DNA from: a virus
Lineage: Duplodnaviria; Caudoviricetes
Direction: 5' to 3' (one strand)
IMG/VR virus record: IMGVR_UViG_3300024252_000005
Length of the DNA stretch: 64,000 nucleotides
Part shown: positions 1 to 64,000 of the stretch, in pieces
How positions within the stretch are numbered: position 1 is the stretch's first letter
Layout: each line of letters begins with the position of its first letter
The notes under the pieces: model-generated
Told to the model about the DNA's origin: nothing
What the model saw: only the letters and a program-made list of their open reading frames with translations
Database searches by the model: none
Made by a program: the position numbers and the translations under genes

Positions 1-10
1 GACATCAAAA

Positions 11-238
11 ATGCTAAGAAGAATGATTAATGAAGAAATGAATAGAGAGCGATCTATTAAACGTCGACGACGCAGACTTGCTGAAAGCGCTGATCGACCT
101 GTACGTGTAACGCCTCAGTATATTAATCGTCTTATTAGAGAAGAGTATGCAGCATTTCAAAAGAAGCAAAGATTAGCTGAATCTCGCCGTAGAAGAGTTG
201 CAAATGCAAGTCGTAGAAGAGCTTTGTCTAGATATTAA
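11..238 (+). CDS. Arg-rich small protein, possibly 5'-truncated (putative core/DNA-binding head protein)
   Basis: Frame is open back to the window start; internal repeat RRRRRLAES / RLAESRRRR and INEE/LIREE motifs. Confidence 0.5.
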   Translation: MLRRMINEEMNRERSIKRRRRRLAESADRPVRVTPQYINRLIREEYAAFQKKQRLAESRRRRVANASRRRALSRY

Positions 239-333
239 TTTTTTAAAAAAAGTTATAAAAATATAAGTTAATGCATATATTATTAATCGCATTCGATATC
301 GCATATTAATAAATTATTTCGAAAGGATTAAAG

Positions 334-663
334 ATGCAATTAGCACCAGAACAAGTTCAATCAATTAATGTTTTACTTTCCGCAGTACAGGTAGCACAGC
401 GTCGTGGCGCTTTTTCTTTGCAAGATGCACATACATTGCAAGAGGCAATTGATGCTTTGGTACCGCGTGAGGAGCAAGAGAGACAAGCAGCTGCATCACA
501 GGCTGCCGACGCAGAGGGTGGTGAAGGCGAATCAGCAGTGAGTATGCCTGAGGGTGTAGAGGTAGATGTAGCTGATGGAGATGAAGATTGCTGTGATGAT
601 GAAGAATGTGACAGTGATGATGATTGTGAGCCGGCTGCAGATTCTGAGCAAGATTTAGTTTAG
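334..663 (+). CDS. Hypothetical protein with acidic Asp/Glu/Cys-rich tail
   Basis: ORF with AAGGA SD; followed by a terminator-like hairpin. Confidence 0.7.
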   Translation: MQLAPEQVQSINVLLSAVQVAQRRGAFSLQDAHTLQEAIDALVPREEQERQAAASQAADAEGGEGESAVSMPEGVEVDVADGDEDCCDDEECDSDDDCEPAADSEQDLV

Positions 664-697
664 GTAGCGTTAGTATATAAAATATTCGAATATTTTT

Positions 698-724
698 GGG
701 CGCGTTGTGAAAATGCGCCTTTTT
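698..724 (+). terminator. Rho-independent terminator
   Basis: GGGCGCGT-tgtgaaa-ATGCGCCT stem followed by a T run, just after the 334..663 stop. Confidence 0.7.
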
Positions 725-740
725 AGTAATATATAGTTTT

Positions 741-815
741 AGGCCCGTTGCGAACATAACAGCTGACCCCGCCAGTGCATCGGAATCATGCGGACAAGTT
801 TATCCTAAAAGGAGG
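741..815 (+). ncRNA. Candidate structured 5' leader RNA (possible pseudoknot)
   Basis: GC-rich island in an AT-rich intergenic region; 745-751 pairs with 777-783, 763-765 with 773-775, loop CCGC 769-772 with GCGG 790-793. Confidence 0.35.
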
Positions 816-820
816 AAGTT

Positions 821-1072
821 ATGGCAGAAGAAAAGAAAGCTGCACCAAAGCAGAAAAAGAAAGCTGCAGTCTCAAAAAAAGAGGCACCAAAACCAGCGGC
901 TGAAAAAACAGTGTCTAGTAATAAACTTAAAGTTGGTACTTTAGTTATTACAAATAGAGAAAAAGAATGTAAAGTACTGGAAGTAGTTAGTGACAATCTT
1001 TTTTTGCTTAAAAGAACAGATGACACAGGTAAATTATATAGCTTAACCAAAGATCAATTCAATATTAAATAA
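821..1072 (+). CDS. Hypothetical Lys/Ala-rich protein
   Basis: Strong GGAGG SD; basic low-complexity N-terminus and small beta-rich C-terminal domain. Confidence 0.75.
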   Translation: MAEEKKAAPKQKKKAAVSKKEAPKPAAEKTVSSNKLKVGTLVITNREKECKVLEVVSDNLFLLKRTDDTGKLYSLTKDQFNIK

Positions 1073-1084
1073 TAAGGAGAAAAA

Positions 1085-1591
1085 ATGCCAAAAGTAATAG
1101 TAACAGATTCAAAAGGTCTATATCAAGAGACAGGTTCAGGTGTTGATATTCAAAGCACATGTACAATTAGAGCAGCAAAAATACAAAATGTAAATACAGC
1201 AAAAAACCTAACTGCAGCTGATTGTGGAACAATAATTTTAGGTGCTGCAATAGGCACAGCTCAGGCCGCCGATACAGGATTTAATGTAAATTTGCCGGCT
1301 CCAGCAGCAGGTTTAAGTTTTCATTTTATTCTTAGACCACCTTCGATAGCAGATAATGCTAATGCAGCAATTACAGTTACAACAACTTCAGACGGAACTA
1401 CAGCTGCAAACTTAGCTGTGGGTATGGTTACTGTAAATGAAGTACCAACAAACGTTGTAGGTGTTGTAGACGTTTTAACTTTTGTCCATAACGCAGCAAC
1501 TTGTGGAGACAATGCAAAATTTATTTCTGACGGAACGAACTGGTTCGTTCAGGCAACGGGAGATGCTGCTGGATCTGTTACATTAGCTTAA
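1085..1591 (+). CDS. Putative virion structural / capsid decoration protein
   Basis: AGGAG SD; Ala/Thr/Gly-rich beta protein ending in DGTNWFV; located in the head-neck region. Confidence 0.5.
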   Translation: MPKVIVTDSKGLYQETGSGVDIQSTCTIRAAKIQNVNTAKNLTAADCGTIILGAAIGTAQAADTGFNVNLPAPAAGLSFHFILRPPSIADNANAAITVTTTSDGTTAANLAVGMVTVNEVPTNVVGVVDVLTFVHNAATCGDNAKFISDGTNWFVQATGDAAGSVTLA

Positions 1592-1632
1592 TCGTAATAG
1601 ATTTGATAATAAAAAGTTTCTAACGACATTTT

Positions 1633-1673
1633 AAACCTCTGACAGTAACACAAAAAGTATTGCAGAGGTTTTT
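1633..1673 (+). terminator. Rho-independent terminator
   Basis: AAACCTCTG (1633-1641) / CAGAGGTTT (1663-1671) inverted repeat ending in a T run. Confidence 0.6.
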
Positions 1674-1747
1674 GAGTATATAGAGATTGATAATTTAATT
1701 ATTTTATAAGTGCTTTTATATTTATAGACTAAATATAAGAGGATTTT

Positions 1748-3127
1748 ATGAGAAAAGATAGGTTATTAGAGAGTTATATAAGATCTTATCTGATTAAAGA
1801 GTCAATAAGCTCTGATGATCATGATGACATAGAAGACGCTGTTAGTAGACTTAAAAGAGCACTTTCAAGCAGAGGCATGTCTTTAGAATCTTTAAACTTC
1901 ACTTCAGAAATGATATGTAATGTAAGAGATCGAAAACCCGTTAAAGATCTAGGCCAAATCAAAAGAGACAAGCCAGAATCTTGGGAGTTAAGGGATGACA
2001 GAGAAGAATCAAAGTCATATGCAGATATACTCGCTAATAAAAAAGAATTAAATGTCGGACTTGGCTTTAATCCTTTCAATGCTTTAAGTTCAAAGAACAG
2101 CTATTACGTAGAAAGAATAGAAGAGTTTATAAATATATTAGACACTTTTGATAGAAACTTAATGGTAAAAAATAGATCAAATAACATGTCTAATTTTTTG
2201 AAAAACGTACTTTTGTTTAAAGAAGCAGTTGAAGAAGCTGGATTAAAAGTTTTAGGTGCTGGTATATTTAGGATTGCTTTGATCGACCCGTCAAATAAAA
2301 GCGTTGTATTAAAGATAGGATTATCAGAAAAAGGAAGAAAAGATTGCAAAACTGAGATTGAGCATTCTATGGGAAGGGGTAAAGGAAGAAGACAGCATAC
2401 AAAGAATTTCCCCACAATATATCATTACGACAAAGAAGACTTTTCTTGGTATGCTATTGAAAAAGTTTTATTTATTGATGACGATACTTTTAATAATCCT
2501 CCACCTGATTTCTTTACAGATATTAAAAGTCAATTTAGAACAACATTTAAATTCTTTAAAAAACTAAAAGCTTCTCTTCCAGCAAATTCAGCACAAAACA
2601 TTCAGCTAATTGATATATTTGAAAAGTATATTTCATCTATGTTTAAGTTTGGCAAAGGTGAAATTGATCAAGCACATAAAGAATATGATGAAGAAATAAG
2701 CAAACAAAGGAATGGTAAGCTTGCAAACTTTATTAAAGATTTTATTGAAAAGATTAAAACTATTATTTTTGGTGTAAACTTAAGCAACAAAAAATCAAAA
2801 TTTAAAGTACCTGAGCAAGAAGTATATAATAACTTATTTAAGAATCATATGCTGAAATTTGTAGAAAACTTCGCACATGCAGCTACAGAAAACATGTCAA
2901 AGCAAAAGAAGATACAAGTATTTATAAAAATATTAAACAAGTTAGACACAATGTCACAAAGTGAGTTTAATAAGATATCAGGTGAGCTATATAATCTTTT
3001 TGATCATGCAATAGTTGCAAACTTAAAAGATATTCACTTAGGGAATGTAGGATTTAAAAAAGTCTTAGATGACGAAACTTATGAAGAAAAATGGAAGTTA
3101 ATTTTCACTGATATTGACTCTAATTAA
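1748..3127 (+). CDS. Atypical protein-kinase-fold protein
   Basis: Gly loop LGAGIFRIA, VVLKIG lysine, catalytic loop DIHLGN, C-terminal FTD metal-binding equivalent. Confidence 0.6.
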   Translation: MRKDRLLESYIRSYLIKESISSDDHDDIEDAVSRLKRALSSRGMSLESLNFTSEMICNVRDRKPVKDLGQIKRDKPESWELRDDREESKSYADILANKKELNVGLGFNPFNALSSKNSYYVERIEEFINILDTFDRNLMVKNRSNNMSNFLKNVLLFKEAVEEAGLKVLGAGIFRIALIDPSNKSVVLKIGLSEKGRKDCKTEIEHSMGRGKGRRQHTKNFPTIYHYDKEDFSWYAIEKVLFIDDDTFNNPPPDFFTDIKSQFRTTFKFFKKLKASLPANSAQNIQLIDIFEKYISSMFKFGKGEIDQAHKEYDEEISKQRNGKLANFIKDFIEKIKTIIFGVNLSNKKSKFKVPEQEVYNNLFKNHMLKFVENFAHAATENMSKQKKIQVFIKILNKLDTMSQSEFNKISGELYNLFDHAIVANLKDIHLGNVGFKKVLDDETYEEKWKLIFTDIDSN

Positions 3128-3184
3128 GTTTTTTATTATACAAACCTATAATTACTAATAATAGAATAGTTATAGGAGTTTTTT

Positions 3185-4711
3185 ATGTCAACGTTTGCAT
3201 TAACAACAAAGGCAACACCTTTTGGAGTTTATGATAATGATTCTCATTTTCAAGAAGACGCAGATGGTGTCGTACTATATGTTAAGAGAAGACTTGGCGA
3301 CGACGTTCTATCTGTTGAGCTAACAAATAAACAAATATGGGCAAACTTTGAAGAGTCTGCTCTTGAATTCTCAAAACAAATTAATGCTCACCAAGCTGAG
3401 TCTTATATGTCAAATATCCTCGGCTTGAACGCAGGACCAAATGTCACATTTAAGAAAAATGACTTTGGACATTACTACTGGCTAGATACAGCACATAAAG
3501 AAGACGATAGGATTCATGATGCTGCAAGCAACTTAGACGATAGAAAAAACGTTCAAGTACTTTTAGTACAAAACCCTTCAGATCCTAGATTTAGGTTGCA
3601 AAATAAAAAAGGTAAGTATAAGACAATAGGACCTGATGATAGTCTTACTATAGCTATTACAAGAAATATTGAAGCTCATACAGATACAGCAACTACAGTA
3701 TCACCTATAGAAGATAAAAAAGTTGGCCCTAATGGCCAAGAACAGAAGTTTCCAAGAGAAACTTTGGAGTACTTGTTAAGAAGAGCAGAACCTTATGCAT
3801 CTGAAGCATTTGTTGGCGGCGTTAGCAACTCTTTAAGAGGTTATATACCTTTAACACAAGACAAGCAAGATTACAACATATACGAAGATATGATAATTCC
3901 CGATGGCACAAATGAGCTAACGTTATCTTCTTTTAACGGAGACCCAGCACAAAAATCTTTATTTAATCCAGTCTATAAGGATAAGTTGTTACCTACAGCT
4001 ACAGCAACAAAAATAAAAGTTAATGAAGTTTTTCACTTTTCACCCCAAGCAGCTTATCGTTTCTTTGACACTACATCAGCTATCAACTATTTGAACAATC
4101 AGTTTTCTTTTGAGTCGTTTACACCAGAAACAGTTTTCTATGTGTTACCTGTCTTTGAAGACTTATTAAGGGCAGGCCAGCTAGATATATCTAATAGAGT
4201 AAGAAGAAGTAATTACAGCTATAGGATTCAAGGACAAGAGATTAGAATATACCCACGTCCAACTCAGTCAAACCCTATGAACTTATTCGTCAAGTTTTCT
4301 TTTCCTTCAGATCCTTTTAAGCCAAACTTACCTTACGATGATGATTCAATTGAAGGCGTTTCAAACTTATCAAATGTGCCTTTTGATAATGTTTCTTATA
4401 GCGGTATAAATCAAATGTCAAGACAATGGATAAGGCAATATACTTTAGCGTTATGCAAAGAGACACTTGGTCTTATTAGATCAAAGTTTAGTTCAGTGCC
4501 TATTCCAGGAAGTGATGTACAACTAAATGGATCTGATTTAATAAGTCAAGGTAGAGAAGACAGACAGAGATTAGCTGAATCGTTAGGCGAAACTTTAGAC
4601 AAGTTAACATATCAAAAGTTATTAGAGACAGATGCAGCTCAAAGTGAATCAATGATGAACATACTTAAGAGAGTACCTATTCCTAACGGAAGAGCAATAA
4701 TTATAGGATAG
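3185..4711 (+). CDS. Neck / head-tail adaptor protein (T4 gp13-like)
   Basis: C-terminal WIRQYTLALCKETLGLIRSKF..PIPG..V.LNG signature; position upstream of the sheath genes. Confidence 0.65.
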   Translation: MSTFALTTKATPFGVYDNDSHFQEDADGVVLYVKRRLGDDVLSVELTNKQIWANFEESALEFSKQINAHQAESYMSNILGLNAGPNVTFKKNDFGHYYWLDTAHKEDDRIHDAASNLDDRKNVQVLLVQNPSDPRFRLQNKKGKYKTIGPDDSLTIAITRNIEAHTDTATTVSPIEDKKVGPNGQEQKFPRETLEYLLRRAEPYASEAFVGGVSNSLRGYIPLTQDKQDYNIYEDMIIPDGTNELTLSSFNGDPAQKSLFNPVYKDKLLPTATATKIKVNEVFHFSPQAAYRFFDTTSAINYLNNQFSFESFTPETVFYVLPVFEDLLRAGQLDISNRVRRSNYSYRIQGQEIRIYPRPTQSNPMNLFVKFSFPSDPFKPNLPYDDDSIEGVSNLSNVPFDNVSYSGINQMSRQWIRQYTLALCKETLGLIRSKFSSVPIPGSDVQLNGSDLISQGREDRQRLAESLGETLDKLTYQKLLETDAAQSESMMNILKRVPIPNGRAIIIG

Positions 4712-4715
4712 TAAG

Positions 4716-5372
4716 ATGCCAAGATTATTTTTAGGTCAGAGAGAAGCAGATTTCTTTTCTGATATAACAAAAGAGATTATAAAAGATGTTGCTGGTCAAA
4801 AAATATATTACTATACTGTAAGAGAAGACCTGAGTGACATTCATGATGTTTATGAAGAATCACTTAATAAAATATTCAATCCACCTGTTGAAATAGAGAG
4901 TCTTGTTGAATGGCAACCTTCTGAAGTAAAGACAACTCAGTTTGGTCATGAGCAAATAAAAACAATCAGTGCATTTGTTCATAATAGAGACTTGATTGAT
5001 AGAGGTATCAATATAAGACAAGGTGATTATATCTCTTATGGAGAATACTTTTTTGAAATAACTTCAGTTATCTATGATAAGCTAGCTTATGGTCAAGTTG
5101 AAAGAGTTGTCTCGGTTAAGTTGATGGCTAAGCAAACTCGTGAAGAGCATATTAAAAAGAAAGCTCTTGGTCCTACTTCTGAGTCTTACATTAATGACGA
5201 TGCTATTCAAACAACATTTGAACAGCAAAGAGGAACAACAGCATCTGATAAACGTCAATTAGTCGAAGATGGAGTTTTAGATGCACCTATAAGTGGACCA
5301 AAAAAAGTTGCTCCTGATGGAACAAAAAAGAGTGTTAATGATATGGGTTTTTCTTTCTATGGAGATGAATAA
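4716..5372 (+). CDS. Neck / head completion protein (T4 gp14-like)
   Basis: Synteny; DVYEES...F..PVEI and RQGDYISYG..FFEI motifs. Confidence 0.55.
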   Translation: MPRLFLGQREADFFSDITKEIIKDVAGQKIYYYTVREDLSDIHDVYEESLNKIFNPPVEIESLVEWQPSEVKTTQFGHEQIKTISAFVHNRDLIDRGINIRQGDYISYGEYFFEITSVIYDKLAYGQVERVVSVKLMAKQTREEHIKKKALGPTSESYINDDAIQTTFEQQRGTTASDKRQLVEDGVLDAPISGPKKVAPDGTKKSVNDMGFSFYGDE

Positions 5373-5374
5373 AA

Positions 5375-6595
5375 ATGGCAACAAGATTTGACAAACTAAA
5401 AGAAGATAACAACTCAATAGTTTCAGGCTATGAAGGTAATACGCATCCAGAAGATTATACAATTCCTTCTTGCGGTTTAGAAGATCTAGATTATGCTATA
5501 TTCAATCTTTTCAATTCACAGATACCTTTGTATTATGATCATCATGGTGAACAAAAAAAGGTCCCAGTTATATTTGCAACAGGTGAAAGATTTGCAATTC
5601 TAAGAAGAAATAAACCTTTAACAGACAAAAAAGGTGCACTTATTCTTCCACTTATATCTATTACAAGAAGTGGTTTAGACAACGTACCACAAAAAGGAAT
5701 TGCAAACAACCAAATGTTTCCTGAAGTAATGACAAGGAGAATATCAAGAGATAACACAGAATGGCGACAGTTAAACAACTTCGAAGGGTTCGAACATATA
5801 ACACATACTGTCAAAAAAAATCAAACAGACTTCAATCTAAAACCTCAATTAGAAAACAATATATACGAAACAATTGAGATTCCGCCGGTTAAATATTTTG
5901 GTGCGACATATGAAATATCTGTTTGGTCTTCTTTTACGCAGCAGATGAACAATATTATAACGACAATAATGAGCGCATATACAATTAATCCCGGCCAGCA
6001 ATTTAGAGTTGAAAGTAAATCAGGATATTGGTTTCCTGCATTTATTGAGTCTTCATTCAATCAAGATGCAAACTATCAGGACTTTACAGATGCTGAAAGG
6101 TATATAAAGTATAATATGACAATGACAGCAACCGGTTATATTTTGGCACCTAACATTATGAATGGAAAAGTTGCTTTAAAGTCAATGATATCAGCACCTA
6201 CGCTTTCTTTTGAGACTCTAGTAGATGACTTAGATGCATTTCCAACTGTTGGCGGGATTCCTGTAAATGACCCTAATGCTAGGATACTTGATGATTTGAG
6301 ACATGAAGGAGATACTAATATAGCACAAAGAGTAGGAGCTGATCCTATTAGTTCTTTAGAGAGTCTACATAGCGGAGACAAATCAGGAGCATTTATAACA
6401 GGCGAATCTGACTTATTGCCTTATGATGTTGTTGGTGAAAGAAGTAGTAGAGCAACAAAGAAGAGAAAAGTTTTGATTAAAGATAAAAACGGTGAAACTG
6501 TAACAATTAAAGCTGATGTTATATCTAATGGAGAAACAATTTACGATCAAAAGTATGCTGAAAAAGTATTTAATATTTCAAATAGAGATAAATAA
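5375..6595 (+). CDS. Tail terminator / sheath stabiliser (T4 gp15-like)
   Basis: Synteny immediately before the sheath; VPVIFATGERF and LILPLISITR motifs. Confidence 0.55.
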   Translation: MATRFDKLKEDNNSIVSGYEGNTHPEDYTIPSCGLEDLDYAIFNLFNSQIPLYYDHHGEQKKVPVIFATGERFAILRRNKPLTDKKGALILPLISITRSGLDNVPQKGIANNQMFPEVMTRRISRDNTEWRQLNNFEGFEHITHTVKKNQTDFNLKPQLENNIYETIEIPPVKYFGATYEISVWSSFTQQMNNIITTIMSAYTINPGQQFRVESKSGYWFPAFIESSFNQDANYQDFTDAERYIKYNMTMTATGYILAPNIMNGKVALKSMISAPTLSFETLVDDLDAFPTVGGIPVNDPNARILDDLRHEGDTNIAQRVGADPISSLESLHSGDKSGAFITGESDLLPYDVVGERSSRATKKRKVLIKDKNGETVTIKADVISNGETIYDQKYAEKVFNISNRDK

Positions 6596-6662
6596 TAGAT
6601 AAATAGATAATATCATGTATAATTAGATAATGTAAAAGATTTTAGATATTAGGAGTACTAGT

Positions 6663-9600
6663 ATGGCAGAGCAGACATTTAAGTCTCCAGGCTTTTTTGA
6701 ACGTGAAATAGAAGTAATTAAAAGACCTATAGTAAGAAATAATAGTGTACCAGTTGGATTAGTTGGACCGTCTGTAAGAGGCCCTGCTTTTGTGCCCACT
6801 ACAGTATACTCAAGAGAAGAATTTATTAGAATATTTGGAGCACCTAGCAGAAGATTGCTAAGTGGACACGCAGCAGCAGAATTTTTTAGAAACGACGGCA
6901 AAGCATTAACATTTTGTAGGACACTAGGATCAGGAGTTTTCAACTCATCAACAGATAAATCAGCAGGTGCTGGATTTAAACTAACTCATACTTATAATAA
7001 TAACACTGATGCAGAACCAGCTTTTGGCGCAGTAAGATTTATTGCAGCTCAACACACAGTAGTTAATCCAGAGTTTTTAAGTCTTGGTATTTTTAACGAC
7101 AATGATTCACATACAACAACTGCTGATTTATTAGGAGGTGTCTTAGACAGTGATGCATCAAATGATAGCACACATCCTCTAGAAGGCATTGGCGAAGGCG
7201 GAGGTACTGCTGATTTTACTGTTGAACTAGTAAGAGCAATGATTTTTACTCATAAAGATTATACAACTACAGTTACAGCTAATGGCTCCGGTAATGATCA
7301 TGTTGCTGCTTCAAGCTCTAAGTTTACTATATATCTAATAGAAACAGGTAACATTGGGAGCCCTGCAACTATTAGCTATGAAGTTTCTTTGGATCCAGAA
7401 GCTTCTGACTATATTGCGAACGTTTTAAATACAGATCCTCTTTCATTTGACGATAAAAAGCATATGTTATATGCACATTTCCCAGTTGACGCCGCAGTTG
7501 CTTCTGTTGGGTCAGGTAATGTTGCAGTTCTTCAAGGAGACAGTACAAATGCACCAAAGTTTGGTAATTTTTCAAGTAGATTTGTAGCACCTAAAACTCC
7601 TAAGTTTATTTCTCAGCCATTTGGCAAAAAAGAGTATGATCTATTTCACTTTGAGTCACTTGATGATGGAGCTTATGCAAATGAAAATTATAAGATATCA
7701 ATATCTAATTTAAATGCAAGCACAGATCCAACAAATGATTTTGGCACATTTACAGTTACAATAAGAGATTTAAAAGACACTGATGAGTCTCCTATAGTTT
7801 ATGAGTCATTTACTCAGTGCTCTTTAGATCCAAATGCTACAAACTTTATTGCAAGAGTTATTGGCGATCAAAAGGTATTCTATAACTTAGATACAACTAA
7901 TCTTGATGAAAGAAGACTTGTTAGAGAAGGATCGTTTAGGAACGTTTCAACAAGAGCAAGAGTTGTAATGAGTGACGATGTACTAAAGGGTGAAGTACCA
8001 GATACAGCTCTTCCTTTTGGTTATAGAGGAGTTCCTGCGTTATTACTAAACACCGGTGGAACAGACAATAGAACAGCTAATACATTATTTACTAAAGGAA
8101 GAGCTGTTGATACCCCACATTTAGATCATTCTGTTTTACCACCTCTTCCTTATAGATTCAAGATAACAAAGGGAGACATTAGAGATGGCTCTTCATATAA
8201 TCAAACATTTACAGGCGAAGCATCAGCTTTAGAAGCTGTAAGTTTTGATTTACACTGGGGACTAATGCCTACAAGAGTTAAAGACATAAATAATCCAAAT
8301 AGTGGCACAGTTTTCAATGAATTATTATCTAACTACACTAAGTTCTTAGGAGCTGATGGTGATGTTGTAAAGACAGGCGCAATTGCTGACTCTCATAATA
8401 ATAACAAGTTTAGTTTGGCAAAGGTTGCTTTAAACAAAACATCGCTTTCAGATATTACTGGAACAATAAACGATATATTTAAAAATGCTGTATACATAAG
8501 AAATGCAGATGTTGATAAAAGTACAATATATGATTCTTCAAAGCACACTATAAAGATGGCTGCAGGAAGTGATAATTTAGCTTCTGAATTAGAAAGCGTA
8601 ACATTAACAAAGTTATTATCTGAAGATGTTGTTAAGTTTAATAAATATAGTTTAGTTGCAAAGTTTACAGCACCTTTCTATGGTGGCTTTGACGGGTTAA
8701 ACATTTTAGACAGTGACTCATACTTCATGACAGACAAAGCTGCTTCTACAGAAACAGGAGTTGGAAAAGCAACAGCATCAGGATTTCCAAGTGGTTTAGC
8801 TGGAACAACTAACGCAGTAATGCAAGGTTCAGAAGATGCTAATAACGTTATTGCTTCTTATAAGAATGCTATAAGATTAATGACAGATGATTTAGTTGTT
8901 AATCATAATGTTCTTGTTGTTCCTAACGTTAGAGATCCTTTCGTAACAGACTTTGCAAAGCGAAGAGTAGAAGAATACGGTAAAGCGCTTTATGTAATGG
9001 ACCTTCAGCAGTTTGATTCTGCTTCTACAAGAATATTTGTTAATGAAAGAGGTATTGCTTCAGGAAGAGCAGATGTTGATACAACTTCATCAAAGTTTGA
9101 TACTCGTGAGGTTAATTCATCATATGTAGCATCTTATTTCCCAGACGTAATGGTTCAGGATAGTGGAGATGATGATACAGCTGCAGAAAACAGTAGAAGA
9201 TCAATCAGGGTTCCTTCTTCAATTGTAGCTCTTGGTGCATTGGCAAAAACTGATGAGGTTTCGCAGCCCTGGTTTGCTCCTGCTGGATTTACAAGAGGAG
9301 CTCTAAATACAATTACGTCTTTGGATGTAAGATTAAACGCAGAGGATCGTGATACACTTTATGAGGCTCGAATTAATCCTATTGCAAACTTCCCTAACAA
9401 GCAATTTGTTATCTTTGGTCAGAAGACATCACAGTTAGCAAGAACTGCTTTGGATCGTGTCAACGTAAGAAGGCTCGTTTTGGAAGTGAAGCGTAGAATT
9501 GAAATTATTGCACAAGGTCTATTGTTTGAGCAAAACAACAAGACAACAAGAGATAACTTTATTGCAAATTCTTCAGGTTCATTAGCAACAATTCAGTTAG

Positions 9601-9767
9601 AGCAAGGAATTGAAGACTTTAGAGTTATTATGGATGAAACAAATAATAACGACGAAGATGTTGACAACAACAGATTGAATGGTAAGATTATTATTGTTCC
9701 AACTCGAGCAATCGAATTTATTGCAATTGATTTTGTAATTACTAATGCAGGTGTTGAATTTCCCTGA
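6663..9767 (+). CDS. Tail sheath protein 1
   Basis: N-terminal SPGFFEREI; C-terminal PWFAPAGFTRG, INPIANF, FGQKT, LDRVNVRRL, PTRAIEFIAIDF. Confidence 0.92.
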   Translation: MAEQTFKSPGFFEREIEVIKRPIVRNNSVPVGLVGPSVRGPAFVPTTVYSREEFIRIFGAPSRRLLSGHAAAEFFRNDGKALTFCRTLGSGVFNSSTDKSAGAGFKLTHTYNNNTDAEPAFGAVRFIAAQHTVVNPEFLSLGIFNDNDSHTTTADLLGGVLDSDASNDSTHPLEGIGEGGGTADFTVELVRAMIFTHKDYTTTVTANGSGNDHVAASSSKFTIYLIETGNIGSPATISYEVSLDPEASDYIANVLNTDPLSFDDKKHMLYAHFPVDAAVASVGSGNVAVLQGDSTNAPKFGNFSSRFVAPKTPKFISQPFGKKEYDLFHFESLDDGAYANENYKISISNLNASTDPTNDFGTFTVTIRDLKDTDESPIVYESFTQCSLDPNATNFIARVIGDQKVFYNLDTTNLDERRLVREGSFRNVSTRARVVMSDDVLKGEVPDTALPFGYRGVPALLLNTGGTDNRTANTLFTKGRAVDTPHLDHSVLPPLPYRFKITKGDIRDGSSYNQTFTGEASALEAVSFDLHWGLMPTRVKDINNPNSGTVFNELLSNYTKFLGADGDVVKTGAIADSHNNNKFSLAKVALNKTSLSDITGTINDIFKNAVYIRNADVDKSTIYDSSKHTIKMAAGSDNLASELESVTLTKLLSEDVVKFNKYSLVAKFTAPFYGGFDGLNILDSDSYFMTDKAASTETGVGKATASGFPSGLAGTTNAVMQGSEDANNVIASYKNAIRLMTDDLVVNHNVLVVPNVRDPFVTDFAKRRVEEYGKALYVMDLQQFDSASTRIFVNERGIASGRADVDTTSSKFDTREVNSSYVASYFPDVMVQDSGDDDTAAENSRRSIRVPSSIVALGALAKTDEVSQPWFAPAGFTRGALNTITSLDVRLNAEDRDTLYEARINPIANFPNKQFVIFGQKTSQLARTALDRVNVRRLVLEVKRRIEIIAQGLLFEQNNKTTRDNFIANSSGSLATIQLEQGIEDFRVIMDETNNNDEDVDNNRLNGKIIIVPTRAIEFIAIDFVITNAGVEFP

Positions 9768-9807
9768 TATATAGATATAAAGATTAAATTAACAGGAGAA
9801 TATAGAT

Positions 9808-12800
9808 ATGGCTGGACAAGGCTCAGCAAGAGTAACTCTCAGAGAAATAGATTTATCACAAGTAAGAGATCCGGAGCAATTGCCTCAAGGAGTACCAGCT
9901 GCTGTTGTTGGGCCTGCTAAAAGAGGTCCTGCTTTTGTCCCCAAGACATTTGCAACAATTCAGCAGTTTGAAGAGACTTTTGGCTCACTAAGACAAGTTG
10001 ATCGTGAAAGCAACGCAAATAGATTTGGTCCTTTAGCACTTAATGAGTGGATGAGAAATGCGCAAGCAGGAACTTTTCTTCGCGTTTTAGGTGTTGGTAG
10101 TGGAACAGGTCAAAAAGATTCTTCAGGACGCGTAGCAGGAGCTGGCTTTGTTGTTGGTGACAAGGTATCACATGATGCTAGCAATGATTTGCAAAATAAC
10201 CCGCATGCAGCAATTGCTAATACAGATGTTGTTGGTGCAACAAAAGCAGGAAGAACACATTTTCTTGGCTGTTTTATGAAAGATGAAGCAGGTAGCACAT
10301 TTTTGCAAGATGCAGGAATTCAAACAGGAGGAGCTGCAGCTACTTTGGTTATTGAACTAGGTGCTCAACCTATAGTTGGTGATACAATTAAGCTCGATGG
10401 CGTTGATACAACCGGTGATCTTAATGGTGACGTCACTTTTACTTTTGGAGGTGAAGGAGGTCAATCTGCAATAGGCGCTAATGTTGTTGCAACACTTCAA
10501 AACTTAAAGAATAAAATTGAAGCAGACGCACAATTAGGAAATGCAGGAGCCCATCAAATTAAAGTAACAGCTGTTGAAGACGTAAACAGTAATAATGCAT
10601 TAGCTAGAGTAACACTAGAGTCAGCATTTCCAAATGTTTTAAATAAAACAAATGACTGTGTTGCAAAGTTTAATATAAATCCAGCAGGAGAAGGTAATGA
10701 CTTACTGGTAAAAGTTGGTGATAAAACAGCTTCTGTGACTGGTGCTACTTTTAATTACGGACAAGAAGGTGGTAGTGGAGCAAAATGCGTAATCACAATT
10801 ACAGATGTTCCTGCTAATAATTCAAGTTTAGAGCTTAAATCGTTAGACAACGACAATCTTGGAGGACTAACATCAGCTACTGTAGTTTATGCATTTAAAA
10901 GTGCATCTGTTACTGACGCTGATCAAACTTCAGGTGAAACCGGAAGATACTCTTCTAATGAAACTAACTCTGTTTTTGTTGATGCTAGCGGAACTAAAGA
11001 ACAAGCACTAGCAAATTTAAAAGCAGCTTTAGATAGAGCAGTTTCAAATCACACAGGAAAATATACAACATCTATTTCTGACGATGGACTTTCTTTAACA
11101 GTAATACAAAAACAAAAAGGAAAAGCTGGCCGTGCCGATCACTCTGGTAGCGCAAATGTTTCACTAACCAATCAAGTCTCTAACTTGCAAATAAGCGTAG
11201 GATCAGATGCAACTGATAGAACTTCGGGAGATGCAACTGCAGAATTTGGAACAGGAAGAACTTCAGGTTTTTTCTTTGGCGGAGATAATGCAGGTTCTAC
11301 ATCGTTTACAATGACACTTACAGGTCAGCCTAATGATAATGATCATATAAAAATTAGAGCACTTGATAATAATCATTCAAGTCTTACTAATGAAAATTTT
11401 GTCTTTGAATCTGTTACAAATGCAAGTGGTAGAGTTAACGGTCAAAAGACGGGTAATCCAGGAGCTGCTCTTGCCTTTAATGGATCAGATCCAAATAATC
11501 ACTTCATAACAGTTATAATAGGCGATGACTTACAAGAAACTTTGTATAATTTTAAAAATGCTCTTAAGCATTCTAATACAGTTAATACAAAAACTGACGT
11601 TACAGCTTTAGTAGATGATAATAGTAACAGTATAAAGATAACATTAAATTTTGGAAATGGTAAACTGCAAAGTGTCCTTAAAAACGTAGTAGATATAGCT
11701 GATACAGCTACTTTTACAAATCCAGCTGGTGATACACTTACAGGCAACTTTGGTCCTAAAACAGTTAACTTCACAGGCGGTGGAGGTGCAGCAGCACCAG
11801 TTGTTAGAGGCATTCTTATGTCGCCACAAGGTGTCGTTCCAACAATAGACGTTACCGATGATACTTTTAACGGGACAGACGGAGGAGGCTTTGCAGAGTT
11901 AACTCATCTAAGGGTTACAGCAGCAAGTGGTGCAAATATCAAGAGCTTTGGATCAACTCAAGGAACTCATTTAATGGGTTATGAGCTTGGTAAAGTTGAC
12001 ATATCAAGTGATCAATCTTTTACGTTGCTTCTTAACGGTTTTAGCAATACAGATGAACCTGCACAACTATCATGCTCTTTTAATCCTGAAAGTGTTAACT
12101 ACTTCGCAAAAGTGTTAAATACAGATCCAGAAAAAATTGAAGAAAGAGGTCACTATCTTTATTCACATTGGGATATTGATCCTGCAGTAGCTAAAGTAAA
12201 TGTTTCTGGCGTACTATCAGCGGCAGGAACAACAACAACTGAAGAAAACGCAGCTTTCTGCTTGCACTCAACAGGAGCAAGAGCAACTGAAGCAGCTAAC
12301 TCTCCTGCATTTGAAAAGTTTGATACAAGATTTAGAACTGCTAGATCTCCATGGATTACTTCACAAAAATCTTTAGATCAAAAGTTATTTAGACTTTACT
12401 CTTTAGATGATGGTGCTGTTGGCAACGATAGATTTAGAATTTTAATATCTAACATTAGAGCAGGTGCAACATTAGAAGACTACGGTTTCTTTGACTTAAC
12501 TTTAGAAGATTTCTATAGTGATCCAGTAAGTGGAGAAGCTTTAGTAGCTTGGAAAAATTTAACACTTGATCCTGATAGCAGAAACTTTATTGGTAGAGTT
12601 ATTGGCGATAAACACATGTATTATGACTTCGATAGAGATCTAAGTAGACAAAGACTTGTTGAAGAAGGTATGTTTGAAGTTAGAAACAAATATGTAAGAG
12701 TAGAATTATCAGATGCAGTTAAATCTGCTGACGTTCCTAAGTCTACTTTGCCTTGCGGATTCTCAGACTATACAGCATTAAACCTAAGAGCAAAAACTGG

Positions 12801-14247
12801 GTTGTTCGATGAATCAGGAACAGTTCAACTAGCTGGAACTACTTTTGACTCAATGCATGTAACACCTTTACCCCTAGTAAAGAATATAACAAGATCTATT
12901 TCTTCAACAGTAAAAGAAGCATCTGACGCGTTGGCTTGGGGTGTTAAGTTTGCAAAGAAGAAGTCAGCAGCTGATCATAATGAATTAGGTGAAATAAGAT
13001 TTAATCCTAGTATTAAGTCTTGGACGTCTTACATACCTGACTTAGGTTCTGATGCTGGTGGAAAGTTTGCGCTGTCTTCAACAGAAAAGTTTTCTTTAGA
13101 AAATATTGTTTTAACAAGCGTTTCAAACTATAGTGCTTTAGACTGGTCAACATCAGAGTATGCTAGAAAAGGTTCTTTGGGCGGCAAGAGCAATATTGTT
13201 TTAAGCGAAGCAGCTAAAGTTGGTAGAAACGTTAGATATCTTAAGTTCCGTTGCTTAATGCAAGGTGGATTTGATGGTGTTAACATCTTTAATAAAGATA
13301 AAGCAGCAATGAATTCAGCAGCAGCATTTAGAGAAGCAAACGAAGAGTCAACTGGCTTATTCACAGGACCAACAGTTGAGACTTTCAAGAGAGCAATCGA
13401 TGTTTTATCTGACAAGAGTGCTACAGAGTTCCAGTTGCTAGCAATTCCAGATATGCGTGAGCCACTTGTTACTGACTATGCAATTACAGCTTGTGAAAGC
13501 AGATTTGATGCAATGTTAGTTATGGATATACAGGAAATAGAAGAGGGTAACGAAGTCATCCTTGATTCTGCAATAAAACCACACGTAGGAAATATTATAA
13601 CTAAGTTTGATGCTAGAAATCTTGACACATCATTTGCTGCAGCATACTTTCCTGATGTTTTGACAAGAAGACCATCGAATGGTTCGCCATTACAGGTCCC
13701 ACCATCAGTTTGCATGTTAGGCGTTATGAGTCAAAATGATACATTGGCTGATCCTTGGTTTGCTCCAGCAGGTCTTACAAGAGGTAGATTAAATGCAGTT
13801 AACTCAAAAGTTCAGATGAACAGAGATGTTTTGAACGATCTTTATGATGCTGATATCAATCCTATCTATGAGCCAGCTGGCAGAGCAGGAGAAGTTTATG
13901 CATTTGGACAGAAGACACTACTTCAAAATCAGTCAGCGCTTGATAGAGTTAATGTAAGAAGACTTTTGATTAACATTCGTAGAAGAGTTAAGGCAATTGC
14001 TAATACATTGTTATTTGAGCCAAATAGAGCATCAACGTTGGCAAGATTTAGTTCACTAGTTGAACCAATCATGGCAGATGTGCAGGCTAGACAAGGTGTT
14101 GAGAGATATAAAGTCCAAATTGATACTTCTACAACAACACAAAATGACGTTGAAAACAACACGATTAGAGGAAAGATTTACTTGCAGCCTACCAAGTCTG
14201 TAGAGTTTATTTCTTTAGACTTTGTTGTAACAAACTCAATTGATTAA
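9808..14247 (+). CDS. Tail sheath protein 2 with large repeat-domain insertion
   Basis: PWFAPAGLTRG, FGQKT, LDRVNVRRL, PTKSVEFISLDF; about 490 aa insertion at 10330-11790. Confidence 0.92.
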   Translation: MAGQGSARVTLREIDLSQVRDPEQLPQGVPAAVVGPAKRGPAFVPKTFATIQQFEETFGSLRQVDRESNANRFGPLALNEWMRNAQAGTFLRVLGVGSGTGQKDSSGRVAGAGFVVGDKVSHDASNDLQNNPHAAIANTDVVGATKAGRTHFLGCFMKDEAGSTFLQDAGIQTGGAAATLVIELGAQPIVGDTIKLDGVDTTGDLNGDVTFTFGGEGGQSAIGANVVATLQNLKNKIEADAQLGNAGAHQIKVTAVEDVNSNNALARVTLESAFPNVLNKTNDCVAKFNINPAGEGNDLLVKVGDKTASVTGATFNYGQEGGSGAKCVITITDVPANNSSLELKSLDNDNLGGLTSATVVYAFKSASVTDADQTSGETGRYSSNETNSVFVDASGTKEQALANLKAALDRAVSNHTGKYTTSISDDGLSLTVIQKQKGKAGRADHSGSANVSLTNQVSNLQISVGSDATDRTSGDATAEFGTGRTSGFFFGGDNAGSTSFTMTLTGQPNDNDHIKIRALDNNHSSLTNENFVFESVTNASGRVNGQKTGNPGAALAFNGSDPNNHFITVIIGDDLQETLYNFKNALKHSNTVNTKTDVTALVDDNSNSIKITLNFGNGKLQSVLKNVVDIADTATFTNPAGDTLTGNFGPKTVNFTGGGGAAAPVVRGILMSPQGVVPTIDVTDDTFNGTDGGGFAELTHLRVTAASGANIKSFGSTQGTHLMGYELGKVDISSDQSFTLLLNGFSNTDEPAQLSCSFNPESVNYFAKVLNTDPEKIEERGHYLYSHWDIDPAVAKVNVSGVLSAAGTTTTEENAAFCLHSTGARATEAANSPAFEKFDTRFRTARSPWITSQKSLDQKLFRLYSLDDGAVGNDRFRILISNIRAGATLEDYGFFDLTLEDFYSDPVSGEALVAWKNLTLDPDSRNFIGRVIGDKHMYYDFDRDLSRQRLVEEGMFEVRNKYVRVELSDAVKSADVPKSTLPCGFSDYTALNLRAKTGLFDESGTVQLAGTTFDSMHVTPLPLVKNITRSISSTVKEASDALAWGVKFAKKKSAADHNELGEIRFNPSIKSWTSYIPDLGSDAGGKFALSSTEKFSLENIVLTSVSNYSALDWSTSEYARKGSLGGKSNIVLSEAAKVGRNVRYLKFRCLMQGGFDGVNIFNKDKAAMNSAAAFREANEESTGLFTGPTVETFKRAIDVLSDKSATEFQLLAIPDMREPLVTDYAITACESRFDAMLVMDIQEIEEGNEVILDSAIKPHVGNIITKFDARNLDTSFAAAYFPDVLTRRPSNGSPLQVPPSVCMLGVMSQNDTLADPWFAPAGLTRGRLNAVNSKVQMNRDVLNDLYDADINPIYEPAGRAGEVYAFGQKTLLQNQSALDRVNVRRLLINIRRRVKAIANTLLFEPNRASTLARFSSLVEPIMADVQARQGVERYKVQIDTSTTTQNDVENNTIRGKIYLQPTKSVEFISLDFVVTNSID

Positions 14248-14284
14248 TATATAGATATATAAAGAATTTTAGGAGATAAAAGAA

Positions 14285-14773
14285 ATGGCAGAGACACTTT
14301 CAGTCACGGAAATGATTCCAAATAAGTTTGAGCCAAAAAGAAAGAATCGATGGATCTTTGCGATTGAAGGTATCGATGCCTTTCTTATTAAGTCAGCAGC
14401 TCGTCCACAATACTCAACAAACGAGACAACTATTAACTTTATGAATAGTACTCGTTATCTTGCAGGAAAGACAACATTTCAAAATATCAGTGTTGTACTT
14501 TATGATCCAATCGCACCTAGTGGTTCACAACAAGTTATGGAATGGATTCGTACACACTTTGAGTCTGTAAGTGGTCGTAGTGGATATGCAGATTTCTATA
14601 AGAGAGATTGCCAGCTTAAAATGCTTGATCCTGTAGGTACTGTTGTTGAATTATGGGATATTAAGGGCGCATATCTTGCAAGTGCAAACTTTGGAGATGT
14701 TAGCTACGATGATGACGGAGCAATGGAAATCACAATGGATCTTAGATTCGACAACTGTGTATTGCAATACTAA
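14285..14773 (+). CDS. Tail tube protein
   Basis: 162 aa, follows the sheath; FEPKRKNRW, LKMLDPVG..VE.W.I.GA motifs of T4 gp19-like tubes. Confidence 0.88.
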   Translation: MAETLSVTEMIPNKFEPKRKNRWIFAIEGIDAFLIKSAARPQYSTNETTINFMNSTRYLAGKTTFQNISVVLYDPIAPSGSQQVMEWIRTHFESVSGRSGYADFYKRDCQLKMLDPVGTVVELWDIKGAYLASANFGDVSYDDDGAMEITMDLRFDNCVLQY

Positions 14774-14795
14774 TCATTTAGCAAGTTAACTTTAT

Positions 14796-14845
14796 ACCTC
14801 TTAGAGTTATGCAGATTAATCCCTGTTTTGCTTTAAGAGGTTGTT
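14796..14845 (+). terminator. Probable terminator after tail tube gene
   Basis: ACCTCTTAGAG / CTTTAAGAGGT inverted repeat with one G-U pair. Confidence 0.45.
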
Positions 14846-14925
14846 AGTATTTATATATTAAATTAATTTTAAAAGAAAACAGAACCTACTTATAAATACT
14901 ATTATAAGATAAAAACAGGTTTAAT

Positions 14926-17900
14926 ATGTCACAATTTAGAAATGATGAAAATATTGATGCTAATCAAAGCTCTTCAAGAGAATTTAAAGAAGAAAATGAA
15001 ATTTCTTTAACTGATGATACTTTAGGGCTTATTGGGACATCTTTAAAAGGACCAGCATTTGTTCCTCATACTTTTCAAGAATTTGGAAAGAGTGATGATG
15101 TTTTAAACACATACGAAAATGTATTTGGATCACCACTTGATATGGATCATCCTGATCTATCACCACTTTCAGCGCAAGAGTGGTTTAATCAGGGAGGAGA
15201 GCAATTAGCATTTACAAGAGTTTTAGGGATTGGAAAAACAGGCATACCGAATAATGAAGGAATTGTTGAAGGTAGCGGATTTATTGTAGGTGGTAATGTT
15301 GTAAGTGGAAGTATTAACGAAGGATATTCTGAATATAATAAGTTTGCTACTGCTGGAGGTAGTAATGGAAAGACTAACTTTATAGGTGGTCATTATAAAA
15401 ATAAGCAGTATACAGGAATTGAAAATGGTGTTACAAAAATTGCACCTTTTAATGATTATCTAGAACAAATAGGAGAAAGTCAAAGCTCAGTATCTTTAAT
15501 AACTGACGTTTTGTTTTGTCCACAAGGAACAAAAATTCTTTTACAAAAAGACAACACACAAAATGGACTTCAAAGTTTAGTTAGACTAAGAGAAAATATA
15601 GTTTTACAAAGTTTTAGCGATGCAACTCTATCGTTTAATACAAATATACAATATCCTTACTTGTTTATAAAAGGTCTTGGCAACAAAGACTTTAATGTAT
15701 TGAAAGATTACAAAAGAATAAGATATGTTAAAAAAAGAGAGTTTAGAGAATCATATATAAATAACGACTTAAGTTACTTTTTAGATAAAGGTAACTTAAG
15801 ATACGCAAATTTTAGCTTAAACTTTTTAGATAATTTATCTTTTGAAAGTAATAAAAATTTTATTTTTAACGGTAGTTCTAACTCAATAAGTTATGAAGAT
15901 TTTCAAAGTTCTTATAAAAGCGCGTCTACTAGCTGGATAGTTTCTCAGCCTACAAATAGAGAAAATATTTCTGACAATAGAGTTAATATGCATAATAATT
16001 GTGTTAAGTTATTTAAATTTCATGCAATTGATGATGGAGAAATTAGTAATAGATACAGAATAAGAATTACACCAAAAAAGTTAGGTAATGTAAAAACAGA
16101 AGATTGGTCAATTTTTGACGTTGCAGTTTGGGAATACAATAAAAAAGAAAATACTTTTATAGATCTATTTAAATTTACAGATCTAAATTTAGATCCAGAT
16201 AGTGAAAGCTATATTGGTCTTGTATTTGGAACACAAAAAACTTACTTTGATTTTAACGAAAATGAAGTAATAACTTCAGGAAGATACAAACAAACAAATA
16301 ATCATTTAATAGTTGAAATAAACGAAAAAATAGAGTTTAAAGACGTAAAATCATACGAATTAATGCCTTCTGGTTTTATGCCGTATCCTAGAATAAATAC
16401 TTCTGGCATTACTAATCCTGAAAATTACAATGTTTTACAAAAGCCTGTTGATTATGTTTGGAATATATTAATTGGAAAAGAAGATAAACTAATAAAAGAA
16501 AAATATTGGGGTGTGCTTTTTGATAATATCAGTACAGAACAAATAGACAAAACAATACTTAATAATGTTTATAAATTTAAATTAATAAAAAAAGAAAAAA
16601 GTAATAATTTTAGAAACTATTACTGGTATACAAAGTATTTTCAAGATAACTATTTAGTTAAGTCAAAGAACGTTTGGGTTAGAGACTTAGAAGATAATGA
16701 TAGTGACTTAACTAATTCATTTTTCCATTTAGAAAAAATAATGTATATTCCTGCAGAAGAAGATGATCCAGTTCAAAAAAACTGGGAAATTGCAATGTAT
16801 AGAAGAGATGGTAAAAAAATAAGTGATATTACTTCTTTAAGTAGTCTAAAAATTCAATACAAGTATGTTAATATTGATGAATTGTTAAAGTCTGATGATG
16901 AAAACAATTCTATACATTCAGAATATTTATCATTTGACTTTTTTACATGTGGTGGCTTTGATGGAGTTAATATATTAGATAATGATAAAAGGCTAATGAG
17001 TCAAACAGCATTAGTAAAAGAGTTAGAAGACGAAAATCAAAATGGTCAAATTGAAGGACCAACATATTTTACTTACAAAAAAGCACACGATATAATGGTT
17101 GATGACGCCAATTCAGAGTTTGACATATTGTCTATACCCACTATAGGCCATCATTATTTAAATAAGAAAATATCTACTGAAGCAAATAAAAAAGGTCGAT
17201 ATCTAACAGTATTAAACTCTCCAGAATATAGTAATCATGTAGACAATACAGGTATTAACAACATACCAACTTCTGCGGGTATTATAAAAGATTATAATCA
17301 CTTTTACATAGAACCTGGAGAAAGTGATGTAAATGAAAGATTTAAAACAAAACCTAATATTGGCAAGTATATAGATTCTGGTACTATGACTTCTTTAGAT
17401 AGTATTAAAAATAATTATTATGATAATAGATATACGTTAAATGTTTTAAATACATCAGAAGGTTTTTTAGATAACGAGCTTTATGAAGATAAAAGATTTG
17501 TTGTTATGCCTGCGTTTATAGCAATTAAATCTTTTGCTAGTGGTATTGCTAGTGGACCAGTTGACAATGTTAATTCTTTTAATGATTCTTTAATAGAGGT
17601 AAAGAGAGTTATTAATAATTCGTTGAATTCTCCTGATACAGATGAGTATAGTAAGTTAATTAAATTTAGTCTGAAATCTGAAACAAATGCTAACTTTGTA
17701 GTTTCAAAAAGCATCTTTAATGATTCTAATATTATAAAGTTAAATTCAGGAAATACATCTTTAATAACAAGAAATAGTTTATCTAGATTTGCACATAATA
17801 CAAGAATAATCTTAAATATAAAAAAGAACATAAAGTATATGATATTTCAGAATGACTTGCTGTTTAATAATAATGCAAAAGTAAATAATATAAATACTTT

Positions 17901-18165
17901 ATTAAATTTTAGACTGAATACTTTACTTCAATCATATGTAGATCTTGGTATTATACGAGACTTTTTTGTTAAATTAAATACAGGAACATCTAACAAAGAA
18001 AAAGAAGATTATCTAGATTATATTCTTAGAAGTAGAATTGGAATATCTTTGTTTGGCAAGCTAGATAATAATATTATAGCACTTTCTTTAGATGAAATAA
18101 TAAATTCTACTCAAAATAATTTAACAGAAATATCATCAATAGATATAATGATACCATCTATATAG
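14926..18165 (+). CDS. Divergent tail sheath-like protein 3
   Basis: Keeps KGPAFVP, FTRVLG.G, DDGE, L.LDPDS, GGFDG.NI shared with sheaths 1 and 2; the C-terminal WFAPAG/FGQKT motifs are eroded. Confidence 0.75.
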   Translation: MSQFRNDENIDANQSSSREFKEENEISLTDDTLGLIGTSLKGPAFVPHTFQEFGKSDDVLNTYENVFGSPLDMDHPDLSPLSAQEWFNQGGEQLAFTRVLGIGKTGIPNNEGIVEGSGFIVGGNVVSGSINEGYSEYNKFATAGGSNGKTNFIGGHYKNKQYTGIENGVTKIAPFNDYLEQIGESQSSVSLITDVLFCPQGTKILLQKDNTQNGLQSLVRLRENIVLQSFSDATLSFNTNIQYPYLFIKGLGNKDFNVLKDYKRIRYVKKREFRESYINNDLSYFLDKGNLRYANFSLNFLDNLSFESNKNFIFNGSSNSISYEDFQSSYKSASTSWIVSQPTNRENISDNRVNMHNNCVKLFKFHAIDDGEISNRYRIRITPKKLGNVKTEDWSIFDVAVWEYNKKENTFIDLFKFTDLNLDPDSESYIGLVFGTQKTYFDFNENEVITSGRYKQTNNHLIVEINEKIEFKDVKSYELMPSGFMPYPRINTSGITNPENYNVLQKPVDYVWNILIGKEDKLIKEKYWGVLFDNISTEQIDKTILNNVYKFKLIKKEKSNNFRNYYWYTKYFQDNYLVKSKNVWVRDLEDNDSDLTNSFFHLEKIMYIPAEEDDPVQKNWEIAMYRRDGKKISDITSLSSLKIQYKYVNIDELLKSDDENNSIHSEYLSFDFFTCGGFDGVNILDNDKRLMSQTALVKELEDENQNGQIEGPTYFTYKKAHDIMVDDANSEFDILSIPTIGHHYLNKKISTEANKKGRYLTVLNSPEYSNHVDNTGINNIPTSAGIIKDYNHFYIEPGESDVNERFKTKPNIGKYIDSGTMTSLDSIKNNYYDNRYTLNVLNTSEGFLDNELYEDKRFVVMPAFIAIKSFASGIASGPVDNVNSFNDSLIEVKRVINNSLNSPDTDEYSKLIKFSLKSETNANFVVSKSIFNDSNIIKLNSGNTSLITRNSLSRFAHNTRIILNIKKNIKYMIFQNDLLFNNNAKVNNINTLLNFRLNTLLQSYVDLGIIRDFFVKLNTGTSNKEKEDYLDYILRSRIGISLFGKLDNNIIALSLDEIINSTQNNLTEISSIDIMIPSI

Positions 18166-18187
18166 AATAAAAACGGAGTGTATATAC

Positions 18188-19030
18188 ATGAATAATTTAG
18201 ATCAGCCTATTAATCCTGCTGAAATTAAAGATTCTGGTCCGATTCAAAAGTCAAATGTTGCAAAAGATGATTTTGGGTTAGAGATTGCTGTTGAAAGCGT
18301 GCCATTACCTTCTTTGGGAATGATTTATCCTGCAGATAGTCCTCTTCATGGTCAAGAAACATTGCAGATTAGACCAATGACAGCAAGAGAAGAAGACATT
18401 TTAACTTCTCGTGCTTACATCAAGGATGGGACTGTTATTTCAAAGCTTATTGATTCTTGTCTTGTTGATAAGAGGATTAACTCTGAAGATCTTATCTCAG
18501 GAGATCGAACAGCGCTAATGGTTGCTTTGAGAATTACTGGATATGGTGCTGATTATAACATTGAAGTTTCTTGCCCAGAATGTGGTGCAACAAACAAGAC
18601 AGAGTTTGATCTTTCGCAGCTACCTATTAAACGTCTAGAAGTTGAGCCTGTAGAAATTGGCGAGAATTTATTTGAAGTAGTTTTACCTGTGACAAAGAAA
18701 AGTGTTAGAGTTAAGTTTTTAACTGGTCATGATGAAAAAGAGATGATGATCATCAACGAAAGAAAGAAAAAGAAAGGCTTGAGTACAGATACAGGTATCA
18801 CAGATAGACTTACTAGATGTATTGAGTCTGTTGACAGCATTACAAACAAGAATAAGATTTCTTTCTTTGTCAAGAATATGCCTGTTAGAGATTCTTTAGC
18901 TCTTAGAAAGTTCTTAGATAATCAAGAGCCTGGTGTTGTTATGAAGGGTGATCTTAGATGTAACAGCTGCTTTGAAGAAAGTGAGGTAGACCTACCAATT
19001 GGTCCTTCGTTTTTTTGGCCTGAGACCTGA
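18188..19030 (+). CDS. Tail assembly chaperone / baseplate hub assembly protein
   Basis: VPLPSLG..Y, IRPMTAREEDILTS, two CxxC pairs, ends in FFWP; directly upstream of the tape measure gene. Confidence 0.7.
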   Translation: MNNLDQPINPAEIKDSGPIQKSNVAKDDFGLEIAVESVPLPSLGMIYPADSPLHGQETLQIRPMTAREEDILTSRAYIKDGTVISKLIDSCLVDKRINSEDLISGDRTALMVALRITGYGADYNIEVSCPECGATNKTEFDLSQLPIKRLEVEPVEIGENLFEVVLPVTKKSVRVKFLTGHDEKEMMIINERKKKKGLSTDTGITDRLTRCIESVDSITNKNKISFFVKNMPVRDSLALRKFLDNQEPGVVMKGDLRCNSCFEESEVDLPIGPSFFWPET

Positions 19031-19250
19031 AGATAAAGACATAATCTTAGAGTATATTTATGCATTAATTAGACATTTAGGCTTTACTTATTATGATGCT
19101 TATAATTTGCCTGTTTGGAAAAGAACGTGGTTTATAAACAAATATATCGCTGAAATGAAAGAGAGAAATGAAAAGAGGCAGAGGTCAAATGCGCCTCCAC
19201 CTAAAAATAATGCAAATACTACAGCAAGAAGACTTTTTAATAGGAAGTAA
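18999..19250 (+). CDS. Frameshift extension of the tail chaperone (lambda GT-like)
   Basis: Overlaps the chaperone 3' end in the +1 frame, only a TTG start; LIRHLGFTYYDAYNLPVWKRTWF motif. Confidence 0.6.
   Translation: MVLRFFGLRPEDKDIILEYIYALIRHLGFTYYDAYNLPVWKRTWFINKYIAEMKERNEKRQRSNAPPPKNNANTTARRLFNRK
19010..19016 (+). other. Putative programmed frameshift site (U7)
   Basis: TCG TTT TTT TGG; a shift into the +1 frame gives FFGLRPEDKD, joining the downstream ORF. Confidence 0.6.
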
Positions 19251-19298
19251 GCCAATAATTATATATTTATTAATGATTTCTTACTGTAGGAGCTTAAT

Positions 19299-22200
19299 GT
19301 GGAAAATAGACAAGTAGAATTACTTAGCAATATTGTTAATTTGCTTAAAGAAGGTAATCAACAAAACACAAGAGGCGGCAGATCTGTCGGCAGCTTTAGT
19401 GCTGATGATCTTGTAAAAGTCAGTGAAGCAATAAGTAAAATACCTAAAGCTGTAGACGAAACAAATAAAAAGCTTGGTGAAGTACCTAATGTAATTAGAA
19501 ACGCTTCTCAAATGATGAGTGACTATGGTAAAGCTGTAGGAGGAATAGCAGTTTCAGCACAGCAGATCGACAAGTTTTCTGGAGGTTTATTAGGCAAACT
19601 ATTCGATGCTACGGGAATGAAAAAAATATCTGGAAAGTTTTTAGATATAACGAAAAATATAAGATCATGGGGCTCTGCATTTAAAAATGCAGATGATGGA
19701 GCAAAAAGACTTCTAATCTCAATTGACGGGATGACATCACTAGTTGGGGGCATGTTTAAAACAATTGGTAGCATTGTAGGTTCAGCTGTAAAGGGAGTTG
19801 TTGCAATAGGCACAGGAATAACAAAGTTTATTGTAGGATCATTGTCTTCTGTTTTAACAACTGCAACAAAAATATCAAAGTTTTTAGTTACTTTACCTGT
19901 AGGTATTGCTAATAGAGCAGCAGAGATGGGTAATAAATTAAGACAAGAATTAGTTGAAGTTATTGGACAAGCAGCTGAAGACACAAAAGAGTACTTTGAC
20001 TTAATGTCAAACGGCGGCAAGTCAATGACACAATTGAGAGGAATTGCAGAAGGGTCTTTGCTTTCTTTCCAGAGTGTCAACAGTACAATGACAAAGCTTT
20101 TCGGATTTGGCGCGCAAGGTGCTGCAAACATGATTAGAGAGCTGTCACAAGGCATAAATAATATGGGTATATATGCCGATGTATTTGCTGATTCTACGAC
20201 AAAGTCTGCTACGTCTATAGAGTTTTTTACAAGAATGACAAAAGGCATGGGGATGGCTGCAGATGATATTGCATATGTTATGAGAGATGCAGTAAAAAAT
20301 GGCGAGCACTATTACGTTACAATGACAAGAATGAAAGAAGCATCTGACGCTGCAAGTTATGAGTTTGGCGTGAATAGAAAACTTTTGTCAAAGAACTTCT
20401 TTCAATTAAGAAAAGATATCACAAACTTTGGACACCTTTCAGAAATTGAGCTTATGAAAGTAGCTGCTCGAGCAACACAAATGGGTGTTGAAATGAAAGA
20501 TCTTGCAGGTGTATTTAATAAGTTCGGTACATTTGAAGATGCAGCTAATAGTGCTGCTTTGCTTTCTCAAACATTTGGAATGAATATTGACGCATTGCAG
20601 CTTATTAGAGCTGAAGATCCTATGGAAATAGTTGAAATGTTTAGACAGTCAATGCTTGCAACAGGCAGGTCTTTTGAAGATTTAAACAGGCATGAAAAAT
20701 CATTGATGGCTTCTCATACAGGAATGTCTGTAGAAGCTCTCAAGACAACTATGAACTATAGAACACTTGGCAAGTCTTTCGAAGACATAAAAAAGATAAT
20801 GAATGATCAAAAGCCTGAAGAGCGCCAGATAAGAGCAATGAAAGATATGTCTTCGTCAATGAAAGAGCAATTAAAGATCATGCAAAAGAAAGACTTCTTT
20901 ACAGCATTTCTTGATGGTTTGACAAATACAATAATGTACGCAGGCAAGCTCGGCAAGACAATGAGAAAAGTTAGCAAAAATATGCAAAGCTTTTATGAAG
21001 AAGGTCTAAGAATTAAAAAAGAAGATTTAAATAAAATCCTAGAGCCTTTTGACGAAGTATTAAATAAAATAAATGATGCATTTAGCGTTGATAGTCTAAG
21101 ATTGTTAAAAATGCAAGTTGTTGAAAACGTAAAACTTTTCGTACAAGATATAATGGACCCACAACTATGCTTAACAGGAGCTAGCTGGTTTGACATACAG
21201 CGAAAATGGGATAATAAAATTAGTGGCTTGTTTAGCTTGCAAAGGTTGTTAGATGATCAAGGATTCATTGGTAAACTTGTTAAAGCATCTGGCCAAATGA
21301 TTCAATACATAATTAGAGCTATAGCTCTAGCTGGCCCTGGAATTGTTAAAGGTTTAGGCAATGCTTTTGAAGGAGTAGTCAATTGGCTTACGTCAGGAAA
21401 AATAAGTGAAGCAGTAAATATTGATACTTTTGCTCAGTTTTTAGGTATGAGTACAAAAGATTGTAATCAATTGTTAGAAAGACTTAAAGCTTCTTTTAAC
21501 TCAATAAAAGACTATTTGTTTGGGCCAGAAGAAAAAATGGCATATGAAAAAGGCTTTGGGTCTATGATTGATAATTCTTTAACGCTTTTTCCTACGAAAA
21601 TACAAAAAGTAGCAAGAAAAAAAGGACTTTTTGAAAGATTAGGAGATAAGTTTAAAGAAGTATTTAAGATCAAAGAAGGCGATGGAATATTTTCAAGTTT
21701 GTTTGATAGCTTAACAAAAAAAATAAAAGAACTTTCAGAAAACAAAAAAATACGTGATTCTCTTGAAAATATAGGAGAGCATATTATGAAAGGCATGTCA
21801 AAAGCTTCAAAATCAATTGGAAAAATGGTTGACGCAATAATGACATCAGCTAAGTCTTGGTTAGAAAAAAACGGTTATATAACTAGATCAAAAACAAAGC
21901 TGACAAAGGAGGAAGCTGAAAGAGCTAATGTAAGTAAAGGTACAAGCCTGAGCAGAACTCAAAGCCCTACAACGGGAGAAAATCTTTTAAATAAAGCCCG
22001 AAAAGCTAGAAGTGGAAATGTTGGAGCAGTTATAAACAGTGATCAAAAACCAAACACAGATCCTCGAGATATTTTAGGATTTTCTAGCAGTAGTGCCATG
22101 GTAGATTCTGCTTATAAAGGTGGCACTCTCCTTACAAACAACGCTTTTAAAGGAGGCACAAAGGCTGCAGCGACAACTCTTGGCAAGTTTAAAAATGCAG

Positions 22201-23063
22201 CAAAAGCAGCTGGAAAAGCTGTTCCTCTTTTAAATGTTGGCGTTGAGGCTTATCTAGGAAATGCAAATTATCAGTCTGCTGTAAACTTAATTGATCATTT
22301 CGTATCAGAAGGCGCGATCACTGAAGCCCAAGGTCTAGCTATTCTTGATGAAGCTTTGAGTGATCAAACTACAAATTCTGCTTGGTCAGCGTCAGCTTCA
22401 ACCATAGCCGGCATTGCTGGTACAGCTCTCGGTGCAGGTTTCTTTTCAGCTTTAACTGGTCCAATAGCTGCAATGGCTGGTGACTATTTAGCTAGTGAGA
22501 CAGCAGCTTTTTTTGGCTCACCTCAAGCCGATGAATCTGCATTTTTAGGTCTTAAAGATATAATGAAAAATAGCGAGGTCTTTAAAAACATGATGAGTCA
22601 ACTTAAAAGATCACAAGGAGTTCCAGCTTTAAACGAAGGGTTAAATGAAGTGTTAGGAGAAAATCAAACATCAATGTCGTGGGTTGCTCTCCAAAACAGT
22701 AATATGAGTGACGATGATTTTAAATATCAGTATAATACCAATGCTAAAGCATATATGAGAAATACAACTCTTAATGATCTAGCCTCTTACGGCGGTGATA
22801 GTGGAAAGTTAGACAGAGAAGATGTTGTAGCACTAATTGAGAGAGTAAAAGAAGACAATAAGGATGCTAAGGAAGTTATGAAAAGTTTGAAAAATTTTCT
22901 TGAAGCAGGTAGTGGTGATCCTCAAGTTATCGTAACAGTTGATGGTTATGCTTTAACTTCACATATAACAACGTTGCAAAGACGTCAAGCTCAAGATCCT
23001 TCAAATAACACTGGAACTGATTCTAGGTATGGTTCAAGAAATCTAGGTGCTGAAACACGATAA
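19299..23063 (+). CDS. Tape measure protein
   Basis: 1254 aa, helical Ala/Gly/Met/Lys-rich; GTG start with AGGAG SD; follows the chaperone pair. Confidence 0.8.
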   Translation: MENRQVELLSNIVNLLKEGNQQNTRGGRSVGSFSADDLVKVSEAISKIPKAVDETNKKLGEVPNVIRNASQMMSDYGKAVGGIAVSAQQIDKFSGGLLGKLFDATGMKKISGKFLDITKNIRSWGSAFKNADDGAKRLLISIDGMTSLVGGMFKTIGSIVGSAVKGVVAIGTGITKFIVGSLSSVLTTATKISKFLVTLPVGIANRAAEMGNKLRQELVEVIGQAAEDTKEYFDLMSNGGKSMTQLRGIAEGSLLSFQSVNSTMTKLFGFGAQGAANMIRELSQGINNMGIYADVFADSTTKSATSIEFFTRMTKGMGMAADDIAYVMRDAVKNGEHYYVTMTRMKEASDAASYEFGVNRKLLSKNFFQLRKDITNFGHLSEIELMKVAARATQMGVEMKDLAGVFNKFGTFEDAANSAALLSQTFGMNIDALQLIRAEDPMEIVEMFRQSMLATGRSFEDLNRHEKSLMASHTGMSVEALKTTMNYRTLGKSFEDIKKIMNDQKPEERQIRAMKDMSSSMKEQLKIMQKKDFFTAFLDGLTNTIMYAGKLGKTMRKVSKNMQSFYEEGLRIKKEDLNKILEPFDEVLNKINDAFSVDSLRLLKMQVVENVKLFVQDIMDPQLCLTGASWFDIQRKWDNKISGLFSLQRLLDDQGFIGKLVKASGQMIQYIIRAIALAGPGIVKGLGNAFEGVVNWLTSGKISEAVNIDTFAQFLGMSTKDCNQLLERLKASFNSIKDYLFGPEEKMAYEKGFGSMIDNSLTLFPTKIQKVARKKGLFERLGDKFKEVFKIKEGDGIFSSLFDSLTKKIKELSENKKIRDSLENIGEHIMKGMSKASKSIGKMVDAIMTSAKSWLEKNGYITRSKTKLTKEEAERANVSKGTSLSRTQSPTTGENLLNKARKARSGNVGAVINSDQKPNTDPRDILGFSSSSAMVDSAYKGGTLLTNNAFKGGTKAAATTLGKFKNAAKAAGKAVPLLNVGVEAYLGNANYQSAVNLIDHFVSEGAITEAQGLAILDEALSDQTTNSAWSASASTIAGIAGTALGAGFFSALTGPIAAMAGDYLASETAAFFGSPQADESAFLGLKDIMKNSEVFKNMMSQLKRSQGVPALNEGLNEVLGENQTSMSWVALQNSNMSDDDFKYQYNTNAKAYMRNTTLNDLASYGGDSGKLDREDVVALIERVKEDNKDAKEVMKSLKNFLEAGSGDPQVIVTVDGYALTSHITTLQRRQAQDPSNNTGTDSRYGSRNLGAETR

Positions 23064-23072
23064 GAGATTGAT

Positions 23073-23321
23073 ATGTATAAAGTTGATGTAAGACAAAAAA
23101 TAGATGAAATGAGATTACCAGAATTGATTGCGCAAGCACTTTCTAAAAAACTTGATAAACCATATGAGGAGATATTAAAGTTAATGCAGGAGAGGCTTGA
23201 TAAAAAAATTGATGAAGTTGAAAACAATTTATCAGCTGTAGGTAAGGCAAAAGATATAAGTATAGATAATCCGAAAGATCTCGATGATTTCTTAAAAGAT
23301 AAAAAAGTTATTAAAGGATAA
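23073..23321 (+). CDS. Hypothetical protein
   Basis: ORF tightly packed between tape measure and baseplate genes. Confidence 0.65.
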   Translation: MYKVDVRQKIDEMRLPELIAQALSKKLDKPYEEILKLMQERLDKKIDEVENNLSAVGKAKDISIDNPKDLDDFLKDKKVIKG

Positions 23322-23327
23322 TAGAAA

Positions 23328-25883
23328 ATGCCAAAGTATATTCTCAACACAAAGGGTAAAATTGTTGAAAGAGATAGTCCTGATTCTGAAAGGGATGCTA
23401 CAGAGTTAGCAGGAGAATATACAGGTAAAGCTGGCTCATATTATGAAGATAAAATTGGTGGTGTTTTATCTAATGTTAATTTGCCATTCACTACATCTGC
23501 TGCTAGTCTTCTAAATTCAGGTAATGATGAAAAAAAACATACAATAGGAAGTGTTACACCTAGTTTTACTAATTTACCAAATGGTGAAAATGATATATTT
23601 CCAGAGAGAAAAGATAATAACTTTTTGATTAATCCATCTTTTGGTGCTGATAAGCCTGTAAAATTTCATAAAAACTTTAATGATTACTTAAATAGCGAAG
23701 ATCCTCCTAAACTTAGCTCTCATAGCTCTATATTCGCAGATGAGCTTGAAATGATAGCAGGACTTGAATTTAATAGTTTTGGAGTAACTGACTTTTCTAG
23801 ACTTCTGTTTGTCTTTGATTATATTTTTGAAGCAATAGCTTATATTGCTGTTATAGAAGGTATATTAGCTACAGAAAAATTAATTGTAGGTAGTGATGGC
23901 AAAACAACAAACGATGTCATGGAAGACTATCAAATGGAACTAGGTAATTATGGTCCTGTAAGTTATAATGTGCTTTCTAGATTCATATATGATGTTCTTC
24001 AATATCCCAAAGACAAGAGAAGTACAGGAATAGATGAAAGAATAGGAGCTTTTATTGTTGGTTTATCATTCTATGTAAATTCTGACCCAAAGTTTTTTAT
24101 GAAAAAGTTCGGATCAGAATTGCACAAAAAAGAATCAAAAGAAAAAAGGCAACTAGCAAGTGGTATAAAATATCTGCCCATAATATCAGAAATTGCTTAT
24201 TATTTTATAGAAAGTATTTCAACATTATCTAAAATAGGTCAAAATAGACTTTTTATGTTGATTAGAAGATTTCATCAAAAAGCAGACTGGCATAAAAATG
24301 TTTTATATAAAGCAAAGTCAAAGAGTCCAGAAAACTTTGTTGATAAGTTTATTGTTGAGTTAAACTACTATTATGTAAAGTTTATTATAGAGAGAATGAA
24401 TATAGGCCTAAAGTTAAAAAACTACTATAAACATTTAGATGGTAACACAAAAAAATTTAATAGATCAGCAAGGCTTAAAGATAGCTCTAATGGTTTAAAT
24501 ATTTTAAAGTACGATAGGAGTAGTAAAACTTTAAAAATAGAAGATTTTGTCTCTAATAATAATCATATAAAAAACAAAAATGAAACAAGACAAAGTATGT
24601 CAAACTCAGCTCTACCTCAAGCTTTCATTTTACCTGATTCTTTTATACGAAGTATGGGTGTAAAAGAAAGCACAGATGGAAATGTAAAGTTGTTCTCAAA
24701 AGCATTTGCTGAAGAGCATGTGAGTTCATATTTTATTAATACTAGTAAAAGTCAAGAAAGACTTTCACCGCAAGTAGTTGCTGAGATGGAAGAATACTAC
24801 GAAAAAGAAATGATGCCATTCTACTTTCAGGATTTAAGAACAAATGAAATTATTGGGTTTCATGCCTTTATTGACTCTATAACAGATAACTTTAACCCTA
24901 ATTACAACCCTACAAAGGGATTTGGTAGAATTGATGCAGTTCAGCATTATATTGATACAACAAGAAACGTTAATGTTACGTTTACATTAGCAGCTATGTC
25001 CAAAGAAGATCATGATTTAATGTGGTATCAAATAAATAAAATTGTATCTATGTGTTATCCACAATGGTCAGAAGGATTTAAAAAGAAAACAAAAGATGGC
25101 GAAAAAGTAACAGAAGATCAATTTGGTAAAGTTTTTCCTTTTACTCAAGTTCCTACAGCTTCACCTTTAATAAGAATGAGAATAGGTGACGTGATAAAGT
25201 CAAACTATACAAAGCATGCAATTGAAAAACTTCACGGCAGCGGTAACAAAGAATATATTCCAGAAGATCGAATGGGAAAAGCAATTGTTGATCAAAAAGC
25301 TACTGAATATTATCTTTTGCCAGGTGAGTATAAGAGATTTGATGCTAATACTTTTCATATAGTAAAAGAGTTGCTATTTTTAGATCCAATTCTTTTTAGA
25401 ATAGAACATCAAGGCAATGAAAAGTTTTCTACAATAGATTTTGGGCAAGATGGTAAAGTTGAAGTTGATAATAAAAGCATAGTAGAGTATATAAAACCAG
25501 TCTTTGTAAAACAAGTTTACAAAGAGAAAGACTATCAAAAATACACAAAAGCCTTTAAAGATTATACAAAAGCTTATGATAAAGCTGACAATGTAAATAA
25601 TCCTGTAACAGCTGCGTATGAGACAACATTAGGAAAGGGTTTGGCTGGCTTTATAACAATGTTGGATGTTAATTATAATGATCAATTATGGGAAACAGAA
25701 GTTGTAGGGTCAAAAGCGCCTAAGCTTGTTAAGCTAACTATTAACTTTGCACCTATACACGACATACCACCTGGGCTTGATGCAGATGGATCAATGAGAG
25801 CTCCTGTTTATAATACTGGACGCATTATTAACACAATGTATGGTGATGTATATGATAAAAAAGAAGTTAAAAACAGAGACTAA
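23328..25883 (+). CDS. Putative baseplate / tail tube initiator protein
   Basis: PFYFQDLR..IIGFHAFI..ITD, GRIDAV..Y..TTR.V.V.F domain of tube-initiator-like fold; synteny. Confidence 0.5.
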   Translation: MPKYILNTKGKIVERDSPDSERDATELAGEYTGKAGSYYEDKIGGVLSNVNLPFTTSAASLLNSGNDEKKHTIGSVTPSFTNLPNGENDIFPERKDNNFLINPSFGADKPVKFHKNFNDYLNSEDPPKLSSHSSIFADELEMIAGLEFNSFGVTDFSRLLFVFDYIFEAIAYIAVIEGILATEKLIVGSDGKTTNDVMEDYQMELGNYGPVSYNVLSRFIYDVLQYPKDKRSTGIDERIGAFIVGLSFYVNSDPKFFMKKFGSELHKKESKEKRQLASGIKYLPIISEIAYYFIESISTLSKIGQNRLFMLIRRFHQKADWHKNVLYKAKSKSPENFVDKFIVELNYYYVKFIIERMNIGLKLKNYYKHLDGNTKKFNRSARLKDSSNGLNILKYDRSSKTLKIEDFVSNNNHIKNKNETRQSMSNSALPQAFILPDSFIRSMGVKESTDGNVKLFSKAFAEEHVSSYFINTSKSQERLSPQVVAEMEEYYEKEMMPFYFQDLRTNEIIGFHAFIDSITDNFNPNYNPTKGFGRIDAVQHYIDTTRNVNVTFTLAAMSKEDHDLMWYQINKIVSMCYPQWSEGFKKKTKDGEKVTEDQFGKVFPFTQVPTASPLIRMRIGDVIKSNYTKHAIEKLHGSGNKEYIPEDRMGKAIVDQKATEYYLLPGEYKRFDANTFHIVKELLFLDPILFRIEHQGNEKFSTIDFGQDGKVEVDNKSIVEYIKPVFVKQVYKEKDYQKYTKAFKDYTKAYDKADNVNNPVTAAYETTLGKGLAGFITMLDVNYNDQLWETEVVGSKAPKLVKLTINFAPIHDIPPGLDADGSMRAPVYNTGRIINTMYGDVYDKKEVKNRD

Positions 25884-25894
25884 AGGAATAGCAA

Positions 25895-26176
25895 ATGCCT
25901 ATTAGAAGATATGTTAGATCAACAGGTGGAGAGTTAAGTATATCAAACGAGATATATAGAGCTGTTCAGAATAATACAATATCTTTCAAAACTCAAACAA
26001 CAACATCGGGTGATAGACTAGATCATATAGCATTTAAAGAATATAAAGATGCACAATATTGGTGGATTATTGCTGCAGCAAGTGGAATAGGTTGGTGGTT
26101 ACAAGTACCTGAAGGTGTTGTTTTGAATATTCCTACAAATCTTGACCAAGTTGAAAATCTAAGTGAGAATCTATAA
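25895..26176 (+). CDS. LysM / tail protein X-like baseplate protein
   Basis: GDRLDHIAFKEY.DAQYWWIIAAAS...G..L.IP motif. Confidence 0.75.
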   Translation: MPIRRYVRSTGGELSISNEIYRAVQNNTISFKTQTTTSGDRLDHIAFKEYKDAQYWWIIAAASGIGWWLQVPEGVVLNIPTNLDQVENLSENL

Positions 26177-29100
26177 TGACAACGGGCCCAGACAAATTAA
26201 CAGCTTCAAAAGAAATTGATAAAATTAATTATGGCAGATCTTTTAATGTATTAGAAAATGCTAACGCTAGCGATTATTTGCAATCATTTTCTTACGAGGA
26301 AATTATTAAAAGAAATTTTAATAAAAAAGACTCAGAGCTTAATCAAATGAGCAGAGATTCAAAAGACAAGTTTTTTGTCATGTTGTCAAATATATTCCAA
26401 TCTGTAACAACAAAAGGATTTACTACTTATGAAATTGTAGAATACATTAGTGATTCTATGAAAGAAATAAGTGGTAAAGATAAAATAATAATTAAAAGTG
26501 TCCTAAGCAATACATTGGCAGTTTTCCATAAAGATTACTCAACTGATCCTAATATAAACGATGAAGTAGCAAAATTAATACTTTACTCAAAAGGCTCAGA
26601 AGTACAAAATCAATTCGGTACTGCTAATGGTCAAAAAACAGATGATTATAATACATCAAAATTAATAAACTTTGATACTGATGACAAGACTAAGTCTAAA
26701 AAAACAGAAAAAGATAAAAGTATTTTTTCAAAACTAAATACAGAGCATCAAAGCCCTAGGAAAGATGCTCCTTCACTTTCTGTTGTTATGTTGAATGATA
26801 GAAATTTAAGATGTGGCACAAGAAATGCTTTAGAAATATCTTCTTTTTTTAATTTAATTACAACATTAGAGTATGCTAAAGCTTATCCGTTTTTCAATGC
26901 AACATTTATCCTACCAAATCAATCCAAGCAAGATGTAACAAATATATTTAAAACAGCTACACTAAATCAATTTATGTTTGGTTCAAGGAAAGAAGGCACT
27001 ACTAGCAGCTATAAAGACTTTGAGGGTGCTATAGTAAAAGATGACGATAAAATAGGCGTAAATACAAATCTTTCAGTTTTCATGCATCCACAAACAATGG
27101 TTAATATGAATGAGAAGACTGGTCATAGAGATGTTTATAATTCTAAAGATAAGCGCCTTAGAATAACTTCTATTCATGACAAAACAAGGCCTTTTATGAC
27201 GCTTAAAGACTTTACTATTGATGTGTCCCCAACTAAAGGTCTAATGTCTTTTAAGACTGGTAAAATATCTTTAGTTTTGCACGATAGAACTAGAATGGCA
27301 GATATTGCGCCTTTTATTAAACCAGATTTATTTGGTGCTTTTGGCGCTGAAATTGCAGTTGAATATGGCTGGATACACAATAGCGGACAAGAAAAAGACA
27401 AAAATGGTAACTTTATAAATCCTATTGGCGCTTTTTTAGATTCTTCTAGATGCATTGAAAAGTATATTATCGTAAACTCACAGTTTACAATTGAAAACAA
27501 TGGTCAAGTAAACATAAATCTTTCAATAGCAATGAAAGGACCAGTTGATGTTAGACAGACAGAGATATTTTCTGATGCTGAAAAGCTTGTTCAAAAAAAT
27601 AAATTTGATTCTGCTTACACAAGATATTCAGAATTAATTTTTGAATTAAAAAAAATAATTGGAGGTAGCGCTTCTCCTTTTAACTTTAATACAACAGTTA
27701 GCAATGCTAGCAACTTATTTCAGGGTAAAACTGTACAAAAGAGAAACGTTAAAAGTTTAAAAAGTGCTATTAGAAAAATCGATAGTGCTATATCAACTTT
27801 TAATAAATTTGCACTTTCTGATGATAAACACATTATATCTTCGAAAAACGCAGCGATCCCTCCCGCCAAAATAAATGCAATGACACCTTATTTTAGCGGT
27901 ATTACAATTTCAAGCAATGCAACTTTTAATAATAATAATCAAATAGTAGTAGGTGAAAATGAAGCAGAAAGTGTATATTCTTTACTTTCTAGTATTAAAA
28001 CACAAATTTCAAGAATTAGAACGATTCTTAGAGGCTTTGTAATATCTATTGACAGCTTTGAAGAGAGAATTCAAAACTATACAAAGTCTTTAATTGGTGG
28101 CACAGAAAGTGAAATGTTTAATGACAAAGTCTTTGCAAAAGATAATGAAGCTCTGTTACCAGCATCTTATAGTCATAAAAACTATATAACTCTTGGAACA
28201 TTTATTTCTTCGTTAGTAGGCACTCATATGGTATCTACAGAAAAATATGACGAAATACAGCTCATATTTCATACAGTTAATGAAAAATCTGGTTTAGCAG
28301 GAAAGAATAATTTAAACATTGCATCATTACCTATAAAAAAAGATTTTCTTGAAGCTTTTTTAAGAAATCTTTTTGAAAAAAATGCTAGACTAACTCTTGA
28401 GTCACTCATAAGTCAAGTAATTATTAATTTTGTTTTAACAAAAGACAACCCATATTATGGCTTGAGTGATATTTTTTCTAGAAAAGAATTTAACTCCCCC
28501 GTTAAAGAAAGTTCGCCAAAAAGAAAGAGAGCAGTTAAAGATACACCAGACGAAAGACTTAACAAGATATACTATGGCGATGACAAGGATTCATACGAAA
28601 AAAATCCACAGTTTATACCACCTTCAGTGCATTTGACATTTGATACTTTAACAAACCCAGACAACGATTCTTTTGAAAGAACTATATGTAGAATTACTGT
28701 ATATGATAGAAATGATAATCCGTATCAAGAACTTTCAAATATATATAATAGTAATATAAAAAAAGACTTCAATAGGATAAATGCACTTTCTAGATTGATA
28801 AACAAACAAAAAAATATTGAATCTAAAATAAAAGCTTATGAAAGCACAAGGCCTAGAACAAGAAGAGATAGAAGAAGTAAAAAGAAAAATCTAACAAAAT
28901 TAAAAAAAGAATTAGCTAAACATAACAAAGGATCAATAACAGATATACAAACAAAAGTTTTAGAGTTAACTGAAGGCCAAGATGCACTTTTTGAGCAAGT
29001 AACAGAAAATGGTGAAACTTTTTATAGATTTAGAGAAGGTGTACAATTTACTGATTTAAAAGAAAAGTATAAATATATAATACCTTCAGCTACGTTTGCA

Positions 29101-31218
29101 ACACAGAATACTGCTCTTATTAGTGCATCTGTTGCGACAGTAAACGAAGCTAAGTTAAATACTGTTTATATAACAAGAGCTGATAGAAATAAAACATCTG
29201 AGTTAAACCAAAATGTGTTGGTTGATATGCCTTTGAGGATATTACCAGCCCAAGCAAGCGTCGAGATGTTTGGTTGTCCATGGGTTAACTTCGGTCAGTA
29301 TATTTTTCTTGATTTTGAAACAGGCACAACAATTGACAATACGTATGCAGTTACAGGCATACAACATACAATAACTCCTGGCAAGTTTACAACACGTCTT
29401 TCGTTGAGTTATGGTGATGTATATGGAAAATATGAAGGATTTGCTGATACGTTTAGTCAAGCAATAAATAAGCTTCCGAAGACCCCTGATACTAAGCAAG
29501 AAAAAACAAAAAAAACGCAGGGCAAGAAGAAACAAAATGAGCCACAAATAGCAAAAATGTCTACAACAAAAATTTCAGATTTGGAAGATAAGACAACACA
29601 AATTACAGAAATGCCTACAACACAAATTACAGAAATGCCTACAACACAAATTACAGATTTGGAAGATAAGTCAACACCACTTAGAAATATAACAGAAATA
29701 CAAAAAATTAAATTAGCTAAAAAAAATAAGAAAGTTCGTACAATAACGCAAAATATTTTTGAATTTTCTATTGAAGACATTTTTAAAATAAATACTCCTG
29801 AAATTTTTGTTGATTTTTTAAGAATATTTAGTATCAGTCATGAAGGCAATGATATTTTAAATGCTAATGCTATTTTTAATTTTATAATAGGTGATAAGAA
29901 TAAAAATAGCAAATTAATTAATAAAATTATTAAAAACTATAATATATTAAATATTATAATTACTAAAGATAAAAATGCTAAAAATGTTTCATTTAAATCG
30001 AAGATCGTAAACAAAAAAAATAAAATAAGAACTTCTAATGCCAGATTTAATAGCAGACAACTTAAAGATAATTTTAAACAAATTTTAATTGACATTATCT
30101 GTCCTACAGATATTGCTGACTTTAGTATCACTTTAGATTTTGTTATTAATGCTATTAATAATGATTTTATAAAAAACAAAGTTAAACTTAATAATGAACG
30201 CAATTATTCTAGGCTTGAGAAAATAGATGAAAAAGGTAGATTATTTAATAGCTATGATTCAAAAAATCATATAATTAAAGAAAAAATAAGAAAAACAGTA
30301 TACGATGATCCTGAAAATAATTTGCAAGATGATGATTACTATAAGTACATGTTTTTAATAGTAGAAAAATATAAAAATTATGAAAATTTTTCAATTAAAA
30401 CAAGAGACTTTAGTAGTATATTAAATATTAATTTAAACTACAAAGAATCTAGTAATTCTTTTATCTTTAGTTACAAGCTAAAACAAGACATAGATAATTT
30501 TGGAAAACTTTTTGTACCTAGAGATATTTCTAAATCTATTGAATTAAGCAAATTAATAAATGTCCCAAATTCTTTATATCTTAAAGAATTTATTCAAAAG
30601 AAAAAAGACAATAATTTTTTAATTTTACTGAAAGATGAATCAGGTAAAAAATATTTTAAACTTTTTGATAAACAAGCAAAAGACACAAAATTCAATGAAA
30701 AAGAAATTTTTATTTCATATGCTAAAATGTATCATCTAATATATGAACAAAAGTTTAAAATGATTTATTCACAATTTGAAATTACAAAAAATCAAAAAGA
30801 TATGCAAGTCTATCTTGAACAAAATTATATGCTAATACCAGAAAAACCTGTAGATTTAAAAGTTAAAGAATTATCTATATTCAATGTTAAAGGTTATAGC
30901 TTAAATTTAATTGAAATTAACAATATTATGAAATTACAACAATCTAGTCGAATGGTAAGAAATATTATTGTAAGAAAATCTATAAATAAATATGAAGTAA
31001 ATGCTGCGTGGAAAGCCATTTTTAGTTTAGGTGAAGAAATTACAACACTAGAAAACTTTTTTATAATCAAGATTAAAGAAGAAGATTTATCTGAAGTGAT
31101 AAGTGCAATTGTATTAAAATTATCAGATAGGATCTATAGAGAAAAATTTAAGCATATTTTAGCTGCTCTTACAACATACAGCGAAATAAAACTTGGCAAA
31201 TCATATGTTTTAAATTAA
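26176..31218 (+). CDS. Large baseplate hub-like protein with long AT-rich C-terminal extension
   Basis: Follows the LysM gene; GCPW..FGQ.IF.D....DNTYAVTGI.H.I.PGKF.T.L hub-type motif near 29270-29410. Confidence 0.55.
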   Translation: MTTGPDKLTASKEIDKINYGRSFNVLENANASDYLQSFSYEEIIKRNFNKKDSELNQMSRDSKDKFFVMLSNIFQSVTTKGFTTYEIVEYISDSMKEISGKDKIIIKSVLSNTLAVFHKDYSTDPNINDEVAKLILYSKGSEVQNQFGTANGQKTDDYNTSKLINFDTDDKTKSKKTEKDKSIFSKLNTEHQSPRKDAPSLSVVMLNDRNLRCGTRNALEISSFFNLITTLEYAKAYPFFNATFILPNQSKQDVTNIFKTATLNQFMFGSRKEGTTSSYKDFEGAIVKDDDKIGVNTNLSVFMHPQTMVNMNEKTGHRDVYNSKDKRLRITSIHDKTRPFMTLKDFTIDVSPTKGLMSFKTGKISLVLHDRTRMADIAPFIKPDLFGAFGAEIAVEYGWIHNSGQEKDKNGNFINPIGAFLDSSRCIEKYIIVNSQFTIENNGQVNINLSIAMKGPVDVRQTEIFSDAEKLVQKNKFDSAYTRYSELIFELKKIIGGSASPFNFNTTVSNASNLFQGKTVQKRNVKSLKSAIRKIDSAISTFNKFALSDDKHIISSKNAAIPPAKINAMTPYFSGITISSNATFNNNNQIVVGENEAESVYSLLSSIKTQISRIRTILRGFVISIDSFEERIQNYTKSLIGGTESEMFNDKVFAKDNEALLPASYSHKNYITLGTFISSLVGTHMVSTEKYDEIQLIFHTVNEKSGLAGKNNLNIASLPIKKDFLEAFLRNLFEKNARLTLESLISQVIINFVLTKDNPYYGLSDIFSRKEFNSPVKESSPKRKRAVKDTPDERLNKIYYGDDKDSYEKNPQFIPPSVHLTFDTLTNPDNDSFERTICRITVYDRNDNPYQELSNIYNSNIKKDFNRINALSRLINKQKNIESKIKAYESTRPRTRRDRRSKKKNLTKLKKELAKHNKGSITDIQTKVLELTEGQDALFEQVTENGETFYRFREGVQFTDLKEKYKYIIPSATFATQNTALISASVATVNEAKLNTVYITRADRNKTSELNQNVLVDMPLRILPAQASVEMFGCPWVNFGQYIFLDFETGTTIDNTYAVTGIQHTITPGKFTTRLSLSYGDVYGKYEGFADTFSQAINKLPKTPDTKQEKTKKTQGKKKQNEPQIAKMSTTKISDLEDKTTQITEMPTTQITEMPTTQITDLEDKSTPLRNITEIQKIKLAKKNKKVRTITQNIFEFSIEDIFKINTPEIFVDFLRIFSISHEGNDILNANAIFNFIIGDKNKNSKLINKIIKNYNILNIIITKDKNAKNVSFKSKIVNKKNKIRTSNARFNSRQLKDNFKQILIDIICPTDIADFSITLDFVINAINNDFIKNKVKLNNERNYSRLEKIDEKGRLFNSYDSKNHIIKEKIRKTVYDDPENNLQDDDYYKYMFLIVEKYKNYENFSIKTRDFSSILNINLNYKESSNSFIFSYKLKQDIDNFGKLFVPRDISKSIELSKLINVPNSLYLKEFIQKKKDNNFLILLKDESGKKYFKLFDKQAKDTKFNEKEIFISYAKMYHLIYEQKFKMIYSQFEITKNQKDMQVYLEQNYMLIPEKPVDLKVKELSIFNVKGYSLNLIEINNIMKLQQSSRMVRNIIVRKSINKYEVNAAWKAIFSLGEEITTLENFFIIKIKEEDLSEVISAIVLKLSDRIYREKFKHILAALTTYSEIKLGKSYVLN
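29563..29670 (+). repeat. In-frame tandem repeat of 30/24/24/30-nt units
   Basis: ACAACACAAATTACAGAAATGCCT exact twice (29593-29640), flanked by near-identical units ending GATTTGGAAGATAAG. Confidence 0.9.
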
Positions 31219-31254
31219 ATGTAAATTTAAACTTTAAATTATAATATACGATAT

Positions 31255-32322
31255 ATGAATATTGATAATTTAAAGTTATATAAAATAAAAAGATTAGATA
31301 AGTATAAAAAATATACTCACTTTTTTAATTGCATATATGAAAGTTGTTTTGACTTATTAGAAACTTTACCTAAAAACGTAAAGTTAGAATATGAAGAAGA
31401 TCTAATATGCTCAATAAATGAAGCAGAAAATTTAGATAAAGAATCAGACTATTTAAATAAGTTTAAAAGCTATAACTTTCTATTTGACAATTTAAATGCA
31501 GGAAAAATTAATGCTTTGACGTACAAAGCTTTTCTAGAAGTAGAGCAAAATGAAACAATTAAAAGTATACTAAGAACGTTTAAACCTGTAGATTCGTATG
31601 CTAAAAAAGTATCTTATAATAGAGTTAGCAACGTATCAGGTCGGCTTGTTGTAAATAACGGGCCTAACATACTAACACTACCAAAAAGATGCAGATCTAT
31701 TCTTGAGTCAAGATTTAAAAGTGGAAAAATAATGAGTGTTGACTTTAATGCGCTAGAGCCTAGGCTATGCTTAAAGTTAAACAATAAAGACACAGAAGGT
31801 GACATATATAATTTAATAAATAACATGTTAGAGTATGATGATATTGATAGATCTGTTATTAAAAGAGCCATAATATCAGTTTTGTATGGCGCACATTATT
31901 CTTCTTTAAAAAATATATCTCCTGAGAAGGCAAAAGAAATATTTGATTGTATTAAAGAGATGTTCGGAGTTAATAATATACTTGAAATATCAAAAAACAT
32001 AGATTCTCTTGGGTTTAGAAGAAACTATTTCGGTAGACCTTTATGGAATCTAGAAGAAGACAAAGAGCATATATTAATAAATAATTATATACAGTCATCA
32101 GCTGTAGATATTGCATTGACTTATTTTACAGATCTGGTTAAAGAAGTAGATAATAATTTAGCTGTTCCTTTGTATATACTTCATGATGCTATTATATTCG
32201 ATGTTTCAGATGAGTATTCAAATAATTTTGTAAATATTATTAAAAATGGGTATAATAATGACAAACTTGGTAAATTTCCTCTAAAGATAGAAATATTTAA
32301 TCATAATATTAGAGGAGAATAA
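31255..32322 (+). CDS. Family A DNA polymerase-like protein (polymerase domain only)
   Basis: SGRL, motif A DFNALEPR, motif B R..IK.....LYG, motif C LHDAIIFDV. Confidence 0.75.
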   Translation: MNIDNLKLYKIKRLDKYKKYTHFFNCIYESCFDLLETLPKNVKLEYEEDLICSINEAENLDKESDYLNKFKSYNFLFDNLNAGKINALTYKAFLEVEQNETIKSILRTFKPVDSYAKKVSYNRVSNVSGRLVVNNGPNILTLPKRCRSILESRFKSGKIMSVDFNALEPRLCLKLNNKDTEGDIYNLINNMLEYDDIDRSVIKRAIISVLYGAHYSSLKNISPEKAKEIFDCIKEMFGVNNILEISKNIDSLGFRRNYFGRPLWNLEEDKEHILINNYIQSSAVDIALTYFTDLVKEVDNNLAVPLYILHDAIIFDVSDEYSNNFVNIIKNGYNNDKLGKFPLKIEIFNHNIRGE

Positions 32323-32324
32323 AA

Positions 32325-32576
32325 ATGAATAACGTTAAATCACATGTATTACATCAAGTAGCAGCAAGATATATTTGTGGAAAACAAGTTGAATTATCTT
32401 TAGAAGGAAGCAATATCCAGCTAGAGTGCTTTCAAGACTTGCTAGAAACATCAAAGATCTTGAAAGAAACATTAGATAACGAAAACAATCTAGATAAAGT
32501 TAAAAGCTTGCTAGAAAAGAAAAAAATATTAACCAAAAAATTTCAAAATTTAACAGGGATTACATGGAAGCTTTAA
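32325..32576 (+). CDS. Hypothetical protein
   Basis: GAGGAG SD; coupled to its neighbours. Confidence 0.7.
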   Translation: MNNVKSHVLHQVAARYICGKQVELSLEGSNIQLECFQDLLETSKILKETLDNENNLDKVKSLLEKKKILTKKFQNLTGITWKL

Positions 32577-33175
32577 AGCAAAGAAACATCGAAAAACTTT
32601 GGACAAACTATACAAAGCTAGCTAGCTTTTTAAAAGACGAAAGTTTTGAAAAGTTACTAGAAGAGCAAGGGCAAAGAATCATTGAGTGTTCTTACTCGCA
32701 AAGAGCAAAAGAACCTTTTTGTGGCATTGGTGGACTTGTCGAGTATTCTTTAGAATTACTTAAAACAGCGAAGACATTAAACGAAGCTCTAGGATATCAA
32801 GTTTCGCCAAATAGTCTAATCAAAGCATCATTCATTTCAGATATTGGAAGGATTGGAACATTACAAGAAGAACGATTTGTAATATGCACATCTGATTGGC
32901 ACAAGGAAAAGCTAGGGCAGTTTTACGATTGGAACGAGAATTGCGAAAAATATGTAGTTCAAGACATGTCATTATGGTATGCGCAGAAATACCAGATTGA
33001 TCTCAGCTGGAATGAATGGCAGTCTGTATTATTATCTAAAGATTTTGCAAACGATGAAAACAGGTTTTATTCTGATTATCGGTGCAGATTATCTATTGTA
33101 TTAAACATGGCTAAGCAAGCTGTGTTAAAAAATGAAAAAGATACTGTAGATGGATTCTATACATTGCCTTTTTAA
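32564..33175 (+). CDS. HD-domain-like protein with degenerate metal ligands
   Basis: GGLVEYSL and SDIGRIG align with GGL..HSL and HDIGK of HD proteins. Confidence 0.5.
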   Translation: MEALKQRNIEKLWTNYTKLASFLKDESFEKLLEEQGQRIIECSYSQRAKEPFCGIGGLVEYSLELLKTAKTLNEALGYQVSPNSLIKASFISDIGRIGTLQEERFVICTSDWHKEKLGQFYDWNENCEKYVVQDMSLWYAQKYQIDLSWNEWQSVLLSKDFANDENRFYSDYRCRLSIVLNMAKQAVLKNEKDTVDGFYTLPF

Positions 33176-33210
33176 GTTAATATATATGTATAAGTCTAAA
33201 GAGGTTTAAT

Positions 33211-34830
33211 ATGCATAAAGATTTATACGAAAAGATTCTAAAAGAGTTACTTGATTTAAATGAGTTTAGCTCAATGGGTGGAGGAGCTGTTGGTGGAGTT
33301 TCTACACCATTAGGTACAGTCACTACAGCTGGAAAAGGTGGGGGCGGTATATATAAAAAGTCAACAGCAACTGATAAGCAGCATAGATCAAAAGGTAAAA
33401 AGAAAAAGACATATAACAGATCTGTTCAATGGTATCTTAAAAATGGAGGAGAAAAAGGTAGAAAACGATCGTTAAAAGAAAGTTTGAGTTTCTTATTTGA
33501 GGGCAAAACACCGCAATTAGAAAACTTATCTAAAGATCAGATTTTAGCATTTATTGAGCACATGTTGGGTAATGCTGTAGAAGGCTATGAAATAGATATG
33601 ACTGAAAAGTTTAGTGGTCAACACGTTTCAGTTTTAGTTGGGCCTACTCAATATAGATATAGTAGAAGACAAAGAAAAACTGTATCTAAAGGCCCGATGG
33701 TTTTTGTTGCAATAAAGCAAATGTTTGATGACGTAAAGAAAAAGCTTATAAGTAAAGGTAAACCGTCAACGAATATTGATGTTATGAAAGCAAAGTTTAG
33801 TGACATATATACGCCTGAAGAATTTGCAAACAGTAGAGCTAGCAGAAGAAATCAATATGATTGGTATAGATTCCTTAACAAAAAAGGTGCATCAGGCGCA
33901 ATTCTAAACGCTTTTAAGCACTCTTACCCACACAAACTCCCGTCAGGAACATACAAATACTTTGGAATAGAGTCTCTAAAAGCTGATGATAGAAAAGGCG
34001 ACTATATTTCATATAATATTCAAGGAAGAAAAGAATACGCTGTTGTATACTCTGGCGACTTCACTGAAGACGATGCTAAAGCTATGACAAACCCAAGATA
34101 TAATATTACTTTTATGAGTCCCGAGCAAGCTTCAAGATTCCCTCAAATTACTGAAGATTATATACAACAGCTAAACAGTATTAAGCAGAAAATTGAAGAT
34201 TATGCTGGTAGAGCATTTAAAAGATTTGTAGCTGAAGAAGTAAAACCACAAATAGCAGACTTGTTAATGTCTTCACTGGGAGGATCTTTGGTTGCTCAAG
34301 ACTCACCATTTGAAGGCTTGTTTGTTTCTATAAAAGATCAGATTGGATTTAAAATACCTAATCCTTCTTACAGAGACTTGCAAAGAATACAGTCACCATT
34401 TGCTGCAGCATTTGACAAAGATTCAATTGACACAAGAAAAGCAGCAAGAAGTTTACTTGAAGTTGCTAAAGCTATTAGTACAGAAAATGCTAATGACATA
34501 ACAAGCAGTGAAGTAAGAAAAACATCAACTGGATATCACATTTTAAACTATTTTGCAACACTTAGTAATTTAAAACTTCAGCTATATCTAAGAGTATTCT
34601 TTTCTCCACAAGAGTTTAATCAATTAACACAAGAATTAGCTAGCTTAATCAAGAATCCTACAGCTTCTTTATCAGGTCAAATAATTAATACTATATCTTA
34701 TAAAGTAAAATCAAAAGACTGGCATGTAACAACAGATCAAGATTCATATGAAAATGAAAATGTCCAGACAATATCAGCTTCTTTAAATACACTTCTGCGA
34801 AAAATAGAAGAAATTAAAAATTTAAGATAA
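33211..34830 (+). CDS. Hypothetical protein, probably head-packaged
   Basis: LNEFSSMGGGAVGG N-terminus; TEKFSG resembles a nucleotidyltransferase KxDG motif. Confidence 0.6.
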   Translation: MHKDLYEKILKELLDLNEFSSMGGGAVGGVSTPLGTVTTAGKGGGGIYKKSTATDKQHRSKGKKKKTYNRSVQWYLKNGGEKGRKRSLKESLSFLFEGKTPQLENLSKDQILAFIEHMLGNAVEGYEIDMTEKFSGQHVSVLVGPTQYRYSRRQRKTVSKGPMVFVAIKQMFDDVKKKLISKGKPSTNIDVMKAKFSDIYTPEEFANSRASRRNQYDWYRFLNKKGASGAILNAFKHSYPHKLPSGTYKYFGIESLKADDRKGDYISYNIQGRKEYAVVYSGDFTEDDAKAMTNPRYNITFMSPEQASRFPQITEDYIQQLNSIKQKIEDYAGRAFKRFVAEEVKPQIADLLMSSLGGSLVAQDSPFEGLFVSIKDQIGFKIPNPSYRDLQRIQSPFAAAFDKDSIDTRKAARSLLEVAKAISTENANDITSSEVRKTSTGYHILNYFATLSNLKLQLYLRVFFSPQEFNQLTQELASLIKNPTASLSGQIINTISYKVKSKDWHVTTDQDSYENENVQTISASLNTLLRKIEEIKNLR

Positions 34831-34835
34831 ATTCA

Positions 34836-34865
34836 CGTGTAAATTAAATAATAATATACTATAAT
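34836..34865 (+). promoter_or_regulatory. Sigma70-like promoter CGTGTAAATT...TATAAT
   Basis: TGTAAA 34838-34843, 16-nt spacer, TATAAT 34860-34865; upstream of SSB. Confidence 0.7.
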
Positions 34866-34949
34866 GGCAACATGATTGGTAGCCATTCAACCAATTAAAA
34901 ATTAACAAATTAAAATATAAAATTTATAAAATTATGAGAGGACAATATA

Positions 34950-35747
34950 ATGGCAATTGACATGAACGCAATTCGTAAGAAGCTTAACCAACTTAGCGGA
35001 CAGAATTCAAAAAAGAATACAATGTGGCGACCTGAAGAAGGCACAGAATCAACTATTCGTCTTATGGCCTATCCTGATAATGATGGACAGCCGTTTAAAG
35101 AGCTTATGTTCTATTATAATATTGGTAATAACCCAGGATTACTTGCACCTTACCAGTTTAGCAAGCCAGATCCAATCCAAGAGTTGATTACAAAGCTCCG
35201 TGATGAAGGTTCGAAAGAATCTTACGAGCTAGCAAAGAAGCTTTATCCGAAAATGAGATGTTACGCACCTGTAATTGTTCGCGGTGAAGAAGAAAAAGGC
35301 GTTCGGCTTTGGGCATTTGGAAAGACTGTTTACCAGACTCTTCTCAATTATATGCTTGATGAAGACTATGGTGACATTACTGATCCTACTGAAGGTCGTG
35401 ATGTAAAGGTTATCTGTACAAAGAACCCAGGACAAATGTGGACAACTACAGATGTAAGACCTCGAGGCAAGGAAACTCCATTGTCAGAAGATCAATCACA
35501 AACAAAGAAGTGGATGGATAACATTCCAAATGTAAATGATTTATTTGAGCTTAAGCAGTATGAAGAGCTAGAGCGAATTATCAATGCTTGGCTTAATGAT
35601 GATGAAGAAGACAAGGAAGAAACATCACGAGGTGGTTCTTGGGGCAAAGACAAGCCCAATGAAAATAAAAAGGATGACTCTCCTGATGCTATTAATCAAA
35701 AGTACGGCGATCTAGATGCAGCATTTGCTGATCTTGAAAGTCTTTAA
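34950..35747 (+). CDS. Single-stranded DNA-binding protein (T4 gp32-like)
   Basis: W.P.EG....IRL, DPI.E, GV.LW.FGK, YGDITDP.EGRD, acidic C-terminus. Confidence 0.8.
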   Translation: MAIDMNAIRKKLNQLSGQNSKKNTMWRPEEGTESTIRLMAYPDNDGQPFKELMFYYNIGNNPGLLAPYQFSKPDPIQELITKLRDEGSKESYELAKKLYPKMRCYAPVIVRGEEEKGVRLWAFGKTVYQTLLNYMLDEDYGDITDPTEGRDVKVICTKNPGQMWTTTDVRPRGKETPLSEDQSQTKKWMDNIPNVNDLFELKQYEELERIINAWLNDDEEDKEETSRGGSWGKDKPNENKKDDSPDAINQKYGDLDAAFADLESL

Positions 35748-35766
35748 GGGGTAGTAGTTAGAAAAC

Positions 35767-36975
35767 ATGGCTAAAAAGAAAAAGTCTGTAGAAAAAGAAC
35801 AGTTAGATGACTTTACATCTGATTTAATTAAGTCCTTAAACAAAGAAAGAGGTTCTAGAGTAGCTTACAATCTAAGCACAGATGACTCTCCAACACATGT
35901 AAACAGGTGGATTAGTACAGGGTCTAAGCAACTAGACTACATGATATCTAACCAGAAAGACGGAGGTCTGCCAGAAGGCAGAATTGTAGAAATCTTTGGA
36001 CCACCTAGCATTGGAAAGTCTCATATTGCAACTCAGATTGCAAAGTCTACACAGCAAATGGGTGGAATAGTTGTATATATCGACACAGAAAATGCAACAT
36101 CAGTAGAAAACTTAAGATCACTTGGTGTTGACATTAAGAAAAGGTTTGTATATGTAGATACACATTGCACTGAAGAAGTATTGTCAATTGCTGAAAGCAC
36201 TATTATTAAAGCAAAGGCAATGGATAAAGATGTTCCTGTTACTATTATATGGGATTCTGTCGCAGCAACTTCGCCTAAAGCAGAGTTATCAGGTGACTAT
36301 GACCAGAATTCTATTGGATTACAAGCTAGAGCTATTTCTAAGGGTATGAGAAAGATTACAGGTGTAATTGCAAACGAAAAAGTTCTAATGGTATGTCTAA
36401 ATCAGATTAGAACAAAAGTAGGCGTATTATACGGTGATCCAACAACAACGCCCGGAGGAATGGCAATACCTTTCCACAGTTCAGTTAGAATTAAGTTGGG
36501 TGCTGGTTCTCAAATTCTTAATAAAAACAAAGAACCTATCGGAATAAACGTTTCAGCAAAGACTATTAAGAATAAAGTCTCAGCGCCATTTCGTAAATGC
36601 GACTTTGAAATTCACTTTGGTAAAGGAATTAAAGAGCATGAACAGGTTTTTGACTTATTAAGAAAACATGGAGAAGATCAAGTTGATAACTATAGTATTG
36701 AAATAAGTGGTGCTGGTGCATGGAAAAATTTATTAGTAACGACTTTAGATACAGGTGATGTAATTGCAGAAAAGAAATTTTATAAAGCAGACTTTCATGA
36801 AATTATTTCTCATCCAGAGTATGGTCAATACGTAGACATGCTTTTAGAAAAAGTTATGATTAGAAAGAACGAAACTGAAGATCCTGATATTGATCCAGAG
36901 AGCTATTCTGAAATAGCTGCTGTTGCTGATCACATTATTGACACTGATGATGAAGCATTTGACATGTTAAAGTAA
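35767..36975 (+). CDS. recA: RecA/UvsX recombinase
   Basis: GGLPEGRIVEIFGPPSIGKS, YIDTE, WDSVAA, NQIR, TPGG, KNKV. Confidence 0.95.
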   Translation: MAKKKKSVEKEQLDDFTSDLIKSLNKERGSRVAYNLSTDDSPTHVNRWISTGSKQLDYMISNQKDGGLPEGRIVEIFGPPSIGKSHIATQIAKSTQQMGGIVVYIDTENATSVENLRSLGVDIKKRFVYVDTHCTEEVLSIAESTIIKAKAMDKDVPVTIIWDSVAATSPKAELSGDYDQNSIGLQARAISKGMRKITGVIANEKVLMVCLNQIRTKVGVLYGDPTTTPGGMAIPFHSSVRIKLGAGSQILNKNKEPIGINVSAKTIKNKVSAPFRKCDFEIHFGKGIKEHEQVFDLLRKHGEDQVDNYSIEISGAGAWKNLLVTTLDTGDVIAEKKFYKADFHEIISHPEYGQYVDMLLEKVMIRKNETEDPDIDPESYSEIAAVADHIIDTDDEAFDMLK

Positions 36976-36980
36976 GGTAT

Positions 36981-37949
36981 ATGCAAAACAAAAGGCCTGT
37001 AATTTATATAGATGGCTTGAATGTTTTTATGCGTCACTTTGCGGCTAATCCTGCAAAAAGTTTAAATGGTCAATTATGCGGAGGAATATTTGGTTTCCTT
37101 AGAAACATTGACCATTTATGCAGCAAATTTAATCCTATTAGAGTAATTGTTGCATGGGAAGGGGGAGGCTCATTGAAAAGAAGAGCAATAGACCCTAACT
37201 ATAAAAATGGCAGGCGACCCGTAAAACTAAATAGAAGCTACTATAGTGAAGTTCCTAACACAGTTGACGATAGAAATAATCAATTAAAAGTACTTATTGA
37301 AATTCTTTACGAAACGCCAGTAACTCAAATATACGCGAGCGATTGTGAAGCTGATGATGTGATATCGTATCTTGTTAAAACAAAAAGAACAGACCATAGA
37401 AAAATAATTGTGACATCAGACAAAGACTATTATCAGTTAATAGACAAAGACACAACTATTTGGTCTCCAAATAAGAAGAAATTAATAGATGAAAAATATG
37501 TATTAGACAAGTGGAATATAAGCACGCAAAACTTTTGCCTAGCAAGATGTTTTGTTGGTGATAAAAGTGACGGCCTTAAAGGTGTTAAAGGAGCTGGGTT
37601 TAAAACTATGGCAAATCGATTTCCAGAATTAAGTACAGTAAAGGAATTAACAATAGATGATATAATTAATGAGTCAAATAAAAAAGTTAATTCTAGTTGT
37701 AAAATAAAGCTATTTGATAATATAATAAATAGTGAGAAAACAATTAGAATTAACTGGAAATTAATGTATTTAGACTCTCTTATGTTAAGCGCCGATCAAG
37801 TTAAAAAAATAAACTATCAATTTGAAAATAAGGCATCTAAAACTAATAAAATGAAAGTTTTAAAAACGATAAATAGAGAAGGCCTGAATTCTTTTGATAT
37901 ACATTCTTTTCTAATTTCAGTAAATTCATGCTTAAGGGACAATTATTAA
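36981..37949 (+). CDS. 5'-3' exonuclease / RNase H (FEN family)
   Basis: IDGLN, YKNGR, EADDVI, SDKDYYQL, GDKSD. Confidence 0.9.
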   Translation: MQNKRPVIYIDGLNVFMRHFAANPAKSLNGQLCGGIFGFLRNIDHLCSKFNPIRVIVAWEGGGSLKRRAIDPNYKNGRRPVKLNRSYYSEVPNTVDDRNNQLKVLIEILYETPVTQIYASDCEADDVISYLVKTKRTDHRKIIVTSDKDYYQLIDKDTTIWSPNKKKLIDEKYVLDKWNISTQNFCLARCFVGDKSDGLKGVKGAGFKTMANRFPELSTVKELTIDDIINESNKKVNSSCKIKLFDNIINSEKTIRINWKLMYLDSLMLSADQVKKINYQFENKASKTNKMKVLKTINREGLNSFDIHSFLISVNSCLRDNY

Positions 37950-39325
37950 TGAGTCAAAAAAGAAACTTTGCCAAATTTGGTAAACCTTTTCAAGAAAAAG
38001 TATTTCAATCAATGATTACTGATACTACGTGGTCAGCTCAAATGATTGAAGTTGTCAACCCAGATTATTTTGATTTAAAATATCTTTCTTTCTTGTGCGA
38101 AAAATATTTTGCATATTACAATAAATACAAGACTTTTCCAACATTAACTATTTTAATTACAATAATCAAAGAAGATCTATCTAAGTCTAAGGACATTGTC
38201 CTAAGAGATCAGATTATTGAATTTCTTCATAGAATGAAATCAAATCCAGACGTTGGTGATTTGCAATATGTAAAAGATAAGTCATTAGACTTTTGTAAAA
38301 GGCAAGCTTTTAAAGATGCTTTAGAAAAAAGCGTTGAGCTCATACAAACTGAAAAGTATGAATCTGTCCTAGGCATCATGAAAGAAGCAATATCTGTTGG
38401 CATGCCCAATTCTACAGGTCACAACTTCTTTGATGATATAGAAGCTAGATTTGTACAGATTAACAGGCTTGTATGTCCGACAGGTCTAGAAAGATTAGAC
38501 GCAAAAGATATACTTCGAGGAGGATTAGGTAGAGGTGAACTTGGTGTTATAGCAGCAAATACAGGCGTAGGCAAGTCTCACTTCTTAGTAGACATGGGAT
38601 GTTCTGCTATGAGAGCAGGCAAAAATGTAATACACTATACTTTTGAGCTTTCTGAACATGAAACAGGCAAAAGATATGATTCTAATCTTTGCGATATTCC
38701 AAGCAATGAAGTTATAGAAAGAAAAAAAGAAGTTATTGACAAGTATAGTAAAATGGAGCTTGGTAAACTAGTCATTAAAGAATACCCAACAGGTTCTGCA
38801 ACAGTTCTTACTCTAAGGAATCATATTGAAAAACTAACTCTTAAAGGATTTAAACCAAGTCTTGTAACTGTAGATTACGCTGATGTAATGAAATCTTCAA
38901 GAGCATATGATTCTTTGCGGCATGAGCTAAAGCTTATCTATACAGAGCTTAGAAATCTTGCTGTTGATCTTAACATTCCAATTTGGACAGCATCTCAAGC
39001 TAATAAAGATTCTTCAAAAGCAGATGTTGTAGGCTTAGAAAACCTTGGCGAGTCATATGCTAAAGCACAAGTAGCTGACGTTGTATTGTCAATCAGCAGA
39101 AAGCCTATGGAAAAGTCAGAAGGAACTGGAAGAATATTTGTTGCAAAGAATAGAGCAGGCAGAGATGGTCTGTTATTTCCTATCAATATAGATACAGCAA
39201 AGTCAAAATTTAAAATATTAGACGATTCAGAACTAACATTAAACGAAGCTGTTAAACAAGATAACAACAGTATGAAAGAAAAACTTCGAGAGAAGTGGAA
39301 AGAAGTAAATCAAAAAGATGGTTAA
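37949..39325 (+). CDS. dnaB: Replicative helicase (DnaB / T4 gp41-like)
   Basis: Walker A ANTGVGKS, FELSE, VDYAD, TASQ, KNR.G; ATG overlaps the upstream stop. Confidence 0.9.
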   Translation: MSQKRNFAKFGKPFQEKVFQSMITDTTWSAQMIEVVNPDYFDLKYLSFLCEKYFAYYNKYKTFPTLTILITIIKEDLSKSKDIVLRDQIIEFLHRMKSNPDVGDLQYVKDKSLDFCKRQAFKDALEKSVELIQTEKYESVLGIMKEAISVGMPNSTGHNFFDDIEARFVQINRLVCPTGLERLDAKDILRGGLGRGELGVIAANTGVGKSHFLVDMGCSAMRAGKNVIHYTFELSEHETGKRYDSNLCDIPSNEVIERKKEVIDKYSKMELGKLVIKEYPTGSATVLTLRNHIEKLTLKGFKPSLVTVDYADVMKSSRAYDSLRHELKLIYTELRNLAVDLNIPIWTASQANKDSSKADVVGLENLGESYAKAQVADVVLSISRKPMEKSEGTGRIFVAKNRAGRDGLLFPINIDTAKSKFKILDDSELTLNEAVKQDNNSMKEKLREKWKEVNQKDG

Positions 39326-39791
39326 CATTTATTGTAACAAAGAGCTAGAAAAAACTTTATTTAATAATGACGTAAATGAATATGCGCCTGCTTATAATAG
39401 TGAATCTGCGGGATTAGATCTATACAATGCTTCAGACGATGTTGTTATAATGCCTCAAGATTTTGGCTATAGAGGAGAACTAATTAAAACTGGACTTCAT
39501 GTACTTGTCCCAAAAGGATATGTAGCTATAGTAAAAGAAAGAGGATCAATTACTAAGACACCTTTAAAGTGTAGAGCAGGCGTAGTTGATAGTGGTTATA
39601 CAGGAGAAATATTTGTAAATCTTGTAAACATTAGTAATCAAGAGTTTACAATTAAAAAAGATGGCAAACTTCCCGTTCAACTTGTTGTTGTTAAATGTGA
39701 CAATGAGTTTGACGTAATTGACGAAGAAGAATATTTAAAACTATCCCTTTCTTCTAGCAGGAAAGCCGGGAAAATAGGAAGTTCAGACTAA
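39318..39791 (+). CDS. dut: Trimeric dUTPase
   Basis: SAGLDL, RGS, GVVDSGYTGEI, QLV, GKIGSS motifs. Confidence 0.9.
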   Translation: MVNIYCNKELEKTLFNNDVNEYAPAYNSESAGLDLYNASDDVVIMPQDFGYRGELIKTGLHVLVPKGYVAIVKERGSITKTPLKCRAGVVDSGYTGEIFVNLVNISNQEFTIKKDGKLPVQLVVVKCDNEFDVIDEEEYLKLSLSSSRKAGKIGSSD

Positions 39792-39803
39792 AAAAGGAGC
39801 AAC

Positions 39804-41597
39804 GTGTTGAAAAAGTGCTATGGTATTAATATTAACTTAGAATTAGACAATAATCTTACAGATTTTTCAAAAAATCTACTAGAAAATTATTACATGGATG
39901 ACAATGAAAGCTCTCCACAGGAGAGTTTTGCTCGAGCCGCTGTAGCATTTTCAAATGACAATTTAGATCTAGCGCAAAGAATATACGATTACTCATCAAA
40001 TGGTTGGTTTATGTACTCCAGTCCAATACTATCTAATGCACCAAAAGAAAGTGAAAAATGTTTAGGGTTGCCTATTTCTTGCTTTCTTACATATGTTGAT
40101 GATTCTTTGGAAGGATTAATTGAACATTCTGATGAGCTTAGATGGATGAGCGTCAAAGGTGGAGGTGTAGGAGGACATTGGTCTAGCATAAGATCAAATA
40201 GTTCTATTTCGCCCGGGCCCATCCCTTTCCTTAAGACAGTTGATAGCGATATGACAGCATATCGACAAGGCAAAACAAGGAAAGGTTCTTACGCGGCTTA
40301 TATGGATGTATCTCATCCTGATATTATAGAGTTTTTAAATGTTAGAGTACCCACAGGAGGAGATGTCAATAGGAAATGCTTTAATCTTAATAATGCAATT
40401 AATGTTACAGACGAATTTATGAATGCTGTTGTTGAAGGAAAAGTGTGGAATCTTTTAGACCCTAATGATAAGTCTATAAGAGATACTGTTGGTGCTAGAG
40501 AACTTTGGCAAAGAATTCTAAAAATAAGATTTAGAACTGGAGAGCCTTATATTAATTTTATAGATGAAGCAAATAAGCGTCTTCCAGAATTTCAAAAAGA
40601 TTTGGGATTAAAAATTCATGGAAGTAATCTTTGCAATGAGGTCCATCTTGCAACTTCTTCTGAACGAAGTGCTGTTTGTTGTTTAAGCTCGCTTAATATT
40701 GAAAAATATGATGAGTGGAAAGATACTGAAATTGTTGAAGATCTAATAGAGTATCTAGATAATGTAATACAATTCTTTATTGATAACGCACCTGATCATC
40801 TTCAAAAGGCAAAATATTCTGCTTTTAGAGAAAGAAGTCTAGGCTTAGGTGCTATGGGATTTCATGCGTACTTGCAATTAAAAAATATTCCTTTTGAATC
40901 AGCGCTAGCAAAATCTATTAACATGAAGGTTTTTTCTCATATTCAAGCAAAAGCAAAACAAAAAACTAAGATTCTTGCTGAACTAAAAGGTGATTGTCCA
41001 GACGCTCAAGGCCTAGGTATTAGAAATGCACATCTTTTGGCAATAGCTCCTAATGCAAATTCTTCTATAATTATAGGAACAAGTCCTTCTATAGAACCAT
41101 GGAAATCGAATGCGTATACACATAGAACAAGAGTAGGATCTTATCTTGTTAAGAATCCGCGCTTAGAAAAAGTATTATCTGAATATGCTGAAAAGAAATC
41201 AAGCGATAAATCTGAACAAAAAAGATTTATTGCAAAAACTTGGAAGTCAATTATTTTAAATGAAGGATCTGTGCAACATTTAGAGTGGATGTCTGATTGG
41301 CACAAGAATGTTTATAAGACAGCATTCGAACTAGATCAAAGGTGGATAGTAGATCATGCAGGAGATAGACAACAATTCATTTGTCAGGGGCAAAGTGTTA
41401 ATCTATTTTTTCCAGCTGGAACAAACAAGTCATATGTTAATGCAGTTCATTTGAGAGCTTGGAAAAAGAAACTAAAAGGCTTATACTACTTAAGAACAAA
41501 CTCTGGTGCAGCAGCAGAAAAAGTTAGTCAAAAAGTAGAGCAAAATAAACTAAAAGACTTTATTGATGACGATGACTGTTTAAGCTGTCAAGGTTAA
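39804..41597 (+). CDS. nrdA: Class Ia ribonucleotide reductase alpha subunit (compact, no obvious ATP cone)
   Basis: PISCF, GSNLCNE, CCLSS, APNANSS, LYY, terminal CLSCQG. Confidence 0.93.
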   Translation: MLKKCYGININLELDNNLTDFSKNLLENYYMDDNESSPQESFARAAVAFSNDNLDLAQRIYDYSSNGWFMYSSPILSNAPKESEKCLGLPISCFLTYVDDSLEGLIEHSDELRWMSVKGGGVGGHWSSIRSNSSISPGPIPFLKTVDSDMTAYRQGKTRKGSYAAYMDVSHPDIIEFLNVRVPTGGDVNRKCFNLNNAINVTDEFMNAVVEGKVWNLLDPNDKSIRDTVGARELWQRILKIRFRTGEPYINFIDEANKRLPEFQKDLGLKIHGSNLCNEVHLATSSERSAVCCLSSLNIEKYDEWKDTEIVEDLIEYLDNVIQFFIDNAPDHLQKAKYSAFRERSLGLGAMGFHAYLQLKNIPFESALAKSINMKVFSHIQAKAKQKTKILAELKGDCPDAQGLGIRNAHLLAIAPNANSSIIIGTSPSIEPWKSNAYTHRTRVGSYLVKNPRLEKVLSEYAEKKSSDKSEQKRFIAKTWKSIILNEGSVQHLEWMSDWHKNVYKTAFELDQRWIVDHAGDRQQFICQGQSVNLFFPAGTNKSYVNAVHLRAWKKKLKGLYYLRTNSGAAAEKVSQKVEQNKLKDFIDDDDCLSCQG

Positions 41598-42271
41598 ATA
41601 TTTTTTATTTTTTCTAAATATTCTTCTTTTGACATTGTTATCTCTATAGGATTTTTTTCTATTCTATAACCTTCAAACTTTAAATCTTTTCTAGAGTTAC
41701 ATAGTTCTTCTATATTTGTTAGGTTTGTTGTACTATCTTCCCATATACATACTTTTTTAATTGTAGGATGATCGTCTAATACTTTAGATATTTTGTCAAC
41801 TTTAAACTTTGCAGTATCTCTATCATCAGGCTGAAGAAAATATTTGTCTTTGTCAAAAGTCAAATTAACATTGTCCATCATTTCTTTTATATGATCTTTC
41901 AAAACGACTTCTCTTCCCGTACAAAACATATTGTATACATAGCTTTTACTTTGAGATTCAATTGCAGAAAGCAAAACGTCTTTTTTCCAAAGACCAGAGC
42001 TTAATGTCGGGTTTTTATTCATAAAAGGAGGACCAAGGCTTTGTGGACTAGTATCCCAGTCTTCGTTTATCTCATGAGATCTAACTGGAGGATTATCTTG
42101 ATCCCACATCATATATACATCGTAATCTTCGTACCACCATTTAGGTGGGTAAGGACTTCTAAAAAGAGTGTCATCAAAGTCATACATATGCAATTCAGTA
42201 TACTCAGATTCTCCTTCATTAATAAATCTTTGCCAAGATTCGAATAAAACTCGATAATCTTTATTTTTCAT
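41594..42271 (-). CDS. HAD-superfamily hydrolase
   Basis: Motif I DFDDTLF, CTGR, K.DKI, WEDS. Confidence 0.75.
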   Translation of the reverse strand: MKNKDYRVLFESWQRFINEGESEYTELHMYDFDDTLFRSPYPPKWWYEDYDVYMMWDQDNPPVRSHEINEDWDTSPQSLGPPFMNKNPTLSSGLWKKDVLLSAIESQSKSYVYNMFCTGREVVLKDHIKEMMDNVNLTFDKDKYFLQPDDRDTAKFKVDKISKVLDDHPTIKKVCIWEDSTTNLTNIEELCNSRKDLKFEGYRIEKNPIEITMSKEEYLEKIKNI

Positions 42272-42337
42272 TCAATATTCCTTATGTAAAATATATAAAT
42301 ATAATATATAATATACATATAATTTAAAGGATACAAA

Positions 42338-42868
42338 ATGTCTTACAAAGATATTAAAATTTATACAGAAAACTATCTAAATACAATAAATGATAATTTA
42401 ATTCCTGATGTCGCCGCAGTTATTATTATTAGAGACAACAAAGCTTTAATTTTACAAAGAGGATCAACAGCACCATGGATGCCTTTAGTTTGGAATTTAC
42501 CCGGAGGTGGTATCGATAAAAATGAGACATCTGAGGAAGCAGCAAGAAGAGAAGCAAAAGAAGAAACTAATATAGACTTGACAGGATACAATTTAATTTC
42601 TCTAGGCAAAGAAGAAGATAAAGAAGGCTGGGTTTTAGAGACATTCATGACAAAGTTGGCACAAGAAATCAAGCTTTTACCTGATAACATTGTGTTAAAG
42701 AGCGAAAGAAATTCATTACTACCCTACAGTACTATAAAAGATAAACTTGGTCATACAAAAGAAATACAAGAAAATACTGACTATTCGTGGATATCTTTTG
42801 AAGATTTAAACAATTATGATTTTGTACCGAAAGTTAAAGAAAAATTAAGAAAGGCTTTTGAAGTTTAA
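42338..42868 (+). CDS. NUDIX hydrolase
   Basis: Nudix box GGGIDKNETSEEAARREAKEETNI. Confidence 0.9.
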   Translation: MSYKDIKIYTENYLNTINDNLIPDVAAVIIIRDNKALILQRGSTAPWMPLVWNLPGGGIDKNETSEEAARREAKEETNIDLTGYNLISLGKEEDKEGWVLETFMTKLAQEIKLLPDNIVLKSERNSLLPYSTIKDKLGHTKEIQENTDYSWISFEDLNNYDFVPKVKEKLRKAFEV

Positions 42869-43831
42869 ATGTCATTACTAAAATATAACAAGACATACAA
42901 ACCATTTAAATACGCATGGGCAATGGAAATTGCAGAATCACATGAAAAAATTCATTGGGGTAGCTGGGAAGCAAAGTTACAGGAGGATGTTAATCAGTGG
43001 AAAGGCGGAAAAGTATCCAAAGAAGAAAAAAATCACATTACGCAGATTCTAAGATTATTTACACAAAGTGACGTACAAGTAGGAGGTAATTATTGTGATC
43101 TGTTTATACCTAAGTTTAAAAATAATGAAATTAGGAGTATGCTATTAAGCTTTGCAAATCGTGAAGGCACGCATCAACGTAGTTATGCTCTCCTTAACGA
43201 TACATTAGGCTTGCCGGAAGAAGAGTATAGTGCGTTCTTAGAGTACAAAGAAATGTCTGACAAGATTGAATTTATGCAACAAAATGACGTCTCTACTAGA
43301 AAAGGCCTGGGCCTAGCGCTAGCACAGTCTGCTTGCAACGAAGGAATGTCGCTATTTTCAGCTTTTGTAATGCTTTTAAATTATCAGCGCTTCGGTAAAA
43401 TGAAAGGAATGTGCGAAATTGTAGAGTGGAGCATTAGAGACGAAACAATGCATGTTAAAGGTATAACACAGCTATTCAGAGAATATATTAAAGAACATCC
43501 TAGAATAGTTAATGATAAGTTTAAAAAAGAAATATATCAGATGTATAGAGATGCTGTTAAACTTGAAGACAAAGTTATTGACTTAGCCTATGAGATGGGT
43601 GCCATAGAAGGGCTAGAAAAAGAAGAAGTAAAAAGCTACATAAGATATCTAGCTGATAGGCGCCTAATTCAGTTAGGGCTTAAGCCTAACTTTAAAGTAA
43701 AAGACAATCCTCTTGACTGGATCGACTGGATAATAAATGGTGATTCTTTTAAGAATTTCTTTGAAGGTACAGTTACAGATTATAACGCAGATGGCATGAG
43801 CGGCGAAACTTGGGGTTGGGAATCTATTTGA
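42869..43831 (+). CDS. nrdB: Class Ia ribonucleotide reductase beta subunit
   Basis: FTQSD, EGTHQRSY, EG..LFS.F, IRDETMH, NFFE. Confidence 0.93.
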   Translation: MSLLKYNKTYKPFKYAWAMEIAESHEKIHWGSWEAKLQEDVNQWKGGKVSKEEKNHITQILRLFTQSDVQVGGNYCDLFIPKFKNNEIRSMLLSFANREGTHQRSYALLNDTLGLPEEEYSAFLEYKEMSDKIEFMQQNDVSTRKGLGLALAQSACNEGMSLFSAFVMLLNYQRFGKMKGMCEIVEWSIRDETMHVKGITQLFREYIKEHPRIVNDKFKKEIYQMYRDAVKLEDKVIDLAYEMGAIEGLEKEEVKSYIRYLADRRLIQLGLKPNFKVKDNPLDWIDWIINGDSFKNFFEGTVTDYNADGMSGETWGWESI

Positions 43832-43912
43832 TGAAAATTGTCAACACAAAAAATATAACTACAATACTTAATTGATATAATAACATACAGATTAAAAAAG
43901 GATTAAGCGTTA

Positions 43913-44515
43913 ATGAACTTCATTACAGAAATATCACCACTAATTAAAACTTTAGAGCTGAAAGTTGAACCAATAATAATTGTTATTAATGAATTCAACG
44001 AAGAAACATCAAACACATTTTCAGAAGCTGTAAGCTTAGCTCATAATACGGGACAAAAAGTAATACCCGTTATTATTGATTCTTATGGAGGACAAGCGTA
44101 CTCTTTACTGTCTATGATTTCTACTATAAAATCTTCTAATATTCCAATAGCAACTATAGTAAAAGGAAAAGCTATGTCATGTGGCGCAATATTGTCTTCT
44201 TTTGGTGAAGACGGTTTAAGGTTTATGGATAAAGATGCAGTACTTATGATACATGACGTATCAACTGCAGCTTTTGGAAAAGTAGAAGAATTAAAAGCAG
44301 ATGCAAGAGAAGCTGAAAGACTGAATAAGAAGCTATATGCAATGATGGCAAGAAACTGTGGCAAAGCAGACGATTACTTTCTAAACCTAATTCACGATAA
44401 AGGTCACGCTGACTGGTTTTTAGAAGCAGAAGAAGCAAAAGAGCACAACATAGTTCAGCAACTAAGAATACCTCGTCTAAAAGGCAAAGTATCAGTAGAT
44501 ATAGAGCTGGATTAA
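43913..44515 (+). CDS. clpP: ClpP-like protease
   Basis: IDSYGG, AMSCGA nucleophile, MIHD, DWFLEAEEA. Confidence 0.8.
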   Translation: MNFITEISPLIKTLELKVEPIIIVINEFNEETSNTFSEAVSLAHNTGQKVIPVIIDSYGGQAYSLLSMISTIKSSNIPIATIVKGKAMSCGAILSSFGEDGLRFMDKDAVLMIHDVSTAAFGKVEELKADAREAERLNKKLYAMMARNCGKADDYFLNLIHDKGHADWFLEAEEAKEHNIVQQLRIPRLKGKVSVDIELD

Positions 44516-44841
44516 TGAATTATAACGGAATATTTTTTGTAGTATTTTGTCTGGCATTTGCGTCTTTTATGAATATAATTGAAAACGATCCAAATAGTGA
44601 CTACTATGAAAAAAGAGTAAAAGCATTAGAAAGGCTAGAGAAGTACAATATAGAAGCAAACAATGCACTGGAAAATATTTCACTTCACTATAGATTGTCA
44701 AAAGAATCAGTAATAAATATTATTTCCAGTAATAATGATCATGGAGACGTTTTTGATTATTTTCGTAAAGAATTGGATAAAAATAAAGATTCTGATTATA
44801 GTAATAGAAAAGAAATTCCTGCTTATTATAGAGAAAATTAA
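44515..44841 (+). CDS. Hypothetical protein with N-terminal hydrophobic segment
   Basis: GIFFVVFCLAFASF hydrophobic stretch; start overlaps the upstream stop. Confidence 0.6.
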   Translation: MNYNGIFFVVFCLAFASFMNIIENDPNSDYYEKRVKALERLEKYNIEANNALENISLHYRLSKESVINIISSNNDHGDVFDYFRKELDKNKDSDYSNRKEIPAYYREN

Positions 44842-44860
44842 ATAAAATTAAGGATTATTA

Positions 44861-45643
44861 ATGGAACAATTTAAAACATTAAATAAAAATAGAGACTATG
44901 TAAAAGAGCTTCAAAGTGAAGCAGGAGTAAGTGTTGATGGTGTTTATGGACCTAATACGCATAGAGCTGCAAGAGAATACTTTGGCATGCCTATTATGAT
45001 GCATATGGGTAAAGTTGTACCTATTGACTCACCTCTAGAGATAGACTGGTCTGCATCACTATATGAGTTAGATGACGGTACAAAAAACTGGTATACAAGG
45101 AAAGCAGATCCTAAGACTATATGTGTACACTGGGGAGGTTTAAACAGCAGACACTGCTATAATGTATTTAACATGGCGAAAGGAAGACATGTATCTTCAC
45201 ACTTTCTTATTGGTAGAAATCATAAGACTGGTGAATACGAAATTTTGCAATGCTTAGACACAGGACTAGTTGCATATCATGCAGGTAAGTTTAATAAACA
45301 CTCAATTGGCGTAGACATTTGCATGCATCCTGAAGAGAAGTATTGGGAAAAAACTCAGAAGTGGTACCCAGATGCTTCTTTGCAAGTTTGCAAGATTCCT
45401 GATAGTAGAGTTAAAGGTAGGAAATGTGTGATGATTGGTGATGAGTTTGCTGATCTAAGTAGACAATTCTTGCAGGCGCTGAGAGAAGCTTCTGGTCTTT
45501 TGGAAAAGCCCGTATGTGAATCATTAGATGTAATGCCTGTAAAGGAAGCATCTGAATATAGCATCGTGGGCCATCACAACATTTCAGCAAGAAAATGGGA
45601 TGTTATTCCTTGGGCAGAAAAGCTTTATTGCGGACTAGATTAA
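44861..45643 (+). CDS. N-acetylmuramoyl-L-alanine amidase with N-terminal peptidoglycan-binding motif
   Basis: LQ..AGV.VDGVYGP.T; CVHW, SSHF, AYHAG, SIGVD, VGHH. Confidence 0.8.
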   Translation: MEQFKTLNKNRDYVKELQSEAGVSVDGVYGPNTHRAAREYFGMPIMMHMGKVVPIDSPLEIDWSASLYELDDGTKNWYTRKADPKTICVHWGGLNSRHCYNVFNMAKGRHVSSHFLIGRNHKTGEYEILQCLDTGLVAYHAGKFNKHSIGVDICMHPEEKYWEKTQKWYPDASLQVCKIPDSRVKGRKCVMIGDEFADLSRQFLQALREASGLLEKPVCESLDVMPVKEASEYSIVGHHNISARKWDVIPWAEKLYCGLD

Positions 45644-46086
45644 GTTATTGAGTAAATTATAAGTGTAGGGTAACATACATTACCGTCTTCATCTTCATGA
45701 AGCTTAGGAAACCAATTACCCGTATTGTTTGTTCTAAACTTTAGCTGCCAGTTTTTAGAACCTGAATAGGTAGGTATTAAGAACTTAGCTCTAAGAATAT
45801 AGTGACCATCATTATAAGCATCTGTAATCCCTAAGTATTCATGGCCAGTTTCACTTCCTCCCGTATCATAAGTTAATGCTAAGAATAAGTTATGATTAAT
45901 ACTAGAATTGCTGTGTGAAACAAACGAGAAATCATAGACAATATAGCTTGCATCTTCGTGAGGTTCATACGAAGCATTAGATCCTGTAATAGTTGTATAA
46001 GTACTTGTGCCTAATTGCGAAGATACACTAGCATCTATGTTTTTATAAACTTTTTGAATGATTTTTTCTTTTTTAATATAACTCAT
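45640..46086 (-). CDS. M[ST]Y-family small protein, cassette 1 gene 3
   Basis: Starts MSY; TITGS.ASYEP...IVYDF and YSG.K.WQL motifs shared with the family. Confidence 0.75.
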   Translation of the reverse strand: MSYIKKEKIIQKVYKNIDASVSSQLGTSTYTTITGSNASYEPHEDASYIVYDFSFVSHSNSSINHNLFLALTYDTGGSETGHEYLGITDAYNDGHYILRAKFLIPTYSGSKNWQLKFRTNNTGNWFPKLHEDEDGNVCYPTLIIYSIT

Positions 46087-46562
46087 TTTATAGACTTTAT
46101 CTCTAAGAAAGGCTTTGGTGAGTAAAAAGAATCGTTCCCGGAAAGGTCGATTCTTTTTGTATATTGTGCTTTACCGCTCCCAGCAATAGCTTTCCATTGC
46201 GCTTTTAGTTGCTTACTACCATCCCAACCACTTAAAATAAATACAAAAGTTTTAAACTCTGAAGGGTATCCAGATCCTGAGTTTAAACCCCAAGAAAACT
46301 GTTGACTATTATCAACGTCTTCCCAAGAAGACGTTGAAGTATTATACTGAATAAGTTTAAAATCAAAAGTCCCGTATGATGTATTATAAAACAAGCTAGT
46401 AGAATATTCATATATCACAAAAGACGGACTGTTGTAACAATTATAAGTTATGTCTGATGCTTCTAAATCAAGTCAAGTTGTACTTGAACCCTGAGCTGAC
46501 GGACTATTTGATATGTTAGTTTGAACATTAAAAATATTTCTTTCTGTACTAAGGTATGACAT
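46083..46562 (-). pseudogene. M[ST]Y-family small protein, cassette 1 gene 2, with in-frame TGA at codon 30
   Basis: ATG TCA TAC at 46562 is in frame with the 46083..46418 ORF; TGA at 46475-46473 lies where a paralogue has Trp. Confidence 0.7.
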
Positions 46563-46563
46563 T

Positions 46564-47013
46564 TCACTTTGTCCCAACACAAGAAACTATAGGATCGAAA
46601 AATTTTGTATTTTCTTTGTTAGAATGTAAATAACCTTCCAAGCTGTCAGATTCTTCTTTACATTCTATTTTTAATTGTTTAGCACCTGCCCAAGCATTCA
46701 AAAGAAACTTTATACATACTTGATTTGAGCCGGCTTTTTTTGTTTTTATTGTCATGTATGCACCATTTATTACATCCCATTCGTTAGTACCAGTATTGTA
46801 CTCTAATATCCTGAAATTTATCTTTGATGTTTCATCTTTATATGTCCAAGAAGTGACATACTCATATACTACTTTTTCTGTAATAGAAAAAGGTTCATAA
46901 GTAATTTCAGAGCCTAATGCTGTAGAAAAAGAATTTGTTAAGTCTTGTCTAGCTGTAGTCGTATACTTTGACATCTTTTTATTGTAAAAAGCAGAGTATT
47001 TTAAATATGACAT
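46564..47013 (-). CDS. M[ST]Y-family small protein, cassette 1 gene 1
   Basis: MSY start at 47013; GSEITYEP...KVVYEY, W.G.KQLKI. Confidence 0.75.
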   Translation of the reverse strand: MSYLKYSAFYNKKMSKYTTTARQDLTNSFSTALGSEITYEPFSITEKVVYEYVTSWTYKDETSKINFRILEYNTGTNEWDVINGAYMTIKTKKAGSNQVCIKFLLNAWAGAKQLKIECKEESDSLEGYLHSNKENTKFFDPIVSCVGTK

Positions 47014-47060
47014 AATTTTATTGTAAACTTTCAAATTAATAATATAATAACAATATAAAT

Positions 47061-47774
47061 ATGGAAAAGGTTGGAAATTTAGTGAAAAAAAAATATTTAT
47101 ATGCTGACAATATTGGTTTTTTAGATCTAGTGCAATATATGGGAGAAGATATAACTGTAGTAAACTCTGCTAGAGTATCTTTTGGAGTTCAAAAATCAGA
47201 AATTGATAGCAAAGACAAAAAGTTAATTAACTATTTAGTTAAACACAAACATACTTCTACATTAGAACATAATATTGTAACGTTTAGAATCAAAGTTCCT
47301 TTGTTTGTAAGAAGCCAGCATCATAGACACAGAACATGGTCATACAATGAAATATCTAGAAGATATACAGACTATAATATAGAATTTTATACTCCAAAAA
47401 GTTTTAGAACTCAGCATAAAACAAATAGACAAGCATCTAGCTCTGAAGATTTGATTGATCCTAAAGTATATTTAAGTAGCTGGAGTGGCGAAGCAAAAGT
47501 ATCAGAGCTGTATAAAGAGCATTGTAGAGAATCTTTAGACTTATTTAATAATTTTGTTGAATCAGGTGTCTGTAAAGAGCAAGCAAGAGGAATTTTGCCA
47601 CAAACAATGTACACAGAATACTATGCAACAGCAAATCTAAATAATGTTCTCAAGTTTATAGAGCTTAGAACGCATGAAGGAGCACAATGGGAGATTCAAC
47701 AGCTAGCAATTAAAATGCTAGATATCATTAAAGAGCTTTGGCCAATTACAGTTGAAAGTTATATTAATAAATAA
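47061..47774 (+). CDS. thyX: Flavin-dependent thymidylate synthase
   Basis: RVS, HTSTLEH, RHRTWSYNEISRRY, ARGILP, AQWEI. Confidence 0.95.
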   Translation: MEKVGNLVKKKYLYADNIGFLDLVQYMGEDITVVNSARVSFGVQKSEIDSKDKKLINYLVKHKHTSTLEHNIVTFRIKVPLFVRSQHHRHRTWSYNEISRRYTDYNIEFYTPKSFRTQHKTNRQASSSEDLIDPKVYLSSWSGEAKVSELYKEHCRESLDLFNNFVESGVCKEQARGILPQTMYTEYYATANLNNVLKFIELRTHEGAQWEIQQLAIKMLDIIKELWPITVESYINK

Positions 47775-47819
47775 ACGAACACAGTAATATTTAGTATAGT
47801 ATAAAAAAGGATTTATATT

Positions 47820-48188
47820 ATGCTAAAAAAAAATAAACTATTACTTGAAAGACACAGTGATTTATTAAATACATTAGTTAGATGCAGAATTAAAATAGAA
47901 GAAAGAGAAGACCCGACAGTTCTTGATATCATGACAGATATAAGAGCATTACCCGGGATTGTTACAGTAAGACAGACTCTCAAGGTTACAGATGTTGTTA
48001 CTTCTTATGGTCACAGATTAATTGAATTAAATGTATCTTATATACCTGCTTTTATAGAAGAAAAAGATAAATTTATGACAGTTGTTAAATCTTTAAAAAA
48101 AGTAGAAGGAATTGACATGGTAAAAGTTATTGAACACGACGATGACTCTTTGAATAGACAATTGCAAAAGAGACCATTGATAATTTAA
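47820..48188 (+). CDS. Hypothetical protein
   Basis: AAAGGA SD; DIRALPGIVTV core. Confidence 0.7.
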   Translation: MLKKNKLLLERHSDLLNTLVRCRIKIEEREDPTVLDIMTDIRALPGIVTVRQTLKVTDVVTSYGHRLIELNVSYIPAFIEEKDKFMTVVKSLKKVEGIDMVKVIEHDDDSLNRQLQKRPLII

Positions 48189-48201
48189 AAAAAGGATAGA
48201 T

Positions 48202-48426
48202 ATGAAATTACATGATACAGCAATAGCTCAAATAGCAAAAATTGTACAAATGGCAATATTAACAGGAACAGACATAGTTGACCATTTAAGGATGGTCGAA
48301 TTAGAAGTAAATAAAGATGGCTTATTGAAGCTTGAGAAAGAGTATAAAGAAATATTTGACAATAGCATTGAAAAAATGTTAACTAATGTAAACTCTCAAA
48401 GCAAAGAAGAAGAAGATGAGCACTGA
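48202..48426 (+). CDS. Hypothetical small protein
   Basis: AGGA SD; coupled to the downstream pyrophosphatase gene. Confidence 0.7.
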   Translation: MKLHDTAIAQIAKIVQMAILTGTDIVDHLRMVELEVNKDGLLKLEKEYKEIFDNSIEKMLTNVNSQSKEEEDEH

Positions 48427-48793
48427 TAAGCTTAGAGATGTTTTCTGTAAAAGAGAAAGCTTCATGCTTTTAATAAAAGAAAAGTACCCAGAGACATATA
48501 CATCTTGGCCTGTTGATATAAGCGAAAAAAATAGTCAAGTAATAATCAGAGAAACAGCACTTAAAGGTGTTGAAGAAATGTTTGAAGCTTTAGGGCATTT
48601 AAAAAACTGGAAGCCTCATAGGGAAACAGATGTGCCCGAAATTAATAGAGAAGAATTCCTAGAAGAAATAGTTGATGCATTTAACTACTTCTTTTCTCTA
48701 ATGATTTTAATGGGTGTAGACGTTGATGAATTTTATAATGCATTTAATGCTAAGGACAATATAATTAGAAGGAGATTACAAAAAGGTTACTAG
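48416..48793 (+). CDS. All-alpha NTP pyrophosphatase (MazG / dimeric dUTPase-dCTPase-like)
   Basis: EEMFEA, WKPH, EEIVDAFNY, K..I...R...GY pattern. Confidence 0.75.
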   Translation: MSTDKLRDVFCKRESFMLLIKEKYPETYTSWPVDISEKNSQVIIRETALKGVEEMFEALGHLKNWKPHRETDVPEINREEFLEEIVDAFNYFFSLMILMGVDVDEFYNAFNAKDNIIRRRLQKGY

Positions 48794-48795
48794 TT

Positions 48796-49446
48796 ATGTT
48801 TTTATTTGAAGATCTGAAGTTTTATACAAACGAACATTTCAGATCTTCAAGCTATATAACAGAAGCTTGGGACAAAATAGAAAGCATGCTTTTGTTTTAC
48901 TTGGGAATGCTCAATGATATTAACATTTCAATAATAATAGACTCAAAATCTATTTACTTTACTCTAACTTCTAATTTCAAAACTTACACGAGTATAAGTA
49001 AAAGTATATCTTCTAGTCATTGTTTAAGCCTGTGTGTAGACTTTTATACTGAAATTGATATTGATATTGATACAAATTGCAAGGATTTTTCTTGTAATAT
49101 TATGAAGAGTAATTTTTTCTATAGCGGGAAAAGAAAAGATGAAGGCGTTGTAGAGTTTAATGGGAACTTTTGTTTTAAACTCAAAGACTACTGTAGATTT
49201 AAGAAAATAATATTCACAAATTTATCAAGAGAAATACAATATGCAATACATAAAAACATATTCTATCTAGATATTGAAAAAGATTACAGATCAGAAATTG
49301 ATGCTGAATTTGAGTCTATTCAAGCATACATGTTATTTGATAAGTCTATTGAAAAAGCTAAAGCTTGTCTTACAAGTAATAACATTATACAGGAAAAAAA
49401 CATAAAAATTATTGAAACATTAAAGGATTTAATAAATGAAGAGTAA
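48796..49446 (+). CDS. Hypothetical protein
   Basis: ORF track; tightly packed, AT-rich. Confidence 0.6.
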   Translation: MFLFEDLKFYTNEHFRSSSYITEAWDKIESMLLFYLGMLNDINISIIIDSKSIYFTLTSNFKTYTSISKSISSSHCLSLCVDFYTEIDIDIDTNCKDFSCNIMKSNFFYSGKRKDEGVVEFNGNFCFKLKDYCRFKKIIFTNLSREIQYAIHKNIFYLDIEKDYRSEIDAEFESIQAYMLFDKSIEKAKACLTSNNIIQEKNIKIIETLKDLINEE

Positions 49447-49867
49447 AGTAAATTTAAAAAAAGTATACGACATGCTTTTTGAAGTATCTAATGAAGATGA
49501 TAAAAATAGTGACCTATCTAATTTACACATGTCAGTAAGTGACATGCTAGAAAGAGCTTCGAAAACTCCTACAAATTGGGCTGATATATTTCAAGCAGTA
49601 GAAGCGTTTAGAAACGATCTTTTGAGCGATGACAGACAAGACTCATCTGCTACAGAAGCTCAAATGGGATTAGTTGTCCCATTAATAGCGTATTTCGTTC
49701 TTGTTCTCGAGACAGATGTAGTAGCTTTCCCAAACGAAACAAGAATATTTATAAATTTAATAAAAGACAACTTCAGTTCAGAAAGGCAAGTAGACAAGCT
49801 AAAACATTTTTTAAATGTTCTCCACCCGGGAAAATTTAAAAAATCTATTGATTATTCTGACGTGTAA
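49436..49867 (+). CDS. Hypothetical protein
   Basis: AAGGA SD; overlaps the upstream stop. Confidence 0.6.
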   Translation: MKSKVNLKKVYDMLFEVSNEDDKNSDLSNLHMSVSDMLERASKTPTNWADIFQAVEAFRNDLLSDDRQDSSATEAQMGLVVPLIAYFVLVLETDVVAFPNETRIFINLIKDNFSSERQVDKLKHFLNVLHPGKFKKSIDYSDV

Positions 49868-49890
49868 ATTTAATTCTATTGTATTATAAT
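49861..49890 (+). promoter_or_regulatory. Sigma70-like promoter CGTGTAAATT...TATAAT
   Basis: TGTAAA 49863-49868, 16-nt spacer, TATAAT 49885-49890. Confidence 0.7.
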
Positions 49891-49919
49891 AAAAAGTAAT
49901 ACAAACAAGGAGGAATTAA

Positions 49920-50900
49920 TTGCCTATTAATAATAATTTAGAACCAGTGACATTGCCTATGGATCTTAAGTTTAATCAAGATCCAAAAACTGATTTTATC
50001 AATAATCTTGAGTCATTAAAGATTGAAGTTATTGATGCGCCTACAAGAGCTCAAGCGCAGAAGATCGCATGGAATATGACTAAAGCTACTTGGGCAGATA
50101 TACCTTCTGAAACTAGTTTTGAAACAGCAGGTTATCTAGAAGCATCAAAGAACCTGCAAGATGTTTTGAACTTTAAAGCTTTACCGACGCCAATGGAATG
50201 TTTAGGCTTCACGTTCAAGATTAGCGGTATTGATACACAGACTGTTACACATCTTATTAGGCATAGAGCAGGATCATTTGCAGCACAATGTACTGGTGAT
50301 AGAGATCTAAGGTATGATAATGCACTAGTGCCAGAATCAATTGAAAACTGTAACAAAGTAGGTGATGAATTAGACTTCTATTTTAGATATATTAACATTG
50401 TAAATGAATCAAAAAAATTATATTCTGAAATGGTTGATTCAAAAATTGTTTCAATGATGGACGCTAGAGTTATACTTCCAAAGTGTATGGAGACTTTTTA
50501 CATTGCAAGATTCAATCTAAAAGACTTGATTGGCTTTATTAAACAGCGCCAAGACGTTCAAATTCAACCTGAAGTTGACAATATTCTTGCAACACGAATT
50601 GCAAGACTAGTAGTTGAGAGAATCCCAGAAGTAGCAACATGTCTAGACTTTGGCAAGCCTGATATGCATTATGTAAGAACTTTTCGTGTAGAACAAACTG
50701 ACGGTTCGTTTACTTCCAAGGGAACAAATTTATATTACCCAGAGCCTAAAAATGATTTGTTTGAATTTAACGAAAATGACTCTATTTACAGCTGTAGAAG
50801 AGAAGAAATTAACGGTAGAAGTGATAAAGATGAAAAAATATTTACAAGAATGTGGAACGAAGATGTTAGTTACATCAACACAATTAAGGAGAAGTTTTAA
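49920..50900 (+). CDS. Divergent ThyX-family flavoenzyme
   Basis: TTG start with GGAGG SD; FTFKISGI, HLIRHRAGSFAAQCTGDR, ARVILP, NLKDLI.F..QR. Confidence 0.8.
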   Translation: MPINNNLEPVTLPMDLKFNQDPKTDFINNLESLKIEVIDAPTRAQAQKIAWNMTKATWADIPSETSFETAGYLEASKNLQDVLNFKALPTPMECLGFTFKISGIDTQTVTHLIRHRAGSFAAQCTGDRDLRYDNALVPESIENCNKVGDELDFYFRYINIVNESKKLYSEMVDSKIVSMMDARVILPKCMETFYIARFNLKDLIGFIKQRQDVQIQPEVDNILATRIARLVVERIPEVATCLDFGKPDMHYVRTFRVEQTDGSFTSKGTNLYYPEPKNDLFEFNENDSIYSCRREEINGRSDKDEKIFTRMWNEDVSYINTIKEKF

Positions 50901-50903
50901 TAT

Positions 50904-51350
50904 ATGAAAGTTTATTTAGCTAGTGGTTGGTTTAATCCTGAACAGGCAGAAGAATTGACAATGCTTGAAAACATATTTGACAACAGATCAGATCATTTTG
51001 AATTAGCATCACCAAGAAGGATATTTGTTTGTCCTCCGAATGCTCCCAAAGAAGTTCAAGATGAAACTTTTGAAGGAAATCTATTTCATATTAAGACGGC
51101 TGACTTTTTACTTGTCAACACAAGAGACAAAGATATTGGTACTATTTGGGAAGCTGGATATGCTTACGCTTCCAATAAACCAATCGTATACTTTTGTGCT
51201 GGTTTGCCGTATGGCGCTAAATTTAATTTAATGCTAGCAAGAAGTGGAATTAAAGTATGCACTTCTTTTGAAGAGTTAGAAGAATATTTGGGTAGAGTAA
51301 TAGAAACAAAATGTTTACCTTTAGAACCTTATGACAAGTCAATTGAATAA
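50904..51350 (+). CDS. Nucleoside 2-deoxyribosyltransferase / nucleotide N-glycosidase family protein
   Basis: KVYLAS.WF, I..AD, DIGTIWEAGYA, FNLM. Confidence 0.8.
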   Translation: MKVYLASGWFNPEQAEELTMLENIFDNRSDHFELASPRRIFVCPPNAPKEVQDETFEGNLFHIKTADFLLVNTRDKDIGTIWEAGYAYASNKPIVYFCAGLPYGAKFNLMLARSGIKVCTSFEELEEYLGRVIETKCLPLEPYDKSIE

Positions 51351-51615
51351 AAAATTCTGGACATTTAAAGATACTAGCAACTACAACTATATAAAAGAAA
51401 ATGATTTTTATATATTGGGTAAACCCGATGTGCATAGATTGTTTAAATTTAAAAGATCATTCTTGCTAGAAGTAAATATTAATGGAGAAAATCATTACGT
51501 AATACCTATTAAGTTTGTATCTAGAGAATTTCCTAAAGGTCATTATGTAGGTGTCGGTGAATTAAAAGAAAGAAGAATTTCTTTTGCAGACAATGATATA
51601 AAAAATGTTTTCTAA
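51331..51615 (+). CDS. Hypothetical protein
   Basis: ORF overlapping both neighbours in an operon. Confidence 0.5.
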   Translation: MTSQLNKKFWTFKDTSNYNYIKENDFYILGKPDVHRLFKFKRSFLLEVNINGENHYVIPIKFVSREFPKGHYVGVGELKERRISFADNDIKNVF

Positions 51616-51823
51616 AAAAACAAAAAGAACTATAATTATGAATTTAAAATTAGAAAAGATATATAAAAACTGGACTATTCATAACTTTGTTGGTCATCCT
51701 TTAATGCAGTTTTTATATATAATTAATATGAATCAAGCAGCTAAGAATGTTCATGACAAAACACTCCCAATCATTGAAGTAAAAAACAAAACAAAACATG
51801 TCAATATTGACGATAAAGAGTAG
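51605..51823 (+). CDS. Hypothetical protein
   Basis: ORF; WTIHNFVGHPLMQ core. Confidence 0.5.
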   Translation: MFSKKTKRTIIMNLKLEKIYKNWTIHNFVGHPLMQFLYIINMNQAAKNVHDKTLPIIEVKNKTKHVNIDDKE

Positions 51824-51828
51824 TTATT

Positions 51829-52041
51829 TTGCTCAGCAAAATAAAAGTAAATGATTTAATAAACTTTAGACTTATAGTTGACGAAAAAGATAAAAACATT
51901 GGTTTGGTTTGCAAAGTACAAAGAGATTTTAATTTCTACAACATGATAACAATATTTGCAAAAAACAAAGTTGTGTTAATACCTGAGACTTTGATTGAAT
52001 ATAGAATTTTACAAAAGAAAAAAAGGAAACAATGCGAATAG
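51829..52041 (+). CDS. Hypothetical protein
   Basis: TTG-start ORF filling the gap before the epimerase. Confidence 0.4.
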   Translation: MLSKIKVNDLINFRLIVDEKDKNIGLVCKVQRDFNFYNMITIFAKNKVVLIPETLIEYRILQKKKRKQCE

Positions 52042-53018
52042 GAATAACTGGGGAAAAAGGTTTTATTGCTAGGAACTTATCAAAGCTTATACAAACATCT
52101 AATCACGAGTTTGTATCTCTAGATAGCTCTAGTTTTGCCAATGAAAACATGATATACACACATAACAACGAAGTTTGTGTATATAGCAATACTATAAAAG
52201 ACTGGGTTGACTTATTTGATGAAGAAAATATTGACGTTGTAGTACATAATGCAGCTGTAGTTGGAACAGATGTTGTGGCGCTCAATCCAGAGGCTGCAGT
52301 TAATACAAATGTTTTAGGCACAAAGATAATTACAGAAGCTGCCAACATTTCAGGTCTACTCAACGTTTATTTTGGAACAACTGTTATATATGACACTTAT
52401 GTTTATCAAGATTCGGATATTGTTGAAACAAGTAGCATATTCCCTAGAACAGATTATGCTATTCAGAAATACGCAGGAGAAATGATTGTAAGGAGTAACG
52501 CAAAAGAGTGGTTAGTTGTGAGGCCTTTGTTTGCTTATGGCGGAGAAGGTGACATGAATTCTTTGATTGCAAAGTCTTTGTTTGCAATCAAAAACAATAT
52601 AAAAAATATTGACATGTTTCTCAATCCTGAAAAAATTAAAGATTATATGCATGTAGAAGACTTCTGCACTAACGTATTAAAACTCGTTAACTCAAAAGTT
52701 AGAAACCAAGATTTTAATATCACAGCTAGTAATCCTTATAATACTCTAGAAATCATCGGTTTAATTGAAGAAGTTTCAGAAGCTAGTTTAGAAAATATAG
52801 TTAATTGGCATCCTGAAACTGATTACTTGGGCAATCATAGACTTTCAAATAAAAAATACTTGCAGTTTATGGAAACTTCAAAGTCTAGATCACTTAAAGA
52901 AGGCATTAGAGACTCATGGCGCTCAATCAAGAATGCTGATAGCGAGTATAATCCTTTGAAATATTTAGATGAAGCAAAAGACAAAGGCATTGATCTAAAA
53001 GATTTTTTTCCTAAATAA
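52032..53018 (+). CDS. NAD-dependent NDP-sugar epimerase/dehydratase (extended SDR)
   Basis: GITGEKGFIA, VVHNAA, YAIQK (YxxxK), R...AYG, KDYMHVED. Confidence 0.9.
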   Translation: MRIGITGEKGFIARNLSKLIQTSNHEFVSLDSSSFANENMIYTHNNEVCVYSNTIKDWVDLFDEENIDVVVHNAAVVGTDVVALNPEAAVNTNVLGTKIITEAANISGLLNVYFGTTVIYDTYVYQDSDIVETSSIFPRTDYAIQKYAGEMIVRSNAKEWLVVRPLFAYGGEGDMNSLIAKSLFAIKNNIKNIDMFLNPEKIKDYMHVEDFCTNVLKLVNSKVRNQDFNITASNPYNTLEIIGLIEEVSEASLENIVNWHPETDYLGNHRLSNKKYLQFMETSKSRSLKEGIRDSWRSIKNADSEYNPLKYLDEAKDKGIDLKDFFPK

Positions 53019-53081
53019 TAGTTCTTTGCTTGTATAACTTTCTGCATCGTATAATAGTTACTATAAAAAGGAGTATCTATT

Positions 53082-53846
53082 ATGCCAAGAAAGACGACTT
53101 TAGTAGAACTAACATGTAGTCATTGCAAAATAAAATATAAAAAGCATATGTCTAAATCTTTAAATTCTAAGTTTTGTTCTAGAAATTGCAAAGATGATTC
53201 AAGCAAGAAAAGAGAGAAAAAAGAGTGTTTAAGCTGCAAAACTTTATTTGAAACAAATAGAAACCAAGTTTATTGTAAAAGAGAATGCTACATTAAAGAA
53301 AACAAAATAAAGAGAGTTAGCTTAAATTGTCAATTTTGTGGTAAAGATTACGAAAAGCCTGAGACCAATATTACTAAGTATTGCGGAAAAGAATGTCAAA
53401 ATAAAGCACAAAGTAGTGGCTTAAAAGAAATACCTTCTAATGGAAGAATGGGATTTAGATATGATTTACCAAAAAACTATTTTTTCAAATCTTCTCTAGA
53501 AGCTGACTATGCAAGATGGTGTGAGTTTACAAATAAACCTTACATTTATGAACACAAAACATTTACAGTTCAATATGAAGGAAGGGAAAAGCACTATACA
53601 CCAGACTTCTACCACCCAGATGAAGACAGGTACGTAGAGTTAAAAGCAATAAGAAGAGATAGAAAGTTTAATTCAAATTTGCTAGCTGCTGACTTGTTAA
53701 AAATTGATGGTGTCAATATTGATGTATTATTAATGCATGAGTTTTATACACAAATAAAGCAGAGCAATCACTACTGGCTTATTGAAAACATTGAAAACAA
53801 AAATTACAATGGAACAAGACACCTTATATATCTTAAAAAACATTGA
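53082..53846 (+). CDS. Zinc-ribbon-repeat PD-(D/E)xK endonuclease (putative homing endonuclease A)
   Basis: Repeated CxxC...FCSxxC units; YTPDFY...YVELK catalytic core. Confidence 0.75.
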   Translation: MPRKTTLVELTCSHCKIKYKKHMSKSLNSKFCSRNCKDDSSKKREKKECLSCKTLFETNRNQVYCKRECYIKENKIKRVSLNCQFCGKDYEKPETNITKYCGKECQNKAQSSGLKEIPSNGRMGFRYDLPKNYFFKSSLEADYARWCEFTNKPYIYEHKTFTVQYEGREKHYTPDFYHPDEDRYVELKAIRRDRKFNSNLLAADLLKIDGVNIDVLLMHEFYTQIKQSNHYWLIENIENKNYNGTRHLIYLKKH

Positions 53847-53910
53847 CACATTATAATTACTATAGAATAAAAATGAATTCTATTTTTATTTAAATACTAG
53901 AAAGTTAAAC

Positions 53911-54396
53911 ATGTCATACATTAGATCAAGTTCTGTAAATAAACAAGAATTTTTAGTAAATACAACAGACTTTACTAAGCAAGTAATAACTACATCCTTA
54001 GTTGCGTACAGTGGTACAGCAATAGAATATACACCTTTTGAAAACGCTGAAAGTGTTGTTTATGAGGTTAACTTTACAGTTTCTTGGGATCCAGATCCTC
54101 AAGGATCGTATCTATGTACTAGAGTTCAGTATTCAGCTGATGGCGGCTCAAGTTGGTCAACAATTAGTGGTACTAAAATACTTGAAGGTACATTTAGCAG
54201 TATTCAAGATCATGACTGGATGAATATAAATTATACTTTTATATTGGACTCATGGTCTGGCTCGAGAAAAATAAGAATTGCAGGAAGATCTCACACCACA
54301 TTTCAGGATTTTACTGTAGGAAGACAATATTATGCTCACAGTGCTGAGGGCGCTGCAGCACCTCCACACGTATCAATATATTCGGTGACGTTATGA
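53911..54396 (+). CDS. M[ST]Y-family protein, cassette 2 subtype A
   Basis: YTP..VVYE, QYS.DGGSSWS, WSGSRKIR.AGRS, PHV.IYSV shared with 55390..55872. Confidence 0.8.
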   Translation: MSYIRSSSVNKQEFLVNTTDFTKQVITTSLVAYSGTAIEYTPFENAESVVYEVNFTVSWDPDPQGSYLCTRVQYSADGGSSWSTISGTKILEGTFSSIQDHDWMNINYTFILDSWSGSRKIRIAGRSHTTFQDFTVGRQYYAHSAEGAAAPPHVSIYSVTL

Positions 54397-54872
54397 CATA
54401 TATGAATAAAAAGCAAGTCAACATTAAGAAGAATTCTTCACCTGCAAAACAATCAATAAATGACACTTATGTTGAGATAACAGGATCTAGAGGTTCTATA
54501 AATACAGTAGATTCTAATAGTAAAATAGTATACAGGTTTGGATATAATATACAAATAGATGGAACTACAGGCTCAAAATGGTTTTTGCATATAAAGCTTC
54601 AAAAAAGCACAGATAGTTTCTCGAGCAATATTACTGATGTAGAGGGTGCAAATTACAACATAGCCTCAGATCTGACATCAGCTGTTGATCATCTTTATAG
54701 ATATAACACAGCGTTTTTTGTAATTAATGGTCTTGATGGTGCTTATGAGTTAAGACTAGTATGCAGAGCTTATTCTAGCTCTCTAGAACCACAGTTACAT
54801 CAATCTGATTATTTTGATGGCGTCGCTGAGACAAACTATACTGACACTTCTTTGATTATTTTCGAGGTATAA
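54393..54872 (+). CDS. M[ST]Y-family protein, cassette 2 subtype B
   Basis: EITGSR, HIKLQKS.D.FSSNI, LRLV.R.YS, FDG shared with 55874..56365. Confidence 0.8.
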   Translation: MTYMNKKQVNIKKNSSPAKQSINDTYVEITGSRGSINTVDSNSKIVYRFGYNIQIDGTTGSKWFLHIKLQKSTDSFSSNITDVEGANYNIASDLTSAVDHLYRYNTAFFVINGLDGAYELRLVCRAYSSSLEPQLHQSDYFDGVAETNYTDTSLIIFEV

Positions 54873-54873
54873 A

Positions 54874-55353
54874 ATGACTTATGTAAATACACGTTGGGGA
54901 AAAAACACACAAGCAGTAGTAACAGAAAACACTTCAGCACAAACCACGTCTACTAGTTCAAACTCATGGGTAACTATTAATGGATCAGAAATATCTTATA
55001 CTCCTGATGCAAGTGCAAGCAATGTAATATATGAAATAGGATTTTATGTAGAAGCCTTAAACAAGTCTTGTTTTCAAAACATTGTATTAGAGCATAACAC
55101 TGGCAGCTGGTCTGCTATAAATGCTAAGTATGGAAGAAATTTTGGTTCGAGTCCTGCTGGATCATACTTGAGAGATTACCTGTATTATAGATTTATAATT
55201 CCTTCTTGGACGGGATCTAGAGACTTAAGGCTCAGGTCAGCTTCACATATAGCTAATTATGACGCCAACTATCACGCAATTACAGATTGGGACGGCGCTG
55301 GATCTGTTACAGACAGATTCTGCAATACAAGCTTATTAGTATATTCTGTTTGA
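54874..55353 (+). CDS. M[ST]Y-family protein, cassette 2 subtype C
   Basis: GSEISYTP, INAKY, WDGAG, FC.T.LLVYS shared with 56367..56852. Confidence 0.8.
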   Translation: MTYVNTRWGKNTQAVVTENTSAQTTSTSSNSWVTINGSEISYTPDASASNVIYEIGFYVEALNKSCFQNIVLEHNTGSWSAINAKYGRNFGSSPAGSYLRDYLYYRFIIPSWTGSRDLRLRSASHIANYDANYHAITDWDGAGSVTDRFCNTSLLVYSV

Positions 55354-55389
55354 GCATATTTATATTTAAATAAAAAAAGAAAGGATTAC

Positions 55390-55872
55390 ATGAGTTATTT
55401 AGTAGATGCAATAAATTTTTCTAATTTTGTTCACAATGTTGACACTGCTTTCACAAAAGAAGCAGTTTCAACAACAATAGAGTATTACCCTGGAACAGAA
55501 GTTACTTATACACCCACAGTTGGTTCTAGTAAAGTCATTTATGAATGTAATTTACAAACTTCATGGAATCCTGACGGCACAGGGTCATACACTTGTTCTA
55601 GGCTTCAATATTCAACTGATGGTGGCTCTTCATGGTCTGATTTTGATGGCACTAAGCTAATGTGCGGCTCATGGTCTTCTATTACAGACCATGTTTGGTC
55701 AAACTACATGTGGGTATTTTCAATACCCACATGGTCAGGTTCAAGAAAAATAAGGCTAGCAGGAAGATCTTATAACACCACTACAGAATTTACAATTGGC
55801 AGATCTTATAATGTTGAATACTCAGAAGGAGTTGGATCATGTCCCCATGTTACAATATATTCGGTAAACTAA
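55390..55872 (+). CDS. M[ST]Y-family protein, cassette 3 subtype A
   Basis: Paralogue of 53911..54396. Confidence 0.8.
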   Translation: MSYLVDAINFSNFVHNVDTAFTKEAVSTTIEYYPGTEVTYTPTVGSSKVIYECNLQTSWNPDGTGSYTCSRLQYSTDGGSSWSDFDGTKLMCGSWSSITDHVWSNYMWVFSIPTWSGSRKIRLAGRSYNTTTEFTIGRSYNVEYSEGVGSCPHVTIYSVN

Positions 55873-55873
55873 T

Positions 55874-56365
55874 ATGACTTATAATATAAAAAAGTTTTTT
55901 TTACTACAAAATTCTGATGCTCCATCTGTTCAAACAATATCAACGACATATACAGAAATAACTGGTTCTAGATGTCAAGTTAATACAGTTGCTAGCAAGA
56001 GCGTTCTTTATAAATTTAATTTTTATCTTTCTACAATATACACATTTGGTTCAAATGGTAATTATGATAAACCTTTGATTCATATTAAATTGCAAAAAAG
56101 CAATGATGATTTTTCGTCTAACATAGAGGACATAGACGGCAGTCAATTTAACGCTTCAGGTGATACAGAAGAAAGTAGAGACTATTTTTATAGTACTTTT
56201 TCGCCTATGTTTATATTAGAAAATATAAACAACGAATACTTGCGATTGGTCGCTAGATCTTATTCAACAACAAATAGAGCAAATCTTCACAGAGGATACC
56301 AGTTTGATGGCAATAGCTCTTCTGAGTTTTATTTTAACACAACTTTAAGTGTTATGGAGATATAA
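55874..56365 (+). CDS. M[ST]Y-family protein, cassette 3 subtype B
   Basis: Paralogue of 54393..54872. Confidence 0.8.
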   Translation: MTYNIKKFFLLQNSDAPSVQTISTTYTEITGSRCQVNTVASKSVLYKFNFYLSTIYTFGSNGNYDKPLIHIKLQKSNDDFSSNIEDIDGSQFNASGDTEESRDYFYSTFSPMFILENINNEYLRLVARSYSTTNRANLHRGYQFDGNSSSEFYFNTTLSVMEI

Positions 56366-56366
56366 A

Positions 56367-56852
56367 ATGACCTATATGATCCCAGGTGACTTAAAAAGTA
56401 TACAGTACTTAAAAACTACACATACTTCAATGCAATCTTCAAGTAACTCTGGAAATACGTTGATTACTTTGACAGGTTCAGAAATTTCATATACACCTTT
56501 TCCTGACTCTGAAAAGGTAGTTTATGAAATAAGCTTTTACGCCGAAAATTCTGGCTATCCCTTCGTATGTTGCCATCTAGAGCATGCTGACGCTGGAAAT
56601 ACTAACTGGACAGAAATCAATGCGAAATACAAAAAAAACATAGGTGTCGGCGGAATCACGGGTCAGCTCAACAGATATTATATAGCTTGGAGATTTGTTT
56701 TGCCTTCTTGGTCTGGAGAAAAGCAGCTTAGAATCAGGATAGGTTCTCATAATTCGAATAGAAGTCTTGATTTCCATAAAATAAAAGTCTGGGATGGTGC
56801 TGGAGCAAATGATAAATTTTGTGATACAAACCTTTTAGTATATTCTATATAA
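56367..56852 (+). CDS. M[ST]Y-family protein, cassette 3 subtype C
   Basis: Start reassigned to the MTY ATG at 56367; paralogue of 54874..55353. Confidence 0.8.
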   Translation: MTYMIPGDLKSIQYLKTTHTSMQSSSNSGNTLITLTGSEISYTPFPDSEKVVYEISFYAENSGYPFVCCHLEHADAGNTNWTEINAKYKKNIGVGGITGQLNRYYIAWRFVLPSWSGEKQLRIRIGSHNSNRSLDFHKIKVWDGAGANDKFCDTNLLVYSI

Positions 56853-56882
56853 ATTCTAATATAATATGATATAATTTCTATT

Positions 56883-58088
56883 ATGAAAAAATACAAAAAA
56901 AATAATAAAGCGTTTTCTTCTTTAATAACATGCTTGCTTGCAGGTGTATTAGCTGCTATTTCTTTTTTTATAATAAGATTTGGTGTAATTTCAAAAAATA
57001 CTTTACACGAAAAGCAAGCGCTAGATGCTTGTGGACATTCAGTTGGAAACAATATTATTTATACAAATAATATAACTGAATCTTGTTTGAACTCAAATAA
57101 TTCATCTTGTAATCTAAGAGGAAACAATTTAATATCTGAAGATACTGACTTCTCATGTGTTGACAATGGATTAATATGTGAAGATGAAAATAGTTGTTAT
57201 AGAGAATTAGTTGTAACATCAAGATATAACCCAGGAGCTAGATTTGTTGAAAAGTCTGTAAGGGTTAAAGTAAACGAAGAAGTTCATGATGTAGAAAGAA
57301 TTGATGCAGCAGTTGTTTTTCTTCTTGATTATTCTGGATCTATGCAGGGCAATAGAATATTGCAGTTAAAATCTGCAGTTAACAGTTTTATAGACGCAAA
57401 TTATGATCTAAACTACGCTGTTTTAACATATAACGATAACGTTATTGAAGCATCAAGTATTTCAAAAGGTTTTGACCACGATCAAACTGCTAGGTCTATC
57501 GTTAGTAGAAATGTAGCAGGAGGTGGAACAAACTTTATAAGACCTATTCAAAGAGCACTTTCTTTAATATCACAAACTAGTCATGAAGTATACTATATAG
57601 TCCTAGTGTCAGATGGTAGTCCAAATGAAGGAGCAGCTGACTCTATGAATATTGTCAATAATAGAGTCAGATCGATCAATTCAGATCACTGCATATACTC
57701 GACATCATTGAACCCATGTATAACAATATTTTCGTTAGGGGTTGACAATGCAAATACTTCTATTTTAGATTCTTTAAGTGGTAACTCACTAAGTCAAGAT
57801 CATAATGATTTTTCATATGAAATATCTGCAAATGAAACTACATTAGCATTTAGCGCTATAATAAAAGAGATAATGTGCAGAATAGGCCCAGTTGCAACAG
57901 AAGATATTATCTATGTGTTTAATGGTATTGACCCTCTAGAAGAAAACGTAGACTACGTGCATGACAGGAGCAATAAAGCAATTAAGTTTTATGATGTGCC
58001 GCCTTTAAATATATGTGAACAGATAATAAACAATAACGATAATATAACAATAAGGTGGGGGAAACCTTTAGTTGAAGTCATTAACTAG
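56883..58088 (+). CDS. TadG-like pilus-associated protein with von Willebrand A domain
   Basis: Pilin-like N-terminal TM helix after AFS; MIDAS DYSGSM, GGGTNF, VSDGSPN. Confidence 0.75.
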   Translation: MKKYKKNNKAFSSLITCLLAGVLAAISFFIIRFGVISKNTLHEKQALDACGHSVGNNIIYTNNITESCLNSNNSSCNLRGNNLISEDTDFSCVDNGLICEDENSCYRELVVTSRYNPGARFVEKSVRVKVNEEVHDVERIDAAVVFLLDYSGSMQGNRILQLKSAVNSFIDANYDLNYAVLTYNDNVIEASSISKGFDHDQTARSIVSRNVAGGGTNFIRPIQRALSLISQTSHEVYYIVLVSDGSPNEGAADSMNIVNNRVRSINSDHCIYSTSLNPCITIFSLGVDNANTSILDSLSGNSLSQDHNDFSYEISANETTLAFSAIIKEIMCRIGPVATEDIIYVFNGIDPLEENVDYVHDRSNKAIKFYDVPPLNICEQIINNNDNITIRWGKPLVEVIN

Positions 58089-58096
58089 TCCGTTTA

Positions 58097-58615
58097 TTAG
58101 CCAATTTCCCATATCTCTAATCTACCGTAAGCTGTAAAATATCCGTATACACTAGTTGTATATCTATCACCAACAGTATACGACTGATTTGTTGTACCTG
58201 AATAATTTAAACTTACAGATCTTGTGATATTTCCGTTTATAACTATTGCTCTAGCAGCTTCATCACATCTATATAACTCGTTATTTAAATAAGCTTCGTA
58301 ATAATCAGCTTGAACACCTAGCTTTCCTAGCCAACTAGAATTAGTTTCATCGTACCATCTAAATTTTCTATCACTTGACCATTTTGCTGAAGTAAATCCT
58401 GTGCTCGAGCTTAGAGTAGCTTGTAAGATATACTTTTTATTTGCTGCTAAAACTATATCATTACTACTTACTACAGCTGATCCTGATGTTGACGTTCCCC
58501 AGTCAATAGACGGTATTGTTACTTTTGGTGAAGATTGAGAAATAGTTACGCCACTAGTGTCTAATGATATAGATCCAACTTTTAAATCAGGATATAACTT
58601 TGATAAATACGTCAT
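58097..58615 (-). CDS. M[ST]Y-start small beta protein, cassette 4 gene 3
   Basis: Starts MTY; Ser/Thr-rich, C1q/TNF-like pattern. Confidence 0.75.
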   Translation of the reverse strand: MTYLSKLYPDLKVGSISLDTSGVTISQSSPKVTIPSIDWGTSTSGSAVVSSNDIVLAANKKYILQATLSSSTGFTSAKWSSDRKFRWYDETNSSWLGKLGVQADYYEAYLNNELYRCDEAARAIVINGNITRSVSLNYSGTTNQSYTVGDRYTTSVYGYFTAYGRLEIWEIG

Positions 58616-59047
58616 TTATTTATTCCTTAGTACGAAAATTTTTGATTCATCTTCACAGAACCATCCAGTATTATACTTGCCTATTACTTCTACGCTAAAC
58701 GTTCCACTACAAACAGCAAGTATGTCTTCATCAACTTTTCCGTAAGTGCCAGCGGTTTCAGCATTTGTCATTGCTGCATGTGATATTGGCATGCTTGTAC
58801 CTACAGCTTTATACTTATGATAGAAATCACTGCTTGAGTTAGATGAAGCAATATAACCAAATATAATAGATTCATTACTTAACGTAAATTCATTGTTACT
58901 TCCGTTTGCAGTTATCCAGTCATAATCTTCTTGCTTTGTAAGGACACCTTTTATTCCAGATGCAGTCCCGTCAGCGCCAGCTAAAATTCTTGTGCTATTG
59001 CTTCCATTTAATTGGCCAAAATACTTGTTGTTAATTGTATACGTCAT
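58616..59047 (-). CDS. M[ST]Y-start small beta protein, cassette 4 gene 2
   Basis: Starts MTY; directly abuts both neighbours. Confidence 0.75.
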   Translation of the reverse strand: MTYTINNKYFGQLNGSNSTRILAGADGTASGIKGVLTKQEDYDWITANGSNNEFTLSNESIIFGYIASSNSSSDFYHKYKAVGTSMPISHAAMTNAETAGTYGKVDEDILAVCSGTFSVEVIGKYNTGWFCEDESKIFVLRNK

Positions 59048-59505
59048 TTTTTAAATCCTAGAATTATTCCGTAAGAAAGACTATCAATTATTTTTGTAAC
59101 ATCGGATGTGCTTTTATTAGCTTTTATAATTATACTTTTACTGCCATCTAAAGTATCAATTACAGAACTAGATTCCTCTATTGAAGATGAATTACCATTT
59201 GTTCCGTTAATTTTTGCTGTCGTAGTGTTTTCAATAGTAGATCCGTCTGAATAGTGTAGTTTTGTGTATACATAAGTGCTAGTTGAAGTTCTTTCGATCC
59301 CTAGGAAAAATCTAACTATAAATTCATATCCTGACGGCAACGTTATTACATTGCCTGATAAAGTTATAGCATCATCTCCTGACATACTATTAATTGGCAC
59401 AGTATCACTAAAAGATGAAGTTGAAGTAATAGAAAAATCACTTCCTAATTTAAATTCACATAGCAAACTTTCTGCTACGTCTGTAAGGTTTATATTGTAA
59501 GACAT
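59044..59505 (-). CDS. M[ST]Y-start small beta protein, cassette 4 gene 1
   Basis: Starts MSY; ITLSGNVITLPSG resembles C1q/BclA-type jelly rolls. Confidence 0.75.
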   Translation of the reverse strand: MSYNINLTDVAESLLCEFKLGSDFSITSTSSFSDTVPINSMSGDDAITLSGNVITLPSGYEFIVRFFLGIERTSTSTYVYTKLHYSDGSTIENTTTAKINGTNGNSSSIEESSSVIDTLDGSKSIIIKANKSTSDVTKIIDSLSYGIILGFKK

Positions 59506-59642
59506 TTTACTATTTCTTCCTGCTCATCAGAAACCTCAGACCACCCAGGAATATTTAGCGATTTAAAATCTCTTTCATTGATAGTACATTTATTCCACTC
59601 TAATAATAACACTTTAAACTCTTTCCTATTCAGATTGTTCAT
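59490..59642 (-). CDS. 50-aa ORF absent from the ORF track
   Basis: MNNLNRKEFKVLLLEWNKCTINE...; AAGGA SD; resembles the N-terminus of 41594..42271. Confidence 0.45.
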   Translation of the reverse strand: MNNLNRKEFKVLLLEWNKCTINERDFKSLNIPGWSEVSDEQEEIVKCLTI

Positions 59643-59666
59643 TTATGATCCTTAGTAATTACAATA

Positions 59667-59696
59667 CGTGTAAATTAAATATTAATTAAATATAAT
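59667..59696 (+). promoter_or_regulatory. Sigma70-like promoter CGTGTAAATT...TATAAT
   Basis: TGTAAA 59669-59674, 16-nt spacer, TATAAT 59691-59696; upstream of dnaE. Confidence 0.7.
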
Positions 59697-59731
59697 AAAA
59701 CACAAATTAAACATAAACTATAAGGAATAAA

Positions 59732-61507
59732 ATGAATAATACATTTAATACGGAAAGGAGGTATCTAGAGAAGGTTGAACTTGAACTGCTTACACCTAAC
59801 AGATTTGTTAGCTTGCATTCGCATTCAACCTTCTCGTAGATATCTACGTTTGATGGATTAGGTTACCCATCAGATCATATAGACTTCGTACTTTCTGAAT
59901 CACAAGGTATGGATGCTTGGGCACTAACAGACCACGGCAATGGCAACGGTCTTGCTCACGCGCATTCACACGCTGTCAAAATGCAAAAGGCTGGGAAAAA
60001 GTTTAGACAAATCTACGGCGTCGAATTCTACTTCGTTCCTTCACTAGATCAATGGACTAATGACTACACAGCACACCGACAAGCAATTAAAGATGCAAAA
60101 ACTGCTGCTGCTGCAGAAAAGAAGTCTAATGAAGAAATCATCATTGATGCTGATGATGAAAGCGGTGGTCTTGTTATAGAGGATGAAGATGAATCCAAAA
60201 AGATTGATATTCTTAAAGATGAATGGAAACGTCGCTATCACTTAGTAGTCACAGCAAGAAATAGAAAAGGACTTAATAACCTATTTGTTTTAGTAAAGAA
60301 GTCTTACAAAGATGGATTTTATCGATACCCACGTATTGACTTTAAAATGCTTAAAGAACACGGCGAAGGCTTACACGTAAATTCTGCATGTTTAGGTGGG
60401 ATTTTTAGCAATAGAATACTCCGCGGCGTTGCACATGATAAGTCACGTGATGAAATCCAAAAAGATCTTTTAAATCTTACAGACAGATTTACAGACGCAG
60501 TTGGTATTGAAAACTTCAAACTAGAACTACAGTTCAACAAGCTAAACAAACAACACGTTGTTAATGACTACCTTATAGAACATCATAAACTAACTGGTAT
60601 TCCTCTCATCTCAACAGCAGATTCTCATTACCCGAGCAACGATAAATGGCAAGCAAGAGAGTTATATAAGAAACTTGGCTGGCTTGGTAAGAAAGATAAC
60701 TTAACTCTTCCAGCATTTGAAGATCTTAAATGTGAGTTGTATCCTAAAAATGCACAACAAATGTGGGATGAGTTCCTTGAAGGGTACAAAGAACACGATT
60801 TCTATAAAGGTAATGAGCAGTTAGTTAAAGAGTCAATAGAAAGAACGCATGATATTGTTTGGAATGATTTTGAAGACACTTGGATTGATGTAAGTGCAAA
60901 GCTTCCAACAATAACAATACCTGATAAGACACCGTTCAGACACCTATCAGACTTGGTTAAAAACGCTCTCGTTTCTGAAGGTTTACATACTAACAAAGAG
61001 TACGTAGATAGAGCTAAGTATGAGTTGTCTGATATTAAGTATCTTGGCCATGAAGCGTACTTTATCACAATGTATGAGATCTTTAAAAAAGCTGAAACAA
61101 AGACATTATTTGGAGCTGGAAGAGGCTCAGGTGCGGGGAGTTTAGTTAACTACTTGTTAGGCATTACACAACTCGATCCAATTCCTTATAACTTACTTTG
61201 GAGTAGATTTTTAGGCAGACATAGATGTCTAGACGAAGATACTTACGTTATATCTGAATGTGGTAAAAAGAAGATTAAAGATGTTAGTGAAGGCGAAAAA
61301 GTACTAACTCATACAGGTCAGTATAGAAAAATTATTGATAAGGCTGTAACACAACATGATATGGCTGTTGAAATAAAATTTAATGGTCGTAAAATTATTT
61401 GCTCGCCTAATCATCGTTGGATTGTTAATCGTAATGGTAACGAAGTAGAAACAATGGCATGCCATTTACAAAAAGGTGACAAACTTATAAAAAACATCTA
61501 TGCATGA
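59732..61507 (+). CDS. dnaE: DNA polymerase III alpha, N-terminal half (PHP + palm start) fused to N-intein; in-frame TAG at 59837
   Basis: FVSLHSHSTFS*ISTFDG, LTDHG, GVEFY, ADSHY, GRGSGAGSLV.YLLGIT.LDP. Confidence 0.9.
61226..61504 (+). mobile_element. Split intein, N-fragment (93 aa)
   Basis: Block A CLDEDT, block B CSPNHRW, ends L.KGDKL followed by a stop. Confidence 0.9.
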
Positions 61508-62468
61508 TATATTTACCCAAGAAAACCTGCCCGGAAGCGATTATATGGAAGAGAAAGATTACCTCAAAAAAATTTCTTGCAAAAATTGTAATCTAGATTT
61601 TGTAATAAATTTCAAAATGTCAGACCAAGGTTCTATTGCAAAGTGTAACAGATTGTATTGCAGTAACAAGTGTAAAAAAGTGTATCTTAAAAAGAATGGT
61701 TCGAAAAGTTCTATAAAACTTAGATGTAAACATTGCAGCAATGTTTATTTTAAACCAAAGTCACTTTCAATTAACTCAAAATTTTGTAGTAGGATTTGTC
61801 AAAATAGAAGTTACGCAAATGAAAATCAAAAAGATAGAAAACAAATCAATTGTAAAGTTTGTGACAAAGTTCTTTCTGTTATAGAAGGCTCTAAAAGAAA
61901 ATATTGCAGCCATAAATGCAGTCATTTAGGTCAAAAAGGTAATACAAAAATATTTGAATGTGCTGTTTGTAAACAAGAGAAAGTTATATTGGAAAATGAC
62001 AATAGAACTTATTGCGGTAGAAATTGTCAATATAAAGCGCAGTCGTTAGGTATGATAAAAATACCAACAAAAGGTAGAAGCGGTTATAGAATAGACTTGC
62101 CTGCTACGATGTATTTTAAAAGTGCACTTGAAGCAGATTACGCTAGATATTTAAAATTTCTTAATATTAGCTTTAAGTATGAATGCAAGTGTTTTGAATT
62201 AGATGACAGTGGCAAGAAAAGAAGATACACACCAGACTTTTATATAGACAAAGAAGATATGTTTGTTGAAATGAAAGCTGGCAGGAAAGATAAAAAGTTC
62301 TCTAAGAATTTAGAGTGCGTGCAATTAGTAAAAAACTGTGGTTATAATATAAAAGTGATATACATGTCTGAATTTTATGACATGCTTAAAAAAGAAAACT
62401 TATATGAGGAGATTCCAAACATTGAAAGACGAAATTACAAAAAAACAAAACGCCTTATACGAGATTGA
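61500..62468 (+). CDS. Zinc-ribbon-repeat PD-(D/E)xK endonuclease (putative homing endonuclease B) between the dnaE halves
   Basis: CxxC/FCSxxC repeats; YTPDFY...FVEMK; paralogue of 53082..53846. Confidence 0.8.
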   Translation: MHDIFTQENLPGSDYMEEKDYLKKISCKNCNLDFVINFKMSDQGSIAKCNRLYCSNKCKKVYLKKNGSKSSIKLRCKHCSNVYFKPKSLSINSKFCSRICQNRSYANENQKDRKQINCKVCDKVLSVIEGSKRKYCSHKCSHLGQKGNTKIFECAVCKQEKVILENDNRTYCGRNCQYKAQSLGMIKIPTKGRSGYRIDLPATMYFKSALEADYARYLKFLNISFKYECKCFELDDSGKKRRYTPDFYIDKEDMFVEMKAGRKDKKFSKNLECVQLVKNCGYNIKVIYMSEFYDMLKKENLYEEIPNIERRNYKKTKRLIRD

Positions 62469-64000
62469 GGAAATCAACTTTGTACATTACGATCAAGATA
62501 TGATTGATATTGAAGTAGAAGGCGATCACACTTTCTACGTTTCAGAAGACCCCATGAATGAATTTATCTTGACACATAATACAAGCTGGCCGGATATCGA
62601 CACAGATGCTGGAGACCGAGATGAGCTGATCAACGCAGCAAAAGAGTTATATGGCGACGACGCTGTTATTCCAGTATCAAACTTTAACACTCTTAAACTT
62701 AAATCACTTGTTAAAGACATTGCAAAGTTTTATGATATCCCGTTTGACGAAGTCAATAAGGTAACTGGTCCGCTTCAAGATCAAGTTATGCAAAAAGCAA
62801 TGGATAAAAATCAAGAAAAGTCTGTATTTGTCCTTAAACATGAAGACTGCATGAAATACTCTCCTGAGTATAATGAATTTATGACAACTTATCCGGAAGT
62901 TGCTGAGCATGTTGAAACGTTGTTTATGCAAAACAGGGCTATTGGACGACATGCGGGAGGCGTGATAATAGCTGATGCAGATGCACTTGCAGAGTCAATG
63001 CCGATTGTTGGTGTTCGTGGAGAACTACAAACACCGTGGACTGAAGGTATGAACTTTAGGAATCTTGAAGACAACGGTTTTCTAAAGTTTGACTTCTTAG
63101 GTTTAACGCTGCTTAAAGATGTAGAGAATTGCATTTATAGAATCCTAAGAAAAAGCGGAATGAAAAATCCTGCATTCACAGATGCAAGAGCATTCTTTGA
63201 TAAGCATTTAAACTGTAGGTTTGTCAAACAGGATGACCCTAAAGTTTGGGAACATGTGTATAAGGATGGTCACTTCGTTGGTATATTCCAGTTCACAAAT
63301 CAGGGAGCTAGACAGTTTTCAATGGATGCATCGCCTGTAAGTATACAGGAGTTAGCAACAATTACTGCGATATATCGCCCTGGACCGCTTAAAGCAAATG
63401 TGCACAAGAAATATGTTGAGGCAAAAAACAATGCTAATGATATTGTGTACGATCATCCTATCATAGAAGAAGTACTTGGATATACTTACGGCTACTTTTG
63501 CTTTCAAGAGCAATTCATGTTGATGGCACAAAAGCTTGCTGGGTTTTCACCGGGTGAGAGTGATAAGTTACGAAAGACGCTTGTAAAGAAATCACTAGAC
63601 ACTTTGCATTCTAAAGGATCAGAAAAGGCAGTTGCTAGAGAGAAGTTTATTAAAGGTGCCAAAGAGCTCAATGACATCCCTGAGAGTATTTCTTCGAAGC
63701 TCTGGCAAGACATAGAAGGTTTCGCAGTTTATGGCTTCAATCTTTCCCATGCAGTTGCGTATGCTATTGGGTCGTATTACGCGGCATGGCTACATACACA
63801 TCACGAGACTGAGTGGATGGCAGCGATATTGCAATCTGAGAATGGTAATCCTAAAGGAATGTCAAAAGCCATTTCAGAGATTAAGTCGTTTGGATATGAA
63901 ATTGCTGCAATAGATATAAACCACTCTGAAGCTGAATGGGAATATTCTGATGTGTTGAAAGCTTTTGTGCCGCCGTTGACATCGCTTAAAGGAGTAGGTG
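62422..64000 (+). CDS. dnaE: DNA polymerase III alpha, C-terminal half preceded by C-intein (runs off the window; start uncertain)
   Basis: Frame is open from 62359 (ATG 62377, ATG 62404, or TTG 62422 with GAGGAG SD); SWPDIDTD, HAGGV, LKFDFLGL, GIFQF, YRPGP, FNLSHAVAY. Confidence 0.9.
   Translation, partial: MKDEITKKQNALYEIEEINFVHYDQDMIDIEVEGDHTFYVSEDPMNEFILTHNTSWPDIDTDAGDRDELINAAKELYGDDAVIPVSNFNTLKLKSLVKDIAKFYDIPFDEVNKVTGPLQDQVMQKAMDKNQEKSVFVLKHEDCMKYSPEYNEFMTTYPEVAEHVETLFMQNRAIGRHAGGVIIADADALAESMPIVGVRGELQTPWTEGMNFRNLEDNGFLKFDFLGLTLLKDVENCIYRILRKSGMKNPAFTDARAFFDKHLNCRFVKQDDPKVWEHVYKDGHFVGIFQFTNQGARQFSMDASPVSIQELATITAIYRPGPLKANVHKKYVEAKNNANDIVYDHPIIEEVLGYTYGYFCFQEQFMLMAQKLAGFSPGESDKLRKTLVKKSLDTLHSKGSEKAVAREKFIKGAKELNDIPESISSKLWQDIEGFAVYGFNLSHAVAYAIGSYYAAWLHTHHETEWMAAILQSENGNPKGMSKAISEIKSFGYEIAAIDINHSEAEWEYSDVLKAFVPPLTSLKGVG
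62461..62580 (+). mobile_element. Split intein, C-fragment
   Basis: EIEEI...IDIEVEGDHTFY...ILTHN followed by +1 Thr (ACA). Confidence 0.9.

Follow-up and report, generated by a model that had tools for sequence, protein, structure and literature searches.

Alongside a canonical thymidylate synthase, the window (the whole 64,000-nucleotide stretch of DNA analysed here, from a marine jumbo phage of about 32% GC, 68% AT) encodes a second, divergent ThyX-fold protein, ThyX2, among genes for nucleotide-handling enzymes. Our tentative explanation, judged from sequence and gene content and given a probability of about 0.45, is that this module supplies phage DNA with a 5-substituted pyrimidine deoxynucleotide.

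Gene layout

The module and its surroundings comprise the following features.

39318..39791 (+): trimeric dUTPase (PF00692, E 2.5e-13), listed for context
47061..47774 (+): ThyX1, canonical flavin-dependent thymidylate synthase ThyX (motif RHRTWSYNEISRRY; Pfam Thy1, E 9e-53)
48202..48426 (+): 74-aa ORF, overlapping the MazG-like gene by 11 nt
48416..48793 (+): all-alpha NTP pyrophosphohydrolase, MazG/dUTPase_2/PRA-PH-like (phrog_12184, E 2.6e-15)
48796..49867 (+): two ORFs of 216 aa and 143 aa, no family
49868..49919 (+): 52-nt gap between genes, holding TATAAT and, ahead of the ThyX2 start, an AAGGAGG Shine-Dalgarno
49920..50900 (+): ThyX2, 326 aa, TTG start preceded by the AAGGAGG Shine-Dalgarno (Thy1, E 1.9e-18)
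50904..51350 (+): nucleoside 2-deoxyribosyltransferase, NDT (PF05014, E 1.5e-12)
51331..52041 (+): three small overlapping ORFs (94, 72 and 70 aa) between NDT and SDR
52032..53018 (+): extended SDR of the NDP-sugar epimerase/dehydratase type (PF01370, E 1.3e-26; phrog_540, E 3.7e-42)

A sequence-only reading of this DNA had named the canonical ThyX, the trimeric dUTPase, the epimerase/dehydratase gene and an all-alpha NTP pyrophosphatase just upstream of ThyX2, and the family matches listed above confirm each of these. The dUTPase shows that dUTP removal is already covered in the window. Since all genes between 49920 and 53018 share one orientation and either overlap or are separated by gaps of at most 5 nt (NDT starts 3 nt past the ThyX2 stop), they look like one operon, as that reading had proposed. 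Its promoter fared less well: the 52-nt gap is a possible candidate, and a promoter scan returned 30 sites against 33 expected from shuffled sequence, and no terminator. A kinase, a nucleotidase and a glycosyltransferase were sought near the ThyX2 module in the window and none was found, a point against the explanation above.

Family searches gave no match for the 74-aa, 216-aa and 143-aa ORFs. The first is kept in every marine locus with room, always just 5' of the MazG-like gene, and the presence of the other two varies among marine relatives. The 143-aa ORF lies directly 5' of ThyX2, in a slot filled in about half of the marine relatives by an NT5C 5'-deoxynucleotidase; it is not similar in sequence to the L002 NT5C, and some relatives, such as L020, carry both. 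Only some of the marine relatives conserve the 94/72/70-aa ORFs, one of which matches phrog_36447, a family of unknown function.

ThyX2 is a divergent ThyX-fold protein

The rewired signature and IQPEV motif described by the sequence-only reading are confirmed: the signature reads RHRAGSFAAQCTGDR and the other motif RQDVQIQPEV, within a protein whose Thy1 match spans residues 74-237. Structure prediction, a check which that reading had suggested, returned a ThyX fold (AlphaFold pLDDT 95.9; TM 0.76 by target to T. maritima ThyX). Like ThyX (EC 2.1.1.148; T. maritima TM0449, M. tuberculosis ThyX), ThyX2 matches Thy1 above threshold and has the RHR motif, the first Ser, the LEH-region Glu and the equivalents of R147 and R174. 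In contrast to ThyX, it carries about 30 more N-terminal and about 90 more C-terminal residues, reads IQPEV in place of AQWEI, and scores 48.8 bits against the thyX equivalog TIGR02170, below the cut-off of 87.9 bits that ThyX1 exceeds (174.9 bits).

Residue equivalences were taken from a profile alignment of ThyX2 to the M. tuberculosis and T. maritima enzymes. R78/R80 of T. maritima are kept as R114/R116 (in R114-H115-R116), R147 as R183 and R174 as the near-invariant R210. The Ser-Gly-Arg-Tyr peptide has become Cys-Thr-Gly-Asp, with S88 replaced by C124, R90 by G126 and Y91 by D127 (followed by R128), and H53 is L88. The His of T. maritima ThyX reportedly stacks on folate (work attributed to Koehn et al., 2012); this position is Leu or Met across the ThyX2 clade. 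In ThyX, S88 and Y91 are strictly conserved and critical, R90 is conserved and R174 activates dUMP (PMC8316439, PMC11940539); in the ThyX paralogue PolB, the counterpart of R90 binds O4 of the pyrimidine and that of R174 binds O2 (PMC5003785).

All 120 of the closest relatives (77-100% identity) carry exactly RHRAGSFAAQCTGDR, so the rewired motif is not a product of chance. The Cys of the earlier-described Cys-bearing paralogue, C124, is not invariant in the wider family, some distant members of which have G, T, A or S instead; this counts against the modified-pyrimidine reading. In the phylogeny, also proposed earlier as a check, proteins with C-[TS]-[GA]-D form one group (support 100/98) separate from canonical ThyX, among which ThyX1 falls. 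Throughout the clade the nucleotide-binding arginines persist, and other residues stand in place of the catalytic Ser-Gly-Arg-Tyr peptide and of the His that stacks on folate. Matches to the clade in 185,579 species genomes numbered only 6, all on MAG contigs, and the clade is apparently restricted to phage or phage-like contigs. A literature search found no paper describing it. These results support the conclusion that ThyX2 is a neofunctionalised ThyX-fold enzyme and not a second ordinary ThyX.

Recurring neighbours of ThyX2

NDT follows ThyX2 in 80/80 marine loci with room and lies near it in 6/6 MAG contigs, Geobacillus phage GR1, L085, L086, L087 and the P0125 contig. Among 17 other clade loci it is present in 8, and among 39 loci carrying other types of ThyX it is present in 2 (Fisher p = 5e-4). 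Its absence near roughly half of the more distantly related clade members counts against the modified-pyrimidine reading. The best solved relative of the window NDT is an N-deoxyribosyltransferase (6evs, E 4e-10), and alignment to 1f8x indicates that it retains the equivalents of D72, D92, E98 and N123 of L. leichmannii NDT. Asp and Asn are said by Kaminski and Labesse (2013) to be typical of transferases, and Ser residues of dNMP N-glycosidases. By its residues, the window protein would be a true deoxynucleoside transferase and not an N-glycosidase of the MilB/BlsM/DNPH1 type. Of the deoxyribosyltransferase/N-glycosidase-like gene proposed earlier, only the first half thus stands, and the accompanying analogy to MilA/MilB is weakened.

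The pyrophosphatase falls in Atlas clusters carrying dUTPase_2/MazG/PRA-PH (scores 0.99-0.91) and has a visible EExxE...ExxD motif; Pfam on its own stays below threshold. Its L002 orthologue is 65% identical, and a MazG-like pyrophosphatase was found in every marine locus with room. All-alpha NTP pyrophosphatases also adjoin ThyX2-type genes in L086, L107, L109 and L181, and one lies 4.8 kb downstream of ThyX2 in GR1. An HD/YfbR 5'-deoxynucleotidase adjoins ThyX2 in L179, L181, L182, L183, L184 and L087 and lies within 4 kb upstream in GR1; in the marine phages the unrelated NT5C fills this place. A Tmk-like kinase adjoins ThyX2 in L085, L107, L178 and L183 and is found about 1.2 kb upstream of it in GR1; in L179 the kinase and NDT are fused. 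Thymidine kinase is present in 4/4 genomes tested.

The window SDR shows GxxGxxG and YxxxK and reached no equivalog in NCBIfam. Its distance from ThyX2 ranges from +1.4 to +7.6 kb, and it is missing in several marine relatives with room; one complete marine relative has no SDR near ThyX2 and no GT1/GT2 gene. In another lineage (L101) an SDR lies directly upstream of ThyX2, and in P0134 a weak GT2 match is fused to ThyX2. The GR1 glycosyltransferase (phrog_2888, E 6e-53) has two homologues among the glycosyltransferases of Bacillus phage G, both adjoining a ThyA homologue whose Asp aligns with the Asn that specifies the base in thymidylate synthases. Sugar genes, the SDR included, are accessory to the ThyX2 module. 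The co-occurrence of four genes that the sequence-only reading had suggested checking extends to NDT and the NTP pyrophosphatase, which are tied to ThyX2 in unrelated phages, and holds less well for the SDR; the sugar step it proposed gains from GR1, L101 and P0134 and loses from the lack of a glycosyltransferase near the module in the window.

Alternative explanations

ThyX accompanies ThyX2 in marine genomes G001, G003 and G004 and in G007, a complete and unrelated phage; ThyA and DHFR accompany it in L004, L034 and L056. Because marine jumbo phages and G007, at least two lineages, have ThyX or ThyA besides it, ThyX2 is probably no spare dTMP synthase. It is the sole TS-family gene in GR1 and G008, which also fits a real dTMP synthase and counts against the modified-pyrimidine reading. 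We nevertheless regard it as unlikely that ThyX2 is a divergent but genuine dTMP synthase in a salvage line feeding the AT-rich genome (68% AT). Such a line would take any host deoxynucleotide to deoxyuridine, dUMP and dTMP through the NTP pyrophosphatase, 5'-deoxynucleotidase, NDT and thymidine kinase, following the logic of the E. coli deoxycytidine/YfbR route to dUMP. The retained phosphate-binding and dUMP-activating arginines, the presence of thymidine kinase, dCMP deaminase and dUTPase, the true nucleoside transferase residues of NDT and the AT-rich window all agree with this, and the existence of a T. maritima S88C mutant structure (3g4c) means that Ser-to-Cys alone need not abolish thymidylate synthase activity. 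However, the S-x-R-Y triad, described as critical (PMC8316439), is replaced clade-wide, the folate-stacking His is lost, ThyX2 is under the equivalog cut-off, and it is strongly constrained beside canonical ThyX/ThyA in marine jumbo phages and G007. Moreover, dTMP would need no dedicated Tmk-like kinases, yet such genes adjoin ThyX2.

Purely by inference, ThyX2 might have lost folate-carbon transfer and use its flavin for other pyrimidine chemistry, which we consider improbable. The options would be O2-dependent 5-hydroxylation, as by flavin-using ThyA-fold 5-hydroxy-dCMP synthases; oxidation of dTMP to an exocyclic methylene, trapped by water as 5-hydroxymethyl-dUMP; or, with the Cys donating the proton, C5=C6 reduction of the kind that dihydroorotate dehydrogenases and dihydrouridine synthases carry out. 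A flavin and a catalytic Cys are the hallmark of pyrimidine C5=C6 redox enzymes, and ThyX2 would pair the two in the same way. The Leu or Met at the folate-stacking position throughout the clade, the nitroreductase-type flavin reductase directly upstream of ThyX2 in GR1, and the Fpg/Nei or UDG genes beside the module in many relatives also favor such chemistry, as does the precedent of a TS-superfamily enzyme known to have switched to flavin hydroxylation (PMC13326640). However, H53A T. maritima ThyX still binds folate, according to the title of PDB 4gtf, so loss of the His is no proof of lost folate use.

It is very improbable that the product is a free modified base or nucleoside (an antimetabolite, signal or decoy, cf. 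MilA/MilB and PolB) and not DNA, by a route in which ThyX2 modifies a (d)NMP, the nucleotidase strips the phosphate and NDT releases the base: the recurring ThyX2, 5'-deoxynucleotidase and NDT, run in that order, do end in a free base, and PolB is a ThyX paralogue used in nucleoside antibiotic synthesis (PMC5003785), but NDT keeps the transferase Asp and Asn and not the Ser of dNMP N-glycosidases, the genes are embedded in replication and nucleotide-supply blocks near DNA polymerases, primases and RNR, the adjoining Tmk-like kinases and NTP pyrophosphatases point to dNTP supply, and no export or tailoring genes were seen.

Proposed pathway

For the preferred reading, a modified pyrimidine deoxynucleotide destined for phage DNA, we infer the chemical steps, substrate, product and fate as follows. 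ThyX2, in which the flavoenzyme fold and the arginines for holding a pyrimidine nucleoside monophosphate persist and the substrate recognition peptide is rewritten, would act on a pyrimidine dNMP at its C5/C6 edge, with the nucleotide stacked on reduced flavin. The product would not be dTMP; dUMP or dCMP carrying a 5-hydroxymethyl or 5-methyl group seems likeliest. Cys124 may serve as Michael nucleophile or acid, with Asp127 standing in for the Arg-Tyr pair. The MazG-like pyrophosphatase is predicted to convert a canonical dNTP to its dNMP, and the 5'-deoxynucleotidase (NT5C or HD/YfbR in relatives; absent from the window) would convert dNMPs to deoxynucleosides. NDT would then exchange bases (for example, dT + uracil to dU + thymine) and thymidine kinase re-phosphorylate the product, so that the unwanted canonical nucleotide is removed and its deoxyribose recycled towards the ThyX2 substrate. 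The ThyX2 product would be phosphorylated, by Tmk-like kinases in other lineages, and incorporated into phage DNA, and some lineages may add a sugar afterwards (the GR1 glycosyltransferase; the SDR in the window). A very bulky hypermodification is argued against because these phages assemble readily from ordinary metagenomes.

Comparison with known systems

Phage T4 uses the gp56 dCTPase, gp42 dCMP hydroxymethylase, gp1 kinase and glucosyltransferases, and SPO1-type hmU phages use a dTTPase, dTMP nucleotidase, dUMP hydroxymethylase and hmdUMP kinase. As the sequence-only reading had supposed, the present gene set (ThyX2, NDT, NTP pyrophosphatase and a retained canonical thymidylate synthase) follows the logic of such non-canonical pyrimidine pathways. 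Shared partners are an NTP pyrophosphatase, a TS-superfamily modifier, a dNMP kinase, a nucleotidase and sometimes a glycosyltransferase, and T4, like the ThyX2 phages with ThyX or ThyA, retains a canonical synthase. However, the modifier has a ThyX fold here and a ThyA fold in T4 and SPO1, NDT is a near-constant partner of ThyX2 and is not known from those pathways, and the window lacks their kinase, nucleotidase and glycosyltransferase near the module.

In polyoxin biosynthesis, UMP is methylated by the ThyX paralogues PolB/SVIThyX2 (PMC5003785). Like ThyX2, PolB is a neofunctionalised second ThyX beside a housekeeping one, and it illustrates that the scaffold can change substrate. However, it is bacterial, lies in an antibiotic gene cluster, still makes a methyl product and retains Ser96-Ala97-Arg98-Tyr99, exactly the residues that the phage-borne ThyX2 has lost.

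Bacillus phage SP-15, which gives the preferred reading its experimental point of reference, has DNA with glucosylated dihydroxypentyl-uracil, and gp130 was proposed, as a published hypothesis, to be its hydroxymethyl-dUMP synthase (PMC5977210). Like the window, SP-15 has a canonical-like Thy1 (gp9) and a divergent Thy1 (gp130) clustered with NDT and SDR genes; within gp127-gp130, gp130 lies two genes downstream of NDT with the SDR between. However, the SP-15 SDR is of the classical short-chain type and that of the window extended, and gp130 reaches only 26 bits for Thy1. Lacking the RHR motif and any alignment with the ThyX2 clade, gp130 is ruled out as a member, and the resemblance is no more than an analogy.

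Phages with 2-aminoadenine (Z) encode an NDT-family enzyme, DmtZ, that eliminates a canonical nucleotide and channels its deoxyribose to the non-canonical base, a role that the window NDT may resemble. However, DmtZ acts on the monophosphate dAMP and is structurally closest to DNPH1 and MilB (PMC12884076), whereas the nearest relatives of the window NDT are bacterial nucleoside transferases (6evs, 1f8x), whose Asp and Asn it retains.

Thus, ThyX2 and the nucleotide-handling genes that it shares across unrelated phages point to a candidate route to an unusual DNA pyrimidine.

Gene content of the locus

The AT-rich window (GC about 30-35%) comes from a marine jumbo phage. This stretch is present as assembled contigs in seawater metagenomes of many studies, and its exact ThyX2 protein, a ThyX-fold paralogue of 326 aa, was found on a 255-kb contig. 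A nucleotide-supply block extends from 37.9 to 53 kb and holds DnaB, a trimeric dUTPase, the large and small RNR subunits, HAD, Nudix, ClpP and amidase genes. Family searches confirmed that the genes named in the sequence-only reading are all present and rightly described. From the canonical ThyX (ThyX1) through the extended NDP-sugar epimerase/dehydratase-type gene (SDR), the block is entirely on the + strand.

Genes and ORFs from ThyX1 through SDR
47061-47774, +, ThyX1 (TIGR02170, 174.9 bits)
between ThyX1 and the MazG-like gene, +, two small ORFs
48416-48793, +, MazG/dUTPase_2-like pyrophosphatase (phrog_12184, E 2.6e-15)
between the MazG-like gene and ThyX2, +, two unknown ORFs
49920-50900, +, ThyX2 (Pfam Thy1, 67.4 bits)
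50904-51350, +, nucleoside 2-deoxyribosyltransferase, NDT (PF05014, 48.1 bits)
between NDT and SDR, +, three small ORFs
52032-53018, +, extended SDR (PF01370, 94 bits)

Three ORFs near the MazG-like gene (p74, p216 and p143, named for their lengths in aa) gave no family match and no useful Atlas match, and none of the P-loop kinase, NT5C, Fpg, ThyA and DHFR genes sought in the window is present. ThyX2 had been thought to head an operon with its own promoter; this claim was dropped because scanning for promoters and terminators yielded nothing beyond what shuffled sequence gives. The 6.1-kb block has no match at the DNA level among GenBank phages, where a full-length protein relative is found in Geobacillus phage GR1 alone.

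The RNR subunit genes are separated by a HAD-family phosphatase gene on the opposite strand (41594-42271, - strand; HAD_SAK_1, E 1.3e-9), whose predicted product might stand in for the 5'-nucleotidase missing beside ThyX2 in the window. Two paralogous 254-aa proteins, 42% identical and with HNH-endonuclease-like PHROG matches, are encoded at 53082-53846 and 61713-62459, one of them directly 3' of the SDR gene, and are possibly homing endonucleases.

Fold and active site of ThyX2

The match of ThyX2 to Pfam Thy1 is well above the gathering threshold of 24.8 bits and is limited to residues 74-237. On the NCBIfam thyX equivalog TIGR02170 (cut-off, 87.9 bits), ThyX2 scores below the cut-off (48.8 bits) and ThyX1 above it. 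An AlphaFold model of ThyX2 based on 86 family members reached a pLDDT of 95.9, and the fold matches that of T. maritima ThyX with a Foldseek probability of 1.00 (TM 0.76 by target). Residues 33-238 of the model superpose on the T. maritima, M. tuberculosis and PolB ThyX structures, and the ~90 C-terminal residues are without a counterpart in those three.

From the full ThyX signature RHRxxSxxxxSxR(Y), ThyX2 keeps the RHR and the first Ser, and the rest is altered. Residue equivalences were taken from a profile alignment to solved ThyX sequences.

Equivalent residues (T. maritima ThyX, then ThyX2)
R78/H79/R80, R114/H115/R116
E58, E93
R147, R183
R174, R210
E86, A122
S88 (second Ser of the signature), C124
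G89, T125
R90, G126
Y91, D127
H53, L88

T. maritima H53 is reportedly the His that stacks on folate (Koehn et al. 2012). The clade consensus in this region is L/M-P/W...E. R114, R116, R183 and R210 show little or no variation among the 86 family members; their T. maritima equivalents (R78, R80, R147 and R174) activate the base and contact dUMP at its phosphate and O2. Studies of ThyX describe S88 and Y91 as critical and strictly conserved, and R90 as a conserved residue that tunes Y91; R174 is the dUMP activator, and the Ser, Arg and Tyr of the signature act in methylene transfer (PMC8316439, PMC11940539). In the ThyX paralogue PolB, which has kept its methylating activity, the R90 equivalent contacts pyrimidine O4 and the phosphate, and the R174 equivalent contacts O2 (PMC5003785). 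Together, the kept arginines and the changed S88, R90 and Y91 equivalents indicate that ThyX2 retains the residues predicted to hold a pyrimidine monophosphate on the flavin, and that those predicted to drive methylene transfer and to read position 4 are replaced.

A separate clade on phage contigs

A maximum-likelihood tree was built from 97 ThyX-like proteins encoded on phage contigs; in it, proteins with C-[TS]-[GA]-D in place of the ThyX Ser-Gly-Arg-Tyr form one group (support 100/98) apart from canonical ThyX, including ThyX1. Structure prediction and phylogeny against canonical ThyX thus uphold the proposed paralogue: it has a ThyX fold, yet belongs to a separate clade. A search of 1.84 billion representatives returned only 422 clusters at E < 1e-3. 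More than 1000 near relatives (77-93% identity) are of marine metagenome origin, and RHRAGSFAAQCTGDR is exact in 120/120 of the near relatives among the matches listed. A scan of 185,579 prokaryote species, at one genome each, gave six occurrences of the motif-bearing subfamily, all on MAG contigs. The ThyX2 clade is distinct and constrained, and is apparently restricted to phage or phage-like contigs.

Another ThyX-like clade with a non-canonical motif was seen at 14 IMG/VR loci (L110, L115, L126, L132, L135, L139, L141, L144, L146, L152, L154, L157, L168 and L170). Its motif, ..QHGGRD.., has Gly-Gly-Arg-Asp for the ThyX Ser-x-Arg-Tyr (Asn in L154), and no NDT gene is near any of the 14 loci. 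It forms its own supported group inside a larger group (99/98) that also holds the ThyX2 clade. Separately, the C-terminal half of a metagenomic ThyX2-family protein of 515 aa (P0151) contains an HNH/His-Me endonuclease domain, which could reflect fusion with, or invasion by, a homing endonuclease.

The NDT partner

NDT follows ThyX2 at ~1 kb in all 80 of the marine loci with enough sequence (83 marine loci in all). It is directly upstream of ThyX2 in 6/6 MAG contigs that were retrieved by ThyX2 motifs alone, and likewise in GR1, in a family-B polymerase phage (L085), in Pam3-like phages with a family-A polymerase (L086/L096-98/L105), in an SPbeta-like phage (L087) and on the contig of family protein P0125. 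Among clade members outside the marine group, NDT lies within 5 kb in 8/17 loci with room, compared with 2/39 loci of other ThyX proteins (Fisher p = 5e-4, from counts that are phylogenetically non-independent). The expected co-occurrence in relatives is seen for NDT and the NTP pyrophosphatase; the SDR gene is variable and missing in several.

The window NDT scores 48.1 bits against 28.8 on PF05014. Aligned to 1f8x and 9gn4, its D67, D76, E82 and N108 correspond to D72, D92, E98 and N123 of the L. leichmannii enzyme, so that the catalytic Glu and the deoxyribose-holding Asp/Asp/Asn are kept. Kaminski and Labesse reportedly described in 2013 that dNMP N-glycosidases of the NDT fold have Ser for the transferase Asp92 and Asn123; in DNPH1/Rcl, MilB and BlsM, Ser at these positions gives room for the 5'-phosphate. 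The window NDT retains Asp76 and Asn108 in place of this pair. Its closest solved structure is 6evs, a bacterial N-deoxyribosyltransferase (E 4e-10), and no DNPH1 or MilB chains are among its solved-structure matches. Because of this relative and the kept Glu/Asp/Asp/Asn set, the window NDT looks like a base-swapping transferase that would act on nucleosides. The assignment to an NDT/N-glycosidase-like family thus holds for its NDT part, the N-glycosidase residues being absent, and the analogy once drawn to MilA/MilB is weakened by the transferase residues.

Nucleotidase, pyrophosphatase and kinase partners

A 5'-deoxynucleotidase is as regular a ThyX2 partner as NDT. HD/YfbR-like genes adjoin ThyX2 in L179, L181, L182, L183, L184, L087 and the P0125 contig, and one is within 4 kb upstream in GR1. 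In about half of the marine phages, the unrelated NT5C is directly upstream of ThyX2. Two folds supplying the same activity at the same place argues that a predicted 5'-deoxynucleotidase activity is part of the module. If NDT swaps bases at the nucleoside level, as predicted, a nucleotidase acting ahead of it and a kinase acting afterwards would fit.

The all-alpha NTP pyrophosphatase is adjacent to the ThyX2 type in the marine clade, L086, L107, L109 and L181, and is 4.8 kb downstream in GR1. The window protein matches Atlas dUTPase_2/MazG clusters in addition to its PHROG, and its metal-binding motif EExxE...ExxD reads EEMFE...EEIVD; its Pfam PRA-PH score of 16.8 bits is below the 21.3 cut-off, and no match to solved structures was found. 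Tmk-like small kinases adjoin the ThyX2 type in L085, L107, L178 and L183; one lies ~1.2 kb upstream in GR1 and another is fused to NDT in L179. As for a dedicated dNMP kinase in the window, no Walker-A protein is near the module. Thymidine kinase is encoded in GR1 and three marine genomes, and dCMP deaminase in the marine ones.

Other neighbours vary by lineage. Fpg/Nei adjoins NDT in many marine relatives (for example, L002:9674-10471), two further lineages have UDG-superfamily genes beside or close to ThyX2 (L111:7015-7608 and L178:8899-9492), and no DNA glycosylase gene is beside the module in the window itself. In L178, ThyX2, Tmk-like and UDG genes are followed by two radical-SAM genes and a ferredoxin/DHO_dh-like gene (10183-14477), which may be further tailoring genes. 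Directly upstream of ThyX2 in GR1 (L001:8286-8885) is a nitroreductase-family flavin oxidoreductase, a predicted protein that could reduce the ThyX2 flavin.

Sugar genes are accessory

The SDR gene had been counted as part of the same set. An extended SDR is indeed present downstream, with the Rossmann GxxGxxG and YxxxK motifs; it scores far under the cut-offs of all NCBIfam equivalogs (dTDP-glucose 4,6-dehydratase, 75 vs 365). Its distance from ThyX2 ranges from +1.4 to +7.6 kb, and several marine relatives lack it within 8 kb. One of these is the complete genome G003, in which GT1 and GT2 family genes and the GR1-type glycosyltransferase are missing as well. The sugar genes are thus accessory to the module. 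Some signs of a sugar link are nevertheless present: in the unrelated locus L101, an SDR gene is directly upstream of ThyX2 (E 9e-51).

The GR1 ThyX2 cluster includes a glycosyltransferase of phrog_2888 ('alpha-glucosyltransferase', E 6e-53) that matched neither Pfam nor solved structures. Its putative link to DNA glucosyltransferases rests on the PHROG name, homology to phage G gp313 and a weak match to T4-like a-gt. In Bacillus phage G, its homologues flank genes for a ThyA homologue, with Asp aligned to the base-specifying Asn of thymidylate synthases, and for thymidylate kinase, dCMP deaminase and a sugar-1-phosphate nucleotidyltransferase. P0134, a MAG protein, has a GT2-like part fused to ThyX2; at 22.1 bits (threshold, 23.3) and with no similarity to the GR1 glycosyltransferase, this is only a hint of a sugar link.

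Comparison with known pathways

The T4 route relies on gp56, gp42 and gp1 together with glucosyltransferases; in hmU phages, the enzymes are a dTTPase, a dTMP nucleotidase, a dUMP hydroxymethylase and a kinase. Like these T4/SPO1-type pathways, the window has a TS-superfamily candidate modifier apart from the housekeeping TS together with a dNTP pyrophosphatase, and the ThyX1, ThyX2 and MazG-like arrangement is conserved in relatives; the dedicated dNMP kinase is lacking in the window, and Tmk-like kinases occur in other ThyX2 lineages. The partners of ThyX2 (NTP pyrophosphatase, modifier, kinase, nucleotidase and sometimes glycosyltransferase) are the set found in phage pathways that replace a canonical pyrimidine.

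In the DNA of Bacillus phage SP-15, glucosylated dihydroxypentyl-uracil takes the place of much of the thymine (PMC5977210). One Thy1 of this phage (gp9) is canonical-like and encoded beside a deoxynucleoside kinase; another (gp130) is very divergent and encoded two genes downstream of NDT, with an SDR between; gp130 was proposed to be a hydroxymethyl-dUMP synthase (PMC5977210). As a candidate member of the ThyX2 clade, gp130 was rejected (hhalign probability 11%), so the parallel is one of convergent context, not orthology. Other known precedents are PolB, flavin-using ThyA-fold 5-hydroxy-dCMP synthases (PMC13326640) and DmtZ, an NDT-family enzyme of Z-genome phages (PMC12884076). A literature search for a description of the ThyX2 clade, or of a ThyX-like protein paired with NDT, found none. 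The kind of system is already known; the ThyX scaffold and the NDT/nucleotidase loop would be new.

Proposed function and alternatives

Because the partner set matches that of canonical-pyrimidine-replacing phage pathways, the favored reading, to which we give a probability of about 45%, is that the module uses a ThyX scaffold to make a 5-substituted pyrimidine dNMP and recycles the displaced canonical nucleotide. The latter would be dephosphorylated, have its base swapped and be re-phosphorylated. A fuller version is more doubtful: that the clade is a flavin-dependent, Cys-using ThyX-fold enzyme making 5-hydroxymethyl- or 5-methyl-dCMP or 5-hydroxymethyl-dUMP by a route independent of ThyA-type hydroxymethylases, that NDT and nucleotidase form a new 'base-swap' loop and, since the family is abundant in ocean metagenomes, that much marine jumbo-phage DNA carries an unnoticed modified pyrimidine.

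The evidence on the ThyX2 substrate is split. Pointing to uracil are the kept R210, which would suit that base, the nucleotidase in the module, the UDG neighbours in L111 and L178, the SP-15 parallel, and dUTPase, dCMP deaminase and TK, all of which feed dUMP. Pointing to cytosine are the lost O4-binding Arg, the gained Asp and the Cys at the nucleophile position, changes that would suit a switch to this base; ThyA-fold dCMP enzymes have a comparable Asn-to-Asp change. A canonical TS is also retained, as in T4, and relatives of the GR1 glycosyltransferase adjoin a cytosine-type ThyA homologue.

A less likely reading is that ThyX2 is a divergent but true dTMP synthase in a salvage line. The complete GR1 genome and G008 (99% complete) would fit, having the ThyX2 type only and no ThyA. 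Against it, ThyX2 coexists with canonical ThyX in three marine genomes (G001, G003 and G004) and in the unrelated, complete 96-kb phage G007, and with ThyA plus DHFR, at the same position, in three marine loci (L004, L034 and L056). ThyX2 is thus probably not a spare thymidylate synthase. Flavin chemistry without folate, namely hydroxylation, oxidation of dTMP or reduction, is less probable still, and a free base or nucleoside as the module product is very improbable.

Two further observations concern thymidylate synthase and purine genes. ORFs of 170-190 aa directly 3' of ThyX2-type genes in three lineages (L101:7022-7540, L104:7038-7550 and L179:6999-7565) align to no more than the central part of the ThyA family (PF00303, 23-29 bits) and look like a ThyA fragment or predicted minimal domain paired with the ThyX-fold enzyme. 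In the ThyA- and DHFR-encoding marine relative L004, genes for adenylosuccinate lyase, an adenylosuccinate synthetase homologue and IMPDH (11103-16831) lie a few kb 3' of ThyX2-NDT.

Implications for modified phage DNA

To our knowledge, the phage pyrimidine-modification pathways that start at the nucleotide pool are all ThyA-fold. If ThyX2 does make a 5-substituted pyrimidine, its fold would represent a second, independent solution with another cofactor chemistry (flavin, perhaps covalent Cys), would offer new enzymes for modified nucleotide production and would explain why NDT is retained in so many phages. Geobacillus phage GR1 is a cultured member, and the idea is therefore directly testable. 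Abundant ocean phages, as well as gut, rumen and thermophile phages, would then be likely carriers of modified DNA, which bears on restriction and CRISPR evasion and on virome sequencing bias.

Follow-up and report, generated by a model that had tools for sequence, protein, structure and literature searches.

A putative programmed ribosomal hop over an in-frame stop codon in phage dnaE, carried on a mobile homing-endonuclease cassette

The dnaE gene in a 64,000 nt stretch of DNA from an uncultured marine phage (Caudoviricetes, IMG/VR record IMGVR_UViG_3300024252_000005; the whole stretch is referred to here as the window) contains a 9 nt insert at 59837-59845 that begins with the in-frame stop codon TAG (59837-59839), inside PHP motif I. 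We consider it likely that these 9 nt are a coding gap bypassed by ribosomes and that the gene thus harbors a programmed translational bypass on a mobile homing-endonuclease cassette. This reading is drawn from sequence comparisons among phage dnaE loci. Unless another locus is named, coordinates are those of the window, and its annotated features are on the plus strand except for the palindrome, to which no strand was assigned.

The open reading frame starts with ATG 59732, which is preceded at a distance of 5 nt by the Shine-Dalgarno sequence AAGGA (59722-59726). Its first part, 35 codons long (59732-59836), consists of an N-terminal extension (codons 1 to ~20) and the element's copy of PHP motif I (RFVSLHSHSTFS). 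It reads ...FVSLHSHSTFS, with TCG (59834-59836, Ser35) as the last codon, followed by TAG, ATA, TCT (59843-59845), ACG and TTT GAT GGA. A preliminary description of the locus had placed the ATG, the AAGGA, the in-frame TAG and the perfect palindrome CGTAGATATCTACG (59835-59848) at these positions, and the coordinates were confirmed. The promoter that it had assumed upstream of the gene was not recovered, as a sigma-70 scan gave no call above chance, and the exact upstream motif AATACGTGTAAAT occurs only once in the window. The second part of the ORF (59846-61507) resumes with ACG (Thr) and TFDGLGYP... and encodes what remains of the PHP domain, followed by the first section of the polymerase core and the N-terminal half of a split intein.

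Alignment of related dnaE genes showed that the closest relatives (95-98% identical protein) are devoid of the 9 nt, which are likewise absent from the L001-L006 loci and other insert-less relatives. These relatives read HSHSTFSTFDG, so that exactly 9 nt are surplus in the window and removal of the gap restores the motif. The spacing of the metal-binding motif, HxHSxxSxxDG, was invariant in 90 insert-less relatives. The reading frame upstream of the TAG is the frame of Met 59909, and the Pfam PHP match on the read-through product begins at residue 28, i.e., before the TAG, and spans the gap.

An assembly artefact had been named as one possible cause of the insert. Since the contigs of two seawater DNA runs cover the 9 nt and agree without any difference, and since dozens of independent metagenome contigs have the same or related inserts, this can be ruled out. 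Nor is the insert a pseudogene lesion. Both DNA runs contained insert-bearing and insert-less alleles together, and the insert-less allele of the seawater samples has a loose end, ...ACTTTTAGCACT, at 59849. The presence of both alleles in the same samples would be compatible with a removal of the gap from RNA or DNA before translation, be it by editing, by micro-splicing or in a repaired genome subpopulation. However, the insert-less alleles have a different upstream cassette and are thus no precise 9-nt deletion, and metatranscriptome contigs from two runs, covering 59718-60408 and 59727-60038, retained the insert with no deletion at the gap (contaminating DNA is possible in contigs from RNA libraries). 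We also know of no mechanism for excising 5-11 nt of mixed sequence, and regard removal of the gap ahead of translation as extremely unlikely.

The hop reading, already proposed in the preliminary description, is supported by the conservation of the site across a family of inserts. We found ~24 distinct combinations of take-off codon, gap and landing codon, all at the same dnaE codon, in many aquatic phage contigs (IMG/VR, JGI/ENA metagenomes). Every type has a Ser TCN codon that is directly followed by TAG, TAA or TGA, and the hop lengths are 5, 7, 8, 9, 10 and 11 nt. The landing codon shares at least two of three bases with the take-off codon in 23/24 types (chance expectation 0.156 per type), and its middle base is C in 24/24. 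A complete match of both codons occurs in only two types, the window combining TCG with TCT; the first position of the landing codon is A or G in half of the types, and one type, TCT to ACC, has a single base in common. As many loci were fetched with insert-specific patterns, the frequencies in this collection are biased; an unbiased pattern suggested that ~10% of the alleles carry an insert. A megablast search gave no match for the locus among cultured phages, tblastn returned only relatives of ≤30% identity, and the insert pattern had 0 matches in the bacterial and archaeal genomes scanned. Since these searches found nothing close, the device appears to be known solely from uncultured phage contigs.

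According to the decoding that we propose, ribosomes would start at ATG 59732 and read 35 codons until peptidyl-tRNA-Ser occupies the take-off codon TCG (59834-59836) with TAG in the A site. The tRNA would then unpair, the mRNA would slide forward by 9 nt, and the tRNA would re-pair on the landing codon TCT (59843-59845), after which translation would resume at ACG. The 9 nt would add no residue, and the product, ...HSHSTFS-TFDG..., would have the motif as it is in the insert-less relatives. A single +1 or -1 frameshift was considered and rejected: types with a 9-nt gap cannot be restored in this way, and tRNA-Ser would pair poorly with codons in the shifted frame.

Readthrough of the stop codon, the other recoding event that had been considered for this gene, would have the TAG read by a near-cognate or suppressor tRNA and would place three extra residues (x-I-S) in PHP motif I. 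With a single TAG and an insert of 9 nt that keeps the frame, the window allele alone might use readthrough as a minor route, but relatives of the same architecture have double stops (TAA TAA, TAG TGA) and hops of 5, 7, 8, 10 and 11 nt, which rule it out as the common mechanism. The additional residues would moreover lie inside the metal-binding motif, whose spacing does not vary among the 90 insert-less relatives. Reassignment of TAG or a suppressor tRNA was rejected as well, with ORFs of at least 150 aa covering 86% of the window under translation table 11, TAG ending 4/45 of the long ORFs and no tRNA gene in the window; the latter two observations also speak against readthrough, which we judge very improbable.

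Both sides of the gap are under purifying selection at the protein level. In 21 distinct clade-A cassettes, pN/pS was 0.23 over the 35 codons upstream of the gap, and codons 8-17 showed zero synonymous change; for the 21 codons from the landing codon to Met 59909 (Met60), pN/pS was 0.07 at a pS of 0.65. These values bear on the possibility that the locus gives rise to two products, a 35-codon leader peptide or leftover and a truncated DnaE that starts at Met 59909, as the preliminary description had envisaged, or at a non-canonical codon past the stop. Gene callers would annotate the locus in this way, ATG 59909 is in frame, and translational coupling is hinted at by several relatives, whose first ATG overlaps with the stop codon that ends the upstream endonuclease ORF. 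Nevertheless, a restart at Met60 is contradicted by the selection on both flanks, above all by the low pN/pS between the landing codon and Met60, and none of the types has an ATG, GTG or TTG after the stop. The product starting at Met60 would be devoid of the HxH and Asp ligands of PHP motif I, and the cassette's copy of RFVxLHxHxxFS, which is under protein-level selection, would be purposeless if it were never joined to the rest of the protein. We therefore consider the synthesis of two separate products very unlikely. Part of the purifying selection downstream of the gap could come in through recombination with insert-less alleles.

The presence of the N-terminal extension follows that of the insert. 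An ATG was located 26-35 codons ahead of the take-off codon in 30/30 carriers tested, whereas in the non-carriers (n=90) the best-scoring start was 16-24 codons ahead of the corresponding position. In independent pairs on the tree, extension and insert changed in the same direction in ~10/11 cases and never in opposite directions (p ~0.002). Most folded cassettes have a Shine-Dalgarno sequence, AAGGA or AAGGU, 5-7 nt ahead of the first ATG, and a few are without one. Between clades, the extension shows no conserved peptide sequence, and the ENPV motif that recurs in it corresponds to the reverse complement of the xGFS codons, suggesting a constraint that acts on the RNA. The association between extension, hairpin and gap could partly be linkage inside one transferable cassette.

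The RNA element that recurs in the cassettes is a long-range hairpin of 10-13 bp, in which the N-terminal extension pairs with the 12 nt ending in the take-off codon; other clades have it as well. In the window, the 5' arm of stem 1 (GAGAAGGTTGAA, 59768-59779) is the perfect reverse complement of the 3' arm (TTCAACCTTCTC, 59824-59835), which ends at the second base of the take-off codon, and the predicted minimum free energy is -43.3 kcal/mol (z -5.0). The duplex energy of the 3'-arm stretch with the upstream RNA had a median of -18.7 kcal/mol in 39 carriers vs. -5.7 kcal/mol in 77 non-carriers, with disjoint ranges (Mann-Whitney p 1.6e-18, uncorrected for relatedness). Among 17 distinct versions of the paired arms, which include GC/CG/TA/AT swaps, 87% of the cells paired, compared with 72 ± 2% after shuffling. 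As the 5' arm was picked as the best partner, these counts are biased toward pairing, and insert-less homologues and column shuffles served as controls. RNAalifold predicted no structure when given 35 cassettes in a plain MAFFT alignment, since the variable loops threw the 5' arms out of register; an end-anchored MAFFT alignment lost the register likewise, so the pairs were counted by a script in which the take-off codon served as the anchor for the arms. With a covariance model derived from two clades, the other clades were recovered at 26-58 bits, with partial separation at the low end, where some carriers scored 26-35 bits and non-carriers up to 32. Two related +5 types (L203 and L232) are without the long hairpin.

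A second stem is possible in the window, with a 5' arm (AGGTATCTA, 59759-59767) that pairs with the stop, the rest of the gap and the landing codon (59837-59845) and overlaps the internal Shine-Dalgarno-like motif described below. Its duplex energy is -9.4 kcal/mol, compared with -3.8 kcal/mol for shuffled controls, and it was found in only about half of the insert types. The local 14-bp palindrome CGTAGATATCTACG could form a mini-hairpin as an alternative to stem 2. The preliminary description had linked it to the hop, but other types do not have it in this form; what is conserved is the long-range hairpin. Local hairpins of 3-5 bp appear possible by eye in some of the other gaps.

A strong internal Shine-Dalgarno-like motif, AAGGAGGT (59755-59762), is situated within the N-terminal extension and ends 5 nt before the 5' arm of stem 1. 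The corresponding motif ends 4-9 nt 5' of the arm in 19/20 representative cassettes, from all clades. The idea that this motif and the gap together act as a ruler was discarded; the sum of the distance from the motif to the arm and the gap length ranges from 8 to 17 nt, without compensation.

During take-off, the ribosome would enclose the 3' arm of the hairpin. On leaving the exit channel, the 3' arm could zip onto the free 5' arm, pulling the mRNA forward and blocking its backsliding. The stem ending in the take-off codon would thereby stimulate the hop. More tentatively, we suggest that the dnaE cassettes are a minimal bypass system of natural origin and great diversity, whose hop over the stop codon is driven by an exit-side hairpin as it refolds, possibly helped by the adjacent internal Shine-Dalgarno-like motif. 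Ribosome shunting over the whole hairpin was rejected, as the loop encodes the conserved RFVxLHxH motif.

The insert belongs to a cassette that has moved between dnaE alleles. In the window, the cassette comprises ~190 bp. Its 5' limit is the conserved motif AATACGTGTAAAT (59663-59675), the likely site of the crossover at which an endonuclease gene and the old 5' fragment of dnaE were deleted, and its 3' limit lies within TTTGATGGATTAGG, at about 59849-59862. Homology of the window to the L212 locus begins at 59663, one base past the endonuclease ORF of L212, which occupies positions 3489-4388 on the minus strand of that locus, and homology to the insert-less L004 locus begins at 59620. The window is a mosaic, with 100% identity to L007/L008 upstream of the gap and 95-100% identity to the insert-less L001 downstream. 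On a tree of 120 dnaE sequences, the insert state requires at least 18 changes.

An ORF for a PD-(D/E)xK endonuclease is located directly upstream of dnaE in 23/35 carriers but in 3/70 non-carriers (Fisher p 1.6e-11). In the relatives, matches to this ORF came from PHROG families of endonucleases and resolvases and from T7 endonuclease I (PD-(D/E)xK, E 0.0016), and it does not belong to the HNH Mob family. Upstream of it lies a remnant of the old dnaE 5' end that terminates in ...HSTF-stop. In the window, where three small minus-strand ORFs were examined, there is no endonuclease upstream of dnaE, whereas relatives have one; the window thus appears to be a derivative that lost the nuclease gene and kept the cassette.

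The suggestion that the insert is the footprint of an element was right about its origin. From the arrangement in the relatives, the extra bases can be recognized as the leftover right-hand joint of an element with a homing endonuclease by which the 5' end of dnaE was duplicated, and we infer the same for the 9 nt of the window. As shown in the relatives, dnaE would have been entered after the Phe codon of motif I by a free-standing gene for a homing-type PD-(D/E)xK endonuclease, the element bringing with it its own start codon, the N-terminal extension and a copy of the first ~12 codons of the motif. This copy would rebuild the conserved target at the right-hand joint, and the extra bases would most likely have been retained since they break the rebuilt site and shield it from the nuclease. 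In the window, the nuclease gene and the old 5' fragment would have been lost later by recombination between the duplicated upstream sequences. That the insert makes the rebuilt target immune to the element's nuclease is no less likely than a regulatory role for the hop.

Given a selfish element that seems to be frequently on the move, one could also suppose that dnaE is broken, that its function is supplied elsewhere and that the conserved features are purely those of the element. In carriers, however, the remaining dnaE is open and highly conserved, and carriers without an endonuclease, including the window, retain a perfect hairpin, the Shine-Dalgarno sequence and the gap. The covariation in the hairpin moreover indicates selection on a function at the RNA level that is tied to the take-off site, and an inactive gene is scarcely plausible.

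To our knowledge, T4 gene 60 with its homologues is the single well-studied family of natural programmed bypassing in bacteria and phages, next to one further candidate. The literature that we searched contained no report of a bypass in dnaE. T4 gene 60, associated with the MobA element (Manning and Atkins, bioRxiv 10.1101/2022.08.31.505936; review PMC5009743), resembles the dnaE cassettes in that an essential replication gene contains a coding gap with a stop after the take-off codon and a landing codon that is matched, in dnaE for the most part in two of three bases, that the element adds an N-terminal extension, and that some lineages have lost the endonuclease and yet keep the bypass, as the window would have done. 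Its 5' stem-loop has the same proposed role as the exit-side hairpin of dnaE. In other respects the two differ. Gene 60 encodes a topoisomerase and has a 50-nt hop, compared with putative hops of 5-11 nt within PHP motif I; the dnaE cassettes have no take-off stem-loop conserved across types but a long-range hairpin with the take-off codon at the end of its 3' arm, their Shine-Dalgarno-like motif is 5' of the hairpin and not within the gap, and their clades have no nascent-peptide motif in common. The nuclease of the dnaE cassettes is of the PD-(D/E)xK type and T7 endonuclease I-like, whereas T4 MobA is an HNH enzyme, and a short 5' exon was duplicated in dnaE, whereas the gene 60 protein was split into two subunits. 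No sequence homology between the two systems was apparent.

The geometry of the window is exactly that of synthetic 'stop-hops' in E. coli, in which a single amino acid is specified by 9 nt (Weiss et al. 1987, cited in PMC5009743). Those were laboratory constructs of low efficiency, whereas the dnaE gap is natural, conserved and accompanied by a covarying hairpin; according to the 2016 recoding review, no natural in-frame stop-hop was known at that time. The candidate UUA bypass in terminase genes of Streptomyces phages (PMC10732093) likewise concerns a short coding gap in a phage gene, with a Shine-Dalgarno-like sequence on its 5' side, but it involves a hungry UUA codon instead of a stop, sensing of the host state has been proposed for it, and no link to an endonuclease was reported. 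The 'byp' elements of Magnusiomyces capitatus, as described in PMC5009743, are also inserts neutralised by bypass whose take-off and landing codons often match in only two of three bases, but they measure 27-55 nt, occur 81 times per genome, are mitochondrial and are largely independent of context.

If the bypass reading is correct, the dnaE cassettes would be a second, unrelated bypass family that is again tied to a selfish endonuclease, and homing endonucleases would have recruited ribosomal hopping at least twice. This would suggest a general route by which mobile nucleases shield a rebuilt target within an essential conserved motif and leave the protein unchanged. The ~24 natural variants, with gaps of 5-11 nt, three stop codons and landing codons that are cognate or match in two of three bases, would permit tests of the driving force and of the landing rules; the short variants with their covarying exit-side hairpin make the movement of the mRNA during the hop and the choice of the landing site testable. 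With regard to annotation, gene callers cut dnaE at Met60 or split it, and the N-terminus of the polymerase would thus be mis-annotated in many aquatic phage genomes.

The window also resembles the fractured genes with Vsr-like endonucleases (Dassa et al. 2009, PMC2677866), which are marine phage replication genes, including dnaE, with free-standing endonucleases of the restriction fold; the window dnaE has a split-intein fracture of this kind downstream. In the fractured genes, trans-splicing inteins repair the protein, whereas in the bypass dnaE a duplicated 5' exon and a putative ribosomal hop would do so. The C-terminal intein half, followed by the DnaE C-extein (..THN/TSWPDIDTD..), is located at 62377-63999 and runs off the window. 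Between the two intein halves lies a free-standing endonuclease ORF (61500-62468) that matches PHROG endonuclease families and is homologous to the cassette endonuclease of the relatives (BLASTP against the upstream ORF of L013, 31% identity over 120 aa, E 4e-10).

In the window, ATG 59732, with AAGGA just 5′ of it, opens a frame that reads ...FVSLHSHSTFS as far as TCG (59834-59836), meets TAG (59837-59839) and continues with ATA TCT ACG TTT GAT GGA. The stop begins a 9-nt insert (59837-59845) in PHP motif I of the DNA polymerase gene dnaE, and a perfect palindrome, CGTAGATATCTACG, spans 59835-59848, all as the preliminary description had it. The long ORF that a gene finder would begin at Met 59909 (Met60) shares this frame, and in the read-through product the Pfam PHP match begins at residue 28, ahead of the stop, identifying the 35-codon piece as the true start of the PHP domain. 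TAG as a sense codon was ruled out: the ORFs of this AT-rich, phage-like window (33% GC) are intact under table 11, no tRNA gene was found in it, and TAG ends 4 of its 45 long ORFs, indicating that it is not reassigned here.

An IMG/VR search with the downstream protein as query returned 65 related loci. The closest relatives (95–98% protein identity) read HSHSTFSTFDG and are exactly 9 nt shorter, which is the motif that removal of these bases had been expected to give; the related loci L007, L008, L009 and L013 share this insert or have one like it, and relatives further away have a TAA TAA or an 11-nt version. Scanning IMG/VR and metagenome contigs for the pattern brought the total to ~24 distinct insert types, all at the identical codon and of common design: immediately after a Ser TCN codon stands TAG, TAA or TGA, then come −1 to 5 further bases and a landing codon with a middle C, after which the next codon encodes the next conserved residue. 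The distance from take-off to landing codon is 5, 7, 8, 9, 10 or 11 nt (for +5, the last base of the stop doubles as the first of the landing codon), and in 23 of 24 types the two codons agree at two or more of their three bases, with a chance expectation of 0.156 per type. None of the ~24 types has a start codon after the stop. Readthrough, in which the stop itself would be decoded, is excluded as the shared mechanism by the double stops and by hop lengths that are not multiples of three.

The insert is genuine and recurs across loci. An assembly artefact, one of the alternatives raised earlier, is contradicted by the recurrence of ~24 types at one codon and by contigs of two seawater DNA runs that cover the insert with zero differences from the window. 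The same two runs also contain contigs that diverge from the window exactly at 59849 and whose upstream part is the insert-less allele; a single sample thus contains both alleles, which are set apart by the whole upstream cassette (start codon, N-terminal extension, motif copy and gap) rather than by a 9-nt deletion. In the metatranscriptome, contigs from two runs, spanning 59718-60408 and 59727-60038, keep the insert, which speaks against removal of the 9 nt at the RNA level, although RNA libraries can contain DNA. Both start just before ATG 59732, and TATAAT (59691-59696) lies upstream of these starts; contigs cannot show a transcript start, and their beginnings near 59718-59727 are only a hint of one.

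In the window's clade (21 distinct cassettes), pN/pS was 0.23 in the 35 upstream codons and 0.07 (pS 0.65) in the 21 codons from the landing codon to Met60; the part downstream of the gap recombines with insert-less alleles, so that some of its signal may be imported. These values indicate that both flanks of the gap are translated. The low ratio upstream of Met60 argues against the suggested restart at Met 59909, by which a PHP-truncated enzyme would be made.

The N-terminus is longer in all carriers, with the ATG 26–35 codons before the take-off codon, versus a best-scoring start 16–24 codons before the equivalent Ser codon in insert-less relatives, and the extra length seems to have its explanation in the RNA. 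On the plus strand of the window, GAGAAGGTTGAA (59768-59779, codons 13–16) and TTCAACCTTCTC (59824-59835), whose last base is position 2 of the take-off codon, are perfect reverse complements of each other; this stem 1 is extended into the gap by stem 2, in which AGGTATCTA (59759-59767) pairs with TAGATATCT (59837-59845) and G59836 is bulged (window fold −43.3 kcal/mol, z −5.0). Other clades have the same hairpin architecture in different sequences. When the last 14 nt up to and including the Ser codon were paired in silico with the 87 nt upstream, the median duplex energy was −18.7 kcal/mol for 39 carriers and −5.7 for 77 non-carriers, with zero overlap. The 17 distinct arm pairs show GC/CG/TA/AT exchanges at variable positions, and 87% of their cells are paired, compared with 72 ± 2% after shuffling. 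A covariance model from two clades finds the remaining clades; it also matches ~1.1 kb upstream in carriers (L013:1732-1805, L212:4437-4541 and similar), where a remnant copy of the insert-less dnaE 5′ end precedes an endonuclease gene. The recurring extension peptide motif E-N-P-V is the reverse complement of the x-G-F-S codons, and codons 8–17 and 31–34 show zero synonymous change in the window's clade. Furthermore, 19 of 20 representatives have a strong Shine-Dalgarno-like motif whose end lies 4–9 nt before the hairpin's 5′ arm (AAGGAGGT, 59755-59762, plus strand, in the window). Stem 2 and local palindromes like the window's occur in some types only, so the 14-bp palindrome highlighted in the preliminary description is not the conserved signal; the covarying long-range hairpin is conserved instead. 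The long stem is absent from two +5 types, the metagenome contigs L203 and L232 (TCG TAA CG ACC), which have an N-terminal extension of 29 codons, only a weak, differently placed stem and, in L232, an endonuclease ORF upstream; they may represent a mechanistic variant or a decaying copy.

The ribosome probably hops over the 9 nt, as originally proposed, a reading supported by the design of the types, the selection on both flanks and the covarying hairpin. Peptidyl-tRNA-Ser would leave TCG with TAG waiting in the A site, the mRNA would slide by 9 nt and the tRNA would re-pair on TCT. The 3′ arm of the hairpin would be inside the ribosome at take-off and, on emerging, would zip onto the free 5′ arm, pulling the mRNA forward and hindering backsliding; mRNA pairing at the exit has been discussed in the same role for gene 60 (PMC5009743). 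T4 gene 60 with the MobA element is the nearest known system and shares its logic with the dnaE cassette, but gene, gap length, signals and nuclease fold differ. The geometry in the window is that of synthetic 9-nt stop-hops, and a 2016 review knew of no natural one (PMC5009743). No dnaE bypass was found reported in the literature searched.

The window's dnaE is mosaic. On the upstream side of the gap it matches L007 and L008 with no difference, and on the downstream side it shares 95–100% identity with the insert-less locus L001 but only 81–95% with L007 and L008. Mapped onto a 120-sequence dnaE tree, the presence or absence of the insert requires at least 18 changes, 11 of them on well-supported branches. 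A ~300-residue same-strand ORF lies directly upstream in 23 of 35 carriers versus 3 of 70 non-carriers (Fisher p 1.6e-11); it matches phage endonuclease and resolvase families and T7 endonuclease I (PD-(D/E)xK fold), and is homologous to the free-standing endonuclease between the split-intein halves of the window's dnaE. Upstream of this ORF, the original dnaE start survives in several loci as a remnant ending ...HSHSTF (...HGHTG in the locus L037) with a stop at once. The element would have entered motif I just behind its Phe codon, carrying a start codon, extension and motif copy of its own, and would thereby have restored the conserved sequence at the right-hand joint apart from a few extra bases. 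In the MobA element of T4, the bypass insert reportedly shields the rebuilt site against nicking (bioRxiv 10.1101/2022.08.31.505936); by analogy, the extra bases in dnaE most likely confer immunity to the element's own nuclease. Homology of the window to its near-twin L212 begins one base after the endonuclease ORF of L212, and homology to the insert-less L004 begins ~40 nt farther upstream, limits which suggest that the window lost the nuclease gene and the remnant, presumably by recombination in the duplicated upstream sequence, and kept a ~190-bp cassette (roughly 59663-59860).

In the loci L213 and L201, the remnant (..HSHSTF and ..HAHSHFS) continues in frame without an immediate stop 5′ of the endonuclease ORF and may be fused to it. 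In several clades (L022, L037, L098, L190 and other loci) the initial ATG of the cassette abuts the stop codon of the endonuclease ORF or shares bases with it (UAAUG, UGAAUG), and the Shine-Dalgarno GAAGGU comes from the conserved C-terminus ..EGK of that ORF; this arrangement suggests that nuclease and polymerase are translationally coupled there.

Farther downstream, within the 59909-63999 region, dnaE is fractured again on the plus strand. The N-extein with the N-intein half runs to 61507, the C-intein half with the C-extein (..THN/TSWPDIDTD) starts at 62377, and between them lies a 322-aa Cys-rich endonuclease ORF (61500-62468) that overlaps each. The arrangement is that of the fractured genes of Dassa et al. 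2009 (PMC2677866), and this one polymerase gene bears the traces of two endonuclease invasions. On the IMG/VR contig L166, an endonuclease ORF whose greatest similarity is to the window's intein-embedded one ends ~90 nt upstream of an insert-less dnaE, possibly a related element with the same target region but no bypass gap.

Follow-up and report, generated by a model that had tools for sequence, protein, structure and literature searches.

The dnaE gene of a marine phage, which encodes the DNA polymerase III alpha subunit (Pol III alpha), is confirmed at the sequence level as a fractured gene in which the halves of a split intein flank a nuclease gene. It lies in a 64,000-nucleotide stretch of Caudoviricetes DNA (IMG/VR record IMGVR_UViG_3300024252_000005), referred to here as the window. 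The whole is best explained, and very probably correctly so, by two polypeptides that would pair in a gp41-1-like HINT fold and undergo class-1 trans-splicing, with a probable homing-type endonuclease encoded between them. The fractured-gene arrangement has been known since 2009; what is new at this locus is the type of nuclease and the allelic series. Ideas on how inteins become split have mostly been drawn from end states. Phage alleles with identities of up to 98% are distinguished here solely by the state of the site (empty, split and holding a nuclease, or split and lacking one), and having such near-identical alleles in different states allows the proposed gene-breaking pathway to be tested directly. 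With its classical PD-(D/E)xK domain of the T7 endonuclease I kind and its modular zinc-ribbon array, the nuclease would extend the short list of homing endonuclease scaffolds, and the intein, which is compact, gp41-1-like and has a +1 Thr where relatives have Ser, comes in many natural variants that are candidate protein-ligation tools.

Organisation of the fractured dnaE locus

The polymerase gene is broken after the sequence FLGRHR (61225), four residues upstream of the catalytic PDIDTD, and the locus consists of the following parts:

59732..61225, + strand: dnaE N-extein, comprising the PHP domain and the first part of the palm and ending in FLGRHR (Pfam, relatives, dN/dS)
61226..61507, + strand: IntN, 93 aa and a TGA stop, with Cys1 in CLDEDT and block B in CSPNH (PDB match, invariant residues)
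61545..62468, + strand: free-standing nuclease gene, four zinc ribbons followed by a PD-(D/E)xK domain (profile, AlphaFold2 (AF2) model, invariant tetrad)
62422..62580, + strand: IntC, 53 aa from TTG 62422, with block F in DIEVEGDHTF and block G in LTHN (invariant residues, complex prediction)
62581..64000, + strand: dnaE C-extein, starting with the +1 Thr and containing TSWPDIDTD with the catalytic aspartates; runs past the end of the window (Pfam)

The N half, the nuclease and the C half occupy frames 2, 3 and 1. The N ORF ends with FLGRHR/CLDEDT...KGDKLIKNIYA and a TGA, placing the IntN coding region at 61226-61504 and its stop at 61505-61507, and the C ORF holds DIEVEGDHTFY...ILTHN/TSWPDIDTD, so that IntC ends at 62580 and the +1 Thr is at 62581. 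Each of the sequence features named in the first-pass annotation was found where that annotation had placed it. Pfam locates the break at around position 98 of 260 in the DNA_pol3_alpha profile from both sides: the N-extein matches PHP (1.4e-22) and profile positions 9-98 of DNA_pol3_alpha (4.1e-23), and the C-extein matches positions 90-260, followed by DNA_pol3_finger (7e-36). The tail of the N ORF has Intein_splicing/Hint matches. A Megablast search with 59700-64000 gave no match in the phage collection.

The frame starting at ATG 59732 runs into an in-frame TAG at 59837-59839, and the uninterrupted ORF begins only at ATG 59909. This codon, at which a short translational bypass may occur, makes the expression of the N half uncertain. 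The TAG could also be taken as a sign of pseudogene decay, dnaE having been broken by a selfish nuclease in a phage that replicates with another polymerase. This is very improbable: the TAG at 59837 is itself kept in at least 10 relatives, the arrangement recurs in many independent contigs with 35-98% identity, and the exteins, intein halves and nuclease are all under strong purifying selection. Between alleles that are saturated at synonymous sites, dN/dS is 0.04-0.08 for the N-extein, and similar values were obtained for IntN (0.06-0.10) and IntC (0.03-0.17); the nuclease is at about 0.10-0.12. Both intein halves and the nuclease are thus strongly constrained (dN/dS 0.03-0.17).

Alleles at the dnaE insertion site

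We found 79 related loci in IMG/VR, and these provide a series of states at the same dnaE site. In about 55 the site is empty and reads GRHR-(V/T/A)SWPDID in a single frame. Since these empty-site relatives join the same two segments without interruption, the predicted splice junction is exact, and the product GRHR-TSWPDIDTD that the first-pass annotation had proposed is borne out as the expected one. One locus has a contiguous mini-intein of 141 aa, and in roughly ten the same nuclease gene separates split halves. In another (L084), the nuclease domain is in frame within a contiguous intein, and L085 represents a fused form. Two loci that are 98% identical, L001 and L013, encode the split halves as adjoining ORFs without a nuclease; tblastn coordinates had made them candidates for cis mini-inteins, which translation ruled out, the halves being separated by a TAA, a Shine-Dalgarno (SD) sequence and an ATG. 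Two further loci have unrelated genes between the halves, namely an antisense ORF (L047) and a multi-gene insert of 3.4 kb (L027). A 524-aa ORF of L027 is tentatively Vsr-like; it gave no useful PDB match, and its REase_MTES_1575 match is below threshold.

The residue that follows the insertion differs between occupied and empty sites. A Thr or Ser is present at position +1 in 13/13 intein alleles vs 17/55 empty alleles, the remainder of which have Val or Ala (Fisher p 4e-6), and the same pattern is repeated in three independent close pairs (the window vs L004, L003 vs L014 and L054 vs L064). In the extein tree, alleles with intein and nuclease are scattered, each next to an empty allele (5 changes for 5 rows). 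The divergence of intein and nuclease roughly tracks that of the exteins, a pattern also compatible with an old element that is inherited vertically and often lost, as opposed to one that is actively homing.

The intein halves and predicted trans-splicing

The gp41-1 intein is the best PDB sequence match of IntN (6riz, E 0.001) and likewise the best solved relative of IntC. Within IntN, all 13 alleles keep C1 (codon TGT at 61226), S60, N62 and H63. Most inteins have a Thr in block B. Here the block reads S-P-N-H in 13/13 alleles, with an invariant His and with Ser replacing Thr as a conservative variant that agrees with the TxxH pattern. In IntC, D29, H36 and T51-H52-N53 are shared by all 12 alleles, corresponding to the acidic residue and His of block F and the His-Asn of block G. 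Splicing residues do not vary even between alleles with only about 35% identity. With Cys1, block B, blocks F and G and a +1 nucleophile all present, and with the parts on separate ORFs (frames 2 and 1), a naturally split class-1 intein with a +1 Thr is supported by the sequences, and trans-splicing is predicted.

The two halves carry opposite net charges, +3 for IntN and -11 for IntC. Structure prediction of the IntN-IntC complex gave a score of 0.80 vs 0.00 for the best control, with three runs agreeing in 98% of contacts and a partner pLDDT of 78; the mark of 0.80 was reached by 58/80 solved complexes vs 2/110 mismatched pairs. The pass of the modelled pair may have its source in likeness to solved split-intein complexes. 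As for the start of the C half, for which the first-pass annotation had listed 62377, 62404 and 62422, comparison of start codons makes 62377 unlikely and keeps both TTG 62422 and ATG 62404 as candidates.

From the anatomy, conservation, selection and allelic polymorphism described above we infer the following route. The three ORFs are probably co-transcribed, with the C half starting within the 3' end of the nuclease gene, and Pol III alpha would be made as two chains, one consisting of the N-extein and the 93-aa IntN and the other of the ~53-aa IntC and the C-extein. The basic IntN and the very acidic IntC would pair into a gp41-1-like HINT fold, and class-1 protein trans-splicing would ligate GRHR to TSWPDIDTD, the nucleophiles being Cys1 and the +1 Thr, and the terminal Asn cyclising in the last step. 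Ligation would rebuild the palm immediately upstream of the catalytic aspartates. Since the halves occur with nothing, an antisense ORF or a 3.4-kb insert between them, only a reaction in trans fits all of the arrangements.

The intein halves might instead serve as a dimerisation handle only, holding together DnaE fragments that are never ligated. Intein-less fractured genes that work as non-covalent assemblies offer a precedent, an example being the split NrdA of phage Aeh1 (PMC3045599; discussed in PMC2677866), and sequence by itself provides no proof of ligation. We nevertheless regard such an assembly as improbable, given that residues needed only for the chemistry (Cys1, the block B His, the block F Asp and His, and the terminal His-Asn) are invariant, and that the +1 nucleophile found in every intein allele is replaced by Val or Ala in most empty ones.

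A different way of restoring a single chain would be to remove the interruption as part of a group I or group II intron or to have the ribosome bypass it, giving a contiguous cis-intein precursor. Phage polymerase genes often have introns bearing endonuclease ORFs, and the bypass that may be used at the 5' TAG of dnaE would be in keeping with this. However, rejoining at the RNA level or by the ribosome is unlikely, because the parts lie in three different frames, Rfam shows no intron and the inserts of relatives differ or are absent. An Rfam search over 59400-64000 returned no family at E up to 1, RNA folding at both ORF junctions is no better than for shuffled sequences (z +1.37 and -0.70), and no terminator-like sites were found. 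No more than 37 nt between the coding ORFs is non-coding, and what separates the same halves in relatives is a stop-SD-ATG, an antisense gene or 3.4 kb of sequence. Taken as an account of this locus, a cis-intein precursor made in this way has next to no probability, the lowest of the readings considered, and trans-splicing of two separately translated chains remains our preferred one.

The nuclease between the halves

The nuclease ORF comprises 322 aa from ATG 61500 (61500-62468) or 307 aa from ATG 61545. The latter, which is 37 nt past the N-half stop and opens the sequence MEEK(D/E)Y, is the start shared with L002 and L003. The first-pass annotation described a 322-aa ORF overlapping both halves; the overlap with the C half holds, at 47, 65 or 92 nt depending on the C-half start, whereas an overlap with the N half exists only with ATG 61500 and disappears with the conserved ATG 61545. 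Its description as a multi-zinc-ribbon YTPDF-type nuclease agrees well with what we see: four CxxC...CxxxC zinc ribbons precede a PD-(D/E)xK domain (SALEAD...YTPDF...VEMK) with a T7 endonuclease I-like active site, and the C-terminal tail NLExRNY is conserved. The family profile matches T7 endonuclease I in the PDB (1m0d, E 3.3e-6), and E196, D231, E242 and K244 do not vary among 31 sequences, in which no His is invariant. Against the Pfam family Phage_endo_I (PF05367) the nuclease scores 18.6 bits, below the gathering threshold of 29.1, and a few family members have a precomputed PF05367 match. A tblastn search of deposited phages gave just three weak partial matches.

The AF2 model (pLDDT 90) has a restriction-endonuclease fold. 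Scores from VIA-align are Z 8.0 for TnsA, 7.2 for I-Bth0305I (3r3p) and 6.7 for Vsr (1cw0), which we treat as tied and as indicating, for the model, only a superfold in common. Foldseek with the whole model gave no match at E <= 0.001, owing to the dominance of the zinc-ribbon array. T7 endonuclease I does not appear in the ranked structural list, which we read as a consequence of its domain-swapped dimer and not as counter-evidence.

From the fold and the conserved tetrad we infer a nuclease activity. The protein is probably a site-specific DNA endonuclease, combining a DNA-binding array of four zinc ribbons with a T7 endonuclease I-like PD-(D/E)xK domain, and its likely role would be to carry the cassette of IntN, nuclease and IntC, or just its own gene, into alleles with an unoccupied site when phages co-infect a host. 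The site alleles could then form a gene-fracture series that leads from an empty site to a contiguous mini-intein, an intein with a nested in-frame nuclease domain and a nuclease fused to the C half, and later to a free-standing nuclease between split halves and to split halves left behind after loss of the nuclease. That the enzyme is a true site-specific homing endonuclease of an undescribed lineage, with the site alleles recording the whole life cycle of gene fracture, is a proposition we hold at slightly below even.

Splicing could also proceed as described with a nuclease that does not home, being merely resident and either domesticated or competitive, cutting rival genomes or resolving junctions. 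T7 endonuclease I is a junction resolvase and not a homing enzyme, and the active site found here is of the junction-resolvase type. These genomes also encode shorter, stand-alone paralogues at other places (~255 aa, ~40% identity), one of them at 53082-53846 of the window, and the divergence of the nuclease follows that of its host gene. On the other hand, all contexts examined place the four-ribbon subfamily of about 300 aa between dnaE intein halves, and distant homologues with 33-47% identity likewise lie between halves of dnaE; the nuclease domain of L084 is nested in the intein, the classic position of a homing endonuclease; and presence and absence are scattered among near-identical exteins. 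A resident, non-homing enzyme is therefore the less likely of the two, though it keeps an appreciable share of the probability, and homing is the role that we favour.

Comparison with known systems

The closest precedent is the set of fractured genes described by Dassa, London, Stoddard, Schueler-Furman and Pietrokovski in 2009 (PMC2677866), which includes the loci DnaE-1, DnaE-2 and DnaE-3. The endonucleases reported for that set are GIY-YIG or Vsr-like (the latter subsequently named EDxHD), and the endonuclease 3' end overlaps the downstream intein part by 6-69 bp. The present locus resembles these in having adjacent halves on one strand with a free-standing endonuclease between them, in its marine or environmental phage origin, in the dnaE host gene, and in the overlap of the nuclease 3' end with the start of IntC (47, 65 or 92 nt). 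It differs in its E-D-ExK tetrad of the T7 endonuclease I kind behind four zinc ribbons, and in that the window has no significant hairpin upstream of the nuclease. Measured against that set, the new trans-splicing pair announced by the first-pass annotation is new in its nuclease type and perhaps in its insertion site relative to DnaE-1 to DnaE-3, but not in its arrangement, fractured dnaE included.

The gp41-1 split intein (6qaz, 6riz), best solved relative of both halves, is split at the same point into parts of similar length, likewise pairs a basic N-part with an acidic C-part, and shares the block F/G wording DIEV.G.H.FY...LTHN. Identity over IntN is only ~30%, however, the host is a helicase rather than a polymerase, and the +1 residue here is Thr. 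The cyanobacterial DnaE split inteins (Ssp and Npu; PolIII alpha insertion point a) are also natural split inteins that rebuild the same enzyme by trans-splicing, as is predicted here. They interrupt the finger domain, their halves are encoded at distant places in the genome and no endonuclease accompanies them (PMC4760082), whereas the present intein interrupts the palm, four residues ahead of the catalytic aspartates, and its halves are separated by ~1 kb.

As for the nuclease, E20, D55, E65 and K67 of T7 endonuclease I (1m0d; PF05367) align with the invariant E, D, E and K, and the YTPDF wording is shared; TnsA is the best structural match covering most of the nuclease domain (Z 8.0). Both differ from the present enzyme, in which four zinc ribbons form an N-terminal array and the C-terminal tail reads NLExRNY; its Pfam score is below gathering, and its genomic setting is that of a mobile endonuclease rather than of a resolvase or transposase. 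EDxHD enzymes have a composite catalytic motif of E, D, xH and D (PMC3239194). I-Bth0305I and its EDxHD relatives are similar in combining an N-terminal DNA-binding region with a C-terminal nuclease of the restriction-endonuclease fold (Z 7.2), and in occurring in fractured genes. The family profile found no match to them in the PDB at E up to 10; the E-D-xH-D residues are absent from the nuclease described here, which has ExK instead and zinc ribbons in place of NUMOD/HTH motifs.

A split-intein dnaE with a nuclease gene between its halves

The window is coding-dense phage DNA of 33% G+C that reads well in the standard code and contains no tRNA genes. Its gene for the Pol III alpha subunit (dnaE) starts at 59732 on the plus strand and is divided over two ORFs, the upstream one matching PHP and positions 1-98 of DNA_pol3_alpha in Pfam, and the downstream one positions 90-260 together with the finger domain. 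The N half, the nuclease and the C half occupy frames 2, 3 and 1, respectively:

61226-61507, plus strand: tail of the dnaE N half and stop, following ...FLGRHR (93 aa from CLDEDT, ending in TGA)
61500-62468, plus strand: intervening ORF (322 aa)
open frame from 62359, plus strand: dnaE C half, DIEVEGDHTFY...ILTHN, then TSWPDIDTD from 62581

The first-pass annotation, made from the sequence alone, had described both tails, the 322-aa ORF and the ILTHN/TSWPDIDTD junction accurately, and its interpretation of the locus as a split-intein dnaE with an endonuclease gene between the halves is supported. The best solved sequence relative of both tails is the gp41-1 intein (IntN, the N-part, against 6riz, E 0.001; IntC, the C-part, being short, gives a weak match to 6qaz), and Intein_splicing and Hint_2 are matched in Pfam below threshold. 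When the window is aligned with the homologous halves of twelve related loci, Cys1, the S-P-N-H of block B, the Asp and His of block F and the C-terminal T-H-N of IntC are all invariant. IntN has a net charge of +3 and IntC of -11, the same polarity as that reported for gp41-1 by Dassa et al. (PMC2677866). A predicted IntN-IntC complex scores 0.80, against 0.00 for the best control, with 98% contact agreement between runs and a partner pLDDT of 78; IntC residues 1-10 (counted from 62422) lie outside the interface. Among 80 solved complexes, 58 attain the mark that it passes, and among 110 mismatched pairs 2 do; since split-intein complexes have already been solved, this result indicates likeness and is not independent proof.

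Allelic states at the insertion site

An IMG/VR scan with the dnaE N half gave 79 loci, which were sorted by tblastn with five query pieces and show five allelic states at the dnaE site, which we take to lie at about R396/V397 of E. coli DnaE. About 55 loci are empty, the N-extein running into the C-extein in one frame through GRHR (or GLHK and similar), then V, T or A, then SWPDID. This contiguous reading fixes the splice junction exactly, and the GRHR-TSWPDIDTD segment that splicing had been expected to rebuild matches it. L031 has a contiguous mini-intein of 141 aa at the site. The split intein with nuclease recurs in L002/L080, L003, L032, L025, L054, L069 and L073, with nuclease identities to the window of 75% down to 33%, and two more distant nuclease homologues (P0017, P0029) also have dnaE pieces on both sides. 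In L001 and L013, whose exteins are 98% identical to those of the window, the split halves have no nuclease: IntN ends in ...KLIRLDRDK-TAA, followed by AGGAATAAA and the ATG opening IntC (MKDNNLYEIEE...). An unrelated antisense ORF of 324 aa with no Pfam or PHROG match takes the place of the nuclease in L047 (7613-8587, minus strand), and 3.4 kb with several ORFs separates the halves in L027.

Judged from these sequences, one mechanism serving all layouts would have to work on two separate polypeptides. A rejoining of the halves before the protein stage, by RNA or by read-through, is argued against on several grounds: read-through cannot join the dnaE halves because their frames differ, no Rfam match lies within 59400-64000 even with E allowed to reach 1, RNA folding at the junction regions is no better than for shuffled sequence, terminator-like sites are absent there, and the non-coding sequence between the ORFs amounts to at most 37 nt.

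Selection and the +1 residue

Between alleles with near-saturated synonymous sites, dN/dS is 0.06-0.10 for IntN, 0.03-0.17 for IntC, about 0.10-0.12 for the nuclease and 0.04-0.08 for the exteins. The first C-extein residue (+1), proposed earlier to be a Thr nucleophile, is indeed Thr in the window (62581), and among 13 intein-bearing alleles it is Thr in ten and Ser in three, so that all carry a nucleophile. Of the 55 empty alleles, 17 have Thr and 38 have Val or Ala there (Fisher p 4e-6, which overstates independence as the sequences are related), and the contrast is seen again in three separate close pairs (window/L004, L003/L014 and L054/L064). Were the intein halves merely tethering the two DnaE fragments, this residue would be dispensable; it is needed only if a peptide bond forms, and its presence in every intein-bearing allele therefore argues against tethering and for protein trans-splicing. 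An intein may once have been present in those empty alleles that have Thr at +1.

Start of the C half

For the C half, sequence comparison favours a start at TTG 62422, followed by ATG 62404. The TTG lies 10 nt downstream of GAGGAG; L002 and L003 keep both elements, and in L001 and L013 an ATG aligns with this TTG. ATG 62404 is ACG in L003; L025 has a Shine-Dalgarno sequence and ATG at the equivalent of 62404 and no Shine-Dalgarno sequence before its TTG. ATG 62377 is unusable in L025, whose frame opens later.

Possible mobility and allele history

In a tree of the exteins (quick method, midpoint-rooted, seventeen short or partial loci excluded), the five alleles with split intein and nuclease require five changes, each beside an empty allele, at a smallest distance of 0.009. 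A 588-nt stretch that reaches from the IntC core into the C-extein has 99.8% identity between the window and L001, and their N-exteins form a mosaic with 0-14 mismatches per 100 nt; nuclease gain or loss between the two is therefore recent. The IntC head of L001 (ATG AAA GAC AAT AAT CTA TAC) resembles window TTG AAA GAC ... AAC GCC TTA TAC in an alignment allowing an 18-nt indel, and this window stretch doubles as the nuclease 3' end, coding the conserved NIERRNY tail. From this resemblance we infer that the nuclease-less split alleles arose from a fractured allele by nuclease deletion.

An exhaustive profile search added two further forms, each on one contig. L084 (1158-5273) encodes a single 1371-aa ORF having at the same dnaE site a contiguous intein, within which the nuclease domain is carried in frame (E 4e-34 and 43% identity against that of the window); a further intein, which has a domain of DUF559 type, is present at the ORF end. 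In L085 (3001-5673) one reading frame joins the full nuclease to IntC and the C half of dnaE. Between the nested, fused and free-standing forms, change may have run in either direction.

Other breaks in dnaE

An in-frame TAG near the dnaE 5' end (window 59826-59850) is kept across relatives (L002, L003, L009, L014, L017, L019, L030, L047 and L055) as TTC TC(G/C) TAG (A/G)TA TCT AC(N) TTT GAT; L027 has TCC TAA TAA TCT at this position, and TAG-less alleles read T-F-S-T-F-D-G directly. The Ser codon before the TAG and another 6 nt on would fit a short take-off/landing bypass. L001 is homologous to the window only from 59846 on, just past the element, which therefore also forms the edge of an alternative 5' module.

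Some relatives have dnaE broken more than once. In L030 (8476-8955) and L083 (3050-3541) an ORF combines the C-terminal half of a different split intein, a short middle extein (~33 aa, SGAGS...GRHR) and IntN, and the dnaE of L083 is in at least four pieces. Extra inserts of 0.7-1.7 kb, which are presumably further inteins or else introns or endonuclease genes, occur at three other recurrent positions: N-extein residue ~161 (L013, L055, L056, L061, L062, L071, L077), C-extein ~121 (L013, L047) and C-extein ~389-399 (L002, L011, L012, L032, L039, L061, L071). In L073 (9210-9240) the C-extein after the intein reads SGAPDID then CVH..., with the match to the extein picked up again ~2.6 kb on. The catalytic PDIDxD motif appears to be interrupted there by a second intervening element, at a distance of seven residues from the first.

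The nuclease family

The nuclease matches 31 proteins in a 90%-clustered collection, all unnamed or "hypothetical", and in the exhaustive search the full-length members form about 60 clusters when grouped at 50% identity (120 matches at E <= 1e-30). The alignment has four CxxC...CxxxC units, then invariant S..E.D..R, YTPDF and E.K, and a C-terminal NLE.RNY tail. This agrees with the multi-zinc-ribbon YTPDF nuclease proposed earlier and adds a likeness to T7 endonuclease I (family profile E 3.3e-6), on whose E20, D55, E65 and K67 (counted along the chain sequence of the matched structure) the family E, D, E and K align. In the AlphaFold model (pLDDT 90.3) the C-terminal domain matches TnsA (Z 8.0), I-Bth0305I (Z 7.2) and Vsr (Z 6.7); scores within about 1 Z were treated as tied, so that only a general restriction-endonuclease fold is established. 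In PHROG the ribbon array matches a family with the annotation HNH endonuclease and the nuclease domain matches resolvase-like families, which fits a phage endonuclease of modular build. Translation probably starts at ATG 61545, where L002 and L003 likewise have the conserved MEEK(D/E)Y; ATG 61500 is present only in the window's close lineage.

A free-standing paralogue of 254 aa (53082-53846, plus strand) lies ~6.6 kb upstream of dnaE, with 42% identity over nuclease residues 72-320 and three zinc ribbons versus four; ~255-aa paralogues are similarly placed in many relatives. In L025 (7570-7602) an inverted repeat TACTCCTA...TAGGAGTA, located after the stop of IntN and before the start of the nuclease, would mask the Shine-Dalgarno sequence of the nuclease, similar to the hairpins upstream of such endonucleases in Dassa et al. 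(PMC2677866); the window has no equivalent.

Comparison with known systems

Fractured genes were defined from ocean metagenomes by Dassa et al. 2009 (PMC2677866), with dnaE among eight host enzymes (three loci, three insertion points), GIY-YIG or Vsr-like endonucleases, and an endonuclease overlap with the downstream intein part of 6-69 bp. The arrangement in the window is therefore known, and the novelty claimed for it holds for the nuclease type: in the literature searched we found no description of fractured genes with a zinc-ribbon nuclease resembling T7 endonuclease I, nor of adjacent split-intein halves without an intervening gene. Membership of the EDxHD family, whose hallmarks are NUMOD/HTH motifs and the conserved residues E, D, xH and D (PMC3239194), was rejected, as in the family of the window nuclease no His is invariant, an ExK stands instead and zinc ribbons take the place of NUMOD/HTH. 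The main worth of the locus lies in its allelic series and nuclease family. In a survey of PolIII alpha inteins from cells, the insertion points cluster in the PHP domain and the fingers (PMC4760082); the window site is in the palm, adjoining the catalytic aspartates.
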